Shown: positions 1 through 32,000 of the stretch, piece by piece
Layout: the number at the start of each line of letters is the position of its first letter
How positions within the stretch are numbered: the first letter of the stretch is position 1
Source of the DNA: an archaeon
GTDB taxonomy: Archaea; Iainarchaeota; Iainarchaeia; Iainarchaeales; 1-14-0-10-31-34
DNA: 32,000 bases
Assembly: GCA_024277355.1 (NCBI GenBank)
Contig: JAJRVL010000002.1
Coordinates: 1 to 32,000 of the forward strand
Direction: 5' to 3'
Program-made: the position numbers and the translations under genes
The notes under the pieces: generated by a model
What the model saw: only the letters and a program-made list of their open reading frames with translations
What the model was told of the DNA's origin: nothing
The model's database searches: none

Positions 1-72
1 CCTCTGGGCTCGTTATTCTCATTTATGTGAGTTTAATTGATTGAAGCGTTCAATCGTTTTGTTTAATATTAA

Positions 73-80
73 TTTATATT
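73..80 (+). promoter_or_regulatory. candidate archaeal TATA box upstream of tRNA-Phe
   Basis: TTTATATT is centred about 30 nt upstream of the predicted tRNA 5' end at 107. Supported by position and composition only. Confidence 0.35.
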
Positions 81-106
81 GGTTATTCCAATAATATTTT
101 ATTTCT

Positions 107-180
107 GAGACTGTAGCTCAGCCTGGGAGAGCACACGGCTGAAGACCGTGGTGTCGCGGGTCCAAATCCCGCCAGTCTCA
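107..180 (+). tRNA. tRNA-Phe (anticodon GAA), no encoded CCA
   Basis: Manual cloverleaf: acceptor GAGACTG/CAGTCTC, D arm GCTC-AGCCTGGGA-GAGC, anticodon arm CACGG-CTGAAGA-CCGTG (GAA), variable loop GTGTC, T arm GCGGG-TCCAAAT-CCCGC, discriminator A. A T-run follows at 181-187. The T loop reads TCC where TTC is usual. Confidence 0.9.
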
Positions 181-269
181 TTTTTTTAAATTTAACGATT
201 GTTGCTTTTTTAATTTTTTTTTTTGCCTTTCTTTTTTTAAATTCTTCTCATCTTATTTTGAAAGGTTTT

Positions 270-1553
270 ATGAATTCTACTTTAGTTATTGGTTCTCAGT
301 TTGGGGATGAAGGAAAAGGAAAAATAGTTGACTATTTGGCTGAAAAAGCAGATTGTGTAGTAAGATATCAGGGTGGAAACAACGCAGGGCATACAGTGGT
401 TGTTAATGGGAAAATATTTAAACTGCATTTACTTCCATCTGGAACAATAAGAAAAAAAAATTCTTTTATTGGAGCAGGAGTTGCATTAGATCCAAGAGTA
501 TTAAAACAAGAAATTGCGTCATTAGAAAAAGAAGGAATTAAAGTTAATTTGCATATTGATCCAAGATGTCATATTGTTTTGCCTTATCATAATATTATTG
601 ATATAGGAAAAGAAGAAGCATTAAAAGAAAAAAATATTGGAACAACAAGAAGAGGGATGGGGCCGTGTTATTCAGACAGGGCTTCAAGAATTGGAATTAG
701 ATTTGATGATTTAGTTGCTGAAAAAAGATTTAAAGAAAAACTTGACTGGAATTTTCCTTATTATGTTGATTTATGCAAAAAAGTTTTAGGAAAAACTTTT
801 GATTTTACACAGGAAGAAGTATTTCAGGAATATGTGTCTTTAGGAAAAGAATTCAAAAAATATTTAACTGATGTTTCAATTGCTGTGAATAATTGTCTGG
901 ATAAAGGAAAAAATGTTTTGTTTGAAGGTGCGCAAGGAACTTTGCTGGATAATGATTTTGGAACTTATCCTTTTGTTACTTCGTCTCATCCAACTTCTGG
1001 TGCAGCAACAACAGGAGTAGGGGTGGCGCCTCAAAAATTAAAGACTGTGATTGGAATAGTTAAAGCATATACTACTAGAGTTGGTGCAGGGCCTTTTCCA
1101 ACTGAATTAAAAGGAGAAGAAGCAAACACTTTAAGAAATGCGGGAAATGAATTTGGCACTACTACTGGAAGGCCCCGAAGAGTTGGCTGGCTTGATTTGC
1201 CTTTGTTAAGATTATCAAACAGATTAAATGGTTTCACTGAATTAACTATAACTAAATTAGATGTTTTAAGCGGAATGAAAAAATTATTTATTGCCGATTC
1301 TTATACTCTTGAAGGAAACAAAGTTTTTGAATTTCCGTATGCAAATCATTTAGTTGAAAAAGTAACTCCAAATTATGTTGAGTTTGAAGGGTTTACTTTG
1401 GAAGAAAAAAACAAAGAAAATTTAAGAGAAAAAGGTTTTTCTGCACTGCCTTATACTGCAAAGAAATATTTGAGTTTTATTGAAAATAAAATTAATGTGC
1501 CAATTAAAATGGTTTCTTTTGGTGCGGAAAGAAATGACTTACTAAAAAAATAA
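270..1553 (+). CDS. purA: adenylosuccinate synthetase
   Basis: N-terminal P-loop GSQFGDEGKGKIVD, plus GGNNAGHT, TTRRGMGPCY and GTTTGRPRRVGWLD motifs typical of PurA. I prefer the ATG at 270 (MNSTLVIG) over the TTG at 258 used in the ORF track. Confidence 0.93.
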   Translation: MNSTLVIGSQFGDEGKGKIVDYLAEKADCVVRYQGGNNAGHTVVVNGKIFKLHLLPSGTIRKKNSFIGAGVALDPRVLKQEIASLEKEGIKVNLHIDPRCHIVLPYHNIIDIGKEEALKEKNIGTTRRGMGPCYSDRASRIGIRFDDLVAEKRFKEKLDWNFPYYVDLCKKVLGKTFDFTQEEVFQEYVSLGKEFKKYLTDVSIAVNNCLDKGKNVLFEGAQGTLLDNDFGTYPFVTSSHPTSGAATTGVGVAPQKLKTVIGIVKAYTTRVGAGPFPTELKGEEANTLRNAGNEFGTTTGRPRRVGWLDLPLLRLSNRLNGFTELTITKLDVLSGMKKLFIADSYTLEGNKVFEFPYANHLVEKVTPNYVEFEGFTLEEKNKENLREKGFSALPYTAKKYLSFIENKINVPIKMVSFGAERNDLLKK

Positions 1554-2894
1554 TTATATTTTTTTTGTTAATTCAGAAGCTTTTCCAGTATAATTTTCGG
1601 GTTTTAATTTCAGTAATTTGTTTTTTTCTTTTTGACTTAAAGAACTTTTTTTAATAAATGTTCTTAATTCATCTAAAGAAAGTTTTTTTCCTCTGGAAAA
1701 CTCTTTTAATTGTTCATAAGCAGTGCTGTTTCCTTCTTTTCTCATTACTGTTTGGATTGCTTCGCTTAAAATTTCAGGGTGTTTTCTTAAATCTTCAAGC
1801 ATTTTTTCTTTGTTTGCCTGAATTCTGTTTAAGCCGTTTAAACACATTTTTATTCCTAGAATTGAATGCCCAAAAGCAGTTCCATAATTTCTTTTAATTG
1901 TTGAATCAGTTAAATCTCTTTGCATTCGGCTTTTCTGTAATCTTGAACTCAAAAAGGAAAGCAAATTGTTTGCTAATAATAAATTTCCTTCGCTGTTTTC
2001 AAACTGAATTGGATTAATTTTATGCGGCATAATTGAAGATCCGGTTTCTCCTGAAACTTTTTTTTGGGAAACATATTCTTTACTTATATAAAACCATAAA
2101 TCTGCATTTAAGTCAATTAATATATTATTCAATAAATTCATTTCATTTAATATTCTTGAAATGTTTTCATGAGGAATAATTTGGGTTGTTAATTCTTTAT
2201 TTTCAAAACTAAAACTTTCAACAAATTCTTTGCTTAATTTAATCCAGTTTTTTTCAGGAAATGCTTCAGAAAAAGAATTAAAATTTCCTGTAGCTGAATT
2301 AAGTTTTCCAGGTAATTTTAATTTTTTTAAGTAACTTAAAGAATTATTAATTCTTGAAGCAAAAACAGCTGTTTCTTTTCCAAAAGTTGTAGGTGAAGCT
2401 GGCTGGCCGTGAGTATGACTTAGCATTGCGGTTTTTTTTTCTTTTAATGCAATTTCTTTTAGTTTTTTTAACAAAACAAAACAATTAGTTATGTATAAGT
2501 TTAATCCTTTTTTGATTTGAATTGAGTTTGATAAATTGTTTATGTCTTCTGAGGTTAACCCAAAATGCACAAAGCTTTCTAAATCTTTTAATGAATTTTT
2601 TTTAATTTGTTTTCTTATATAATATTCTATTGCTTTTACATCATGGTTTGTTGTTTTTTCTATTTTTTTTATTTCTGTTGCGTCTTTTTCATTGAAGTTT
2701 TTATATAAATTTTCAAGGATTTTTTTTTCTTTTTCAGTTAGTTTTCTTATTATTCCTTTTTTTGATAAAAATAACAAATATTTGGTTTCAACTTCTAAAC
2801 GAAATTTTTGCATGCCGTATTCAGAGAAAATTTCTTGTAATTCAGAAAAATATCTTTCATATCTTCCGTCTATTGGAGAAACAGCTTTAATCAT
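1554..2894 (-). CDS. purB: adenylosuccinate lyase
   Basis: 446 aa. Starts SPIDGRY, with HFGLTSEDINN, MLSHTHGQPASPTTFGKE and the fumarate-lyase signature GSSIMPHKINP. Its stop codon directly abuts the purA stop (TAA|TTA at 1551-1556). Confidence 0.92.
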   Translation of the reverse strand: MIKAVSPIDGRYERYFSELQEIFSEYGMQKFRLEVETKYLLFLSKKGIIRKLTEKEKKILENLYKNFNEKDATEIKKIEKTTNHDVKAIEYYIRKQIKKNSLKDLESFVHFGLTSEDINNLSNSIQIKKGLNLYITNCFVLLKKLKEIALKEKKTAMLSHTHGQPASPTTFGKETAVFASRINNSLSYLKKLKLPGKLNSATGNFNSFSEAFPEKNWIKLSKEFVESFSFENKELTTQIIPHENISRILNEMNLLNNILIDLNADLWFYISKEYVSQKKVSGETGSSIMPHKINPIQFENSEGNLLLANNLLSFLSSRLQKSRMQRDLTDSTIKRNYGTAFGHSILGIKMCLNGLNRIQANKEKMLEDLRKHPEILSEAIQTVMRKEGNSTAYEQLKEFSRGKKLSLDELRTFIKKSSLSQKEKNKLLKLKPENYTGKASELTKKI

Positions 2895-3011
2895 AAATAT
2901 TTATATGTTGAATTCTTTTTATTGGTTTTGTTTATTTTGGCTTTTGACTTTCCATTTGATTTAAATTCTTTAACTTATTTAATTATATTACTACTTTGAT
3001 GGTTTTTGTTT

Positions 3012-4436
3012 ATGTGTGGGATAATTGGAATTATTTCCAAAAAAGATGTTTTATCTGATATATTTGTAGGAATGCTTTCTTTACAGCACAGAGGACAGGA
3101 TTCAGCCGGAATACTTTCTTTTAATGAAAAAATGAATTTAATTAAAAAAGAAGGTTTAGTTGGTAATATTTTTTCAGAAAAAGAATTAAGTGAATTAAAA
3201 GCTAATGTTGCAATTGGTCATGCAAGGTATCCTACTATTGGCTCTGATTTTTTAGTTGATGCCCAGCCTTTTATGGTGTCAAAGCCGTATGAAATTGGAA
3301 TGGCGCATAATGGAAACATAACTAATTATTTTGATTTAAAAAAAGAACAAAATTCAGAAACAGATTGTGTTGTTTCTTCTTGTGATTTGGAAGTTGTATT
3401 AAATGTTTTTGCAGAAAATTTGGATGAAAATTTTTCTGTTAAGTCTTTATTTTTTGCAGTTAAAAAAGTTTTTGAAAAAGTTAAGGGCTCTTATTCTATT
3501 GTTGCAGTAATAAAAGGCAAAGGTTTATTGGCGTTTAGAGATCCCAATGCTTTGCGTCCTTTAATTATGGCTGAAAAAACTGTTAATGGAATTAAGTCTG
3601 TGGGTTTTGCTTCTGAAAGTCTTTCTTTAACTTCAACTGGTCATAAAATAATTAAAGATTTAAATGCAGGGGAAGCAGTTTTTGTTGATTCTGATTTAAA
3701 TGTTGTTTCTGAAGTTTTGGTTAAAGGTAATCCTACTCACTGTATGTTTGAATGGGTTTATTTTTCTGGGGCTGAATCAATTCTTGATGGATTAGAAGTT
3801 TATACTGCGAGAATTAATTTAGGAAAAGAATTAGCTAAAGAATGGAAAAAAACCGGCTTAAAGGCGGATGTTGTTATTCCGGTTCCTGATACAAGCAGAA
3901 CTGCAGCATCAAAATTGGCGGAAGAAATTAATCTTCCTTATCGCGAAGGATTAATTAAAAACAGATATATTGGAAGAACTTTTATTATGGCTTCTCAGGC
4001 AAGAAGAGAAAACGGAGTAAGATTAAAACTTAATCCTGTTGAAAGTGAAATTAAAGGAAAAGATATTTTACTGGTTGATGATAGTATTGTAAGAGGAACT
4101 ACTTCAAAAAAAATTGTTAAACTGCTGAAAGATAATGGTGCAAAAAAAGTTTTTTTCCTTTCAACCTGTCCTCCAATAATTTCTCCTTGTTTTTATGGAG
4201 TTGATATGCCTTCTAAAAAAGAATTAATTGCTTCGCAAATGTCAGTAGATGAAATAAGAAAACATATTGGAGCTGATTTTTTATTTTATAATTCAATTGA
4301 CGCATTAAAAAAAGCTTTAGAAAGGGAAGATTTATGTATGGCTTGTTTAACTGGGAATTATCCTGTTGCTATTCCTAAAAAAACAGAAACTGAATTTGAA
4401 AAAACAAGAAAAGAAGAACAGGAAAAACAGAGGTGA
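3012..4436 (+). CDS. purF: amidophosphoribosyltransferase (glutamine PRPP amidotransferase)
   Basis: MCGIIGI Ntn-hydrolase N-terminus (catalytic Cys after Met), LQHRGQDSAG, and the PRTase motif ILLVDDSIVRGTTS. The ATG at 3012 places Cys at position 2, so the upstream TTG at 3006 is unlikely. Confidence 0.93.
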   Translation: MCGIIGIISKKDVLSDIFVGMLSLQHRGQDSAGILSFNEKMNLIKKEGLVGNIFSEKELSELKANVAIGHARYPTIGSDFLVDAQPFMVSKPYEIGMAHNGNITNYFDLKKEQNSETDCVVSSCDLEVVLNVFAENLDENFSVKSLFFAVKKVFEKVKGSYSIVAVIKGKGLLAFRDPNALRPLIMAEKTVNGIKSVGFASESLSLTSTGHKIIKDLNAGEAVFVDSDLNVVSEVLVKGNPTHCMFEWVYFSGAESILDGLEVYTARINLGKELAKEWKKTGLKADVVIPVPDTSRTAASKLAEEINLPYREGLIKNRYIGRTFIMASQARRENGVRLKLNPVESEIKGKDILLVDDSIVRGTTSKKIVKLLKDNGAKKVFFLSTCPPIISPCFYGVDMPSKKELIASQMSVDEIRKHIGADFLFYNSIDALKKALEREDLCMACLTGNYPVAIPKKTETEFEKTRKEEQEKQR

Positions 4437-4440
4437 TTTA

Positions 4441-5406
4441 ATGGGTTCAGTTAAGGATTTAGAAATAATAAAAAAGCCTTCAGAAAAAGAATTTGGAACA
4501 GGAATTTTTTCTTTTACTGATGATTATAGTGTGTTTGATTTTGGAAAAATGCCTGAAACAATTCCTAATAAAGGAAATTCATTATGCAGGATGGCTTCTT
4601 ATAATTTTGAAAAAGTAAATGAATTAGGAATTAATTCGCATTTTGAAGAATTTATTTCTCCTAATAAAATGAAAGTTAAATTAGTTCAGGTAATTTATCC
4701 GGATAAACAAAAGTTAACTTCAAATGATTCAAATTATTTAATTCCTTTAGAAGTAATTTTTCGTAACATGCTTCCTGAAGGAAGTTCTTTGTTGTCAAGA
4801 TTTAGAGAAGGAAAAGCTGATTTTAAGGCCTATGGTTTTTCTGTAATGCCTAAAGCAAATGAATTGTTTGTTAAGCCTTTAGTTGAATTTTCAACTAAAT
4901 TAGAGCCAATTGACAGAATGTTATCTGAAACCGAAGCAGCTGAAATGTCTGCTTTAAACGAAACTGAATTAATTCAAATTAAAGATTTTGCTTTAAAAGT
5001 AAATGATTTTTTGAATGAAAAAGCTGTTTCACTTAATTTAGTTCATGCAGACGGAAAAATTGAATTAGCTTTTTCTCCTGAAAGAAAAATTATTTTAGTT
5101 GATGTTTTTGGTACTTTAGATGAAAACAGATTTTTGTTTAATGGATTAAATGTAAGCAAACAAATTGCAAGAGATTATTATATGAAAACCGACTGGCATA
5201 AAGAATTGTCTGAGGCAAAAAATTCAGGGAAAGAAAAAGATGAATGGCCTGTTCCACCTGAATTACCTTCAAAATTATTGGAATTAATTTCTGAAATTTA
5301 TTCTGCTACTGCTCAGGAATGGATTGGGGAAGATTTTGCTTCTGCAAGAAAATTAGAAGTAGTTTTAGCTGAATTTAAGGAATTAAAAGAAAAGAATAAT
5401 TGGTAG
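4441..5406 (+). CDS. purC: SAICAR synthase, long form (phosphoribosylaminoimidazole-succinocarboxamide synthase)
   Basis: GSVKDL...FTDDYSVFDFG...IPNKG...NSHF matches the PurC pattern (G-K/S-x-K-D, D-x-x-S-x-F-D, KG). The ATG at 4441 follows GAGGTGA, a strong Shine-Dalgarno (SD) sequence. The ORF-track extension back to 4366 overlaps the purF 3' end and is unlikely. The product is longer than the classical ~240-aa PurC. Confidence 0.75.
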   Translation: MGSVKDLEIIKKPSEKEFGTGIFSFTDDYSVFDFGKMPETIPNKGNSLCRMASYNFEKVNELGINSHFEEFISPNKMKVKLVQVIYPDKQKLTSNDSNYLIPLEVIFRNMLPEGSSLLSRFREGKADFKAYGFSVMPKANELFVKPLVEFSTKLEPIDRMLSETEAAEMSALNETELIQIKDFALKVNDFLNEKAVSLNLVHADGKIELAFSPERKIILVDVFGTLDENRFLFNGLNVSKQIARDYYMKTDWHKELSEAKNSGKEKDEWPVPPELPSKLLELISEIYSATAQEWIGEDFASARKLEVVLAEFKELKEKNNW

Positions 5407-5451
5407 AGGAAAGCATTAAATATTTTGAAATCAATTATTGTTTGTGGTTTT

Positions 5452-5832
5452 ATGAAAGTTGCAGTTGTAATGGGTTCCGAATCAGATAAAAAAATAGCAG
5501 AAAAAGCAGAACAGGTTTTAAAGGAAAATAAAATTCCTTTTGAAACTTTTGTTGCTTCAGCTCATAGAAACCCTGATAAAGTAAAAGAAATTGCATTAAA
5601 GGATTTTGATGTTTTTATTGCAATAGCAGGGCTAAGTGCTGCTTTACCTGGCGTAATTGCTTCTCATACAAAAAAACCTGTTATTGGCGTTCCTGTTTCA
5701 TCAAAGTTAGGTGGCTTAGATGCATTATTAGCTATCAGCCAGATGCCTAAAGGAGTTCCTGTTGCTTGTGTTGGAATAGATAATGGCCAGAATGCTGCTT
5801 ATTTAGCTATTCGAATTCTTAAATCAAAATAA
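5452..5832 (+). CDS. purE: PurE (N5-CAIR mutase / AIR carboxylase family)
   Basis: [45 protein letters not shown]. The class (I or II) cannot be assigned by eye. I prefer the start at MKVAVVMGS. Confidence 0.88.
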
Positions 5833-5925
5833 TTAAAATAACCTTTCTTCATTATTATTTATGTTGTACAAAAAATTGAATTCTGTTTTTTCTATTTTCT
5901 TATATATTTTTATTGAGGCTGTTAA

Positions 5926-7455
5926 ATGATTGCAGTAATTAATTTTGGAGGGCAGTATTGTCATTTAATTGCAAGAAAAATTCGCGAATTAGGTGTTAAA
6001 GCAGAAATTTTTTCTAATTTAATTTCAGCTGAAGAATTAAATGAATTAAATCCAGCAGGAATAATTTTGTCTGGCGGTCCTGCAAGTGTTAATGAATTAA
6101 ATGCACCTAAAATGGATGCAGAAATACTGAAATTAGGAATTCCTGTTTTGGGAATTTGTTACGGCTTGCAGTTAATCACAAAAGAGTTAGGGGGATTAGT
6201 TAAACCAGGAAAAACAAAAGAATATGGAAAAAATTTTATTGAAGTTAAAGGAAATGATCCTTTATTTGAAGGGTTATATAATGAACAGGTTTGGATTTCT
6301 CATTTTGATGCAGTAAAAAAACCACCTAAAAATTTTGTTGTTTCTTCTTCAACTTCTGGCTGTCCTGTTGCTTCAATGTTTTCAGAAGAAAAAAACATTT
6401 TTGGTTTACAGTTTCACCCCGAAGTCCACCATACTCCTAATGGTAAAAAAATTTTAGAAAATTTTCTAAAAATATGTAAAGCAAAAAAAGACTGGAAAAT
6501 TTCTTCTGTTTTAAATGAAATGCAGAAAGAAATTAAAGTAAAAGTTAAAGATAAAAAAGTTATTATGGGTGTTTCAGGAGGAGTTGATTCTTTGGTTGCT
6601 TCAGTTATAATTCATAAAACTATTCCTAATCAGTTGTTTTGTGTGTTTATTGATAATGGTTTAATGAGAAAAAATGAAAAAGAATATATTGAAAAGTTAT
6701 ATAAAAAAATGAAGTTTAAGCATTTTTTTTCAGTTAATGCTGAAAAAGAATTTCTTTCAGCGTTAAAAGGAGTTTTTGATCCTGAAGAAAAAAGAAAAAT
6801 TATTGGGCATACGTTTATCAAAGTTTTTGAGGATGTTGCATTTGATTTACAGAATGAATTTGGTAAAATTTCTTTTTTAGGTCAGGGAACAATTTATCCT
6901 GATAGAATTGAGTCAGCTGAACCGTCTGAAACCGCATCAAAAATTAAGTCTCATCATAATGTTACTTTGCCTGAAAAAATGCATTTTGATTTAGTTGAAC
7001 CGTTAAGGGAATTTTATAAAGATGAAGTAAGAAAAATAGGACAAAAACTTAAAATCCAAAAAGAGTTTTTGAACAGGCACCCTTTTCCTGGACCTGGTTT
7101 AAGTGTAAGAGTTTTAGGGGAAGTAACAAAAGAAAAACTTGAAATTTTAAGGGAAGTTGATTTTATTTTTATTGATGAATTAAAGAAAGAAAAATTTTAT
7201 TATAAAACCTGGCAGGCGTTGGCTGCATTGCTTCCAGTTAAAGCTGTTGGTGTTAAAGGAGATGAAAGAGATTATTCTTATATTGTTGCTTTAAGAGCTG
7301 TGAATTCAGTTGATGGAATGACTGCTGACTGGACTAGAATTCCAGATGACTTATTAGAAAAAATTTCTTCCAGAATTTTAAATGAAGTTAATGGAGTTGG
7401 AAGAGTCTTATATGACATTTCCCAAAAGCCTCCTGCGACAATAGAATTTGAATAA
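5926..7455 (+). CDS. guaA: GMP synthase (glutamine-hydrolysing), fused GATase + ATP-pyrophosphatase form
   Basis: 509 aa. The GATase half has GICYGLQL and LQFHPEV. The PP-loop is GVSGGVDS, and the C-terminal dimerisation region ends PPATIEFE. A GAGG SD lies upstream of the ATG. Confidence 0.93.
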   Translation: MIAVINFGGQYCHLIARKIRELGVKAEIFSNLISAEELNELNPAGIILSGGPASVNELNAPKMDAEILKLGIPVLGICYGLQLITKELGGLVKPGKTKEYGKNFIEVKGNDPLFEGLYNEQVWISHFDAVKKPPKNFVVSSSTSGCPVASMFSEEKNIFGLQFHPEVHHTPNGKKILENFLKICKAKKDWKISSVLNEMQKEIKVKVKDKKVIMGVSGGVDSLVASVIIHKTIPNQLFCVFIDNGLMRKNEKEYIEKLYKKMKFKHFFSVNAEKEFLSALKGVFDPEEKRKIIGHTFIKVFEDVAFDLQNEFGKISFLGQGTIYPDRIESAEPSETASKIKSHHNVTLPEKMHFDLVEPLREFYKDEVRKIGQKLKIQKEFLNRHPFPGPGLSVRVLGEVTKEKLEILREVDFIFIDELKKEKFYYKTWQALAALLPVKAVGVKGDERDYSYIVALRAVNSVDGMTADWTRIPDDLLEKISSRILNEVNGVGRVLYDISQKPPATIEFE

Positions 7456-8931
7456 CTACTCTTTTAGTTTCATAAAAGGAAATAATATTACGTCTCTTAT
7501 TGAAATAGAATCAGTTAATAGCATTACAAGTCTGTCTATTCCTATTCCAATTCCTGAAGTAGGAGGCATTCCTATTTCCATGGCTTTAATAAAATCATAA
7601 TCCATTCTTTGTGCTTCAGAATCTCCTTTTTTTAATGCTTTTTCTTGGTTTTCCCAGTTTTTTTTAAGTTCTTCTGGATTGTTTAATTCTGAATAACTGT
7701 TTCCTATTTCCCAGCCATTAATATATGGTTCAAATCTTTCAACAAATTTTTTGTTGTTTTCTTTTTTCTTTGCTAAAGGAGATAATTCTGAAGGAAAATC
7801 ATAGACTATTGTTGGTTTAATTAAAGTGTGTTCTACTTTTTCTTCAAATAAGTCAGTTAATAATTGTGCCCAAGTTTTGTTTTTTGCGTTTTCAATTTTT
7901 TGTTTTTCTGCTTTTTCTTTTATTTTTTCTATTGGTTCTTTTTCAAAATCTATTCCTGTTTCTTTTTTTACTGCTTCTATTAATGTTATTTTTTTCCACG
8001 GTCTTTTAACATCAATTTCTTTTCCTTGGTAAGAAAATTTTGTTGTTCCTAAAACTTTTTTTGCAACAAATTCAACCATTTCTTCGCATAATTCTATGTT
8101 GTATTCATAGTTTTTGTATGCAGCCATTGTTTCCATTTGCAGAAATTCAGGATTATGTGTTTTGTCTATTCCTTCGTTTCTAAAATCTTGTGAGAATTCA
8201 AATATTTTTTCGTAACCACCGGTTATAAGTCTTTTCAAATACATTTCATTTGATATTCGCATATAAACTTTCATATTTAATTCGTTTAATTTTGAATCAA
8301 AAGGCTGTGCGTTTGTTCCTCCATAAATTGGCTGAAGGATAGGCGTTTCTACTTCTTTGTATCCTTTTGTTTCAAGGAATTCTCTTATAGCTTTGATTGT
8401 TTTTCTTCTTTTTTCAAATATTTCTTTTACTTCAGGGTTTATTATTAAATCTAAATATCTTTGTCTATATCTTGTTTCTTTATCTTTTAATCCATGGAAT
8501 TTTTCCGGAAGAACTTCAATTGATTTTGTAAGTAATTCTATTTTTTTTACATTTATTGTGAGTTCTCCTTTTTTTGTTTTAAACAAACTTCCTTTAATTC
8601 CTATTAAGTCTCCTCTGTCTATTAAATTGAATAATTCTATTGTTTTTTTGTCTATTTGTTTTTCTCTTACTGCAAACTGGATTTTTCCGGTTTCGTCTGT
8701 CAAATCTCCAAAAGATAATTTTCCAAATTTTCTTAAAGACATTATTCTTCCTGCAACAGAAAAGTCTTTTGTTATTTCTTCTTCATTTTTTATTGAATCG
8801 AATTGTTCATGAAGTTTTTTTGCATAGTTTTTTTTATCAAAGTTATGTGCATAAGGATTTATGCCTAATTCAATTATTTTTTTTAGATTGTTTATTTTGC
8901 TTTGTTTTAAATCGCTTATTTCTTCAGTCAT
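7456..8931 (-). CDS. lysS: lysyl-tRNA synthetase, class II
   Basis: OB-fold N-terminal part (VAGRIMSLRKFGKLSF), motif 2 FRNEGIDKTHNPEF, motif 3 GIGIGIDRLVMLLT. Its stop abuts the guaA stop with no intergenic bases. Confidence 0.92.
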   Translation of the reverse strand: MTEEISDLKQSKINNLKKIIELGINPYAHNFDKKNYAKKLHEQFDSIKNEEEITKDFSVAGRIMSLRKFGKLSFGDLTDETGKIQFAVREKQIDKKTIELFNLIDRGDLIGIKGSLFKTKKGELTINVKKIELLTKSIEVLPEKFHGLKDKETRYRQRYLDLIINPEVKEIFEKRRKTIKAIREFLETKGYKEVETPILQPIYGGTNAQPFDSKLNELNMKVYMRISNEMYLKRLITGGYEKIFEFSQDFRNEGIDKTHNPEFLQMETMAAYKNYEYNIELCEEMVEFVAKKVLGTTKFSYQGKEIDVKRPWKKITLIEAVKKETGIDFEKEPIEKIKEKAEKQKIENAKNKTWAQLLTDLFEEKVEHTLIKPTIVYDFPSELSPLAKKKENNKKFVERFEPYINGWEIGNSYSELNNPEELKKNWENQEKALKKGDSEAQRMDYDFIKAMEIGMPPTSGIGIGIDRLVMLLTDSISIRDVILFPFMKLKE

Positions 8932-9026
8932 TTAATCACTTTATTGAATATAATTAAATTTCAGTTAAAAATTGTTTTTAATCTTTGGTTTTAGTGAATT
9001 TCAATGATTTTTATTAGATTAATCCT

Positions 9027-9770
9027 TTAACTTTCGTCGTAGGCTTCTTCTATTCCGTGGACTTTCATTCCGTTTTTGGTTATTGTTACTGGATGTAAGT
9101 CTTCTGAGTGTTTTGTTGAACGCATTTTTCTTATGTGGACTGTTCTGTTTGTTCCGCCGCCGCCTATTCCTGAATAATGTAATACTATTACTCCATCTAC
9201 TACATATTCTTCTACATCATATCTTCCGAATTTGGCTGCACCTTCTTGTATTTCTGAAGTCATAATTGAAGTTACTCCAATTCTCATTAACATATAACTT
9301 AATTTTAGTATTGCTTTTCTTGTTTCATTTTCGTTTTCAAAATTAAAGCCTAATGCAGGAATTGAATCAATTACTGCTCTTTTTGCTCCAATTCTTTTTG
9401 TTACTCTCATTATTTCTAGTAATAATTTATCTAAATCAAAACCTGTCATTGGTAAAGAAAATTCTTCTTCTGACGGCATACCAATTCTTGCAACACTTCC
9501 GTCTATTATGCTGATTAATTTTTTTTCTTCTAATTTTTTTAAATCCCAGCCAAATCTTGTTACGTCTTCTCTTATTAATTCTGGTCTTTCATCTAAAGTT
9601 ACATATATTCCTGGTTCATTGTATTTTACGGCGCCATTGTAAATATACTGCATTGAAAAAATTGTTTTTCCGGTTCCACACGCTCCTGATACAAGCATTG
9701 TTCTTTTTTCAGGAAAGCCTCCTTCAATTAAATCATCTAATCCGCTTATTCCAGTTTTAACTCTTTTCAT
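9027..9770 (-). CDS. single-domain KaiC/RadA-like (RecA-superfamily) ATPase
   Basis: GISGLDDLIEGGFP, Walker A GACGTGKT, Walker B-like RAVIDSI, and a C-terminal IRKMRSTKHS region as in COG0467-type KaiC homologues. I prefer the ATG at 9770, preceded by AAGGTG plus a 6-nt spacer; the GTG at 9779 is part of that SD. Confidence 0.85.
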   Translation of the reverse strand: MKRVKTGISGLDDLIEGGFPEKRTMLVSGACGTGKTIFSMQYIYNGAVKYNEPGIYVTLDERPELIREDVTRFGWDLKKLEEKKLISIIDGSVARIGMPSEEEFSLPMTGFDLDKLLLEIMRVTKRIGAKRAVIDSIPALGFNFENENETRKAILKLSYMLMRIGVTSIMTSEIQEGAAKFGRYDVEEYVVDGVIVLHYSGIGGGGTNRTVHIRKMRSTKHSEDLHPVTITKNGMKVHGIEEAYDES

Positions 9771-9836
9771 TTTTAACACCTTTTTCTATAATTATTGTTT
9801 TTGAATTAATAAACTTTTGTTTTTGTGTTTTTTCAG

Positions 9837-11663
9837 TTAAATCCTGCTTACTTCTTTTATTCCTTCAATTTTATTTATTTTTTCAAGGATTTTTCCTATG
9901 GTTTGTGGTTTTTTTGTTTTAAGTGTTATAGTGCAGTTCACTGTTTTGTTTTCTACTTTTGCATTAGTTGAAATTATTTTTCCTTTTAATGAAGTAACTG
10001 CATCAAGTATTTCTGTAAGTAAGTTTACTTTTTCTTTTGCCTGAATTTTTATTTTTGTATTTAATTCTTTTTGGCCGATCATTTTCCAGTTTATTGGAAT
10101 TATTTTTTTTCTGTTTTCTCTTTTAAGGTTTACACAGTTTTCGTTATGAACGATTAATTTTCTTTTTGTGGTTTTTATTGCAAAAATTTTGTTTTCAGGA
10201 AGCGGATTACAGCATTTGGCTATTTTAATTGATTCAATTATTTTTTTTGATATTTCTGGTTTTATTATTTTTGGTTTTACTTCTTGGGATATTTTTAATA
10301 TTTGTTTTATTTTTGCTTTAGCTTTTTTTGTTTTTACCATCACTAACCATTGTCTTTTTGGAAACTGTTTTTTTGAAGTTATTATTTCAACTAAATCTCC
10401 GTTTTCCAGTTTATGGTCTAATTTTACTATTTTGCCGTTTACTTTTGCTTTTTCACATTTGTTTCCCATGTTTGAGTGAACTGCATAAGCAAAATCTAAT
10501 GGTGTTGAATCAGGAGTCAGTTCAATTATGTCGGCTTTTGGTGTTAAAGTAAATATTTTTTTTTCTTCAAATCTTAATTTTAATGTGTCAAGTATTTTTT
10601 TTGTTTTATTTTTTCTGTGCCATTCAATTAATTCTTTTGCCCATGTTAATTTAGAGTCAAATTCTTTGTCTTTTTTTACTTCTTTGTAGGCCCAGTGTGC
10701 AGGAAGGCCTTCTTCTGCTTCTGCGTTCATTTCAAAGGTTCTTATTTGTGTTTCAAATATTTTTTTATCTTTGGTTTTTAAGTCTGTGTGGATTGAACGG
10801 TAATTATTTTTTTTTGGGGTTGCAATATAATCATCAAATGAGTTAAGCAGTGGTTCATACATTGAATGGATTATGCCTAAAATTAAATAACATTCTTTTA
10901 TTGTATTGCAGAGTATTCTCACTGCAATTAAGTCATGTAATTCGTTTGCTTTGCAGTTTTTTTTCTTCATTTTACTGTATATTCCGAAAAAGTTTTTGGT
11001 TCTGCCGATTATTTTTGCATTTATTTTATCGTCTTTAAATCTTTTTTTTATTTCATTAATTATTTTTTTTAAGTCTGTTTCTCTTTCTTTTCTTTTCTTT
11101 TTTAATGCTCGTTTTAGTTTGTTGTATTCTTTTGGGTGTTCAATTTTAAATGCTCTGTCTTCTAACTCCCATTTTATTTCATTTAATCCAAGTTTTTGGC
11201 TGATTGGAAGATATACTTCTCTTATTTTTTTTGCAAGAATTTTATCTGGTTCTTTTACATTTCTTAATTCAGATAATTTTAATGAAAGTGCAATTATTAT
11301 TGTTCTGATGTCTTTTGTTGTAGCAAGAATTATTTTGCTTAATGTTTCTGAAGAAAAATTTTTGCTTTGGGATTCAATTTTTTTTATTTTTCTTAGCTCT
11401 TCAACAATATTTGTTATGTCTTCATTGAATTCTTTTGTTATTTCTTCTTTTTTTGTTTTGGTTTCGCATAAAAATGTTGCAGCTAAAGGGTTTCCTTTTA
11501 TTCCTAATGAATTCAGAATATAAGCGCTGTTTAATGAATTTTGAAATTGCTTTTGATCAATAATTTTATCTGAATATTCTATTGCTTTTTTTATTTGAGA
11601 GTAATAAGGTCCTTTTTTTATTGAGTTCTTGAATTTTTCAACTGAAATGTTTTCATATTCCAT
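9837..11663 (-). CDS. long RelA/SpoT homologue (RSH): degenerate HD domain - synthetase - TGS - Cys-rich (ZFD/CC) - ACT
   Basis: Synthetase motifs GRTKNFFGIYSKM, HDLIAVRIL, NYRSIHT, ETQIRTFEMNAEAEEGLPAHWAYKE. TGS domain IFTLTPKADIIELTPDSTPLDFAYAVHSNMG...GDLVEIIT. CC motif AKCCNPLPENKIFAI...VHNENCVN. ACT-like C-terminus. The hydrolase HD/ED residues are replaced (TFLCETKT where LLHDvvEDT is expected; LSLKLSELRN where ADRLHNMR is expected). Confidence 0.85.
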   Translation of the reverse strand: MEYENISVEKFKNSIKKGPYYSQIKKAIEYSDKIIDQKQFQNSLNSAYILNSLGIKGNPLAATFLCETKTKKEEITKEFNEDITNIVEELRKIKKIESQSKNFSSETLSKIILATTKDIRTIIIALSLKLSELRNVKEPDKILAKKIREVYLPISQKLGLNEIKWELEDRAFKIEHPKEYNKLKRALKKKRKERETDLKKIINEIKKRFKDDKINAKIIGRTKNFFGIYSKMKKKNCKANELHDLIAVRILCNTIKECYLILGIIHSMYEPLLNSFDDYIATPKKNNYRSIHTDLKTKDKKIFETQIRTFEMNAEAEEGLPAHWAYKEVKKDKEFDSKLTWAKELIEWHRKNKTKKILDTLKLRFEEKKIFTLTPKADIIELTPDSTPLDFAYAVHSNMGNKCEKAKVNGKIVKLDHKLENGDLVEIITSKKQFPKRQWLVMVKTKKAKAKIKQILKISQEVKPKIIKPEISKKIIESIKIAKCCNPLPENKIFAIKTTKRKLIVHNENCVNLKRENRKKIIPINWKMIGQKELNTKIKIQAKEKVNLLTEILDAVTSLKGKIISTNAKVENKTVNCTITLKTKKPQTIGKILEKINKIEGIKEVSRI

Positions 11664-11772
11664 ATAATATAATTTATTTAAGGAAAAGCTTTAATTCTGT
11701 TTTTTTAATGTTTTTTTTTGTATTGCATAATTTTATTTATTTATTTGTCTTTTATTTGATAAGGTGTTATTT

Positions 11773-12498
11773 TTGATTATTGCAGGAAACTGGAAAATGA
11801 ATAAAACAATTAAAGAAACAAAAGAATTTTTTGAAAAATTTAATAAACTTGTTTCTGAAACAAAAAACAAGATTTTAATTTTTCCTTCTTTTATTTGTCT
11901 TCAGACAGCAAAAGAAACTGCTTCAAAAAACATATTTATTGGTTCTCAAAATGTTTTTTTTGAAGAAAAAGGAGCTTTTACAGGGGAGATTTCTGTTTTA
12001 CAGATTAAAGATTTATGTGATTTTGTTTTGTTAGGCCATTCAGAAAGAAGACATAAATTTTCTGAATCAAATGAGTTAATTAATAAAAAAGTAATTAATG
12101 CAATTAAATCATTTAATGTTGTTTTATGTGTTGGAGAAACTGAAAGTGAAATGGAAAAAGGAAAAACTAATTTTGTTTTAGAAAACCAGTTAATTAAAGG
12201 ATTAAAAGAAGTTTCTTTTTCAGAAAAACTATTTATTGCTTATGAACCTGTCTGGGCTATTGGTACAGGAAAAACTGCAGGAAAAAAGGAAATTAATTCT
12301 GCTCATTCTTTTATACGAAAAAAATTAATTGAATTATTTGGAGAAAAAGCTGATTCAATTAATATTTTGTATGGGGGAAGCGTTAAACCTAATAATTTAA
12401 ATGAAATTTTTTCTGCTGAAAATGTAAATGGAGTTTTAGTTGGCGGAGCATCACTTAACCCTGAAATTTTTGCAGAAATAGTTAATTATAAAAAATAA
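11773..12498 (+). CDS. tpiA: triosephosphate isomerase, bacterial/eukaryal-type sequence
   Basis: IIAGNWKMN, LLGHSERR, CVGE, AYEPVWAIGTG, YGGSV. The likely start is the TTG at 11773, preceded by the SD AAGGTG. The GTG at 11764 used in the ORF track is probably part of that SD. Confidence 0.9.
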   Translation: MIIAGNWKMNKTIKETKEFFEKFNKLVSETKNKILIFPSFICLQTAKETASKNIFIGSQNVFFEEKGAFTGEISVLQIKDLCDFVLLGHSERRHKFSESNELINKKVINAIKSFNVVLCVGETESEMEKGKTNFVLENQLIKGLKEVSFSEKLFIAYEPVWAIGTGKTAGKKEINSAHSFIRKKLIELFGEKADSINILYGGSVKPNNLNEIFSAENVNGVLVGGASLNPEIFAEIVNYKK

Positions 12499-12516
12499 AT
12501 AAAAATAAAAAAAAGG

Positions 12517-12536
12517 AAATGCAGTTAACTGCATTT
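12517..12536. terminator. perfect 20-nt palindrome between convergent tpiA and the pilin gene (bidirectional terminator candidate)
   Basis: AAATGCAGTT|AACTGCATTT, flanked by an A-run on the left and T's on the right. It overlaps the last codons and the stop of the pilin gene. Confidence 0.5.
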
Positions 12537-12977
12537 TCCAATTAATCCTTTGTCGCCTAACTGTACTAATCCATTGACTTTCTTTGAATTGTAAGTAAAT
12601 GAAACATTGTAGTCAAATCCGCTTCCTGCGTTTCCGCATGCAGTTAATCCTGTTAATGAAACTAATTCAGATTCGCCTGCGTTAAATGAAACACTTGAAC
12701 TTAATCCGGCTATTCCGTCAATGTTTAAGTCAGTTAAAGTCAGTTTGTTTGCTGAAATATTCTGCACTTCAATTTCTGCTGTTGTTCCGCTGAATTTGAA
12801 TTCCTTTATTGAGAAAGGAGAAGTGCTTTGCCAGTATGCTCTTGACTGTTGTTCGGTTAATCCTCCTGTTAATCCAGGAACCCAACCCATTACACCTACA
12901 ACAACTAATGCAATGACAATTATTACTGCAAGAATAATTAAGTATTCTGTTGTTCCTTGTGCTTTTCTTCCAATCAT
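12525..12977 (-). CDS. archaeal type IV pilin-like protein with class III signal peptide (candidate major pilin)
   Basis: MIGRKAQG|TTEYLIILAVIIVIALVVVGV: a short basic leader ending in G, an acidic residue shortly after, then a ~20-aa hydrophobic helix, followed by a Ser/Thr/Gly/Asn-rich beta-type domain. It has the strongest SD in the locus (GGAGG plus an 8-nt spacer) and is the last gene of the operon. Confidence 0.8.
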   Translation of the reverse strand: MIGRKAQGTTEYLIILAVIIVIALVVVGVMGWVPGLTGGLTEQQSRAYWQSTSPFSIKEFKFSGTTAEIEVQNISANKLTLTDLNIDGIAGLSSSVSFNAGESELVSLTGLTACGNAGSGFDYNVSFTYNSKKVNGLVQLGDKGLIGKCS

Positions 12978-13038
12978 TTTTTTTTCCTCCTTTTAGATAA
13001 ATATTATAGCTATTATTTAGTGTCTTTTTATTTATAAC
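12978..13038 (-). promoter_or_regulatory. pilin upstream region: GGAGG SD (12986-12990) plus A/T-rich TATA-like boxes
   Basis: The minus strand reads GTTATAAATAAAAAG...AGCTATAATATTTATCTAAAAGGAGGAAAAAAAAATG. The SD is clear. Which TATA-like element, if any, is used cannot be decided from the sequence. Confidence 0.35.
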
Positions 13039-13047
13039 TTTTTCTGA

Positions 13048-13977
13048 TTAGACAATTGAAAGAAATCCTGAAATTACTGTTTTAAATGCTGTAAAAAGAA
13101 TAAATGATGCAATAAAAATTATTGGAGAATACTTTAATCCCAATTTTATTTTTCTTTCAGTTAAAACTCCTATAAATAAACTTGCAAGAATTGAATTTCC
13201 TAATAATAAAATCACTGCAATATTGTGCATGAAATTTGAAGTTATTACGATTTCTGCACTAAGAAAACCAATATTAAGGCTTTCATCAACTGCACTTTGT
13301 CCTTGAATTGAATTAATCATTTCAAGGAACTGAACGGAAATTGACATCAACAAAGGGGTTGCTACAACTATTACAAATAAAACAAATAACACATACATTT
13401 TTGTTCCTGAAATCATTTCTTTTTTCATTTCCTGTGTTTTTGATATGTCTTCTGAGCTTGCTTCAAGCAGTTTAGCCAGTTTTCCGCCGGACCTCATGCT
13501 TTCAGAAAGAAATGCAACGCTTTCTTTTAGAATTCTTGAATCAATTTTTTCGGATAATTGTTTTAATGAATTTCTGAATGAGTCTATTCCTAAACTTTTT
13601 GTGCTTATTGTTTTTATTTCTTCAGCTAAAGGGCCAAATTCTTCTCTTGAACTGTTTTTAAATGCACTAAAAGGAGTCATTCCAGATCTTAAGTTTGATG
13701 CAACTAATAAAAGAAAGTCTGGAAGGACTGTTTCAACTCTTTTTACTCTGTCGTCAATTTGGTGTTCTAAATGAAAATAATAAATAAATTCAGTTAAAAT
13801 AAAAAGAATTATTCCTAAAATAAATGAAAATAATATTTGAATTGTGAATTCATTTAATGAAAAATATTTACCTAAACTTAATGGAATTAAAAAACCAATT
13901 ATAAAAAACAATAATGCAAGCATTATTCTTTTACCTAACCATTCATCTATGTCTTCGTTTATCCCTGCATAATCCAT
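13048..13977 (-). CDS. type IV filament platform protein, single T2SSF (FlaJ/TadC-like) domain
   Basis: 309 aa. N-terminal TM segments, then a cytoplasmic helical domain (VETVLPDFLLLVASNLRSGMTPFSAF...LSESMRSGGKLAKLLE), then C-terminal TM helices, which is the T2SSF topology. The reading frame stays open for 31 codons upstream of the ATG (to 14070). Confidence 0.8.
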   Translation of the reverse strand: MDYAGINEDIDEWLGKRIMLALLFFIIGFLIPLSLGKYFSLNEFTIQILFSFILGIILFILTEFIYYFHLEHQIDDRVKRVETVLPDFLLLVASNLRSGMTPFSAFKNSSREEFGPLAEEIKTISTKSLGIDSFRNSLKQLSEKIDSRILKESVAFLSESMRSGGKLAKLLEASSEDISKTQEMKKEMISGTKMYVLFVLFVIVVATPLLMSISVQFLEMINSIQGQSAVDESLNIGFLSAEIVITSNFMHNIAVILLLGNSILASLFIGVLTERKIKLGLKYSPIIFIASFILFTAFKTVISGFLSIV

Positions 13978-14042
13978 TTTAATTAAAATTTTTTTTCTTG
14001 TTTTTTCAGGAATGATTTCTGAAAGTCTTTTTTGTATTAATT

Positions 14043-14927
14043 TTATAAAATCACCTTTGGTTTTCTGTTTTTAACAAAACCAATTAATATTATTTGAACT
14101 ATAAATGCAAATAAAATTGTAATAATTACATGCATTTCAGATATGTCTGATCCTCCAAAAGAAGAAAGAATTATCATAAAAGTAATTCCTAAAGTTGGAA
14201 TTGCGGCAGCTAAAAGCAGATACATTAAAATCCATAAATTTAGTTCAGCTGAATAATTTTTTATTGCTCTTAATTGATTTGCAGTTAAAGTGTTAATTGC
14301 AGTTTCTAATGCACCTGCAACACTTGCCCCGCTTTTAATTGATGCAGTAATCTGCCAGGCAGCTTTTTTCATGTATTCTGATTTTGTTTTTAATGCAAGT
14401 TTTTCTAATGCTTTTGCTTCAGAGATTCCTGAATTAATGTCCTGAATTAATTCATTGAATTCTTCTGATACTATCCCATAATCTGCTTTAGCAATGTTTT
14501 TTATTGTGTTAAATAAAGGTATTCCTGATTTAACCTGAATTAACATGCTTTTTAATGCAAAAATTAAGTTTTGGTCAATTCCAAAAGCAATTCTTTTTGA
14601 AATTATTCCTGGATAAATAATATGCAAAAAGAAAAATAACACAAAAAACATTATTCCTGCAATAACATTTAATGGAAATGCGTTTGCAATTATTCCGTCT
14701 CTTAAAAAAATAAGGGCAGTTAAAAAAATAAAGAAAAAAATCCCGTAAATTAATCCAGATAAAAAACTTGCAGTAAGATACTCTTCAGTGCTTATATTTA
14801 ATTCTGCTTTTTTTATTTCATATTTAACTCCGACAAAAACTTTCTGAAAAAAATCTCCAATAAATAAAATTCGTTTATTTAATTTTTTAGCCTGTTCGAT
14901 TGAAAACAACATGAATTTTACTCTCAT
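14043..14927 (-). CDS. type IV filament platform protein, single T2SSF (FlaJ/TadB-like) domain
   Basis: 294 aa. TM helices flank a cytoplasmic helical domain (IFALKSMLIQVKSGIPLFNTIKNIA...ITASIKSGASVAGALE), and it ends in TM helices. It is a paralogue of the downstream gene. Confidence 0.8.
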   Translation of the reverse strand: MRVKFMLFSIEQAKKLNKRILFIGDFFQKVFVGVKYEIKKAELNISTEEYLTASFLSGLIYGIFFFIFLTALIFLRDGIIANAFPLNVIAGIMFFVLFFFLHIIYPGIISKRIAFGIDQNLIFALKSMLIQVKSGIPLFNTIKNIAKADYGIVSEEFNELIQDINSGISEAKALEKLALKTKSEYMKKAAWQITASIKSGASVAGALETAINTLTANQLRAIKNYSAELNLWILMYLLLAAAIPTLGITFMIILSSFGGSDISEMHVIITILFAFIVQIILIGFVKNRKPKVIL

Positions 14928-14936
14928 TTTTTATCA

Positions 14937-16187
14937 CTACATTTTATTGAAGTCAAGTTTTTTTCCCACTGCTTCCAGAACTAAATCCTTGTTGCTGTAA
15001 TATTTGTTCATTACTTCTCCTACTTTGTTTACGTCATTTATTTTTTTTTCTATCATCCATTCAAGGATTGTTTTTCTTTCTTCTAAATCTTTAGTTATTT
15101 CCTGTTCGGTTAATCCTGTGTGTAAATTTAATTCTCCGTAAAATTTTGTTGGTTCATCTATTTTATCCCAGGTGTCTGTTCTTGGGCTCCATCTGTAAAT
15201 TGTGTTAATTGAAATGCTTCCTTCGTGGCTTCCTGTGTCTATTTCGCTTATTTCCATTGTTCTTCTTTTGTTTGTTTTTCTGTCTCTGTATTGAACTAAA
15301 ACTAAATGTAATGCTTCAACTTCTAATGCAGGAATTTCAATTGGCGGTTCAGTTAATCTTCTGACTAACTGCATTCCTGAATCGGCATGCATTGTTGAAT
15401 AAACTGAATGTCCTGTATGCATTGCTTCAAATAATACTTCTGCTTCTTTTCTTTGCCTCATTTCTCCTAAAATTATTCTGTCTGGACGCATTCTTAATGC
15501 AGACATCATTAAGTCAAACATGCTTATTTCTCCTACGCCTTCTGGGTTAGGGTTTCTTGTTGTTAATGGAACCCAGTTCCATTTTAAGTTTTCAGGAAGA
15601 ACTAGTTCTCTTACATCTTCTATTGTAATTATTCTGTGGTAATTTGGAATCATTGCACATAAAGTGTTTAGTGCAGATGTTTTTCCTGAGGCGGTTGAAC
15701 CTGCTACCATTAAATTCATTTCATAATGCAGTGCCATCCACAAAAAGGCAGCCATTTCTGAGTTCATTGTGTGTTTTTCAGGAGAAATAAAGTCTGTTAT
15801 AGTCCAGGGTCTTCTTGAAAATTTTCTTATTGTAATTGTATTGCCTAAAGATGAAACAGGAAATAATGTTGCATTAACTCTGTCGCCTGTAATTAAATGT
15901 GCGTCAAGAATTGGATTTAAGTTTGTTATTTCTCTTCCGATTTTTCTTGCAATTTGTGCAGCATAATTTTCAATTAATTCTTCTGATTCAACATTAATGT
16001 TTGTTTTAAGCCAGCCAAATTCTCTGTGATACACTGCAATAGGTGTCTTAGATGAATTAATTGTAATTTCTTCTAATAAGTCATCTTTAATTAATACTTC
16101 TAATTCTCCCATTCCATACATTTCATGCAGTAAAATTCCTGCAAGTTTTGTTGTTGTAGATTTTTCATTTTCAGGAAAATATTTCAT
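14937..16187 (-). CDS. FlaI/TadA/VirB11-family type IV filament assembly ATPase (core as delimited by the first ATG)
   Basis: Walker A GSTASGKTS, Walker B/Asp box RPDRIILGEMR, His box GHSVYSTMHA. The true N-terminus almost certainly lies upstream (see feature 16188-16448 and the finding). Confidence 0.9.
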   Translation of the reverse strand: MKYFPENEKSTTTKLAGILLHEMYGMGELEVLIKDDLLEEITINSSKTPIAVYHREFGWLKTNINVESEELIENYAAQIARKIGREITNLNPILDAHLITGDRVNATLFPVSSLGNTITIRKFSRRPWTITDFISPEKHTMNSEMAAFLWMALHYEMNLMVAGSTASGKTSALNTLCAMIPNYHRIITIEDVRELVLPENLKWNWVPLTTRNPNPEGVGEISMFDLMMSALRMRPDRIILGEMRQRKEAEVLFEAMHTGHSVYSTMHADSGMQLVRRLTEPPIEIPALEVEALHLVLVQYRDRKTNKRRTMEISEIDTGSHEGSISINTIYRWSPRTDTWDKIDEPTKFYGELNLHTGLTEQEITKDLEERKTILEWMIEKKINDVNKVGEVMNKYYSNKDLVLEAVGKKLDFNKM

Positions 16188-16448
16188 TAAAGTTTTATTT
16201 ACTATTTGTATAAATTTTTGTTTTAATTTTAAGTTTTCTTCTTCTGAGTCAATTGAAACACTTTTTGCAATTTCGTCTTTTATTTCTTCAAGGAATTTTT
16301 TTGTTGAATAGTCTGCTTTGTCAAATTCAAGGAAATATAAAGGGCGTTTTTCTTTTTCTATTGTTTTTATTTTAACTGTTGCATTTGATTCTTCTTTTAT
16401 TTCGTATGTGTTTATAGTTTTAGTTGCTTTAATTAATTTTTTTTTTCT
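16188..16448 (-). other. 87 in-frame sense codons upstream of the ATPase ATG with no ATG/GTG/TTG; probable N-terminal domain of the ATPase
   Basis: My manual translation reads RKKKLIKATKTINTYEIKEESNATVKIKTIEKEKRPLYFLEFDKADYSTKKFLEEIKDEIAKSVSIDSEEENLKLKQKFIQIVNKTL, running directly into MKYFPENEK. An in-frame TGA sits at 16449-16451. The frame is -1 relative to ORF 16433-16660 across the A10 run at 16437-16446. Confidence 0.65.
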
Positions 16449-16660
16449 TCAGGAATTTCCTGTTCAAGTCTAATAAAAGGTTTAGATAAAACATTTGCGG
16501 GATAAATTACATTTAATATTCCTGTTTTTTCCATTACTTTTGCTGTTAATTCAACTTTGTTTTTTTCCCAGTTTAATTGTTTTGATATTTGTTCAATTGA
16601 AAGCTTTTTTTCGTCTTTAAGCAGTTCAACCATTTCACTTATTTTTGTTTTTAGTATCAT
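16433..16660 (-). CDS. small winged-helix-like protein, or the N-terminal module of the ATPase if the frames are joined
   Basis: 75 aa: MILKTKISEMVELLKDEKKLSIEQISKQLNWEKNKVELTAKVMEKTGILNVIY. This helix-turn-helix-like pattern is my inference and is not verified. The ORF ends inside the A10 run (GAA GAA AAA AAA AAT TAA). Confidence 0.55.
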   Translation of the reverse strand: MILKTKISEMVELLKDEKKLSIEQISKQLNWEKNKVELTAKVMEKTGILNVIYPANVLSKPFIRLEQEIPEEKKN

Positions 16661-16702
16661 TTTTTTCCCTTCAGCAATAATACTGTTTTTTTATTAATAA
16701 AT

Positions 16703-17569
16703 CTAACTAAACTGTTTTAGTTCCATTAATGAATTGGAATTTAAGTCTGTTTGAATGTAATTTAAGTCAATGTCTGCATAAAGCTTTAAGCTTGAATTAA
16801 AGTCAATTGCAGGCATAATTGATTTAAATGAAAGATTAATTTTATTTTGGTTGATTGTTTCATTTTCAATTAACATTGCATTATTTTTTCCTTTAAAAGT
16901 CCCAATATTAATTTTAATTTTGTCGTCTCCGTCAGCTGAAAAAATTATTTCTATTTTGTTTTTTAAAGTTGAATCCATTAATAATATTTCATGTTTTTCG
17001 TTTAATGCATTTCCATCAATATAATTAAAGTTTACAATTAAATCAGGGTTTAATGCATTTAATGGTCTTGAAACAGAAACCGAACTTCCTGAAACAGTTA
17101 AATTTAAATCCATTGAAGTCATGTTTGTGTCTCCTAAAGCATAAAAGAAAACTGAATTTTTGTTTGGAGTAAAATCATATTCGTAAACTAGTTTATTGCT
17201 GAATTTTAATGGAATATTTTGGTTTAATCTGTCAACATTAATTTTAATTGAAGAATTATTTATGGCAGAATAACTTGTTTCAGCAAACTCTTTCATTTTT
17301 ATGATTCTCTGCATTTTATTGAAATCTGAAGGAATTATTTCATTAAAAGTTATTTCAAGATTATTTCCTTTATTTACTTTAATGGAAGTTCCTAAAATTT
17401 TGTTTAAGTCAAAACTTAAATCATCTTTAATAAATTCCATTTTAGAATATTTTTTTATTTCTCCTGATGAATAATTTCTTGAATTAACATTTTCTAAATA
17501 AAACATTGAAAATAAAAGCATTGAAGAAAGTAAAAGAATTGCACTAAAGCTTATTACATACCCTTTCAT
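16703..17569 (-). CDS. pilin-like/pilus-associated protein with prepilin-type N-terminus (288 aa)
   Basis: MKG|YVISFSAILLLSSMLLFSMF followed by an Asn/Ser/Ile-rich beta-type domain. Its start overlaps the upstream stop (ATGA at 17566-17569). I recognise no family. Confidence 0.6.
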   Translation of the reverse strand: MKGYVISFSAILLLSSMLLFSMFYLENVNSRNYSSGEIKKYSKMEFIKDDLSFDLNKILGTSIKVNKGNNLEITFNEIIPSDFNKMQRIIKMKEFAETSYSAINNSSIKINVDRLNQNIPLKFSNKLVYEYDFTPNKNSVFFYALGDTNMTSMDLNLTVSGSSVSVSRPLNALNPDLIVNFNYIDGNALNEKHEILLMDSTLKNKIEIIFSADGDDKIKINIGTFKGKNNAMLIENETINQNKINLSFKSIMPAIDFNSSLKLYADIDLNYIQTDLNSNSLMELKQFS

Positions 17570-17982
17570 TTTTTCACCTTAAACCAGGCTTTTAATTCAG
17601 CCCAATAAAATTTTTCTCCATAAAAAAAACTTCTTTTAGTTGAAATTTCAGTTAAAGCATTTTTTTTGCATCCTTTTTTTGAAGTAGTATTTAATGCACT
17701 TGAATTATTATCATAATCATATATATTTAATTCAAAACACAAATTTTTTGTTGTTTTATTTAAGTATTTTGAGATTTCTTTGTTTTTGTTTTCTTTTACT
17801 GCTTCTTCAAATTTCCCGCTTTTTTCTAATACAGTTAAAACATCCTCTGAAATTAATGCTAATTTAGTTTCATTTAATGAACTGAATTTGCTTTCAGCAA
17901 AATTTCCGCTTATTGCTACAAGCAATGCAAAAGAAATAATTAATGCAATTACTGCATCAATTGAAATAATAAACCCTTTCAT
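17566..17982 (-). CDS. minor pilin-like protein with class III signal peptide (138 aa)
   Basis: MKG|FIISIDAVIALIISFALLVAISG. It shares an ATGA start/stop overlap with the gene on each side. Confidence 0.65.
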   Translation of the reverse strand: MKGFIISIDAVIALIISFALLVAISGNFAESKFSSLNETKLALISEDVLTVLEKSGKFEEAVKENKNKEISKYLNKTTKNLCFELNIYDYDNNSSALNTTSKKGCKKNALTEISTKRSFFYGEKFYWAELKAWFKVKK

Positions 17983-18482
17983 TTAAACACTCCGAAAATA
18001 AATTTTCTTTCTTTTTCATTTAACAAAACATATCTTTCAATTACAATTGTTTTGTTTTCAGCTGAAGGAAAAACTCCGAATTGTTTTAATGGTTGGTCGT
18101 TCATTGAAGTTACTTTAAAATAAAAATCGTATTTTTGTAAACCTAAAATTTCTTTTATTTCATTGTATTTAGCTGCATTTAAGTCAATTAATTTATTTAC
18201 TTTATTTTCATCTAAAATATTTCTTTCTTTTGCTAAGCCAATTGAATTAATGTTTAAGTCATTTAATGTTTCCCAGGAATTTGGCTGGCCTGAAGTCGAA
18301 ATTAAAATTTGAGATGCATTAACTGCTTTTTCCTGCATTTCAAAATAATATTCTTCTTCATTAAGTGAATTCTGAATTAAACCAAAAGATGAAAATGAAA
18401 TAACTAAAATAAAAATTAAAGCAGTAAAAGAAACAATAAAATCAGTGGTAAAAACCTGCCCTTTACAGTTCTTCAATTTCAA
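17979..18482 (-). CDS. minor pilin-like protein with class III signal peptide (167 aa)
   Basis: MKLKNCKG|QVFTTDFIVSFTALIFILVISFSSFGLI. Confidence 0.65.
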   Translation of the reverse strand: MKLKNCKGQVFTTDFIVSFTALIFILVISFSSFGLIQNSLNEEEYYFEMQEKAVNASQILISTSGQPNSWETLNDLNINSIGLAKERNILDENKVNKLIDLNAAKYNEIKEILGLQKYDFYFKVTSMNDQPLKQFGVFPSAENKTIVIERYVLLNEKERKFIFGVFK

Positions 18483-18506
18483 TCACTCCCTTTATGTTTT
18501 CTATTC

Positions 18507-18974
18507 TTATTTCATTTGCATTAACTTTTGAAATAAAAATAATTTTTTTGTTAAAAGTGAAGTTGAAATAAACTGGCCTTGTCTGAATTTTATTTTAACG
18601 GAATTTTCTTCAAATTCAATTTCAAAATCATAATTTTTTGTTATTATTGTTTTGCTTCCTTCTCCTGAAATATAAATGCCGTTAATGTTTCTTGCAATTT
18701 TTTCGCTTAAGGTTTTTGCTTTGATTTTTTCTGAATTAAAATCAATGTTTTTTTTTTGTTCAACTGAAACTGCAACAACTAAAGAAAACATTAAGAAGAG
18801 CAAAACAAGAGTTATTACAAATTCAGCTGAAATCTGCCCTCGCGGTTGCGTCCGCGAGTAACGCGTGCTATCTGCGATAGCACTGATTTTATTTCCGCTT
18901 TCGAGCGGGAGAACCGAGGCACGATTTCGCTGTTGCTCAATCCTGCTGTCATACTTTTTTGTTTTTTTTTTCAT
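18507..18974 (-). CDS. minor pilin-like protein with an atypically long, GC-rich leader (155 aa as drawn)
   Basis: The pilin-type motif PRG|QISAEFVITLVLLFLMFSLVVAVSV starts only at residue ~45. The only in-frame canonical start is the ATG at 18974. The leader codons are GC-rich and atypical for the window. Confidence 0.6.
   Translation of the reverse strand: MKKKTKKYDSRIEQQRNRASVLPLESGNKISAIADSTRYSRTQPRGQISAEFVITLVLLFLMFSLVVAVSVEQKKNIDFNSEKIKAKTLSEKIARNINGIYISGEGSKTIITKNYDFEIEFEENSVKIKFRQGQFISTSLLTKKLFLFQKLMQMK
18839..18908. other. three tandem GC-rich hairpins (candidate structured RNA / cis-regulatory element)
   Basis: CTCGCGG-ttgcgt-CCGCGAG (18839-18858), GTGCTATC-tgc-GATAGCAC (18865-18883), CCGCT-ttcg-AGCGG (18895-18908). 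All stems are perfect and sit in a local GC-rich island (about 18836-18950) within an AT-rich background. The existence of the hairpins is certain; their function is unknown. Confidence 0.5.
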
Positions 18975-18979
18975 TTATT

Positions 18980-21163
18980 TCACGGAGTCCTTTGAACAAT
19001 ATTAATATCATCAACATAAAAGTAATCTCTTCTGCCGCTCATTCCGGCATCAAATGCAATTCTAAAGTTGTTTGACAAAGGATATGCATTTAAGTCAAAT
19101 GAATAAAAATGATAAGTGTTGTCTGAGTCAGCTGAAGTAAAAATTTTTATTATAGTCCAGATAAACCCGTTAGAAGAAATGCTAACTCTTGTGGTGTCTC
19201 CTGATTCAAATGAATTAACTTTAGCCCAAAATTCCAGTCTTGGATTAGTATACGCACTTAAATCAACTGCTCTTTCAGCATATCCTGTGCTTCTTCTTAA
19301 TCTTAAATGATTTGGAGAACTATAAGGGGTTCCTCCGCTTCTGATTGAACTGTCTCCTGAATGAGTCCATGCATTTAGCCATCCTGTTCCTGAACTCCAG
19401 CTTGTATCAGGGAAAGTGTGGAATGCAATTATTATTGGGCCAGTTGAATTAATTATTATGGTTCTGTTTTCATCACTGCTTCCTGTATTTGGAACTGAGT
19501 AATCATCAGTGCAGTTTACATCCCAATAATAAGTTCCGTTTGAAGCAAAAGTTTTAGTAAAACTTTGAGTAATTCCTTCAGTTATTGAATTGTCTGTTTG
19601 GTCTATTATTCCATTAATAATCAATTCACAAAAATTAATTCCTGAATCAACATCATTTACCGTATAGTCAAACTGAACACTAAAACTGTTTGAAGTATAA
19701 CCTGTTGCAGGGCTTTCAAGCATTATTGTTGGCGGAGTGCTGTCTATTGTATAATAAGTTGAAGTAGTATAAGTGCTTCCGTCGCTAAATTCAAATGTAA
19801 TTCTAAAGTATTCTCCGTCATTATTAACTATTTCATCAAATCTTAATTCATTTCCTCCGCTAAAAGAAGTTGACGCATTAATTGTAAAATCTGTTACATT
19901 AATCCATTCTCCTGCATTTGCTGTTCCGTTCCAATAATCAGTTCCATCAAATCTTACTCTTTCTATAATAGCTGAATCCTGATCTGTTTCATTCCAGTCC
20001 CATACAATAATTCTTGAAATTGTAAGGCTTGTATTAATACTGGTGTTTTCTATTGTCCAGTTTCTTAATCTGTCTCCACCTCCATTAAATGACGCAGTAC
20101 TCCATGAGAAATTAAAGTTGTCTGACATATTGCTGACAGTAACATTTAATGAAATAAAATCTGAATTAATTCCATCTGAAGCAGTAACAGTTCCTGTGTC
20201 ACTGTTTGAACCCAAGGGAACATCAATAGTAACTGTAATTTGCTGGCAAGTATTTCCTGTTAAAGAATTAATTGTTGGAATTGCCTGAACCCAATCTCCT
20301 GCGTCTCCATTAGATGAAGTAAAAACAATATTAGTTAATGCAGTTGAAGTTGTATTGCATACTTGAAAGTTATTTGAATCTGAATAACCTGAATCAATTG
20401 AAGGACTCCATAAATCAGGAAAAATCATTAAAGGCTGGTTGCTTTCTCCGACAATTACTTCTAAAGTTAAAGGAACAATTATTTGTTTTGCTCCGTCAAT
20501 TGTATTTACATCAAAAATTAATTCGCCTGAATAATTTCCTACAGCAAATAAATTAGAAGTAAAATTTAAATCAATTCCAGTGTTTGAGTCAGCAGGAACA
20601 ACAAAAGAATTACTGCTTAATTGCAAAGTAACATTAGCTGAAGTCCAGACATAACTAACTGAAACACTTGCGTTTCCGCTTGTATTATTTATTACTTTAA
20701 TATTTTCTATTGCACTTGTATTCTGTGCTATAGTTGAATAAATACTTCCTTTGTCTGTTTCAATTTGAATATCTCCAATTAAAACATAACCTTCATAAGA
20801 AGTAATCCAAATCCAATGGCCCCCTGATTCAGTTGGAATGCTTCCTGTTACTTCAACTTGTGATTCAGAAATTACATCTGTTCCATTAATGTTTAGTCTT
20901 ATTGTTTTGTCTGAAATTGAACTTTTGTTTTCATCTATTCCTGATGGAATTGAAATAAAAATTTGTTTTTTTGTTCCAGGGCCAGAAACGAAAACTTCGT
21001 TAGCTGTACTTGCAAGTTTATTAACTGTATTTTGTGCTTCAGAATTTGCTTTAGCATAATTAATTGAAGTTATTTCATTGTTTGATACAGAAATAATTAA
21101 TCCAAGTACTACCATTGAAACTGCAAGAATAATTAATAATTCAACTGACGCCTGCCCTTTCAT
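18980..21163 (-). CDS. large pilin-like surface protein / candidate tip adhesin (727 aa) with class III signal peptide
   Basis: MKG|QASVELLIILAVSMVVLGLII, then a Ser/Thr/Asn/Gly-rich beta-type sequence. It includes an Ig-like segment (DSTPPTIMLESPATGYTSNSFSVQFDYTVNDVDSGINFCEL) and a C-terminal jelly-roll-like segment (LEFWAKVNSFESGDTTRVSISSNG...DYFYVDDINIV). I counted about two dozen N-x-S/T sequons by hand. Confidence 0.75.
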   Translation of the reverse strand: MKGQASVELLIILAVSMVVLGLIISVSNNEITSINYAKANSEAQNTVNKLASTANEVFVSGPGTKKQIFISIPSGIDENKSSISDKTIRLNINGTDVISESQVEVTGSIPTESGGHWIWITSYEGYVLIGDIQIETDKGSIYSTIAQNTSAIENIKVINNTSGNASVSVSYVWTSANVTLQLSSNSFVVPADSNTGIDLNFTSNLFAVGNYSGELIFDVNTIDGAKQIIVPLTLEVIVGESNQPLMIFPDLWSPSIDSGYSDSNNFQVCNTTSTALTNIVFTSSNGDAGDWVQAIPTINSLTGNTCQQITVTIDVPLGSNSDTGTVTASDGINSDFISLNVTVSNMSDNFNFSWSTASFNGGGDRLRNWTIENTSINTSLTISRIIVWDWNETDQDSAIIERVRFDGTDYWNGTANAGEWINVTDFTINASTSFSGGNELRFDEIVNNDGEYFRITFEFSDGSTYTTSTYYTIDSTPPTIMLESPATGYTSNSFSVQFDYTVNDVDSGINFCELIINGIIDQTDNSITEGITQSFTKTFASNGTYYWDVNCTDDYSVPNTGSSDENRTIIINSTGPIIIAFHTFPDTSWSSGTGWLNAWTHSGDSSIRSGGTPYSSPNHLRLRRSTGYAERAVDLSAYTNPRLEFWAKVNSFESGDTTRVSISSNGFIWTIIKIFTSADSDNTYHFYSFDLNAYPLSNNFRIAFDAGMSGRRDYFYVDDINIVQRTP

Positions 21164-21213
21164 TTTAAACCATAATTATAACAGAAAACTCTTTATTATA
21201 CTTTTTCAGTGAT

Positions 21214-21435
21214 TTAATAAAGAGTACTTAATACTTTTTTTGCTTTGGAATAAGTCCAGAAAGTTGCACCTAAAGCACACATTGAAACAAAATAAAAGAC
21301 AACAGCTGAGAATTCATATCCTGCAATTTGTGCTAAAATTCCTTCAAGAAAAGTTAAAATTGAAAAACTTATAAGTAATGCTCCGCTTAAAAGAAAAAAA
21401 GCAACTTTTATTCCTTGTTGTAATACACTATCCAT
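21214..21435 (-). CDS. small membrane protein, two predicted TM helices (73 aa)
   Basis: Hydrophobic stretches VAFFLLSGALLISFSILTFL and AVVFYFVSMCALGATFW. It lies 9 nt downstream of the KaiC-like gene on the same strand. Confidence 0.5.
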   Translation of the reverse strand: MDSVLQQGIKVAFFLLSGALLISFSILTFLEGILAQIAGYEFSAVVFYFVSMCALGATFWTYSKAKKVLSTLY

Positions 21436-21444
21436 AAAACCAAC

Positions 21445-22440
21445 TCAAAATATTTCTATGTCTGCATAAATTTTTATGCCTTCCTTTTCAAAATTTAATG
21501 CACAAACCTTGTTTGTGTGTTTGGTTCCGCGCATTTTAAGTATTTCAAGTGAATGAACTCTTACATCTTTTTCTTCTTTTTTTTCATAATATAATGAAAT
21601 TACTGCATCAACTAAAAATCCCACTGAACCTTTTGCTGTTTCAGCTTCTTTTGGAGACATTTCGCTTATAATTATTGAAGTACAGTTCCATTTCCTTAAT
21701 AACTCAAAAAATTTCAAAATGTTTTCTCTTTGCTGGTATTCGTCTCTGAATAATAAAGAATAAGATGTAATTGAATCAATTACTAATCTTTTGGCTCCCA
21801 TTTGATTTATTGCATCTCTTATTGGCCCGCCACCCTGATCTAATAATCTTCCAACCTGATGCGGTTTGTATTCAAGAACTCTGAATAAACCTTTTTTTTC
21901 TAAGTCTTCAAAATCCCAGCCATATTCTGCGTTATGCCTGTAATATGATTCTTTGCTTTCTTCAAAGCTGATTAATATTCCTGGTTCATTGTATTTTACG
22001 GCTCCGTAATATAAAAACTGTAATCCAAAAGTAGTTTTTCCTGTTCCTGCACTTCCTGCAACTAAAACAGTTGAATTTTTTTCTATGCCTCCTTCAATTA
22101 ATTCATCAAAACCAAAAATGCCTGAAGGAATTCTTTCTAATTGGTTTAATTTTTTTACTGGTTTTTTTGGTTCATTGAATTCGTTTGTTTTTTCTTCAGT
22201 TTTTATTTCTTTAATTGATTTGTCTTTTTCTGTTTTTGATTCAGTTGTTTCTAATTCTTTTTTTGTTTCTTCATTTAATGTTTTAATTGGTTTTTCTTCT
22301 TTTTTTGTTAGTTCTTTTTTTGAAGGGATTTTTGTTTCAAGTTCAGCAATGCTTGGTTTTTCTTTTATTTCTTTTTCTGACTTAATTTTATTTTTTTTTA
22401 AGTCAAGATTGCTTTCAATTACAACTTTTTTTTTTTGCAT
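21445..22440 (-). CDS. KaiC/FlaH-like RecA-superfamily ATPase with a ~105-aa Lys/Glu/Thr-rich N-terminal extension
   Basis: The C-terminal ~225 aa carry GIFGFDELIEGGI, Walker A GSAGTGKT, the KaiC-type ISFEES, Walker B RLVIDSITS and LKMRGTKH. The N-terminus is low-complexity (KKELTKKEEKPIKTLNEETKKELETTESKTEKDK). It is a paralogue of 9027-9770. Confidence 0.85.
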   Translation of the reverse strand: MQKKKVVIESNLDLKKNKIKSEKEIKEKPSIAELETKIPSKKELTKKEEKPIKTLNEETKKELETTESKTEKDKSIKEIKTEEKTNEFNEPKKPVKKLNQLERIPSGIFGFDELIEGGIEKNSTVLVAGSAGTGKTTFGLQFLYYGAVKYNEPGILISFEESKESYYRHNAEYGWDFEDLEKKGLFRVLEYKPHQVGRLLDQGGGPIRDAINQMGAKRLVIDSITSYSLLFRDEYQQRENILKFFELLRKWNCTSIIISEMSPKEAETAKGSVGFLVDAVISLYYEKKEEKDVRVHSLEILKMRGTKHTNKVCALNFEKEGIKIYADIEIF

Positions 22441-22612
22441 TATTCTTCACTTTTTCCTTTAATAAAAAGAGTATTATTCTTTAAATAACTGTTTGTTTTT
22501 GCGTCTAAACAAAAAAAGACAACTTTTTTTTCAGATAAAAAAACAGCATGACTGAACAAAGTGAAGTCGTGCATCGTGCTTAAACGGTGAAACGTTTAAA
22601 AAAAAGAAAAAG

Positions 22613-22635
22613 AAAAAAGGCAGGGTGCCTTTTTT
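22613..22635 (-). terminator. hairpin plus T-run directly after the stop of the 119-aa membrane protein gene
   Basis: AAAAAAGGCA-ggg-TGCCTTTTTT. On the minus-strand RNA the stem is followed by a long U-rich tract. Confidence 0.5.
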
Positions 22636-22994
22636 TAAGATCTCATTGCAAGTTTATAGATTGCGACTACTGCAACAATTACTGCTGCTGGAGCTACAAA
22701 TACTGCGATATTTCCGAAAATGTTTGATAAGACTGTTCCTAATGGGTCGACAACTGAGTCAATTTCTCTAAATGCACTTATTGCGCCTGTTGCAAGTAAT
22801 GCAATAGCTGCAATTAAGAATGGAGTTGTTTCTTTGTCTTTAATATTTAACAATCCAACTAAAATTCCTAAAATGATTAAAACCAAAGGAACCCAGCCGG
22901 CAAATGCGCCTAAATAATTTACTGCAAAACCAGCAATTACTGCGATTACTACTCCTAGAATAAATGCATATTCTCCTATTTGCTCTAATTCCAT
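22635..22994 (-). CDS. small Ala/Val/Gly-rich integral membrane protein (119 aa, ~4 TM)
   Basis: Continuous hydrophobic helices. A strong SD (GGAGGG plus a 6-nt spacer) precedes the ATG, and the gene has its own terminator hairpin. I recognise no family. Confidence 0.65.
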   Translation of the reverse strand: MELEQIGEYAFILGVVIAVIAGFAVNYLGAFAGWVPLVLIILGILVGLLNIKDKETTPFLIAAIALLATGAISAFREIDSVVDPLGTVLSNIFGNIAVFVAPAAVIVAVVAIYKLAMRS

Positions 22995-23120
22995 TTTTTC
23001 CCTCCTTTTTTGTTTAAATTAAAAACAATTTATTATATGGATTTCTCATTTCTCATTTAAATTCTTTTGCTTTTAGAATTTTCTTGTTTTTTCAGTAAAA
23101 AAAGAGTAAAATTAGAATAA

Positions 23121-23396
23121 TGCAGGCGTGTTTTGAAGTCGAATTAAAACCGAAAATTAAATTAGCCCTTGAATGCTCTAGCTTCCGTTGCTCCCAAAAG
23201 CATTAAACAATAAAATTTCCGCTGCACCCTTCCAGGCCTGACGGGTTGACTTTAAGGCTTAATCTTAGGGGACAGAAGTTCATTGAAACAACCAAGGATT
23301 TAATTTCCTGAATTAAATCCTTCCCCAAAACTTCGGCTCCTGCTAAAGCAGATTTCAGGTAACAGAGAACTGCTAACTCTCCAGCCTAGCCTGCAG
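23121..23396 (-). ncRNA. signal recognition particle RNA (archaeal 7S-type SRP RNA)
   Basis: The minus strand contains the helix-8 core GUCAGGCCUGGAAGGGUGCAGCGG (compare the conserved SRP motif AGGxCxGGAAGGxAGCA). The Alu-domain 5' part GGCUAGGCUGGAGAG...CUGUUACCUGAAAUCUGC...GGAGCCGAAG resembles archaeal SRP RNAs as I recall them. There is a perfect 12-bp hairpin AAGGAUUUAAUU/AAUUAAAUCCUU (helix-6-like) and terminal pairing UGCAGGC/GCCUGCA. The region is GC-rich relative to its flanks. The ends are approximate, within about 5 nt. Confidence 0.85.
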
Positions 23397-23451
23397 TAAA
23401 AATATTAATAAAAAAGGTTTAAAAAGATAAAAAACCAAGTTATTTGGTTTT

Positions 23452-23853
23452 ATGAGTGATGTAAAAGGAGCTGCAAAAAATGCAGCAAAAGCAGAAGGAA
23501 AATTAGCAACTGAAATAGCTAAATGGACTGCAAAAAAAGCAGCAGTTTTGGCAATTGCAGGAGCTGTTGGAATCACAGGATTAAGTTTAGCAAATTTTAC
23601 AATAACTCAACTTGATGCATTAATAAGACTTGGAGGTAAAGCAGGTTATCATTATAGTGCAGGGCAAGTTTTTGTTGATGCAAAAACAAAAACACAAAAT
23701 GCACAAAAACTAAAAAAACAATGGAGAGCTTTTGTTGAAAACCAGTCTAATAAGAAAGTACCTCTAAAACACCCTTATGGAAAAGCAGCATTAGGTATTG
23801 CAGGATTAGCTGCATTTAAAGCAAGAAAAAAATGGCGAAAGATGAGAAAGTAA
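23452..23853 (+). CDS. hypothetical Ala/Lys-rich protein with one central hydrophobic segment (133 aa)
   Basis: Long ORF with unusual composition (AAKNAAKAEGKLATEIAKWTAKKAAVLAIAGAVGITGL) and a basic C-terminus KARKKWRKMRK. I recognise no family and there is no clear SD. Confidence 0.5.
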   Translation: MSDVKGAAKNAAKAEGKLATEIAKWTAKKAAVLAIAGAVGITGLSLANFTITQLDALIRLGGKAGYHYSAGQVFVDAKTKTQNAQKLKKQWRAFVENQSNKKVPLKHPYGKAALGIAGLAAFKARKKWRKMRK

Positions 23854-23899
23854 GACTATTTTTAAAACCATTTTTAATTTTTTTTGTTTTAATTTATTT

Positions 23900-24505
23900 A
23901 TGAATTTTTTTAATTTAGATTTTTTATCGAAAAAAATCTTTTCATCTAAACCAATTTTAATTTTTTTAATTCTGGCAAATTTCCTTGGGGCGGTTTATGG
24001 GTTTATAATTTATTACGGCCAGCAATTCATGCAAACGCCTTTGCATTTATGGTTGTTTGTTCCTGACTGTCCTTTATTTTCGTTTTTAATGGCTTTGTCT
24101 TTTTTTTTGATTTTAATTAAAAAAGAGTCTTCTTTTGTGTTTTTTTTTACTTTAGTAGGGAGTTTAAAATATGGTTTTTGGGTGGTTTTTGTTTTATTAT
24201 TTTATAATTCTTTTTATTTTACGCCTAAATTTTTTGTTGTTCCTTTATTTTTATTAATTTCGCATGCATTTCTTTTTTTTGAATCATTTTTATTAATTAA
24301 GAAAATTCGTTTTAAATTATTTTATTTAATTCTTGTTTTAGTTTTCTTTTTGGCAAATGATTTTTCTGATTATTTTTTTAATACTCATCCGCCGGTTCCT
24401 TTGAATGAATTAAATTTCTTGTTTTATTTTACTGTAGGGTCTTCTTTGTTTTTTGCTGGTTTAGCTTTATTCCTGTATCGTAATGCAGTTAACAGGACAG
24501 CTTGA
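23900..24505 (+). CDS. polytopic Phe/Leu-rich membrane protein (possibly DUF1405/YpjA-like; not verified)
   Basis: 201 aa with 5-6 hydrophobic helices and a LWLFVPDCPLFS motif. The family assignment is from memory only. Its 3' end overlaps the convergent ferredoxin gene by 39 nt. Confidence 0.55.
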   Translation: MNFFNLDFLSKKIFSSKPILIFLILANFLGAVYGFIIYYGQQFMQTPLHLWLFVPDCPLFSFLMALSFFLILIKKESSFVFFFTLVGSLKYGFWVVFVLLFYNSFYFTPKFFVVPLFLLISHAFLFFESFLLIKKIRFKLFYLILVLVFFLANDFSDYFFNTHPPVPLNELNFLFYFTVGSSLFFAGLALFLYRNAVNRTA

Positions 24506-24652
24506 AGCAGCTTCTTTATTGCAGCCAACTTCATTTAATTCAGTTTTAATTGGCTGGCTTTTTCCTTCAATCATTTCCCAGTTATCTGGGCATATTGCGG
24601 CACAAGCTCCGCATCCAATACATGCTTCTTTATCTTGAGTTATTTTAATCAT
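24467..24652 (-). CDS. small single-cluster 4Fe-4S (or 3Fe-4S) ferredoxin
   Basis: 61 aa with CIGCGACAAICP plus a distal C...SCP, as in ~60-aa Pyrococcus/Thermotoga-type ferredoxins. Confidence 0.85.
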   Translation of the reverse strand: MIKITQDKEACIGCGACAAICPDNWEMIEGKSQPIKTELNEVGCNKEAASSCPVNCITIQE

Positions 24653-24800
24653 TTTTTATCCCTCTTATTTGAATTTCTTTCTTTAAATTATTCAAACTAT
24701 TTTTTTTTATATTTATTGGATGCTTTTTCAGGATTAAGGCTTTAAATGTTTTGATAAAATAATCTTTTTACAGCCTAATATAATGAATTAAGGTGTTATT

Positions 24801-25130
24801 TTGTCTCAAGATGAAACTCTCTCTAAAATTAAACAAGCAGAAGAATCAGCAGCTAAAAAACTTGATTTAGCTGAAAAAACCAAAGAAAATTTGATTGAAC
24901 AGGCGAAAACTGATTCAATTTCTTTGATTACTGAAGCAGACAACAAAGACAACGAATTTAGGGAAAAAGAAATCCAGAAAGCAAAAGAAAAAATAAATAA
25001 AACAAAAGAAAAGCTGATTAATGAAAACAATTCTTCAACTGATTTAATAAAGAAAAAAGCTTTATCTAAAATTAAATCTGAAGCAAAATTTATTGTAAAA
25101 AAGTTTTCAGAAGAAGCATTTAGTTCTTAG
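24801..25130 (+). CDS. atpH: A1Ao ATP synthase subunit H
   Basis: 109-aa coiled-coil Lys/Glu-rich protein, first in the H-I-K-E-C-F-A-B order. The TTG start is preceded by the SD AAGGTG. Confidence 0.7.
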   Translation: MSQDETLSKIKQAEESAAKKLDLAEKTKENLIEQAKTDSISLITEADNKDNEFREKEIQKAKEKINKTKEKLINENNSSTDLIKKKALSKIKSEAKFIVKKFSEEAFSS

Positions 25131-25149
25131 TTAATATTATGTGTTTTTT

Positions 25150-26949
25150 ATGATTAAAACTCAGAGAATGAGCCGAATTAGAATAACTGGTCCAAAAAAC
25201 AACATGAAAAAACTAATTGGTGAACTGCATTCACTTAAATTAATGCATTTAATTGACTATAAAGGAAAAGACTTTGAAACAGGAAATTCTTTTGCTGAAG
25301 CAGAACAGGTTTCAGATAAATTAGTTAAATTAAGGTCAATGATAAGTCATTTTAATTTGGATTTAAAGCCAAGAATAATAAAAGACCTTAAAGTATGTAA
25401 TGGAAAATTCAGTGAAATTCATTTAAAATACATGGAATTAAATCAGGAAATTTCTGTTTTAACTGAAGAAAAATCTTTATTAAATTCAAAAAAACAATCA
25501 ATTGAACCTTTTTCTTCACTTAACTTAAATTCAAATCATTTTTTTGGATTTAATTCAATTACTGTGTTTAAAGGAACAGTAAAAAAACCTTTAACTGAAC
25601 AGGAAATAAAACAAATAACAAATGAATTTGAATTTTTTTCTTCAGTTTATAAAGGAAAAAACATTATTGCTTTGTTTATTCCGAACAAAAACAAAGAAAA
25701 AATTCATTTACTTTTATCAGAATATGGTTTTAATGAATTAAATTTTGAAGAAAACTCTGATTTAAATCAAATTAATTCAGAATTAAATTCAGTTGAAAAA
25801 AAACTTTCTTCTTTTAATTCTCAATTAAATTCATTGAAAGAAAAAGAAGGACAGTTTTTGGTTGACTTAGAATATAATTTAGAAAAAGAAAATGAAAAAC
25901 TTGAAGCGCCCTTAAAATTTGCTGTAACCTTAAATGCTTTTGTTATTGATGGCTGGGTTCCTGAAAAAAAAGCAAAAGAAATAAAAGAAAAACTAAAAGT
26001 TTTAACTAAAGATAAAATTTTCTTTGAAGAATTAAAAGACAAAAAAAATGCTCCAATAGCAATGGATAATCCTTCAATGGTTAAACCATTCCAGTTTTTT
26101 TTGAATTTGTATTCTCTTCCAAAATACACTGAATTAGATCCAACTTTCCTTGTATTTATTACTTTCCCGTTATTTTTTGGTTTTATGTTAGGGGATGTAG
26201 GTTATGGAATTGTTACTTTACTTGCATTTATTTTTTTAAGAGGAAAACTAAAAGGAGAAGCAAGACTTTTAGTTAGTTCTTTGATTGTTGCTTCTTTAGC
26301 TACAATATTTTTTGGTTTTATTTTTGGAGAAGCATTTGGATTTGAATTTGTTGAACATCCAATTCTTAACAGAGCGCATGACTTAAATACAATGCTTTTA
26401 ATTTCAATTTTAGTCGGCATAATTCACATTACTTTTGGTTATATTATTGGATTTTATAATGTTTTAATTCAGCATGGACTAAAAGAAGCAGTGTTAGAAA
26501 AAGGATCTTGGTTGATGATTGAAGCAGGAGGATTACTTGTATTATCTGAAATGATTTTAGGAATGACTTCTTTTGGAAATATTGCCGGAGGACTATTGTT
26601 GTTTTTAGGAATTGTTTTGCTGTTTAAAGGAGAAGGAGTCCAGGGAATAATTGAATTGCCTGCGATTTTAAGTAATACTTTGTCTTATGCAAGGCTTTTT
26701 GCTGTTGGGTTAGCTTCAGTTAAATTAGCAGTAATAATAAATGAGTTTGCAACAGAATTCTTTAATCAAGGCGGAATTTTCATTGTAGCATCAGTTTTAA
26801 TTCTTTTGCTTGGACATTTTGTTAATATACTATTAGGTTTAATAGGGCCTTTTTTGCATTCATTAAGGCTTCATTATGTTGAATTTTTTGGTAAATTCTA
26901 TAAAGGCGGAGGAAAACCATTTCTGCCTTTTGGAGTTGAAAAAAATTAA
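25150..26949 (+). CDS. atpI: A1Ao ATP synthase subunit I (a-subunit, stator/proton channel)
   Basis: ~600 aa. An N-terminal cytoplasmic coiled-coil half (MSRIRITGPK...) is followed by a C-terminal polytopic half containing LSYARLFAVGLAS (with the conserved Arg) and LHSLRLHYVEFF. Confidence 0.9.
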   Translation: MIKTQRMSRIRITGPKNNMKKLIGELHSLKLMHLIDYKGKDFETGNSFAEAEQVSDKLVKLRSMISHFNLDLKPRIIKDLKVCNGKFSEIHLKYMELNQEISVLTEEKSLLNSKKQSIEPFSSLNLNSNHFFGFNSITVFKGTVKKPLTEQEIKQITNEFEFFSSVYKGKNIIALFIPNKNKEKIHLLLSEYGFNELNFEENSDLNQINSELNSVEKKLSSFNSQLNSLKEKEGQFLVDLEYNLEKENEKLEAPLKFAVTLNAFVIDGWVPEKKAKEIKEKLKVLTKDKIFFEELKDKKNAPIAMDNPSMVKPFQFFLNLYSLPKYTELDPTFLVFITFPLFFGFMLGDVGYGIVTLLAFIFLRGKLKGEARLLVSSLIVASLATIFFGFIFGEAFGFEFVEHPILNRAHDLNTMLLISILVGIIHITFGYIIGFYNVLIQHGLKEAVLEKGSWLMIEAGGLLVLSEMILGMTSFGNIAGGLLLFLGIVLLFKGEGVQGIIELPAILSNTLSYARLFAVGLASVKLAVIINEFATEFFNQGGIFIVASVLILLLGHFVNILLGLIGPFLHSLRLHYVEFFGKFYKGGGKPFLPFGVEKN

Positions 26950-26974
26950 TATTTAATTAAAGGAGGAATATAAC

Positions 26975-27208
26975 ATGGTTGAATTAGAATTAGGATTGAT
27001 TGCAATAGGAGCAGGAATTGCAATTGCAGGAAGCGCTTATGCTGCAGCAATAGCAGAAAAAGAAATAGGAACTGCCGCAGTGGGAGCAATGGCTGAAAAA
27101 GAAGAATTATTTGGTAAAGCATTAATTTTAACAGTAATTCCAGAAACATTAGTCATTTTCGGTTTAGTTATTGCAATAATGATTTTAGGTTTAGCTCCGG
27201 CGCACTAA
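26975..27208 (+). CDS. atpK: A1Ao ATP synthase subunit K (c/proteolipid, single hairpin)
   Basis: 77 aa with two hydrophobic helices and the ion-binding Glu in IPETLVIFGL. An AAGGAGG SD lies upstream. Confidence 0.9.
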   Translation: MVELELGLIAIGAGIAIAGSAYAAAIAEKEIGTAAVGAMAEKEELFGKALILTVIPETLVIFGLVIAIMILGLAPAH

Positions 27209-27228
27209 AATCTAAAAGGTTTTAACAA

Positions 27229-27786
27229 ATGTCATTAGAAAATGTAATTAAAGAAATAAACAATGAGACTGAATTAAAGTCTAATGCAATAATTAATGAA
27301 GGAAAAATACAAGCAAAAGAAATACTGCAAAAAACAAAAGAAAAAGTAAACAAATCAAAAGAAAAAACAGTTAAAAAAACCAGTGAAATAGTTTCTTCGA
27401 TGGAAAGAACTGAATTAGCTTCATTAAAACTGTTGTTAAAAAAACAACAGCTTAACGCAAAGAAAGAAGTAATTGATTCTTTGTTTGATGAAGTAAAAAA
27501 CCAATTAGAGAAACTTAATTCAAAAGAAAAAGAAAAAATCCTGAAAAAATTATTGCAGAAAGGAAAAAAAGAAGTTAATGCAGAGTATTTTTACTGCAAT
27601 GCAAAAGATAAAGCATTAATTTCAAAACTTTCCGGATTAAAATTCAGAGAATCAATTGAATGTTCAGGCGGATTTGTTCTTGAAAACAAAGAAGGAACAA
27701 TTCGTTCAGATCAGACATTTGATTTAATTCTTGAAAAAGTTAAAGAAAAAAATATAAGTGATATTTCTTCAAGGGTGTTTGGATGA
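27229..27786 (+). CDS. atpE: A1Ao ATP synthase subunit E
   Basis: 185 aa with a long N-terminal helix (IINEGKIQAKEILQKTKEK) and a globular C-terminus (GGFVLENKEGTIRSDQTFD). The position in the operon fits. Confidence 0.85.
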   Translation: MSLENVIKEINNETELKSNAIINEGKIQAKEILQKTKEKVNKSKEKTVKKTSEIVSSMERTELASLKLLLKKQQLNAKKEVIDSLFDEVKNQLEKLNSKEKEKILKKLLQKGKKEVNAEYFYCNAKDKALISKLSGLKFRESIECSGGFVLENKEGTIRSDQTFDLILEKVKEKNISDISSRVFG

Positions 27787-28682
27787 CTGGAAAAGGTTTT
27801 GGATATTCTTATACTAATACAAGAGTAAGAGTAATGAAATCAAAATTAATTGATTCAACTGAATACCCAAAATTAATGAAAATGAGTTTAGACCAGATAG
27901 CCCGTTTTTTAGGAGAAAGCGAATACAAAAAAGAAATAGAAGAATTAGGTGCAGTATTTGAAGAAGCAAATTTAATTGAATATGCAGTAAACAGAAACCT
28001 GGCAAACTCATTTAAAAAAATACTGTCTTTTTCTTTGAAAGATTCAAGAAAATCAGTTTTAGTTTTCCTGAAAAAATATGATATATGGAACATTAAAACA
28101 ATTTTAAGAGGCAAACAATCAAATGAAAACCCTGAAGAAATAATTCAAAACTTAATTCCTGCAGGAGAATTTTCAGAGGAATTTTTAACTGAAGTAATAA
28201 AAAAATCTAATTCAGTTGAAGAAGCAGTTGAATTTTTCAAAAAAACTTCTTATTATGGAATAATGAAAAAACATTTATCAAATTTAACTGAATTAGAAGA
28301 TGAATTAGATATTAATTATTTTAATGAATTAATTGAAAGTTCTTCAGGAAAAGTAAAAAACTTAATGATTCAGCAGGCAGTATATCTTGATGCATTAAAT
28401 GAAGCAAGAGCAAAAGAAACAAAAATTTCAATGAAAAACATTATTTCAACAAAAAAAAGAAAAAAAATTGTAGTTGAAAATTTAGAAGAAGCAAGAGTTG
28501 AATTTAAAAAAGATATTTCGGCTAAAGGAAAAAAATTAGTTCATGAATTTAAAAGAGATTCTTCTCCAGTAATAGGTTATTTTATCGCAAAAGAAAATGA
28601 AGCAAATAATTTAAGGATTATTACAAGAGGAAAACAATCGAATTTGCCTTTAGATTTAATTGAAAAACAAATGGTGTTTTAA
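27783..28682 (+). CDS. atpC: A1Ao ATP synthase subunit C (V-type d homologue)
   Basis: GYSYTNTRVRVMKSKLI N-terminus typical of AtpC. ATGA overlap with atpE. At 299 aa it is somewhat shorter than usual. Confidence 0.85.
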   Translation: MTGKGFGYSYTNTRVRVMKSKLIDSTEYPKLMKMSLDQIARFLGESEYKKEIEELGAVFEEANLIEYAVNRNLANSFKKILSFSLKDSRKSVLVFLKKYDIWNIKTILRGKQSNENPEEIIQNLIPAGEFSEEFLTEVIKKSNSVEEAVEFFKKTSYYGIMKKHLSNLTELEDELDINYFNELIESSSGKVKNLMIQQAVYLDALNEARAKETKISMKNIISTKKRKKIVVENLEEARVEFKKDISAKGKKLVHEFKRDSSPVIGYFIAKENEANNLRIITRGKQSNLPLDLIEKQMVF

Positions 28683-28978
28683 TGGACATAGCAGTATTAG
28701 GAACAGATGATTTTGTAACAGGTTTTAGGTTGGCGGGAGTAAAAAATACTTTTGCAGTAACAAATGATTTTGACGAAAAAATAAAAGAAGTTTTAGACAA
28801 TAAAGAAATAGGCGTAATTGTAATTGAACAGGAAGAAATGGATAAAATGTCAAATAAAACAAAAAGAGTTTTAGAAAAGCTTATTACTCCGGTTCTGATA
28901 ACCCTTTCATCTAAAGGGAAAGAAACGGATTTAAGAGAATTAATCAAAAGAACGGTTGGGGTTGATTTATGGAAATAG
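28682..28978 (+). CDS. atpF: A1Ao ATP synthase subunit F
   Basis: [20 protein letters not shown], 98 aa. Its start overlaps the atpC stop. Confidence 0.88.
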
Positions 28979-30711
28979 CAAAAATTTACAGGATTTCAGG
29001 ACCTGTTGTAGTAGCAAAAAACTTAAATGCAAAAATGTTTGACTTAGTTAAAGTAGGAAAAGAAGAATTAATGGGGGAAGTCATTCAAATTGACGGAGAC
29101 AAAACAACAATTCAGGTTTATGAAGAAACTTCTGGTTTAACTCCAGGAGAAAAAGTTGAAAACACAGGAATGCCTTTATCAGTTGAATTAGGACCAGGAA
29201 TGCTTTCAACAATTTATGATGGAATTCAAAGACCGCTTCCAGGATTAATGGAAAAAATGGGGGCTTTTATTGAAAGAGGAATAACTATTCCCGGATTAGA
29301 CAGAAAAAAGAAATGGAACTTTAAGCCAACCGTAAAAAAAGGAGATAAAGTTTCAGGAGGGGATGTAATTGGAACTGTACAGGAAACAACAAATATTTTA
29401 CATAAAATTTTAGTGCCTCCAACAATAAGCGGAAAAATAAAAGAAATCAAAACAGGAAAATTTACTGTAACAGAAACAATTGCAGTATTAGATAAAGGAA
29501 CAAAATTAAGTTTAATGCATAAATGGCCAGTAAAAAGGCCTCGCCCATATGCCCAAAAATTAATGCCTTCAATTCCTTTAATTACAGGTCAAAGAATTTT
29601 AGATAGTTTATTTCCAATAGCTAAAGGTGGAGCAGGAAGTATTCCGGGACCGTTTGGTTCAGGAAAAACAGTAACCCAGCAGCAATTAGCTAAATGGAGT
29701 GACGCAGAAATTGTTGTTTATATTGGATGCGGTGAAAGAGGAAATGAAATGACTGAAGTTTTAACTGAATTCCCTGAATTATTAGATGTAAAAACAGGAA
29801 AACCTTTAATGGAAAGAACAGTCTTAATTGCAAATACTTCTAATATGCCTGTTGCAGCAAGAGAAGCTTCAGTTTATACTGGAATGACTATAGCAGAATA
29901 TTTCAGAGATCAGGGTTTTGATGTAAGCTTAATGGCTGATTCTACTTCCCGTTGGGCTGAAGCAATGAGAGAAATTTCTTCTCGATTAGAAGAAATGCCT
30001 GGCGAAGAAGGTTATCCAGCTTATCTTGCAGCAAGATTATCAGAATTTTATGAAAGAGCCGGAAGAGTTAATGCTTTAGGTTCAAAAGAAGTAATTGGTT
30101 CAGTTACAGCAATTGGTGCAGTTTCTCCTCCAGGAGGAGACTTTTCAGAACCTGTAACTCAAAATACTTTAAAGATTACAAAAGTGTTTTGGGCTTTAGA
30201 TGCAAAATTAGCTCACAGAAGACACTTTCCTTCAATTAACTGGCTTGACTCTTATAGTTTATATGCAAACTCTTTAGAAAACTGGTTTATTGAAAATGTA
30301 GCAGAAGACTGGGTTAAAATCAGAACTCAAATAATGAATGTCTTACAAAAAGAAGCTTCATTACAGGAAATTGTTCAGTTAATTGGTTCAGATGCTTTGC
30401 CTGAAAAAGAACAGCTTACAATGGAAGTTGCAAGATTAATTAGAGAAGGTTTTTTGCAGCAAAACGCATTCCATGAAGTTGACTCTTACTGCAGTCTAAA
30501 AAAACAATATGGTATTTTGAAGTCAATTATTTCTTTTTCTGAACAAGCTAATGCAGCAGTTGATGTTGGAGTGCCAATTGAAAGCATAATTAAAATGAAT
30601 TCAAAATCTAAATTAACTAAAGTTTCTTTAGTTAAAGAAGAATTATTTGAAAAAGAAACAGAAAAAATAATGAATGAAATGAAAGAAGAATTTAAGTCAA
30701 TCGCAAAATAA
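28969..30711 (+). CDS. atpA: A1Ao ATP synthase catalytic subunit A
   Basis: P-loop [34 protein letters not shown]-type motif (here [18 protein letters not shown]), [11 protein letters not shown]. Confidence 0.95.
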
Positions 30712-30730
30712 TGTCTGGAGTGATGAGAAA

Positions 30731-32000
30731 ATGAAAGAATATAAAACAATTGAAAAAATTGCAGGACCATTAATTTTTGTAAAAAAAACTGATCCAATAG
30801 GTTATGGAGAATTAGTTAAAATAAAACTTGGAGACGGAACAATAAAAAATGGTCAAGTATTAGATACTTCAGATGATTTAGTTGTTGTACAGGTATTTGA
30901 AGGAACTTCGGCAATAGATAAACAGTCAACAGTTAAATTTACAGGAGATACAATTAAACTAAAAGTTTCAAAAGATTTATTAGGAAGAGTTTTATCAGGT
31001 TTAGGCAATCCATTAGATGGCGGACCACAAATAATTCCAGAAAAAGAACAGGATATTATTGGAGCAGCAATTAATCCTTATGCAAGAAGTTCTCCAAAAG
31101 ATTTTGTTCAAACAGGAATTTCAACTATTGACGGAATGAATACTTTAGTTAAAGGACAAAAACTGCCAATTTTTTCTGGTTCAGGTTTGCCTCATAATGA
31201 CATTGCATTGCAAATTGCAAGACAGGCAAAAGTTGAAGGAAATTTTGCTGTTGTTTTTGCTGCAATGGGAATAACAAATGAAGAAGCACAGCAATTCCAA
31301 AGAGATTTTGAACAAACAGGCGCATTAGAAAGAACAATTATGTTTTTGAATTTAGCTAATGATCCTGCAATTGAAAGACTTATTACTCCTAGAATGGCTT
31401 TAACTGCAGCAGAATATTTAGCTTATGAACACGACATGCATGTTTTAGTAATTTTAACTGATATGACAAATTATTGTGAAGCATTAAGAGAAATTGGAGC
31501 TGCAAGAGAAGAAGTTCCTGGAAGAAGAGGTTATCCAGGGTATATGTATACAGATTTAGCTTCAATTTATGAAAGAGCAGGATTAATTAAAGGAAAACAA
31601 GGTTCAGTAACTCAAATTCCAATTCTAACAATGCCAGGAGATGACATAACTCATCCAATTCCTGATTTAACTGGATATATCACTGAAGGACAAATTGTGT
31701 TGGGAAGAGATTTGCATATGAAAGGAATTTATCCTCCAATTGATGTTTTGCCTTGTTTGTCTAGATTAATGAATGCAGGAATTGGCAAAAAAAACACAAG
31801 AGATGACCATAAAGCAGTTTCAAATCAATGTTATGCAGGTTATGCTGAAGGAAGATCTTTAAGAGGATTAGTTGCAATTGTCGGAGAAGAAGCTTTAAGT
31901 GAAAGAGACAGAGGTTTCTTAAAATTTGCAGAACAATTTGAAGACAAATTTATCAGACAAGCAAAAAACGAAAACAGAACAATTTTTGATACTTTAAATT
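30731..32000 (+). CDS. atpB: A1Ao ATP synthase subunit B (3' end beyond the window)
   Basis: Not in the ORF track because it is truncated. Translation from the ATG at 30731 gives [19 protein letters not shown]...[15 protein letters not shown]...[45 protein letters not shown] lies upstream. Confidence 0.92.

Follow-up and report, generated by a model that had tools for sequence, protein, structure and literature searches.

In a DPANN archaeon, a long RSH protein that we term A-type is probably the member of a two-gene alarmone system that carries out synthesis only, with a second long RSH from the same genome (B-type) as the hydrolase. The A-type gene lies in the window, by which we mean the whole 32-kb stretch of DNA that was analysed, and the B-type gene lies on another contig. 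(p)ppGpp signalling is regarded as a bacterial and plastid trait, and to our knowledge (p)ppGpp has gone undetected in the archaea examined.

The reference survey by Atkinson 2011 (PMC3153485) listed archaea as having no long RSHs. The preliminary description of this DNA also took archaea to lack them, a view outdated by Li et al. 2021 (mSystems, PMC8407392), who in the passages drawn on here report RelA/SpoT in 69% of Diapherotrites and in other DPANN, and predict acquisition from Bacteria. Those passages treat the same family in the same superphylum as a presence/absence count and are silent on active-site states, paralogue types, the trimmed architecture and synthetase-only genomes. In the literature searched, we found no description of the reciprocal A/B split, or of near-complete relatives that carry a synthetase without an RSH hydrolase.

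Domain layout and active sites of the A-type protein

The A-type open reading frame is uninterrupted. Its features, with the evidence for each in parentheses, are as follows:

9837..11663, minus strand: A-type long RSH gene, P0001, 608 aa, [hS] (ORF, translation, Pfam/NCBIfam, alignments to solved structures, AF2/Foldseek)
11169..11558, minus strand: pseudo-hydrolase HD_4 domain, residues 36–165 (HP, HD..ED and DxxHN lost; two small deletions)
10659..11018, minus strand: synthetase RelA_SpoT domain, residues 216–335 (GRxK, D244..R249, SFDD-YIAxPKxxxYxSxH, ExQIRT)
10368..10556, minus strand: TGS domain, residues 370–432, with H396 (PF02824, 71 bits; alignment to 5iqr)
10230..10367, minus strand: shortened helical (AH) segment and flexible linker, residues 433–478 (gap between two HMMER match stretches)
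10080..10229, minus strand: ZFD/RIS zinc-finger domain, residues 479–528 (aligns with the RelA C-terminal region; PF28438 RelA_RIS)
9840..10079, minus strand: ACT/RRM domain, residues 529–608 (PF13291, 39.7 bits)
11664..11763, no strand: AT-rich 100-bp divergent intergenic region between the RSH gene and tpiA (sequence read directly)

Pfam placed HD_4 (PF13328) at residues 36–160 with a weak score of 65 bits (cut-off 27.2), RelA_SpoT (PF04607) at residues 220–329 with 124.5 bits, TGS at residues 372–429 and ACT_4 at residues 532–607, while RelA_RIS (PF28438) was assigned in the precomputed annotation. In the AF2 model (pLDDT 84.7, pTM 0.77), the HD region was all-helical and the C-terminal ACT region had a β-α-β-β-α-β fold. 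The best Foldseek matches of the model were ribosome-bound RelA (5IQR, at the top), B. subtilis Rel and full-length SpoT.

All five long-RSH modules had initially been listed as present in the bacterial order. This held for the (pseudo)hydrolase, synthetase, TGS, RIS and ACT domains, but the AH segment was reduced to about 45 residues, ≈90 residues shorter than in bacterial Rel/RelA, and this shortening is the sole deviation of P0001 from the full bacterial architecture. The TGS-to-CC spacing was 73 residues, compared to a median of 166 in bacterial Rel, and a 16-residue stretch (residues 462–477) had pLDDT < 50 in the AF2 model. The ≈90-residue deletion is common to the zinc-finger-bearing archaeal forms, both A-type and those with both sites intact, and, for the short archaeal forms listed, the precomputed annotation did not include PF19296.

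P0001 scored 466.5 bits against TIGR00691 (spoT_relA subfamily), under the cut-off of 499.2, and the B-type protein, P0121, scored 433.1 bits. These sub-threshold scores are probably the reason why public records name the proteins “TGS domain-containing protein” or “HD domain-containing protein”. The RelA equivalog model NF008124 gave P0001 335.5 bits, far under its cut-off of 728. Scores with RelA and SpoT models showed a reciprocal preference (335 vs. 325 bits for A; 216 vs. 317 bits for B). The promoters of the RSH gene and tpiA presumably both lie within the 100-bp intergenic region; in a sigma-70 scan of this region, which uses a bacterial model unsuited to archaea, the number of sites did not exceed chance expectation.

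Alignments to solved Rel/RelA structures and 240 homologues bore out the earlier assignment of a dead hydrolase and an intact synthetase. In the hydrolase domain, which was also aligned pairwise with the paralogue P0121, the HP motif is replaced by QN after a 6-residue deletion, HDxxED by CE with a further 4-residue deletion, and ADRLHN by SLKLSE, so that every Mn-binding and catalytic hydrolase residue is gone. The synthetase residues R221, K223, K231, D244, R249, D278, K284, Y288, H292, E304 and Q306 are all kept, and are invariant in 75 aligned sequences. Judged by these residues, P0001 is a hydrolase-dead, synthetase-intact long RSH.

The motif ahead of DYIA does read SFDD, as originally noted, with both Asp kept and Glu replaced by Ser. 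The accompanying view that such an acidic motif marks a monofunctional RelA did not survive: ExDD occurs in 19 of 52 short (600–690 aa) forms with both sites intact, of which the two representatives examined are archaeal, and the motif is thus no mark of monofunctionality in this clade.

The residues associated with ribosome and tRNA sensing are also kept. H396 aligns with H432 of E. coli RelA (5iqr), which stacks on the tRNA's 3′ CCA end (PMC7797070). This TGS histidine was present in 52/52 A-type and single-copy proteins and in 20/20 bacterial ones, but in only 2/30 of the B-type. The zinc ligands C484, C485, H506 and C510 are invariant, and the zinc-finger signature is TTKRK in the archaeal clade versus TRGRG in bacteria. 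Within the genus, identity between A-type proteins was highest in the synthetase domain (78%), followed by the zinc finger (75%) and TGS (72%), while the pseudo-HD domain, at 61%, was the lowest of the catalytic-region domains.

E. coli RelA ([hS]; 5IQR, 5KPV) shares with the A-type protein the domain order, the pseudo-hydrolase, the intact synthetase, an acidic xxDD motif replacing RxKD, the TGS histidine (H432 equivalent), the zinc finger/RIS and the ACT domain. However, the A-type protein is no RelA orthologue: it belongs to an archaeal clade, falls well below the RelA cut-off, has the trimmed AH segment, Ser for Glu in the acidic motif and the TTKRK signature, and resides in an archaeal host with an archaeal ribosome.

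The B-type partner, distribution and origin

The preliminary description saw no hydrolase partner within the window, so that turnover of the product lacked an explanation. A second long RSH, P0121, is found in the same genome at G000:C7:17053-18864, with the opposite pattern: its HD site is intact and its synthetase is dead. Pfam scored HD_4 at 120 bits, together with PF01966, and RelA_SpoT at merely 67 bits, and found no RIS domain. The HD motifs read RFSGEPFFIHP, FLHDVVEDT and LADKYHN and contain the equivalents of R44, H53, H77, D78, E81, D82, D144 and N148, that is, the Mn-binding H..HD..D as well as the catalytic ED, R and N. In the synthetase domain, GRxK is changed to KYKR, R269 to I/L, and ExQIRT to KxYIRT. 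Gone from the B-type are the Glu/Gln of synthetase catalysis, the Arg/Lys that bind ATP, the His of tRNA sensing and the entire zinc finger. The modelled N-terminal half superimposed on S. aureus Rel with a TM score of 0.90, and P0121 matched Mesh1 structures as well. The B-type pseudo-synthetase is conserved as well as the HD domain (76% vs. 73% identity), suggesting that it does something beyond being a relic.

A small alarmone hydrolase had been considered as another possible partner. Pfam HD_4 and RelA_SpoT and custom HMMs, run over all ORFs of the genome, returned nothing besides the two long RSHs, and no small alarmone hydrolase or synthetase was found. One 205-aa SAS-like candidate (C2:255245-255886) was discarded as unsupported, with a custom HMM E-value of 0.024 and no Pfam RelA_SpoT match. 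A search for Ppx/GppA in this genome, which carries the A/B pair, found none.

Among hydrolase-only long RSHs, A. baumannii SpoT is synthetase-inactive, and plant RSH1 is another example. A. baumannii SpoT (7QPR), one of the top structural matches of P0121, resembles the B-type, whose HD domain looks active and whose synthetase-like domain, though inactivated, is conserved and precedes TGS and ACT. Unlike the bacterial and plant hydrolase-only RSHs, the B-type lacks the zinc finger/RIS and the TGS histidine altogether, and its origin appears to be independent, lying among the archaeal forms in the tree and outside the sampled bacteria. The closest solved sequences to A and B were B. subtilis Rel (6YXA) and S. 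equisimilis RelSeq (1VJ7), with E = 1e-98 for each of the two paralogues. In bacterial Rel, a single chain carries two active sites together with RxKD and an AH domain of full length, whereas the archaeal activities would be spread over two genes. The bifunctional Rel architecture is likely the ancestral state, and the A/B pair resembles RelA/SpoT.

An RSH gene was present in 120 of the 151 genomes of the order, with two copies in 68, and in 105 of the 132 genomes of the phylum. (NCBI labels the nearest relatives Ca. Diapherotrites or Micrarchaeota.) Homologues are thus common, and Li et al. 2021 (PMC8407392), in the passages drawn on, had described them in part. The residue states of A and B were fully consistent across the 80 loci surveyed, which came from 53 genomes of the order. 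Every A-type or single-copy protein in which the region was present (two were truncated) was hydrolase-dead and synthetase-intact and kept the zinc finger, whereas every B-type was hydrolase-intact and synthetase-dead, and lacked the zinc finger. Many near-complete relatives, including one with a closed genome, have A alone, and in these no HD_4 domain was found except the pseudo-hydrolase of A itself. Such genomes are difficult to square with a potent (p)ppGpp synthetase unless other hydrolases exist.

In the trees, whose bacterial sequences were best database matches only, mostly with Clostridia-like labels, a well-supported branch separated the sampled bacteria from A, B and the archaeal forms of 600–690 aa with both sites intact. 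Support was 100/97 for the A clade, 100/100 for the B clade and 100/99 for the sampled bacteria on one side. AU tests on 48 rows rejected neither a duplication nor two separate transfers: joining A and B as sisters cost 0.86 lnL (p = 0.30), and joining B to the bacteria gave p = 0.31.

A phylogeny had been expected to point to a donor of the gene. It placed the archaeal clade, but picked out no donor lineage among the sampled bacteria (best database matches). The proposal of horizontal acquisition held in that the sequence is of bacterial type; the gene is, however, neither isolated nor recent. The gene order around the A-type RSH is conserved in relatives and, together with the wide occurrence in the order and phylum and the archaea-specific clade, indicates that any transfer would have been ancient. 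The history may have begun with a single ancient transfer from bacteria, after which, before diversification of the order, the gene was duplicated and each copy lost the function that the other kept. The tree and the residue pattern fit this scenario, and we infer the order of events from them.

Predicted function, alternatives and host genome

We propose that the A-type protein would move pyrophosphate from ATP onto GTP/GDP to yield (p)ppGpp, and that its HD domain, like that of E. coli RelA, would be a pseudo-hydrolase surviving solely in a structural or regulatory role. The TGS domain with its CCA-stacking His, the zinc finger/RIS and the ACT/RRM would correspond to the sensing modules employed by bacterial RelA/Rel when ribosomes are starved. 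Since all three are retained, the most likely activator of the protein would be deacylated tRNA on the archaeal ribosome, with the shortened, partly flexible helical linker standing in for the bacterial AH domain. The B-type would be a dedicated Mn-dependent (p)ppGpp hydrolase acting away from the ribosome. The enzymatic activities of A and B, like the activation of A by ribosome and tRNA, are predictions from sequence.

In ribosome complexes, the bacterial AH domain runs along the A/R-tRNA, and the ribosomes of archaea and bacteria differ. Combined with the ≈90-residue shortening and the TTKRK signature, these differences make ribosome docking of A only putative. We put forward as no more than tentative the proposal that the lineage runs a true stringent response, in which A would dock on archaeal ribosomes via a remodelled helical/zinc-finger module, read the uncharged CCA end of A-site tRNA and produce (p)ppGpp, and B, a hydrolase-only paralogue that evolved separately, would reset the system. 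If true, Archaea would have here their first complete, ribosome-coupled alarmone circuit, the outcome of one bifunctional enzyme splitting reciprocally in parallel with RelA/SpoT, and the sister lineages that lost the hydrolase copy would point to a so far unrecognised way of removing (p)ppGpp without an RSH.

The trimmed AH segment could instead mean that the docking geometry has been lost, and that the A-type is a real (p)ppGpp synthetase working off the ribosome, controlled by an ACT ligand, C-terminal autoinhibition or a protein partner. The 16-residue low-confidence stretch, the undetected PF19296 in the short archaeal forms listed, and the general dissimilarity between archaeal and bacterial ribosomes are in line with this idea, as is the compact AF2 model, whose best full-length superposition was with off-ribosome SpoT (7qpr; TM 0.56). 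We nevertheless consider it unlikely. Throughout the order, every A-type sequence examined retains the CCA-stacking His, all four zinc ligands and the ACT domain, while B, which would need no ribosome sensing, has lost precisely the His and the zinc finger, the contrast expected from selection for tRNA/ribosome sensing in A.

Another product would explain why many lineages tolerate A without an RSH hydrolase. The A-type might make (p)ppApp or pGpp only, or pyrophosphorylate tRNA like some toxic small RSHs, and so stand outside a ppGpp circuit; the A-only near-complete genomes without an HD_4 hydrolase, and the missing Ppx/GppA in the genome with the A/B pair, would agree with this. However, the DYIAxPKxNxYxSxHT acceptor block and ExQIRT are canonical and of the guanosine type, and their key residues do not vary between these proteins and bacterial Rel; B, encoded in the same genome, has a hydrolase site of the canonical ppGpp type with a match to Mesh1 as well, and the fold fits Rel/RelA far better than CapRel, making a different product quite improbable.

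The genome that hosts the predicted A/B synthetase–hydrolase pair is that of a DPANN archaeon, 1.13 Mb in size and 96% complete. In the window, an archaeal SRP RNA was identified alongside an archaeal pilin/pilus operon and an A-type ATPase, and archaeal 16S and 23S rRNA genes share the contig of the B-type paralogue. Every contig had a tetranucleotide correlation of at least 0.94 with contig C2. The archaeal context that was assumed at the outset is thereby upheld: the contig is archaeal and belongs to a genuinely archaeal genome, and contamination or a chimera was rejected on composition, the SRP RNA and the conserved gene order. It is scarcely credible that the A-type gene is a recent bacterial import, part of a mis-binned bacterial contig or a functionless, decaying relic, as its bacterial-type sequence and its bacterial-type neighbours (tpiA, class II lysS and a fused guaA) might suggest, given the archaeal genes on the same 32 kb, a composition identical to the remaining genome, the gene order shared with relatives, and an intact frame with catalytic residues invariant across an order-wide clade.

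The divergent tpiA is indeed bacterial-type, as first described, scoring 166 bits with TIGR00419 (over the cut-off) versus 38 bits with the archaeal PRK04302. The RSH gene also lies ≈2.4 kb from guaA, the last gene of a purA-purB-purF-purC-purE-guaA cluster. This position had raised the idea that purine enzymes are targets, but a link to purine synthesis was unsupported, since RSH presence across the phylum does not track purA: in family f10, RSH occurs in 22/23 genomes and purA in 0/23, and families f8 and f24 are alike.

Significance

A phylum-level archaeal lineage keeps long RSHs under selection, and many of its members appear to split synthesis and hydrolysis between paralogues, retaining the putative tRNA/ribosome-sensing elements in the synthetase copy only. 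The A-type protein opens the question of whether a bacterial-type stringent factor can read an archaeal ribosome, and the A/B pair that of how a RelA/SpoT-like division of labour arose independently. The rule from bacteria, that a cell with a (p)ppGpp synthetase must also have a dedicated hydrolase, is challenged by the synthetase-only relatives. A make-and-break alarmone circuit is largely unstudied in archaea, and the predicted pair makes direct testing possible, providing cloneable genes with which to ask whether any archaeon makes and uses (p)ppGpp.

Residue states and genomic context of the window RSH

The RelA/SpoT homologue (RSH) of the window, here called A-type (protein P0001), lies among the following features:

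258–7455: purine cluster (purA, purB, purF-like, purC, purE, guaA); distance from its end to the RSH gene, about 2.4 kb
9027–9779 (−): single-domain KaiC-like ATPase, directly downstream of the RSH gene
9837–11663 (−): A-type RSH gene, an open frame of 608 residues
11764–12498 (+): tpiA of the bacterial/eukaryotic type (TIGR00419, 166 bits, over the cut-off; archaeal PRK04302, just 38 bits)
16703–21163 (−): five successive ORFs of 138–727 aa, downstream of the pilus ATPase
23120–23396 (−): archaeal SRP RNA (RF01857, 133.7 bits), a domain marker for the contig

Pfam placed HD_4 at residues 36–160 of P0001 with just 65 bits, RelA_SpoT at residues 220–329 (124.5 bits), TGS at residues 372–429 and ACT_4 at residues 532–607, and precomputed annotation added RelA_RIS (PF28438). 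The NCBIfam subfamily model TIGR00691 scored 466.5 bits, slightly under its cut-off of 499.2, and the RelA equivalog scored 335.5 bits, versus 324.7 bits for the SpoT equivalog. The preliminary description had presented the RSH architecture as complete. Its account of the domains was correct, with one addition: the helical domain that links TGS to the zinc finger is strongly shortened. The distance from AKVNG to CC is 73 residues, whereas the bacterial median is 166.

P0001 was aligned with M. smegmatis Rel, B. subtilis Rel, E. coli RelA and its paralogue P0121. In the hydrolase site, the His of the HP motif is substituted and preceded by a six-residue deletion, only C-E remains of HD..ED, with four residues deleted, and ADRLHN reads SLKLSE. 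All synthetase residues known from Rel structures are retained (R221, K223, K231, D244, R249, D278, K284, Y288, H292, E304 and Q306), and these 11 are invariant in a 75-sequence alignment. The dead hydrolase and intact synthetase originally described for this long RSH were thus borne out. An AlphaFold2 model built on this 75-sequence alignment was confident (pLDDT 84.7, pTM 0.77), and its best structural matches were ribosome-bound RelA (5IQR), B. subtilis Rel (6YXA) and full-length SpoT (7QPR; TM 0.56).

The window also encodes an archaeal-type pilin with a QGTTEYLI signal, two T2SSF proteins, a FlaI-like ATPase, two KaiC-like ATPases and an A-type ATP synthase operon. The assembly totals 1.13 Mb on 11 contigs, with 96% completeness and 0.67% contamination, and carries an archaeal 16S-tRNA-23S operon on contig C7. 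Its GC content is uniform across contigs, and the tetranucleotide correlation to contig C2 is at least 0.94 for all contigs, at least 0.99 for all except the 2.7-kb C5, and 0.97 for the RSH gene by itself. The SRP RNA, uniform GC and tetranucleotide match answer the question of binning: the contig is archaeal and non-chimeric. The closest named relatives are two MAGs, one labelled Ca. Micrarchaeota archaeon and the other Ca. Diapherotrites archaeon CG10. Both keep the order FlaI-T2SSF-T2SSF-pilin-TpiA-RSH-KaiC...GuaA; RSH identity to them is 63–64%, versus 93–96% for the adjacent KaiC-like protein, which is unusually constrained. Contamination, chimerism and recent transfer of the RSH gene are excluded, and the earlier view of an isolated horizontal acquisition is not supported.

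The tpiA gene is divergent from the RSH gene, an arrangement also seen in loci L005 and L006. A functional link between the RSH gene and the purine cluster is unsupported, since RSH presence is not tied to that of purA across the phylum; in one family (f10), for example, RSH occurs in 22 of 23 genomes and purA in 0 of 23. Pfam searches with the five ORFs at 16703–21163 gave zero matches; they are probably pilus-associated proteins.

The B-type partner

In whole-genome searches with the RelA_SpoT and HD_4 profiles, only two genes were recovered, namely the window ORF and the following:

G000:C7:17053–18864 (L002 658–2472): B-type RSH P0121, 604 aa, between argS-like and alaS-like genes

The distance to the rRNA operon is about 13 kb. 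P0121 shares 30% identity with P0001 and has strong HD_4 (120 bits) and PF01966 matches and a weak RelA_SpoT match (67 bits). TGS and ACT are present; the RIS domain was absent by Pfam, as are the zinc finger and the TGS His. The hydrolase motifs are canonical (RFSGEPFFIHP, FLHDVVEDT, LADKYHN). In the synthetase-like domain, KYKR replaces GRxK, KIYIRT replaces ExQIRT, a hydrophobic residue replaces the Arg of DxxxxR, and AHWxYK is lost. The SpoT model scored 317 bits versus 216 bits for RelA. In a structural superposition, the model of its N-terminal half fits S. aureus Rel (TM 0.90), and P0121 also matches Mesh1 structures.

By these residue states, the genome encodes a complementary pair, one copy hydrolase-dead and synthetase-intact, the other hydrolase-intact and synthetase-dead. 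The preliminary description had seen no hydrolase partner in the window, leaving turnover of the product to be explained; because P0121 is encoded in the same genome, that question would be answered. A 205-aa basic ORF at G000:C2:255245–255886(+) is unsupported as a degenerate small alarmone synthetase (SAS): a custom HMM for the synthetase gave only E = 0.024, and Pfam RelA_SpoT did not match.

Contrast between A and B types across the order

Among 151 genomes of the GTDB order, 120 had a match to P0001 (at least two matches in 68, one in 52, none in 31) and 116 a match to P0121. Of the phylum's genomes with completeness of at least 85%, 105 of 132 had a RelA_SpoT domain. We tabulated motifs for 80 loci from 53 genomes of the order. 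In A-type and single-copy proteins, catalytic hydrolase residues were absent wherever the region was present (0 exceptions; two A-type frames are truncated), and synthetase residues and zinc finger were kept in all. The zinc-finger signature is TTKRK in this clade versus TRGRG in bacteria. Every B-type protein kept the hydrolase residues and lacked the synthetase Glu/Gln and the zinc finger.

The TGS His of E. coli RelA (H432) stacks on the tRNA 3' CCA end, and its substitution abolishes activation by deacylated tRNA (PMC7797070). Its A-type equivalent, matched by residue count on the E. coli RelA alignment, was kept in 52/52 A-type or single-copy, 20/20 bacterial and 2/30 B-type proteins. Within the genus, A-type identity was 78% for the synthetase domain, 75% for the zinc finger, 72% for TGS and lowest, at 61%, for the pseudo-hydrolase domain; in the B-type, hydrolase (73%) and pseudo-synthetase (76%) were both well conserved. 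Thus, the predicted alarmone-making copy appears to retain the whole tRNA/ribosome-sensing apparatus, and the predicted degrading copy to have shed it. Mainly for this reason, we propose that the A-type may still be under control of uncharged tRNA on the ribosome.

Locus L014 (G074:C36) encodes the A-type RSH of a relative from the same family-level group and carries an in-frame TGA at position 1233, in place of the conserved Gly of GRxKxxYG. Gly is present at this site in P0046, a near-identical database protein; point mutation, sequencing error and recoding are all possible explanations of the TGA. Some families also have RelA_SpoT-domain proteins of other lengths (e.g., G002:C1:524677–525012, G025:C4:148478–148795, G152 and G169), including proteins of about 460 aa in family f2, proteins of about 360–400 aa that match model positions 1–99 only, and a 206-aa SAS-like ORF in G025.

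Single-copy genomes are dispersed within the A clade of a 128-row tree, which implies that B was lost repeatedly, provided that the order's ancestor had it. Five of these genomes are near-complete (G016, G015, G039, G055, G010; L088–L092), one of them closed with 99% completeness, and in all five the sole HD_4 match was the A-type's pseudo-hydrolase domain. These archaea apparently have a competent alarmone synthetase, as judged from its residues, and lack an RSH-type hydrolase, counter to the rule for bacteria, considered by Atkinson et al. (PMC3153485), that a synthetase needs a hydrolase. This is the chief point that the reading of A as a synthetase leaves to explain, and the chief argument for three other readings: that the enzyme is under tight control off the ribosome, has very low activity, or forms another product.

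Origin of the pair

Database homologues by active-site state
Both sites intact, <690 aa: n = 52, zinc finger in 49
Hydrolase-dead, synthetase-intact, <690 aa: n = 54
Hydrolase-intact, synthetase-dead, <690 aa: n = 17
Both sites intact, bacterial, about 700–800 aa: n = 117

Of two representatives of the short class with both sites intact, one lies on a contig with archaeal aIF2-gamma, S6e and aIF5B, the other on one with archaeal family B polymerase, FEN1, CDC48 and deoxyhypusine synthase; one cluster carries the label Nanoarchaeota, and a handful of these sequences fall with bacteria in the tree. Median TGS-to-zinc-finger spacing is 74 in the A-type, 86 in this class and 166 in bacteria.

Two maximum likelihood trees were calculated, both with a site-heterogeneous model: one from a quick search on 128 rows, the other from a careful search on 48 rows. 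In the former, support was 99 for the A plus single-copy clade, 100 for B and 98 for the branch separating bacteria, and grouping within the A and B clades mostly follows the same genome families. In the latter, support was 100/97 for A, 100/100 for B and 100/99 for the sampled bacteria on one side. The branching order among A, B and two archaeal clades with both sites intact was not resolved; AU tests rejected neither A and B as sisters (delta lnL 0.86, p = 0.30) nor B with bacteria (p = 0.31). No donor lineage was identified among the bacterial rows, which are best database matches only. The simplest reading we infer is a single old acquisition of a bifunctional Rel, whose helical domain would then have been trimmed, followed by duplication and reciprocal loss predating diversification of the order.

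Atkinson et al. (2011) did not find long RSHs in archaea (PMC3153485). Presence of the family in DPANN archaea is already known, since Li et al. (2021) give RelA/SpoT frequencies of 69% in Diapherotrites, 42% in Woesearchaeota, 21% in Pacearchaeota and 19% in Nanoarchaeota and predict a bacterial source (PMC8407392). Our literature search, within the text accessible, found no description of active-site states, of paralogues of two types, of the trimmed architecture or of synthetase-only genomes. Overall, the observation in the preliminary description was confirmed, and its interpretation was supported in part only. The DPANN pair shows the same split as RelA and SpoT, and the window gene is, by its predicted activity, the RelA-like member of a RelA/SpoT-like pair independently evolved in this lineage. 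With the A/B pair, whether archaea have a stringent response can be tested directly.

Follow-up and report, generated by a model that had tools for sequence, protein, structure and literature searches.

The gene array at positions 12525-22440 of the window, by which we mean the whole 32,000-nucleotide stretch analysed here, most probably represents an operon with which a DPANN archaeon builds a type IV pilus that does not serve motility, with class III-cleaved pilins, a split platform, a tip built from minor pilins, and the large protein A as the adhesin; we give this reading a probability of about three in four. All genes of this tight array lie on the minus strand of a sequence identified as archaeal by its SRP RNA, and they encode a KaiC-like ATPase, a protein with two transmembrane (TM) segments, five pilin-like proteins (A-E), a PilB/FlaI-family ATPase, two single-domain T2SSF platform proteins and a 150-aa pilin (Table 1). 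With a PilB/FlaI/VirB11-family ATPase, T2SSF platform(s) and subunits carrying class III signals, the locus has three of the constituents expected of an archaeal type IV pilus of the type IV filament superfamily.

Organisation of the locus and class III-type precursors

Terminator-like hairpins on the minus strand flank the array on both sides, one (AAAAAAGGCACCCTGCCTTTTTT followed by a T-run, 22635-22613) just upstream of the KaiC gene and the other (12536-12517) at the pilin stop, and thereby bracket it as a unit; a putative promoter is suggested by the sequence ahead of the KaiC gene. The twelve minus-strand ORFs listed in the earlier note were all present; the number of genes, however, is 11, because a 75-aa ORF and the 416-aa ATPase ORF together form one frameshifted gene. 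The ATGA start/stop overlaps claimed for two junctions were found as described (AAAAAATGAAAGGG at 17566-17569 and TTTAAATGAAAGGG at 17979-17982), and SD-like GGTG/GGAGTG motifs were observed 5' of the C, D and E starts, the start of C being a TTG with the SD-like motif GGGAGTGA. Pfam searches bore out the T2SSE domain, the two single T2SSF domains and the KaiC domain that had been read from this stretch.

Table 1. Features of the locus in order of transcription; slashes mark predicted class III cleavage sites.
Feature	Positions	Strand	Details
Upstream intergenic region	22441-22635	-	Terminator-like hairpin and T-run closing the preceding gene, then an AT-rich stretch with putative promoter and SD sequences ahead of KaiC
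KaiC-like single-domain ATPase, first gene of the unit	21445-22440	-	Pfam KaiC PF06745, 6.8e-60
73-aa protein with two TM segments	21214-21435	-	No Pfam match
Family A adhesin-like protein, 727 aa	18980-21163	-	N-terminus MKG/QASVE
Family B minor pilin-like protein, 155 aa	18507-18974	-	...PRG/QISAEF
Family C minor pilin-like protein, 167 aa	17979-18482	-	MKLKNCKG/QVFTTD
Family D minor pilin-like protein, 138 aa	17566-17982	-	MKG/FIISIDA
Family E minor pilin-like protein, 288 aa	16703-17569	-	MKG/YVISFS
PilB/FlaI-family assembly ATPase	14937-16660	-	~574 aa read through; split into ORFs 16433-16660 and 14937-16187
A10 homopolymer with frameshift	16437-16446	-	Sequence and three-frame translation
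TadB-like platform protein, 294 aa	14043-14927	-	One T2SSF domain, Pfam 5.9e-14
TadC-like platform protein	13048-13977	-	One T2SSF (PF00482) domain, Pfam 1.1e-13
Presumed major pilin, 150 aa, 2 Cys	12525-12977	-	MIGRKAQG/TTEYLIILAVIIVIALVVVGVMGW

A FlaFind-like rule, i.e., [KRQN][GA] followed by 20 uncharged hydrophobic residues, was applied to the window ORFs of 60 aa or more, 68 in all. Seven ORFs were flagged, all seven within the locus: the six precursors claimed in the earlier note and, as a doubtful case, the 73-aa protein. This confinement of class III-like N-termini to the locus is far beyond chance. The six leaders hold with two corrections: the -2 residue of the major pilin is Q and not K/R, and the leader of B, at 46 aa, is unusually long. 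The window was also said to have no prepilin peptidase gene, and indeed no peptidase A24 was present among the window ORFs in the Pfam scan, nor was any found in a motif scan of 84 loci.

The assembly ATPase and the platform proteins

The T2SSE domain of the assembly ATPase (PF00437, 2.6e-31) was matched in the 416-aa ORF, which together with the 75-aa ORF makes up one gene of ~574 aa, interrupted by a frameshift of one base. One extra A in the A10 run would restore the frame ...EEKKKLIKATKT..., the ATPase frame being open upstream to beyond 16448, and the merged protein was 77-80% identical to homologues of 571-579 aa across 100% of the length; more than 7000 homologues of the ATPase were found. 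The 416-aa ORF lacks ~158 N-terminal residues, among them invariant positions (Y86, Y110, T121 and A133 fall upstream of its start), and at the position of the A10 run the intact relative L001 carries a different, unshifted linker sequence. With a one-base frameshift in the ATPase gene, the locus may therefore be inactive or mis-assembled in this assembly.

Downstream, the TadB-like profile gave its best scores against fused platform proteins of haloarchaea, in their N-terminal half. The TadC-like protein comprises 309 aa when counted from the first ATG, with homologues of 320-400 aa, and its homologous coding sequence extends upstream without a canonical start. In comparison with L001, a 15-nt deletion took out the GTG start of this gene, and an ATA that overlaps the TadB stop is a possible start codon. 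In 56 of 63 loci, the ATPase gene is followed downstream by a TadB and TadC pair.

The ATPase frameshift, with its loss of invariant N-terminal positions, and the deleted TadC-like start would both be expected if the locus were decaying and non-functional in this genome. We regard such decay as improbable: the other genes of the locus are intact, 57-79% identical to those of L001 and with their motifs conserved, and the overlapping ATA might serve as a start. Moreover, homopolymer length errors are common in assemblies, and slippage during transcription can rescue genes with long A-runs. The frameshifted ATPase and the loss of the ancestral TadC-like start, together with the lack of an A24 gene in the window, also count against the pilus reading itself.

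Placement of the ATPase within its family was based on the PDB comparators AfGspE, FlaI and CpaF. The nearest chain was AfGspE (2OAP, 251 bits, aligned over residues 85-570), followed by FlaI (205-207 bits) and CpaF (140 bits); among these comparators, the ATPase thus appears closest in sequence to clade 2 (AfGspE, arCOG01817). Its N-terminus forms a winged-helix-like domain with wHTH-type Pfam matches. PilB3_N was not detected in the ATPase, and PilB3_C reached 20.5 bits, under the cutoff of 27, with 4 of 20 relatives matching at E up to 0.01. Similarly, the NCBIfam FlaI model, the best one for this protein, scored 293 bits (cutoff 550), TIGR03819 (TadA) 164 bits (cutoff 373) and the bindosome BasE model 144 bits (cutoff 1000).

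The KaiC-like ATPase and the 2-TM protein

The KaiC-like ATPase, presumed to be a regulator, bears a ~100-aa K/E-rich N-terminal extension, and of the 30 related loci whose flanks were complete, 16 had a KaiC gene. Its top NCBIfam model was KaiC_arch_3 (155 bits), as against 34.6 bits for ArlH (cutoff 215) and 54 bits for FlaH (cutoff 194), so that the label 'FlaH-like' given to it in the earlier note had to be dropped. Homologues of the 73-aa 2-TM protein were found in 5 loci only, i.e., close relatives plus L002 and L012.

A KaiC/FlaH-superfamily ATPase next to an assembly ATPase whose best NCBIfam model is FlaI could bring to mind an archaellum, that is, a motility locus. This is effectively refuted by the FlaI score, well under its cutoff, by ArlH/FlaH scores of 35-54 bits versus cutoffs of 194-215, by the absence of archaellin and of FlaF/G/C/D/E/X from the locus in Pfam searches, and by a platform that is split instead of being a fused FlaJ, with ArlJ models at 25-35 bits versus cutoffs of 400-550. 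The view that the locus is not an archaellum, taken previously from gene content, is in line with these values.

Five families of pilin-like proteins and the presumed major pilin

None of the proteins A-E was matched significantly by a Pfam or NCBIfam model, and E, for which AF2 (pLDDT 73, pTM 0.70) predicted an N-terminal helix and an alpha/beta-rich domain, matched no PDB fold (best E 0.014). This counts against the pilus reading, since what marks A-E as pilins is the motifs at their N-termini, the genes around them and a single structural model. Family-specific N-terminal signatures held across ~40-50 members per family. In particular, the +1 residue is Q in A, B and C, and the QxSxE motif of PF04021-type precursors is shared by A and B: the signature [KR][AG]/QxSxE was present in 32 of 36 family A members, and an acidic residue at +5 in 33 of 41 members of family B. 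Asp occupied +6 in 36 of 40 family C members and in 36 of 39 family D members, whereas no acidic residue is conserved close to the N-terminus in family E. These five minor-pilin families are conserved, are not represented in Pfam and each bear a signature of their own; they are possibly undescribed.

Relationships were detected within the set. B is paralogous to A over the N-terminal part of the latter (hhalign 99.9%), and C and D are paralogues of each other (hhalign 97.9%); one family C member weakly matched DUF7287 (5e-4). The family D alignment further displayed G/FxxS(L/I)DA, an LEKSG motif, an often-kept Cys pair and a C-terminal Y.A....W motif. An exhaustive profile search with family E retrieved 139 clusters, nearly all of 270-295 aa, of which the named ones were from uncultured archaeon or Micrarchaeota entries.

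The 727-aa protein A fits the description of a giant pilin-anchored adhesin put forward in the earlier note: AF2 (pLDDT 85) modelled a helix at residues 2-59, tandem beta-sandwich domains and a C-terminal jelly roll (577-724), and the only Foldseek matches of the protein were generic Ig/ASH repeat proteins. A contains 24 N-glycosylation sequons versus 15.7 in shuffles, and the sequon density in A, D and E was 2.8-3.6 per 100 aa, compared with 0.2-1.1 in most cytoplasmic proteins of the window and 1.6 in one of them. Internal domains of A were gained or lost among homologues, and in other lineages the family D N-terminus bears ectodomains of 600-1600 aa. Such placement of a large adhesin ectodomain on different family members in different lineages may likewise be undescribed.

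The presumed major pilin was 79% identical to that of L001, with an identical mature N-terminus, and the N-terminus of the 150-aa pilin was near-invariant in many relatives. PF04021 (Class_IIIsignal) scored 20.1 bits on the window protein, below its threshold of 23.7, and matched 24 of 42 members of the family; Pilin_N (PF07790) gave no match. The globular part resembles an Ig-like domain of A (hhalign 97.5%). The pilin gene lies directly after TadC in 27 of 54 loci and is duplicated in some of them.

That a dedicated pilin gene adjoins in no more than these 27 loci counts against the pilus reading. It would suit a short structure anchored in the membrane, a pseudopilus like that of T2SS or a bindosome-like assembly as in Sulfolobus, that displays or exports surface proteins, as would the five conserved minor pilin-like proteins, reminiscent of GspH-K, and the 144 bits obtained with BasE. 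Such a structure seems quite unlikely to us, however, as the BasE score is far under its cutoff, no substrate-binding proteins or ABC transporters were found in the locus by Pfam, the 150-aa pilin is conserved here and in many relatives, and the large Ig-rich A resembles an adhesin stalk.

Comparison with characterised systems

Clade 2/System 2, which includes A. fulgidus AfGspE (AF0659) and the Haloferax PilB3C3 and PilB4-type loci, resembles the locus in its ATPase, closest in the PDB to AfGspE and with an extended N-terminus, in the PilB3_C-like C-terminal domain of some DPANN family members, and in the large adhesin-like proteins typical of that system; an association with KaiC has been reported for clade 2. 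In contrast, the platform is fused in System 2 as defined in 10.64898/2026.04.22.720090 and in the haloarchaeal loci L085 and L086 but encoded by two genes here, the five pilin-like genes lie upstream of the ATPase and not downstream, and Pilin_N/DUF1628 pilins are lacking here. Five pilin-like genes in a row also occur in L086, a haloarchaeal plasmid locus (DUF7287, DUF7288, DUF7261 (sub-threshold), DUF7266 and DUF7289), and the DPANN A-E profiles gave no significant match to these five, only sporadic matches of single members.

Like the Epd pilus of Methanococcus maripaludis (clade 1/System 1), the locus has a pair of platform genes, five or more minor pilins, adhesin-like proteins and class III signals of the QxSxE type with Q at +1. 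Orthology to this experimentally characterised pilus would agree with the description of clade 1 loci, in which five or more genes for minor pilin-like proteins accompany one for an adhesin-like protein (PMC4858521), with the report of System 1 in DPANN (10.64898/2026.04.22.720090), and with Q at +1 in A, B and C and QxSxE in A and B. We nevertheless hold it to be doubtful. The major pilin is 150 aa long with an Ig-like globular part, unlike the ~70-aa Epd pilin without a globular domain; EppA, MinD/FleN and the DUF2341 adhesins of Epd loci were not matched in this window; and the ATPase has an N-terminal winged-helix-like domain. The extended ATPase N-terminus and the PilB3_C-like C-terminus of some members are System 2 traits, and the best solved relative of the ATPase, among the PDB comparators AfGspE, FlaI and CpaF, is the clade 2 AfGspE.

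Bacterial Tad/Flp systems (TadA/CpaF, TadB, TadC) have in common with the locus a split platform and an ATPase related to CpaF (140 bits). They differ in that the ATPase here falls under the TadA cutoff, the organism is archaeal, and no Flp-type 50-70-aa pilin, secretin (RcpA/CpaC), TadZ or TadD-G is present. The split platform had been called a hallmark of bacterial Tad, which does not hold, as archaeal clade 1 and many clade 2 loci possess two tadC-like genes (PMC4858521); System 1 loci in DPANN have two platform genes as well (10.64898/2026.04.22.720090). With GspH-K and the FimU-PilVWX-PilY1 tip complexes there is a functional analogy, i.e., a minor-pilin operon with one member lacking the acidic residue and a large adhesin, but the adhesin here is itself a pilin fusion, and no sequence or fold relationship was detected between A-E and bacterial T2SS/T4aP minor pilins.

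Recurrence of the cassette in DPANN archaea

The gene order A-B-C-D-E-ATPase-TadB-TadC(-pilin) was found in 42 of the 55 related DPANN loci with enough flank, and it extends over at least six DPANN phyla, with the cassette present in Iainarchaeia, Micrarchaeota, Aenigmatarchaeota, Woesearchaeota, Nanoarchaeota, Parvarchaeota and Altiarchaeota, often with KaiC nearby. This recurrence is at odds with the earlier suggestion of an atypical or undescribed machine; since dozens of related genomes carry the cassette, it is a variant of a known machine, common though uncharacterised, and not a new kind. On a cultured Micrarchaeota archaeon, thin filaments have been observed that 'could represent archaeal pili' (PMC11329633), which is in keeping with the pilus reading.

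DPANN islands containing FlaI, TadB, TadC and 'dark-matter' pilins were already depicted in 2019 (Makarova et al., PMC6393860, Fig. 2A). By their description, these islands resemble the present locus in having a FlaI-type ATPase, TadB, TadC and unannotated signal-peptide proteins taken to be pilins, and differ in the generic label 'diverse pilins' that the paper gives to the latter. The present analysis worked out the five families and their order, their signatures and the mobile adhesin domain.

Proposed machine and its significance

According to the pilus reading, the six precursors (the 150-aa major pilin and A-E) would enter the membrane and be cut after [KRQ]-[GA] by a class III signal peptidase whose gene would lie in another part of the genome. 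The ATPase, as a hexamer, would dock on a platform made of the TadB-like and TadC-like half-proteins and drive the assembly of pilins from the membrane into a helical filament. A-E would make a priming or tip complex, in which E, having no acidic residue, could act as the capping subunit by analogy to bacterial GspK/PilX, and A would display its ~670-residue glycosylated multi-Ig and jelly-roll ectodomain as an adhesin. Regulatory inputs may come from the KaiC-like ATPase and from the winged-helix-like domain at the N-terminus of the assembly ATPase. What the analysis establishes are the identities of the genes, the cleavage-type motifs and gene order kept across DPANN phyla, and the fold of A, while the formation of a filament, the position of A-E at its tip, adhesion and regulation are inferred.

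Glu is found at +5 in A and B and Asp at +6 in C and D, with E lacking an acidic residue, and the giant ectodomain, carried by A here, is located on D or E in other lineages. More tentatively, and by analogy, A-E might constitute a DPANN-wide module for pilus priming or for the tip, which would have arisen independently of GspH-K and PilVWX-PilY1 yet work alike, and the swappable giant ectodomain might be the determinant of host or surface recognition in these small-genome archaea. As part of the same tentative proposal, for which the split platform, the QxSxE pilins and the clade-2-like ATPase are cited, the machine may be near the ancestral euryarchaeal/Epd-type source of bacterial Tad.

Gene content and layout of the locus

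Twelve mechanical ORFs were found on the minus strand between 12525 and 22440, separated by spacers of 5–70 nt or joined by 4-nt overlaps, and the ATGA start/stop overlaps described in the earlier note at 17566–17569 and 17979–17982 were confirmed. The starts of three pilin-like genes (C, D and E) are each preceded by an SD-like GGTG/GGAGTG motif. Terminator-like hairpins with T-runs occur on the minus strand at 22635–22613, 3' of the preceding gene, and at 12536–12517, where the last gene stops, so that the array is bracketed by the two structures. GC content is about 24–34% across the whole locus. Upstream are the gene of a membrane protein of 119 aa and an SRP RNA of archaeal type, the latter settling the domain of the organism as Archaea; a mechanical ORF at 23373–23576 overlaps this RNA and is probably spurious. 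A sigma-70 promoter scan returned 37 sites against 50 expected, with a model that is uninformative for an archaeon.

Features of the pilus locus and its surroundings (slash, putative cleavage site; fractions, family members with the signature)
Feature	Position	Strand	Match or domains	N-terminal signature
Purine biosynthesis cluster (PurA, PurB, PurF, PurC, PurE, GuaA), flanking	258–7455			
Class II (D/K/N-type) aminoacyl-tRNA synthetase	7456–8931	-		
Second KaiC-family gene	9027–9779	-	2.1e-76	
RelA/SpoT homologue, full-length long type, 608 aa	9837–11663	-	HD_4, RelA_SpoT, TGS, ACT	
Presumed major pilin, 150 aa	12525–12977	-	Pfam Class_IIIsignal, weak (20.1 bits, cutoff 23.7)	[QK]G/[QTA]TEYL
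TadC-like platform	13048–13977	-	Pfam T2SSF, single domain	
TadB-like platform	14043–14927	-	Pfam T2SSF, single domain	
PilB/FlaI-family ATPase	14937–16187 (to 16660 if read through)	-	Pfam T2SSE, 2.6e-31; weak PilB3_C	
E, pilin-like	16703–17569	-		[KR]G/[FY]xx[TS]..., no conserved acidic residue
D, pilin-like	17566–17982	-		[KR]G/FxxSxDA, D at +6 (36/39)
C, pilin-like	17979–18482	-		[KR]G/QxF[ST]xD, D at +6 (36/40)
B, pilin-like	18507–18974	-		as A, E or D at +5 (33/41)
A, pilin-like	18980–21163	-		[KR][AG]/QxSxE, E at +5 (32/36)
2-TM protein	21214–21435	-		
KaiC	21445–22440	-	Pfam KaiC, 6.8e-60	
SRP RNA, archaeal	23120–23396	-	Rfam RF01857, 133.7 bits	
A/V-type ATPase operon, flanking	25141–30711			

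While the array of 12 ORFs stood, the gene number did not, as two of the ORFs belong to one ATPase gene. The 245-nt "gap" between a 75-aa ORF and the 416-aa ATPase ORF is coding: the ATPase frame remains open upstream past 16448, where it reads ...KKKLIKATKTINTYEIKEESNATVKIK..., and the 75-aa ORF stops just past an A10 run at 16437–16446 (minus strand). Joining the two frames yields a 574-aa protein, with one extra A sufficing to restore the frame, and this protein aligned with homologues of 571–579 aa at 77–80% identity over 100% of the length. Furthermore, the start of the 416-aa ORF lies downstream of four residues that are invariant in the family (Y86, Y110, T121 and A133). Based on this homology and these residues, we count 11 genes, with the ATPase frameshifted in this assembly; the frameshift may have arisen as an error of assembly, may mark a gene that recently became a pseudogene, or may depend on transcriptional slippage for its expression. 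The N-terminal 75 residues of the ATPase are winged-helix-like, and family members match HVO_A0114, DUF3489, MarR and HTH_24. As for the TadC-like gene, its ancestral GTG start was lost by a 15-nt deletion (at about 14045, in window 13978–14047) relative to L001, a close syntenic relative with an intact ATPase. Homologous coding sequence is still in frame upstream of the first canonical start, and translation may possibly begin at an ATA overlapping the TadB stop (ATAA in place of GTGA).

No peptidase A24 was found by Pfam in any scanned window ORF, which bears out the earlier observation that a prepilin peptidase is missing from the window, and a scan for GxGD-type A24 motifs returned none across all loci. 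An adjoining DUF1405 membrane protein was considered as the missing peptidase or as a conserved partner and was dropped, being a neighbour in the closest relative only.

Class III signals and the pilin-like families

A FlaFind-like rule, applied to all 68 ORFs of 60 aa or more in the window, flagged seven, all of them within the locus: the six proteins for which class III-type leaders had been claimed, and the 2-TM protein, which is doubtful. Family HMMs were then iterated from related loci via hmmsearch alignments (about 40–50 members per family), and A–E and the pilin each kept a distinct N-terminal signature. The six leaders thus held up, and the class III-type N-termini of the locus are not due to chance. 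PF04021 matched 24 of 42 pilin-family members, and the five proteins A–E gave no significant match in Pfam or NCBIfam. In profile–profile comparisons, A and B formed one pair (99.9%) and C and D another (97.9%), E remained unpaired, and the globular part of the pilin resembled an Ig-like domain of A (97.5%). The B gene encodes a 46-residue basic leader (18837–18974, minus strand) ahead of PRG/QISAEF, compared with 29 residues in the L001 copy; for a class III signal such a leader is long, and the cleavage motif has no other canonical start nearer to it.

An AF2 model of A, built on an 18-sequence alignment (pLDDT 85), showed a 58-residue N-terminal helix that leads into beta-sandwich domains in tandem and, at the C-terminus, a jelly roll (577–724). 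Foldseek returned only generic multi-Ig/ASH-repeat proteins, with low TM-scores, which we attribute to the flexibility of the chain. Among A homologues, internal domains have been gained or lost, and divergence is greatest at the C-terminus. The model of E (pLDDT 73, pTM 0.70) had no significant PDB match in Foldseek. N-glycosylation sequons reached 2.8–3.6 per 100 aa in A, D and E, compared with 0.2–1.1 in most window cytoplasmic proteins (1.6 in one); A carries 24 sequons, against 15.7 expected from its own shuffles.

Distribution and gene order in related genomes

More than 7000 homologues of the ATPase were detectable, the best being from MAGs labelled Diapherotrites or Micrarchaeota; the affiliation of the organism is taken from these relatives and from the SRP RNA. 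We compared the neighbourhoods of four homologues and of 80 loci from species-representative genomes; these 80 were all from DPANN, except for three records labelled Methanosarcinales, Methanobacteriota and Altiarchaeota. The order A-B-C-D-E-ATPase-TadB-TadC(-pilin) was seen repeatedly. At least three of A–E were present in 42 of the 55 loci having at least 4 kb upstream, both platform genes in 56/63, a pilin after TadC in 27/54, and KaiC in 16 of the 30 loci with full flanks. Some genomes carry two minor-pilin plus ATPase cassettes (L004, L069); those of L004 (87–3490 and 4322–13816) are divergent, with a KaiC gene between them. The second KaiC-family gene of the window lies 2.7 kb from the pilus locus, and relatives have two to four KaiC paralogues near the same cassette (L002, 634–2798; flanks of L006 and L007). 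An exhaustive profile search with E yielded 139 clusters, nearly all of 270–295 aa, the few named ones being from an uncultured archaeon or Micrarchaeota.

In loci with a short A (about 135–150 aa), an ectodomain of 600–1600 aa is instead carried on a D-type N-terminus (L040, L041, L049, L052, L062, L064, L069, L074, L076) or on an E-type one (L020, L048, L059), as exemplified by the 1604-aa protein of L062 with its KKG/LVFTLDA N-terminus. Judged from these sequences, the adhesin module has changed place among the minor-pilin families in different lineages.

Other genes of the window are for purine biosynthesis, a RelA/SpoT homologue, TIM and an A-type ATPase, and obligate episymbiosis is therefore not evident from the window; the purine cluster and the A/V-type ATPase operon suggest a metabolism less reduced than that typical of obligate episymbionts. 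The RelA/SpoT homologue is kept in L001 (15072–16901); (p)ppGpp enzymes of the long type are uncommon in archaea. After the second KaiC gene comes a class II aminoacyl-tRNA synthetase, and the same syntenic position in the 77%-related L001 (17785–19392) holds a class I LysRS-type gene (PF01921).

Comparison with known pilus systems

The closest solved relative of the ATPase was A. fulgidus GspE2 (2OAP; 251 bits, residues 85–570), followed by FlaI (205–207 bits over 118–486) and CpaF (140 bits). NCBIfam scores for FlaI, ArlH/FlaH and ArlJ all fell far under the cutoffs, in agreement with the earlier view that the locus is not an archaellum and against the description of its KaiC as FlaH-like. 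AfGspE belongs to clade 2 (PilB3/PilB4-type archaeal pili) and to arCOG01817 in Fig. S4 of Makarova et al. 2016, and KaiC ATPases have been reported as associated with that clade. The split platform had been taken as a hallmark of bacterial Tad; it also occurs in archaeal loci of clade 1 (Epd-type), where two TadC genes accompany PilY-like adhesins and at least five minor pilins, and two tadC genes are likewise found in many clade 2 loci (PMC4858521). In a 2026 preprint (10.64898/2026.04.22.720090), the Epd-type System 1 is characterized by split platforms, with DPANN among its hosts; for System 2 the defining traits are a fused platform, large adhesins and an ATPase with an extended N-terminus. 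The window locus shares the split platform and QxSxE precursors with System 1, whereas its AfGspE-like ATPase with N- and C-terminal extensions, large adhesin and KaiC are System 2 traits. When TadB and TadC were matched to the two halves of fused platforms, N-terminal and C-terminal respectively, the results agreed only in part.

A haloarchaeal locus (L086; Halobaculum halophilum plasmid NZ_CP058531.1, 7729–16210) encodes an ATPase of PilB3 type and a fused platform, and behind these come five consecutive pilin-like genes, overlapping and annotated as hypothetical (DUF7287, DUF7288, DUF7261 as a sub-threshold match, DUF7266 and DUF7289). Given this position, the DUFs look like accessory components of a pilus. 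Single DPANN members gave sporadic sub-threshold matches to haloarchaeal DUF7287, DUF7288, DUF7262 and DUF7311, and the DPANN family profiles matched nothing significantly in the L086 proteins beyond the N-terminal helix. A literature search on the DUF names found no reports. Homology between the two five-gene sets is possible.

Discussion

The best-supported reading of these sequence comparisons is that the locus is a type IV adhesion pilus operon. The six precursors would be cleaved by a peptidase encoded elsewhere in the genome, and the ATPase and two-piece platform would build a filament from the 150-aa pilin. A–E would form a priming or tip complex displaying the Ig-rich ectodomain, with regulatory roles for KaiC and the winged-helix-like domain of the ATPase. 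Bacterial GspK/PilX lack Glu5, and by analogy with them E is proposed to cap the complex. The nearest observation is that of thin filaments, possibly archaeal pili, on a cultured Micrarchaeota archaeon, ARM-1 (PMC11329633).

With one correction, the gene array of the earlier note was upheld; its interpretation survived only in part. The locus type is neither atypical nor undescribed: the cassette recurs across DPANN, and islands with FlaI, TadB, TadC and unannotated signal-peptide proteins, suggested as diverse pilins, were already drawn by Makarova et al. 2019 (PMC6393860). We thus class the locus as a typical example of one DPANN variant of archaeal type IV pili, widespread and experimentally uncharacterised, and not as a machine of a new kind. 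What may be new are the definition of five accessory families by their order and diagnostic signatures, the change of the adhesin's position with lineage, and the frameshifted ATPase found in this assembly. As the core machine is known and the locus type is already in surveys, the value is incremental.

DPANN archaea, most of them uncultured, are abundant and frequently host-dependent, and the molecular basis of their attachment to surfaces and hosts is largely unknown. Among their type IV pilus cassettes the one described here is the most common, and its pilin-like components have been neither annotated nor studied. The five signature-bearing accessory families, the ectodomain swapped between them and the candidate major pilin provide targets from which annotation models can be built, filaments of cultured Micrarchaeota examined by cryo-EM and the adhesin tested for a role in host range.

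Follow-up and report, generated by a model that had tools for sequence, protein, structure and literature searches.

The window, by which we mean the whole 32-kb stretch of DNA that was analyzed from an uncultured DPANN archaeon, contains a type IV filament operon on its minus strand, and the order of the genes in and around this operon is conserved in the close relatives. It runs from a KaiC-like gene through a small ORF, a large pilin-like gene, four small pilin-like genes, an ATPase gene, two T2SSF genes and a pilin gene, and beyond the operon's pilin it continues with TIM, RelA/SpoT and a second KaiC-like gene. The two platform genes (PF00482) lie directly downstream of the ATPase gene, and the pilin-like genes in the operon encode KGQ or RGQ and hydrophobic N-termini, which are class III signal peptides. 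Because no archaellum genes are present at the locus, the system is of the pilus type and not of the FlaI type. Judged from its sequence, the ATPase gene encodes an archaeal GspE/FlaI-type type IV filament assembly ATPase, and membership in this family predicts that the product would act as a hexameric, ATP-hydrolyzing assembly motor. The features of the operon are as follows.

12525..21163, minus strand: type IV filament operon that encodes one large (727 aa) and four small pilin-like proteins, the ATPase, two T2SSF platform proteins and a 150-aa pilin; gene order shared by every close relative
14937..16660, minus strand: whole ATPase gene, with winged helix (wHTH), linker, FlaI/GspE-type N-terminal domain and T2SSE domain; 574 aa if the run is A11, relatives of 571-579 aa covering 100% of it in one frame
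16433..16660, minus strand: 5' piece, the 75-aa ORF, covering the winged helix (residues 1-65) and the beginning of the linker; modeled with wHTH topology in P0001 (AF2), dN/dS 0.13-0.24 against relatives
16437..16446, minus strand: A10 homopolymer, the frameshift site; run missing from the homologous linker in six relatives
16436..16442, minus strand: A AAA AAT heptamer in the zero frame with the TAA stop directly after it, formally a -1 slippery site
16188..16448, minus strand: 87 startless, stop-free codons encoding the linker remainder and the initial structural elements (strands and helices) of the ATPase N-terminal domain
14937..16187, minus strand: 416-aa annotated piece (P0007), comprising what is left of the N-terminal domain, the ATPase core with Walker A and a tail resembling PilB3_C
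18463..18974, minus strand: pilin-like gene whose class III signal motif is RGQ|ISAEFVITL; 170 aa if A8, 155 aa as assembled
18543..18549, minus strand: second one-A deficit, A7 where the relatives L006 and L012 have A8; the conserved last 30 aa are in the -1 frame

The remaining window is taken up by purine-biosynthesis genes and an A-type ATP synthase operon, together with a tRNA-Phe(GAA) at 106-181 on the plus strand and an archaeal SRP RNA (Rfam RF01857, 133.7 bits) at 23120-23396 on the minus strand. The two KaiC-like ATPase genes (9027-9779 and 21445-22440, both minus) flank the pilus-operon region here as in every close relative; the 247-aa KaiC-like protein is 93-96% identical to those of the relatives, compared with 55-89% for its neighbors. 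In the second T2SSF gene (13048-14046, minus), a conserved N-terminal peptide containing IKLIQKRLSEIIPEK is encoded upstream of the first ATG, in a stretch with no in-frame ATG, GTG or TTG. An ATA at 14044-14046 (minus) shares bases with the stop codon of the gene before it (ATAA), and a conserved SD, AAAGGTGAT, stands 3 nt upstream of this ATA. At the homologous position, 7 distinct relatives also have ATA, and L003 and L012 have GTG. The comparison suggests that this gene has a conserved, non-canonical start at ATA and is translationally coupled to the gene before it.

As assembled, the ATPase gene is parted into two open frames. The 75-aa ORF (minus strand, 16660..16433) begins with the ATG at 16660 and ends with CCT GAA GAA AAA AAA AAT TAA, the TAA stop lying at 16435..16433, and the A-run in this ending is exactly 10 nt long (16446..16437 on the minus strand, T10 on the plus strand). 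In the ATPase frame, the upstream side is closed by a TGA at 16451..16449 and the frame is open from 16448. The 87 codons between 16448 and 16188, which precede the ATG at 16187, include zero ATG, GTG or TTG codons and offer only ATT and ATA codons. Adding one A to the run (A11) joins both frames and gives a 574-aa product, and a single frame is regained with either A11 or A8 in place of A10. The preliminary description of this DNA had already reported the end of the 75-aa ORF, the A10 run, the open and startless 87 codons and the fused length of 574 aa, and all of these held on recheck. The public record starts the ATPase at the ATG at 16187 and gives it 416 aa (P0007, 100% identity and 72% coverage of the fused query). 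The open startless lead is more than chance, since the probability of 87 stop-free codons under the local base composition is ~2e-4, none of the window's 46 open frames with at least 100 codons has a longer startless lead, and stops are dense in the two off-frames of the ATPase gene (46 and 62 per 574 codons).

The fused protein aligned with A. fulgidus GspE (2OAP) with an E value of 3.5e-72, starting from chain residue 28, and with S. acidocaldarius FlaI (4II7) with an E value of 1.2e-61, starting from chain residue 21. Both alignments begin at residues 74-80 of the fused protein, which is inside the startless 87 codons; they bear out the earlier proposal that this segment encodes an N-terminal domain of the FlaI type. 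In the Pfam search, the T2SSE domain (PF00437) was recovered with an E value of 4e-31 and 108 bits against a cut-off of 24.9, while the match of the PilB3_C tail was sub-threshold; the Walker A motif of the ATPase is GSTASGKT. From the first strand of the N-terminal domain to the C-terminus, the architecture is shared with the solved GspE (2OAP) and FlaI (4II7/4IHQ) proteins, and the window ATPase differs from them in having an additional 65-residue N-terminal winged helix and a flexible linker.

The nature of the 75-aa part was addressed with an AlphaFold model of the homologue P0001, which is 80% identical to the fused protein (the model is therefore not of the window's own sequence, and was made from a 30-sequence alignment with a mean pLDDT of 83). 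In this model, residues 1-65 fold as H6-17, E19-21, H22-29, H33-44, E49-52 and E62-65 with a pLDDT of 81-90, which is the H-strand-H-H-strand-strand topology of a winged helix. Residues 66-80 form a low-confidence linker, with a pLDDT of <50 at 73-76, and the remainder consists of the N- and C-terminal domains of GspE/FlaI; superposed on 2OAP, the model gave a target-normalized TM of 0.82. The Pfam matches of the 75-aa part to HTH families were all sub-threshold (HVO_A0114 with 20.3 bits against a cut-off of 27.6, DUF3489, and HTH_DeoR with an E value of 0.06). Thus, the wHTH-like character that had been ascribed to the 75-aa ORF is upheld by the modeled structure of the homologue but not at the Pfam threshold. 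According to the model, the frameshift is inside the flexible K/E-rich linker between the accessory winged helix and the canonical ATPase.

For the comparison of the junction, DNA of relatives was taken from close database homologues and from further loci in GTDB representatives and JGI metagenomes. In no fewer than 11 distinct Iainarchaeota/Micrarchaeota loci, one tblastn segment in one frame spanned query residues 1-574, with L031 and L044 truncated where their contigs end. The related full-length proteins are 571-579 aa long, up to 80% identical and encoded in a single frame; the six closest database proteins (77-80% identical, 571-578 aa) are single ORFs covering 100% of the fused query. 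Among the best 120 database matches, which include >100 homologues and in which the named sources are Diapherotrites/Iainarchaeota, Micrarchaeota or simply archaeon, coverage of the fused query is 96-100% in nearly all cases; the exceptions are P0007, which is the window's own shortened product, and P0010, which comes from a 1.2-kb contig. Because the relatives encode the whole protein in a single frame with this coverage, the 75-aa ORF and the startless remainder are, on the evidence of sequence comparison, one gene for a winged helix, an N-terminal domain and an ATPase. The earlier view that the two ORFs are one gene parted by a -1 shift on the A-run, with a product of normal size for the family, was thereby confirmed, and reading the junction in related genomes, as had been suggested, revealed a fused single ORF and no conserved A-run. 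An independent ATPase start in orthologues with no conservation of the 87 codons had been set against the fusion; the clade has no separate start, and the segment is conserved in it. This wHTH-ATPase architecture is already represented by the >100 database homologues.

In the six relatives that were read at the junction, no A-run of at least 9 was found at the homologous linker. The longest A-runs there are two A8 in L002, which are in frame and in a non-homologous register, and the linker is K/E-rich and varies in length and sequence among the relatives. The distant DPANN ATPases from Aenigmatarchaeota and Woesearchaeota (44-48% identity) are without the winged helix and start at an ATG 10-20 residues before the first strand of the N-terminal domain. 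The N-terminal winged helix (window 16465-16660, minus) is clade-specific: it is fused to the ATPase in the close Iainarchaeota-like relatives, in Micrarchaeota and in one Woesearchaeota relative (L025), and it is missing in most of the Aenigmatarchaeota, Woesearchaeota and Methanosarcinales-labeled relatives. Some ATPase homologues reach 800-980 aa with additional N-terminal extensions.

The selective constraints on the three parts of the gene were estimated from dN/dS between the window and the relatives and among the relatives themselves. The values were 0.13-0.24 against 0.05-0.17 for the winged helix, 0.20-0.83 (0.28 in comparison with the closest relative, L001) against 0.20-0.39 for the startless segment, and 0.07-0.15 against 0.07-0.13 for the ATPase body, respectively; because dS was near saturation, these values exclude only an old pseudogene. 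By this comparison of sequences, both sides of the shift are real coding sequence with no sign of decay. A long-standing pseudogene was rejected because there are no further stops or shifts and dN/dS is similar to that among the relatives.

When the proteins of the relatives were compared with the window in all frames, exactly one frame change besides the ATPase site was found in the 13-kb syntenic block, and it lies in the pilin-like gene. This second site was absent from the preliminary description. As assembled (18974..18507), the pilin-like ORF encodes 155 aa, of which the last 11 residues are aberrant, and the last 30 residues of the protein proper (IIFISKVNANEIRIENIKGVIEIEEL, followed by the stop), which are 67% identical to those in L001, are encoded in the -1 frame after A7. 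There are thus two single-A deficits, both in poly-A and 2 kb apart.

Several RNA-level features were observed around the pilin-like gene. A 14-bp AU-rich hairpin directly follows the A7 run (18500-18542, minus; -14 kcal/mol, z -3.3, reached in 1 of 200 shuffles). As a conserved frameshift stimulator, this hairpin was rejected because it is only partly kept in L001, is missing in the others and has a spacing of 0 nt. The start codon ATG and the prepilin motif RGQ|ISAEF are separated by a GC-rich insert (47-56% GC compared with 29% in the genome) with 3-8 stable hairpins, found at 18842-18975 (minus) in the window, at 3525-3815 in L001 and at 3740-3820 in L003. In frame, the insert encodes a leader of 26-96 aa, its last hairpin always abuts the GGN CAG codons, and the window version has an MFE of -43.6 kcal/mol (z -3.3); the insert is missing in L002 and L004, whose proteins start with MK(K)GQ. 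Rfam and tRNA scans gave no match for the insert and none at the ATPase A10 or the pilin A7 site.

Two ways in which the broken frame could itself be functional were considered. One had been put forward in the preliminary description, alongside a homopolymer error and phase-variable control, namely programmed recoding, in which ribosomes shifting by -1 on A AAA AAT or programmed transcriptional slippage on A10 would yield two products, a 75-aa winged helix and the full-length ATPase. A perfect X XXY YYZ heptamer, A AAA AAT, does stand in the zero frame directly before the stop (16442..16436), it is identical to the heptamer of fucA1, where the coding sequence is similarly split into 81 + 426 aa (PMC8211752), and the break falls exactly at a domain boundary, so that both products would be folded modules; the A10 run also reaches the length of ~9 or more at which transcriptional slippage is expected (threshold from PMC1088944). 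However, the frameshift occurs in 0 of the at least 11 related loci and no comparable run exists in the six relatives read at the junction, where the runs are at most A8, in a non-homologous register and in frame. No stimulatory RNA structure was found 5-9 nt downstream, the MFE being -0.47 kcal/mol (z +0.70) for the 87 nt and -5.2 kcal/mol (z +0.7) for the 141 nt downstream of A10, and no SD-like element lies upstream of the site. The phase of the heptamer follows automatically from the loss of one A in a run of AAA codons, and an equally perfect A AAA AAA is present in the neighboring pilin-like gene, where two products make no sense. Since no relative has the shift or the run and no RNA structure lies downstream, there is no support for a conserved programmed recoding site here; on these sequence comparisons, the shift does not appear to be a conserved, evolved recoding signal, and we regard such recoding as very unlikely. 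The other way is a functional natural split, in which the wHTH protein would be made alone and re-initiation at the ATT at 16433..16431 (TAATT) would produce a 499-aa ATPase of canonical DPANN length. The distant relatives without the winged helix start about where this ATT lies, and the same operon appears to use an ATA start overlapping a stop (ATAA) in the second platform gene. However, the ATT has no SD-like motif, whereas the ATA start has the conserved AAAGGTGAT 3 nt upstream; the wHTH is kept fused in every clade member carrying it, and ATT initiation is unsupported at the ATPase locus, so that a natural split seems to us the least probable reading of all. Most genuine starts in the operon have an SD-like motif (GGTGAT, AGGAGG, GGAGTG and similar) a few bases upstream, and such a motif is absent before both the ATG at 16187 and the ATT at 16433. 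The Met at 16187 is an internal codon and no conserved start, because it is Leu in 5 of 7 close relatives. An independent start of the ATPase was likewise rejected, given that the segment has no ATG, GTG or TTG and no SD and that Met 16187 is Leu in most relatives.

The fucA1 gene of S. solfataricus has been reported as the only case of -1 PRF in cellular archaea (PMC8211752), and the likeness of the window site to it is considerable: the A-AAA-AAT heptamer is identical, the direction is the same (-1), an N-terminal ORF of ~80 aa is followed by a 3' ORF of ~420 aa, and the full-length relatives differ by one A in the run. The difference is that fucA1 has flanking rare codons, a putative stem-loop and a frameshifted product demonstrated experimentally, whereas the site in the window has nothing downstream and occurs in no relative.

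It is one gene, its frame changes at the A10 run, and neither the shift nor the run is conserved; as for the cause of the missing A, our preference is for an under-call of homopolymer length (A10 for A11) in the consensus of a single metagenome assembly, to which we would give about an even chance. Under this inferred explanation, the organism would have A11 and make a normal 574-aa ATPase, and an A missing from the poly-A of the linker would split the gene into the 75-aa ORF and the startless remainder. Under-calling is favored because two one-base deletions, both in A-runs, are its classic signature. The errors that typically persist in long-read consensus are one-base losses in long homopolymers, and such consensus is reported to be still unreliable for runs of at least 10 and for bins with <40-fold coverage (PMC9262707). 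The genome is exceptionally rich in runs of this kind, and four coding A/T runs of at least 10 exist within the 32-kb window. The resemblance to such errors in long-read data and MAGs lies in the one-base deletions in long homopolymers that fragment gene calls, and the difference lies in their low density here. Among 130 A/T runs of at least 7 in likely genes, only 2 break the frame, whereas the 128 others, including 33 A8, 9 A9 and two more A10 at 18748-18757 and 18962-18971, are in frame, which speaks against an under-call. If the assembly is based on Illumina reads only, a consensus error at A7/A8 would also be unusual. In addition, about 20 housekeeping genes align with their Pfam profiles over essentially the full length, among them purA/B/F/C/E, guaA, Asp/Asn-tRNA synthetase, TIM, RelA/SpoT and A-type ATPase subunits; a generally error-ridden assembly was rejected on this ground, and a truncation of purE, once suspected, proved to be a natural terminus. 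Finally, both broken runs are in the same surface-filament operon, which would fit real inactivation or length variation too. The operon holds 19 of the 130 runs of at least 7, including all three coding A10, and the hypergeometric probability that both broken runs fall in it by chance is ~0.02 if these runs are weighted equally and ~0.10 if run length is allowed for. The clustering of both lesions in the pilus operon is thus suggestive at most.

The alternative is that A10 (and A7) are real, recent replication slippage having knocked out the ATPase and the pilin-like gene in the dominant genotype, where they would then be young pseudogenes or in a length- or phase-variable state; we consider this quite possible, though at rather less than an even chance. 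It would agree with the location of both hits in one non-essential surface-structure operon and with the clean remainder of the window despite the 128 other long coding runs, and the lack of decay on either side of the shift fits a very recent or leaky lesion equally well as an artefact. In many prokaryotes, slippage begins to show once A/T runs reach ~9, and runs of this kind are also hypermutable (PMC1088944); frameshifts of disrupted archaeal genes have been reported in A/T-rich tracts (PMC8211752). However, the run is missing in the relatives, which gives no hint that a contingency tract has been maintained, the A7 at the pilin site is too short for efficient transcriptional slippage, and the other operon genes with comparable relatives are full-length. 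The organism is moreover a singleton in a 15-billion-protein collection: every window protein found there is a one-member, NCBI-only cluster, and an exact look-up found neither the fused ATPase nor the repaired pilin in it. A search of JGI metagenomes with a DNA pattern of exact flanks and a variable run gave no contig of the same species, and protein-guided scans of GTDB representatives and JGI metagenomes gave only relatives with at most 78% identity.

If A10 is real, RNA-polymerase slippage would be possible at that length and a minority of full-length ATPase could arise adventitiously, and the A AAA AAT beside the stop could permit some -1 ribosomal slippage. By comparison with known slippage systems, the window has a sense-strand A10 in an AT-rich (29% GC) reduced genome, in which one extra A in the mRNA restores the frame; unlike in these systems, the run is not conserved. 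Tamas et al. (2008) reportedly described how slippage rescues poly(A) frameshifts in endosymbionts. Transcriptional slippage on runs of at least 9 A/T is known from T. thermophilus dnaX and from IS elements (PMC1088944). Phase variation of surface structures by homopolymeric tracts (PMC2831843) is similar in that coding homopolymers in pilus genes would allow one-base ON/OFF changes, but the tract is missing in the relatives and such switching is not established for archaeal pili. We think it improbable that a real A10 and A7 serve as an ON/OFF or leaky pilus switch in this DPANN archaeon, in which homopolymer length, together with slippage of RNA polymerase or ribosomes at A10 and at A AAA AAT beside the stop, would set the amount of full-length ATPase and release a free winged-helix protein. 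If such a homopolymer switch were true, the ATPase gene would be only the second gene of cellular archaea with demonstrated expression by way of a -1 shift.

At present, the public record contains a 416-aa ATPase without its N-terminal half and an orphan 75-aa hypothetical protein. We recommend joining these two entries into a single 574-aa wHTH-GspE/FlaI-type ATPase or marking them as a frameshifted gene, and the same applies to the neighboring pilin-like gene. The present evidence does not require that the lesions be real; if they are, the only pilus system recognizable in the window would be switched off or leaky, and this would bear on how DPANN cells attach to surfaces or hosts.

Follow-up and report, generated by a model that had tools for sequence, protein, structure and literature searches.

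A GC-rich hairpin cassette in the leader of a pilin-like gene of a DPANN archaeon: a probable in-frame insertion of a repeat from tRNA and rRNA gene flanks

A GC-rich island in the leader of a pilin-like gene was identified as a member of a modular hairpin-repeat family, whose usual home in this DPANN (Iainarchaeota-type) lineage is the ends of tRNA and rRNA genes. The island is probably an in-frame insertion of such a tRNA/rRNA-flank repeat cassette, tolerated because prepilin peptidase removes the leader. It was analysed within a window of 32,000 nucleotides, i.e. the whole stretch of DNA under study, and was compared with the remainder of the window's own genome (G000; 1.13 Mb), with genomes of relatives and with public homologues.

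Host gene and anatomy of the island

The island lies in a pilin-like gene (positions 18507..18974, minus strand), which encodes a 155-aa precursor and is the second in a run of pilin-like genes adjoining a gene for a PilB-type (T2SSE) ATPase (14937..16187, minus strand). The leader of the precursor reads MKKKTKKYDSRIEQQRNRASVLPLESGNKISAIADSTRYSRTQPRG|QISAEF, with the mature part continuing as QISAEFVITLV..., and comprises 46 aa. No in-frame ATG, GTG or TTG was found from 18974 to the cleavage motif, leaving 18974 as the sole in-frame start; the abnormal leader length of about 46 aa reported in the initial annotation was thus confirmed. The start codon and the Lys-rich N-terminus (18951..18974, minus strand; ATG AAA AAA AAA ACA AAA AAG TAT, MKKKTKKY) are of a type common to G001, G004, G005 and most public homologues.

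Gly-1 and the mature N-terminus (18819..18839, minus strand; GGG|CAG ATT TCA GCT GAA TTT, G|QISAEF) form the predicted prepilin-peptidase site, which invariably delimits the inserts on their proximal side. Features of a class III signal peptide were found at this site, namely RG|QISAEFVITLVLLFLMFSLVVAVS with Arg at -2, Gly at -1, Gln at +1 and Glu at +5, and a hydrophobic helix (criterion of about 20 aa) follows downstream of the predicted cut. Two genes for A24 prepilin peptidases (PF01478) are present in G000. Searching Pfam with the pilin-like protein gave no family at E <= 0.01 and so no match to a curated pilin model. The mature part is 58-67% identical across five sister genomes. Class III prepilin leaders remain cytoplasmic and are removed after Gly-1, and their usual length according to reviews is 6-26 aa (PMC4471445).

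The sibling genes in the operon have the leaders MKG|Q, MKG|Y, MKG|F and MKLKNCKG|Q (n = 4). Leaders of 3-8 aa had previously been attributed to five siblings; the lengths were reproduced, and the number was corrected to four. Other pilin-like genes of G000 have leaders of 3-7 aa according to a genome screen with a strict regular expression, which missed the pilin-like locus on C9 described below. Rare codon types (fewer than 5 per 1000) make up 18 of the 37 insert codons versus 4.7% of all codons of the genome, and five of the six Arg codons of the insert belong to CGN versus 7.7% genome-wide. The unusual codons first noticed in the patch are therefore real.

GC content in 100-nt windows was 0.47-0.53 across 18800-18949 versus 0.16-0.32 in the surroundings, in accordance with the description of the locus as a GC-rich patch (about 50% GC) in an AT-rich genome (28% GC). 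The three perfect tandem stems seen initially were recovered at the same positions. H1 (18839-18858) has a perfect 7-bp stem and a 6-nt loop TTGCGT, H2 (18865-18883) a perfect 8-bp stem and a 3-nt loop TGC, and H3 (18895-18908), as read from the sequence, a 5-bp stem CCGCT/AGCGG with the loop TTCG. Folding of either strand resulted in three hairpins plus a long-range closing stem (-49.5 and -51.1 kcal/mol), with z-scores of -3.97 and -3.52 for the two strands and no equally good fold among 200 shuffles. The closing stem pairs with the host QISAEF codons, which are also taken in by an inverted repeat (I7) at the island. In G001 this stem is not maintained, the two partner sequences being non-complementary when read by eye. 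Rfam 15 gave no family over the island at gathering or permissive thresholds (best score 18 bits versus thresholds of 39-114), and no tRNA was detected there with ARAGORN, in line with the lack of a tRNA match stated before.

The whole insert, a composite hairpin cassette, spans 18840..18950 (minus strand; 111 nt, 37 codons, Asp9 to Arg45 of the precursor) and is flanked by TAT (Tyr8) and GGG (Gly-1). Its boundaries were set by the empty sites ATG AAA GGA|CAG (G002) and ATG AAG AAA GGA|CAA (public protein P0010) together with module homology, the distal boundary being less certain than the proximal one. Neither terminal inverted repeats nor target-site duplications are present at the boundaries AAGTAT|GACAGC...CCGCGA|GGGCAG. 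A 10-nt direct repeat, GCAAC[A/C]GCGA, flanking an 87-nt insert was considered and dropped; family homology places the boundaries at 18840 and 18950.

Starting from Gly-1, the insert consists of the following parts. The H1+H2 unit of 46 nt (18840..18885, plus strand; TCGCGG-TTGCGT-CCGCGA, GTAACGC, GTGCTATC-TGC-GATAGCAC, TG) has the orientation of the copies found 3' of tRNA genes and scored 77.1 bits (E = 5.6e-15) with the covariance model R1. An AT-rich spacer (18886..18894, plus strand; ATTTTATTT) separates H2 from H3 and would mark the junction of the older and younger parts of the insert. H3 together with GAGAACCGA (18895..18916, plus strand; CCGCT-TTCG-AGCGG) is followed by the M module (18916..18950, minus strand, i.e. 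mRNA strand; GACAGCAGGATTGAGCAACAGCGAAATCGTGCCTC; nhmmer E = 1.1e-8). The consensus of M on the mRNA strand is GACAGCAGGAYTGA...GAARTCGTGC. M contains a small stem around a conserved loop, which reads GATT/AATC in the island (GATT...AATC), GACT/AGTC in most copies and TGCC/GGCA at C7:1148. A second, solitary M module with a hairpin (22543..22600, plus strand; nhmmer E = 1.2e-8) is intergenic, has no adjoining tRNA and is 95% identical to the leader of tRNA-Gly(UCC).

Repeat copies at stable-RNA genes and at pilin loci

Pieces of the island recur at ten other places in G000, directly after tRNA genes or before 23S rRNA, and further copies were found beside stable-RNA genes of sister genomes. 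In G000, an H1+H2 copy lies directly 3' of tRNA-Ile(UAU), and copies of H3 with GAGAACCGA lie directly 3' of tRNA-Ser(UGA) (C7:1148), tRNA-Leu(CAG) (C2:349541) and tRNA-Gly(GCC) (C11:68477). M copies precede tRNA-Gly, tRNA-Ser, tRNA-Asn, tRNA-Thr, the tRNA-Ala of the rRNA operon and 23S rRNA; inverted M copies were found 3' of other tRNAs. The elements flanking stable-RNA genes abut the gene ends at 0-5 nt. The island itself is not located within 0-5 nt of a stable-RNA gene end and abuts the pilin sequence GGGCAG instead. All tRNA-linked H1+H2 copies share the orientation of the window's plus strand.

An H1+H2 copy of G002, located 5 nt 3' of tRNA-Gln, is 100% identical to the 46-nt unit of the island, despite 63% identity of the pilin proteins of G000 and G002. 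Copies of 91-98% identity sit 1-2 nt 3' of tRNA-Ser, tRNA-Arg and tRNA-Ile. Nearly the whole order of the island (H1, H2, H3-like, M') is found in the 3' trailer of tRNA-Ser(UGA) of G002, with 78% identity over 110 nt. A perfect H1+H2 copy identical to that of another species would fit a very recent insertion or gene conversion, and equally selection on the island copy. An interpretation of tRNA leader and trailer as a single long processing stem, as in rRNA, was abandoned; the copies are better described as inverted module copies with their own local hairpins. A literature search on trailer hairpins of DPANN tRNAs yielded nothing relevant.

Structural conservation was assessed over twelve copies of the H1+H2 unit. 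The H1 stem occurs as TCGCGG/CCGCGA, TCTCGG/CCGAGA and AGCCGG/CCGGCT with a constant loop TTGCGT, and the H2 stem as ...ATC/GAT..., ...ACT/AGT... and ...ATT/AAT... variants. Of all cells, 98.8% were paired, and both sides had changed in 5 of 14 pairs; shuffled and slid controls remained far below these values. Two G-U pairs in H1 copies fit the tRNA-sense strand, which is antisense to the pilin mRNA. The constraint at the RNA level postulated in the initial annotation thus applies to the hairpins across the family, as seen from the compensatory changes, and not to a conserved leader structure of this gene. Of 121 genomes sampled from the order, 24 gave matches to the model R1; they represent 14 of 62 genera and have 1-20 copies of the unit each.

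The orthologous pilin-like gene is present in all nine genomes of the family. Its insertion site is empty in G002 (MKG|Q), G007 (MKG|Q), G008 (MDLNA|Q) and P0010 (MKKG|Q), and all other relatives carry GC-rich hairpin modules of differing content at the same position. Filled leaders comprise 27 aa in G003, 29 aa in G005, 46 aa in G000, 95 aa in G004 and at least 101 open codons in G001; those of public homologues measure 26, 26, 32, 33, 52, 63, 99, 99 and 102 aa. Leader length in the orthologues hence varies from the empty state to 102 aa. Most filled leaders begin with MKKKTK..(Y/H)DSR, which corresponds to M (GACAGCAGG) right after the Lys-rich start, and the modules adjoining Gly-1 differ among filled orthologues. 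The filled site was seen in independent assemblies from four public sources and is therefore no assembly artefact. The tree of the mature parts was unresolved, with gains and precise losses being indistinguishable.

P0003, the closest to G000 in the tree, reads ...CCGCTCGAAAGCGGGAAAGGG|CAG and ends with ...CGGTTCTCCCGCTCGAAAGCGGGAAAGGG|CAG. The sequence of G000 equals the text of P0003 plus 51 nt (17 codons) bearing H2+H1, placed between GGAAA and GGG|CAG. Because P0003 has the G000 text without this block, the island appears to be composed of an older M+H3 block and a younger, nested H2+H1 block beside the cleavage codon.

The second pilin-like gene with an insert (G000, C9:47701-48270) has a GC-rich leader of 32 aa, MKIFKRKCSAEQSECRAPSHPSGIGSRAKSRG|QSSLIDL. 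In G001, G003 and G005 the orthologous leaders comprise 25-31 aa and contain other modules, as opposed to 7-9 aa in other genera (outgroups). Filled orthologues at both pilin loci always carry a GC-rich hairpin abutting the Gly-1 codon, the loops being usually of the GCGAAA, GCGGAA or ACGCAA type. The junction ...CGCGAG(A)GGG|CAG (other strand CTGCCC|TC(TC)GCG) occurs in nearly all filled sites of both loci. This regular hairpin at Gly-1 could reflect function or targeting, not tolerance alone.

Two censuses of G000 were performed, one of GC-rich BLAST copies of stable-RNA flanks and one of perfect GC-rich hairpins. Family copies inside ORFs were found in only two places, both of them pilin leaders. 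ORF-internal hairpins at C2:450534 and C2:130617 were discarded: the former had arisen by chance, and the latter lies in a GC-rich intergenic region overlaid by a spurious ORF. The remnant of an inserted element had been among the origins considered initially; the insertion is upheld, and the term remnant does not apply, since the copies are intact and the repeat family is living.

Translation, proposed origin and competing explanations

All inserts are multiples of three. Six examined inserts contain no stop codon in the used frame versus 1-7 in the other sense frames. Shuffled inserts had an open frame with a probability of 0.10 (G000), 0.016 (G004) and 0.007 (G001), before the one-in-three length requirement is considered. 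Because neither an intron nor an untranslated leader needs an open frame, the insert appears to be translated and not spliced. The M module is read in different frames, giving AEQSECRAP in one insert and SKANAVHR in another, and peptide stretches shared between inserts track shared DNA modules. As the codons are rare in addition, the selected property would be the open frame and not the peptide.

The following course of events is proposed. The cassette would have entered the pilin gene between the first codons and the Gly-1 codon, and modules would later have been gained and lost at the same spot. In G000, the older M+H3 block would have come first, followed by the nested 51-nt block beside GGG|CAG. 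The translated insert would add 37 residues of unselected, presumably neutral sequence to the cytoplasmic class III leader. Prepilin peptidase would then cut after Gly-1 and leave the mature pilin unaltered, which would explain why the repeat is found in only two coding positions of G000. Cleavage of leaders of 46-100 aa is a prediction, and such lengths are beyond the usual range of 6-26 aa (PMC4471445).

Modules may have moved by recombination or gene conversion between copies, or by means of an enzyme targeting acceptor-stem-like GGGC/GCCC ends. A search for a Y1 (HUH) transposase (PF01797) gave no match in G000 (96% complete) and matched 6 of 14 control genomes; TnpB (PF07282) is absent from G000. 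Targeted placement would mean that a machinery sets cassettes against acceptor-stem-like GGGC.../...GCCC ends, and that the Gly-1/Gln+1 codons (GGGCAG / CTGCCC) mimic the target. It is suggested by the mirrored copies at tRNA ends, the GGGCAG adjacency in two pilin genes and the younger block nested there, and is considered a tentative and rather unlikely extension. If true, pilin leaders would be a second, specific landing site, with modules stacking beside the cleavage codon. On a stronger version, the cassette would serve the cell as a portable signal for RNA ends or processing, by which the output of the minor pilin is tuned.

Control of the minor pilin by an exapted cis-acting RNA on the mRNA strand (tRNA-leader orientation) was weighed against the insertion of a tolerated cassette. 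Stable hairpins directly behind the start codon could slow translation or prevent it, or a cleavage or stability signal, recognised by the same machinery that deals with the cassette at tRNA and rRNA ends, could set the stoichiometry of the pilins of the operon; a cut inside the ORF would, however, part the start codon from the gene body. The strong fold (z = -3.97) suits such a control, but its closing stem is not conserved, as seen in G001. A hairpin abutting Gly-1 is found in all filled orthologues and at the second pilin locus, and the cassette is always arranged as in tRNA leaders, with M at its distal and the hairpin at its proximal end, whereas the close relatives G002 and P0010 have no insert and the content and length of the others vary 25-fold. 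The repeat family is structurally constrained, yet the two G-U pairs in H1 copies assign the RNA structure to the tRNA-sense strand, which is antisense to the mRNA here. The gene-specific cis-regulatory 5' structure proposed in the initial annotation is further argued against by the absence of the island from G002, G007, G008 and P0010 and by the other module sets elsewhere. Regulation by an RNA of this kind is accordingly judged improbable.

A functional pro-peptide, i.e. an extended leader that acts as protein, for example by delaying processing or docking a cytoplasmic partner, would account for an open frame kept over up to 100 codons and for the Arg or Lys kept at -2 beside Gly-1. No peptide is conserved except for stretches co-inherited with a DNA module, however, and a motif held by synonymous change across independent inserts was not seen. 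With one module read in different frames, rare codons, and leaders of 3-4 aa sufficing in relatives, a role of the leader as protein is quite improbable.

The plus strand might encode an independent RNA antisense to the pilin, either a small RNA or an antisense terminator or insulator. The common plus-strand orientation of all tRNA-linked H1+H2 copies and the G-U pairs would suit it, but upstream on this strand there is neither a gene nor a stable RNA nor evidence of a promoter; the long ORFs from 14937 to 22440 are all on the minus strand, with only short frames on the plus strand. A T-run at 18955-18972 follows the cassette and doubles as the Lys-rich ORF start common to all relatives. There is no Rfam match, and orthologous inserts differ in content, so that an antisense RNA is very doubtful.

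An archaeal BHB intron in the mRNA, excised by the tRNA splicing endonuclease, was rejected as barely conceivable on bulge geometry and open frames: 15 of the 41 tRNA genes carry introns (21-149 nt), many long ones being built from similar hairpins, and the closing stem carries one bulge on each strand, the two being staggered, but these are of 1 nt and 6 bp apart versus the required 3 nt and 4 bp, cutting at them would remove Gly-1 and Gln+1, relatives lack the closing stem, and the inserts are stop-free multiples of three, which introns do not need to be.

Significance and relation to known systems

Insertion of a tolerated repeat cassette explains the GC-rich structured patch without a new regulatory RNA, and serves as a warning that a GC island in an AT-rich DPANN genome need not be an RNA gene. 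A plausible reason for the tolerance of an in-frame repeat is offered by the predicted removal of the peptide by prepilin peptidase. Class III signal peptides are predicted to reach about 100 residues, which exceeds the textbook range several-fold, and the series of leaders could be used as a simple probe of the leader length accepted by prepilin peptidase. The pilin site links the poorly understood cassettes of DPANN tRNA/rRNA ends and long tRNA introns to a datable insertion series in protein-coding DNA. Comparison of the empty, single and nested states of this site is useful for studying the movement of modules.

REP, BIME and REPIN elements of proteobacteria are mobilised by RAYT (Y1 HUH) transposases. 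The present elements resemble them as imperfect, GC-rich palindromes in which loops or tags are conserved, and which are arranged in mosaics at gene ends and vary between strains. They differ in that G000 has no Y1 transposase, and in that they abut stable-RNA genes at 0-5 nt and can be intragenic. The GC clusters of yeast mitochondria are GC-rich, palindromic and mobile clusters in AT-rich DNA, including an in-frame insertion in var1. They share with the island the occurrence of GC-rich palindromes in a very AT-rich genome, in-frame in a protein gene, but belong to an organellar system of no known relation to the present one, in which neither tRNA ends nor signal peptides are involved.

In keeping with known class III signal peptides, the precursor has a positively charged leader that ends in Gly, followed by Gln at +1, Glu at +5 and the hydrophobic helix; the peptidases and a PilB-type ATPase are encoded. 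In contrast to the usual 6-26 aa, the leader has 46 aa here and about 100 aa in relatives, the extra length being repeat DNA (PMC4471445).

Rickettsia palindromic elements (RPEs) sit in-frame inside genes, and intragenic repeats of the MITE type have been reviewed (PMC10969869). Unlike MITEs, the island has no terminal inverted repeats or target-site duplication at its boundaries. With RPEs it shares the character of a short multi-copy hairpin repeat that lies in-frame in genes, contributes a tolerated peptide segment and varies in its insertion between related genomes; the copies are dispersed, the hairpin structure is kept, and relatives have the empty site. The likeness is one of behaviour in an archaeal (DPANN) host, and membership in the RPE family is not claimed. 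An RPE is a single element of about 150 bp, whereas blocks of 46-57 nt are freely combined here, and the cassette resides mainly at the very ends of genes for tRNA and rRNA. Furthermore, the coding insertions found are confined to a predicted cleaved prepilin leader and are piled at one codon boundary. No archaeal description of an in-frame repeat insertion of the Rickettsia kind was found in the literature searched. In-frame repeat insertion of the Rickettsia type is already known, and the in-frame insertion into prepilin leaders is the new part.

GC-rich leaders of pilin-like genes

A second pilin-like gene with a GC-rich leader (the peptide preceding the predicted prepilin-peptidase site) was located outside the window, on contig C9 of the same genome, G000 (47701-48270, plus strand). 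Its leader of 32 aa is made of GC-rich modules, comprising a piece resembling the hairpin-repeat module M and two hairpins with the loops GCGGAA and GCGAAA. The start codon is TTG and overlaps the 3' end of the preceding pilin-like gene.

The orthologue of the window's pilin-like gene in the related genome G003 (L025) was compared with the public homologous protein P0006. Over the C-terminal two thirds of the mature pilin the two sequences match exactly, whereas they diverge in the leader and in the N-terminal helix. This pattern suggests that the 5' end of the pilin gene has recombined, or that the assembly is chimeric there. In another related genome, G001 (L023, its contig C9:156-519), the insert is the longest, with about 120 codons, a length that is uncertain because the orthologous leader region contains an 11-N run.

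Intergenic modules

Within the window, a solitary M-plus-hairpin module (ACAGCATGACTGAACAAAGTGAAGTCGTGCATCGTGCTTAAACGGTGAAACGTTTA) is present at 22543-22600 on the plus strand, in the gap between a KaiC-like gene and the ORF 22635..22994. No tRNA adjoins this module; an A-run and then the hairpin GGCAGGGTGCC are located downstream of it. On contig C2 of G000, several hairpins follow one another in a GC-rich intergenic stretch (130560-130660; e.g. CACCAGCCGAAACTGGTG) that adjoins an M copy (130483-130515), and the sole ORF across this stretch (100 aa) is spurious.

tRNA genes and the 23S rRNA gene

In a whole-genome ARAGORN analysis of G000, 15 of the 41 tRNA genes were recognised only if an intron (21-149 nt) was allowed; without the intron option, only 26 tRNA genes were obtained. 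On contig C7 (8720-8790), 3' of tRNA-Leu(GAG), an AT-rich hairpin is followed by a 17-nt repeat of the 3' end of the tRNA (GAATCCTCCACTCTGCA) and then by a unit resembling the hairpin module H1. This arrangement looks like an insertion scar with a duplicated tRNA-Leu(GAG) end.

Module sets were also found around the 23S rRNA gene on the minus strand of C7 (28380-28440 and 31466-31530). M and a hairpin with a GCGAAA loop are located 5' of the gene. On its 3' side there are two further hairpins, CAACAGTTTCGGCTGTTG and GCACTATCTTCGATAGCGC, of which the latter resembles H2. With M, GCGAAA-loop and H2-like hairpins surrounding the 23S rRNA gene, the rRNA operon and the tRNAs therefore share one module set.

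Follow-up and report, generated by a model that had tools for sequence, protein, structure and literature searches.

We found that the 32,000-nt window analysed here carries, at positions 21445 to 22440 of the minus strand, a gene for a KaiC-family ATPase, named KaiC-A in this report together with its orthogroup, that is bound to one subtype of pilus motor by gene order and by presence and absence across genomes, about as tightly as ArlH is bound to ArlI. This tie suggests that KaiC-A is probably that pilus's own ATP-driven switch, and most likely an accessory or regulatory ATPase that depends on nucleotide and is dedicated to one DPANN type IV pilus (T4P) system. The host genome is 1.13 Mb in size and 96% complete, with a GC content of 28% in the window, and it encodes six KaiC paralogues and six T2SSE ATPases. 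Homologues of the window's proteins bear the labels Diapherotrites, 'ainarchaeum' or Micrarchaeota, all of them DPANN. The features of the gene are the following.

21445–22440, minus strand: KaiC-A, a 331-aa single-domain KaiC-family ATPase (PF06745) at the head of the pilus gene row
22141–22440, minus strand: Lys/Glu-rich disordered extension, residues 1 to about 100 (composition and AF2)
22033–22056, minus strand: Walker A, GSAGTGKT, residues 129–136
21955–21966, minus strand: FEES, residues 159–162, with the catalytic Glu pair E160/E161 as in KaiC CI
21772–21786, minus strand: Walker B, LVIDS, residues 219–223
21529–21537, minus strand: K302-M303-R304, Lys/Arg-finger motif within LKMRGT (conservation and alignment with KaiC CI)

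The Pfam search placed the PF06745 domain at residues 104–327, with an E value of 6.8e-60 and 202.7 bits against a cut-off of 26.6, spanning 229 of the 231 model positions, and by this score above the curated cut-off KaiC-A is a member of the KaiC family. Walker A, FEES and Walker B, which an earlier note on this DNA had described, were read directly from the minus-strand sequence, and with LKMRGT they complete the motif set of the family. Among 117 orthologues, G129, G132, G134 and K135 of Walker A, F159 and E161 of FEES, D222 and S223 of Walker B, and K302, M303 and R304 were invariant, and E160 was at least 90% conserved. In alignments with PDB sequences, FEES fell on the FEE motif of KaiC CI; K302-M303-R304, which aligned to LKLRGT/LKFRGT of KaiC CI, is presumably the Arg finger of hexameric KaiC-type sites, as established knowledge of KaiC would have it. 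A further motif, KPHQ...GGG (residues 192–205), was nearly invariant and specific to the KaiC-A orthogroup, and the AF2 model reached a pLDDT of >90 over residues 100–331. The invariance or near-invariance of the ATPase site across the orthologues indicates that it is under selection and, judged by these motifs, KaiC-A is a catalytically competent KaiC-type RecA-fold ATPase, probably hexameric. The same conservation makes an ATP-dependent switch plausible, in line with half of the earlier proposal of an ATP or phosphorylation switch; the phosphorylation half finds no support in the sequence, as the residues aligned to S431/T432 of KaiC CII are Gly-Phe. Given these residues and the absence of KaiB from the genome, a clock-type phosphorylation cycle is without support.

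The Lys/Glu-rich "tail" reported earlier is present and corresponds to the N-terminal extension. Lys and Glu make up 50% of the first 80 residues of KaiC-A (genome median, 20%; 99th percentile, 47%), and by this measure it ranks within the top 6 of the genome's 876 proteins; 51% of the residues of the extension are charged. Such an 80-aa Lys/Glu-rich window occurs in 24 proteins of the genome, several of which are also encoded at pilus loci. From the ATG at 22440 up to the KaiC domain, the reading frame contains no further ATG, GTG or TTG; the stretch must therefore be translated, and a false start codon was discarded as its source. AF2 gave a pLDDT of <50 and no secondary structure over the extension, whose length varied from 2 to 327 aa (median 66) among 135 orthologues, with an abundance of K and E but no conserved columns. 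No Pfam domain was found fused in the extensions of the longest orthologues; one long-extension orthologue, P0016, resembles a chimeric contig. As some orthologues carry only 2–13 aa, the extension cannot be essential and is dispensable in some lineages, and its behaviour is that of a flexible tether or of low-complexity sequence whose growth is tolerated.

KaiC-A opens a row of pilus genes on the same strand, with downstream gaps of −4 to 70 nt, and its surroundings comprise the following features.

22603–22635, minus strand: hairpin and T-run terminator of the upstream 4-TM gene (10-bp stem, T-rich tail)
22479–22488, minus strand: TTATTTAAAG, putative TATA-box-like element, 39–48 nt upstream of the ATG
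21214–21435, minus strand: 73-aa two-TM mini-protein, starting 9 nt past the KaiC-A stop (two hydrophobic segments)
16703–21163, minus strand: five pilin-like genes of 727, 155, 167, 138 and 288 aa, with class III signal-peptide-like N-termini
14937–16660, minus strand: PilB/FlaI-type T4P ATPase, named ATPase-1 (PF00437, E 2.6e-31)
13048–14927, minus strand: two TadC/T2SSF platform genes of 294 and 309 aa (PF00482, E 5.9e-14 and 1.1e-13)
12525–12977, minus strand: 150-aa pilin with a class III signal peptide (PF04021, E 6e-4)

The terminator separates the upstream 4-TM gene from the row and marks the 5′ border of the unit, so that KaiC-A is its first gene, which agrees with its earlier description as the head of a pilus operon. 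The same set of pilin-like genes follows KaiC-A in the same order in relatives, the giant one directly downstream in nearly all loci, and the 150-aa class III pilin is kept at the end of the locus. ATPase-1 is at a distance of five genes from KaiC-A. It is split in this genome, where a 1-nt shift in an A10 run at about 16437–16448 divides it into an N-terminal fragment of 75 aa and an ORF of 416 aa; in relatives it is a single gene of 565–637 aa, and longer in some families.

The 73-aa membrane protein was likewise found where the earlier note had placed it, and in 10 genomes, drawn from three families, homologues occupy the same position at a gap of −4 to 50 nt and have the conserved residues (E/Q)G and YF(V/I) in common. 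It had no Pfam or NCBIfam match, and a word-index homology search with it returned a single near-identical match, the family being recovered by position in the loci. In most families the two-TM protein is missing and DUF7504 genes stand in its place; in family f30, a conserved gene of 269–272 aa after KaiC-A had no Pfam match. In the other families the locus is flanked by DUF7504 genes, which are KaiC-like and lack a P-loop, and by a divergent second KaiC, KaiC-B. The KaiC-B orthologue of the present genome adjoins, with a DUF7504 gene, a second pilus locus on contig C9, and in at least 19 of 39 genomes a KaiC-family match lay no more than 10 kb from the type-2 ATPase of this second locus, indicating that the pairing of KaiC with pili is a general habit of this order.

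KaiC-A forms a locus-specific orthogroup. In 60 relatives its matches were bimodal, with one group at ≥54% identity (E ≤ 1e-81) and all others at ≤41%; 23 of the 60 carried one orthologue each, and in the wider search of the phylum the weakest orthologue was 50% identical. In the tree, a branch with support of 100/99 parted 24 KaiC-A sequences from all 18 other KaiC paralogues, and the clustering with stand-alone KaiC homologues that would have spoken against the earlier note was not seen. To describe synteny, we took 20 kb around all 23 orthologues, of which 21 were usable, as two contigs end right after the gene. KaiC-A came first and co-directional before the same pilin-like set in 18 of these loci, from 12 families, and the association with pilus genes that the note had relied on was thus retained in relatives. 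One of the 18 contigs (L022) stops inside the first pilin gene; of the 17 others, 16 continue with the genes for ATPase-1, TadC and the pilin, and the contig of L037 stops before these. The three exceptions belong to families f20 and f30, and in these the ATPase-1 orthologue lies elsewhere in the genome. KaiC-A can thus be counted as a T4P-associated KaiC, that is, one in an operon with ATPase, TadC and pilin genes conserved across genomes (18/21 loci).

The co-occurrence of this KaiC subtype with the ATPase of its locus, suggested earlier as a check, was borne out across the phylum. We delimited the ATPase-1 orthogroup in the 60 relatives at ≥59% identity versus ≤55% for other ATPases. Among 215 genomes, KaiC-A was found in 81 and ATPase-1 in 83; 75 carried both, 6 only KaiC-A, 8 only ATPase-1 and 126 neither, all carriers lying within one order. 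The 14 discordant genomes were all 55–94% complete, and in at least two of them the contig breaks off some 3 kb away from ATPase-1, so that KaiC-A would lie beyond the break. Because related genomes are not independent, a Fisher p-value overstates the association. Within each of the mixed families (f1, f3, f5, f20, f24 and f27) the two genes were present or absent together, and these within-family contrasts are independent of one another. Both genes were retained in families f20 and f30, where they are unlinked, and a genome devoid of ATPase-1 (G042) carried a KaiC-A remnant bearing stop codons. A genome with six paralogues of each family could bring a generic KaiC next to pilus genes by chance, but the synteny, the 75/6/8/126 distribution and the separation of the orthogroup from the paralogues contradict this explanation, which we consider very improbable.

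The protein had been called FlaH-like, and its locus read as a possible intermediate between pili and archaella. The ArlH model NF052589, however, gave KaiC-A 34.6–35 bits against an equivalog cut-off of 215, the fifth score among the six KaiC paralogues of the genome and below those of four generic ones, while the control genomes with archaella all passed the cut-off. Against four genuine ArlH proteins, phmmer with the KaiC-A domain returned about 15 bits for two and no match at E ≤ 1e-3 for the other two. When the PDB was searched with phmmer, KaiC proteins came first (best E value 2.3e-60, with the CI domain best), followed by PH0186 and PH0284, and no FlaH entry appeared at E ≤ 1e-5; Foldseek with the AF2 model likewise put PH0186 and KaiC CI at the top (E 1.6e-24, TM 0.90 on target). 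True ArlH was present in 4 of 151 sampled genomes of the phylum, all of them in another family of the same class. In the genome under study, we detected no PF01917 archaellin, no ArlH and no ArlI above cut-offs, and ATPase-1, at 294 bits on the ArlI model, is no more ArlI-like than three of its paralogues (292, 288 and 274 bits), leaving the intermediate architecture proposed earlier contradicted.

KaiC-A as a true ArlH/FlaH orthologue in a reduced or transitional archaellum locus would be in keeping with a gene set that resembles H-I-J in outline (a KaiC-like protein, a FlaI-like ATPase and a FlaJ/TadC-like protein) and with the attachment of the ArlH branch on the KaiC-A side of the tree. 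This branch, however, has a length of roughly 10 substitutions per site, and constraining KaiC-A to a single clade cost 0.44 lnL (AU p 0.495), so that monophyly was not rejected and an attachment of ArlH inside the orthogroup is not supported. ArlH was also tried as the root of the KaiC tree and, with a branch of that length, was uninformative. The weak model and phmmer scores, the lack of an archaellin and of an ArlI above cut-off, and the retention of the Glu pair all contradict orthology, to which we give next to no credence; on the HMM scores, the tree and the PDB searches we rejected the identity of KaiC-A as ArlH.

The reading that we favour, with a probability of roughly 0.5, is that KaiC-A forms a hydrolysis-competent ring which attaches to the pilus motor, serves there as a nucleotide switch and is an independently recruited analogue of ArlH. 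KaiC-A would be made together with the pilins and would dock on the cytoplasmic face of the machine, at ATPase-1 or at the TadC platform, where it could gate or stimulate pilus assembly according to its nucleotide state. It would then act as ArlH does on ArlI, although the KaiC paralogue would have been recruited separately. The 73-aa two-TM protein, translationally coupled to KaiC-A in three families, may hold it at the membrane there, and the variable Lys/Glu-rich N-terminus may serve as a flexible tether or spacer. We infer the docking, the anchoring by the two-TM protein and the direction of regulation. The distance of five genes between KaiC-A and the ATPase and the absence of the two-TM partner from most families speak against docking.

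KaiC-A might instead mature or insert the large pilin-like adhesins (727–1600 aa) as an unfoldase or chaperone-like ATPase. In almost every locus the giant pilin-like gene comes directly after KaiC-A, whose motifs predict an active RecA-type hexamer site and whose charged disordered N-terminus could bind clients; the co-occurrence, measured with the ATPase, nevertheless holds in genomes that carry KaiC-A apart from the pilin genes, and we know of no KaiC-family member with such a role for adhesins. We regard this role as improbable. The main alternative, which we hold to be rather unlikely, is a signalling function in which KaiC-A would control how the pilus operon or other surface genes are expressed rather than the motor, its ATPase cycle then working through a partner such as DUF7504 or KaiC-B. 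Most families flank KaiC-A with these two, in an arrangement resembling a multi-component signalling module, and the lack of KaiB means that the output would have to run through a different partner. Makarova, Koonin & Albers (2016; PMC4858521) predicted the T4P-linked KaiC families (arCOG01171, arCOG01174, arCOG01175 and others) to be pilus regulators or modulators. CirA of Haloferax volcanii, a KaiC-like protein encoded in the arl cluster and the only non-archaellar one genetically tested in this context, lowers the transcription of arl (motility) genes (PMC10983859), an effect that fits a "KaiC hub"-type signalling regulator and speaks against docking. On the other hand, KaiC-A leads the structural genes co-directionally, neither divergent nor stand-alone like cirA, is coupled to a membrane mini-protein, and has no DNA-binding domain of its own or adjacent to it in the window. 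A machine part explains the one-to-one pairing with one ATPase subtype no less well than a signalling regulator does.

Archaeal KaiC-like ATPases are abundant and, to our knowledge, almost none has a known job. The present subfamily is bound to a single pilus motor subtype. DPANN archaea depend on contact with host cells, and pili of this sort probably serve for attachment, which makes their control relevant to the DPANN lifestyle. If KaiC-A is a docked switch, archaeal type IV filament motors may have recruited an obligatory KaiC partner at least twice, once as ArlH and once as a KaiC-A tethered to the membrane by the two-TM protein that toggles the single PilB-type ATPase, a scenario that we put forward as speculative and doubt more than we believe. 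The toggle could be, for example, between assembly and disassembly or retraction; KaiC-A, unlike ArlH, keeps a full hydrolytic site. As far as we know, archaeal pili have no PilT and no such mode switch, and if the scenario is true KaiC-A would supply one. The KaiC-A/ATPase-1 pair and the small membrane partner offer a concrete set for binding, ATPase and structure tests.

Compared with known KaiC proteins, KaiC-A shares the set of Walker A, EE, Walker B and K/R-finger motifs with KaiC CI and with PH0186 of Pyrococcus horikoshii (PDB 2ZTS). Circadian KaiC, in contrast, consists of CI and CII, whereas KaiC-A has one domain and no clock context, and on the circadian models it scored 156 bits against a cut-off of 408 (TIGR02655) and 107 against 546 (NF006799). 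The best archaeal subfamily of NCBIfam, TIGR03880, gave 154.8 bits against 249, and KaiC-A stayed below the cut-off of every NCBIfam KaiC subfamily.

The link between KaiC and pili is not in itself new, as KaiC-family genes in predicted archaeal T4P operons were reported in 2016 (PMC4858521), and the view of the earlier note that only the archaellum uses a KaiC-like core partner is not supported. The KaiC-A locus resembles the reported ones in having a single KaiC-family gene in a predicted T4P operon with two tadC genes, which Clade 2 T4P loci often contain (PMC4858521). It differs in that KaiC-A is an order-specific DPANN subfamily, on which our literature search found no paper; the one-to-one co-occurrence with an ATPase subtype, the leading position, the disordered N-terminus and the two-TM partner are new here.

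ArlH and KaiC-A are both single-domain KaiC-like proteins of the RecA fold, each of them dedicated to a single type IV filament machine. ArlH shows no ATP hydrolysis, and its binding to ArlI, a hexameric ATPase, depends on nucleotide (PMC8978795), while KaiC-A keeps the catalytic Glu pair, is encoded in a locus without archaellins or ArlCDE/X, and has a disordered N-terminus and a two-TM neighbour. CirA, compared here by context, is like KaiC-A a KaiC-like ATPase other than ArlH whose gene adjoins those of a type IV filament, and an effect of CirA on that filament system has been shown genetically. It differs in that cirA is divergently transcribed and acts, directly or indirectly, on transcription with pleiotropic effects, whereas KaiC-A is co-directional with the pilin genes and stands at their head.

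KaiC-A, the 331-aa KaiC-type ATPase heading the pilus gene row of the window, has left a remnant in one related genome, G042, which is without an orthologue of ATPase-1, the PilB/FlaI-type ATPase that co-occurs with KaiC-A. The presence of this remnant in a genome devoid of ATPase-1 is consistent with the joint loss of both genes. In family f30, where KaiC-A and the pilus genes are unlinked, the gene after KaiC-A is a conserved one coding for 269-272 aa; a Pfam search with this product gave no match, and it may be another partner of KaiC-A.

G042:C18:10526-10822, KaiC-A remnant (60% identity over aa 233-331, two TAA stops)
L038 14026-14835 and L039 4800-5618, conserved 269-272-aa gene of f30, 3' of KaiC-A

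The ATPase-1 gene of the window is divided into two ORFs, one coding for a 75-aa wHTH-like product with a weak match to PF25212 and the other for a 416-aa ATPase, which in relatives are fused as a single gene of 565-637 aa. The split is caused by a 1-nt shift within a run of ten A residues, which could be a recent mutation, the result of phase variation or an artefact of assembly.

16188-16660, minus strand, break in the ATPase-1 gene (A10 run at ~16437-16448)

ATPase-1 orthologues reach 800-1100 aa in family f10 (e.g. L034 2888-5644, L032 and L035), the extra length consisting of long extensions at the N-terminus. These genomes have the block of ATPase, TadC (platform protein) and pilin genes inverted with respect to the KaiC-A/pilin block.

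Most families beyond the window's genus have genes for DUF7504 or DUF7090 products, P-loop-less KaiC-like proteins of ~185-230 aa, beside KaiC-A or within the pilus operon (one to three at each of loci L021, L023-L029 and L031-L036), and a domain search detected none at the window's own pilus locus. The second pilus locus of the window's genome (G000) is followed by KaiC-B, a divergent 232-aa KaiC, and by a DUF7504 protein of 280 aa whose N-terminus is Lys-rich; of 39 related genomes, at least 19 have a KaiC-family match within 10 kb of the type-2 ATPase locus. Few G000 proteins (24/876) carry a Lys/Glu-rich low-complexity stretch, and several of these are cytoplasmic and encoded at pilus loci, including another type IV pilus ATPase and the DUF7504 protein.

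C9:53043-60609 (loci L004, L013), second pilus locus (type-2 ATPase, TadC pieces, pilin)
C2:516260-517975, C9:53043-54809 and C9:59767-60609, genes for Lys/Glu-rich proteins

Domain matches also identified a long RelA/SpoT homologue of 608 aa (HD_4, RelA_SpoT, TGS and ACT), with a stand-alone KaiC (250 aa) directly downstream.

9027-11663, minus strand, long RelA/SpoT homologue and stand-alone KaiC

This pair is kept across the genus, adjoining the pilus locus.
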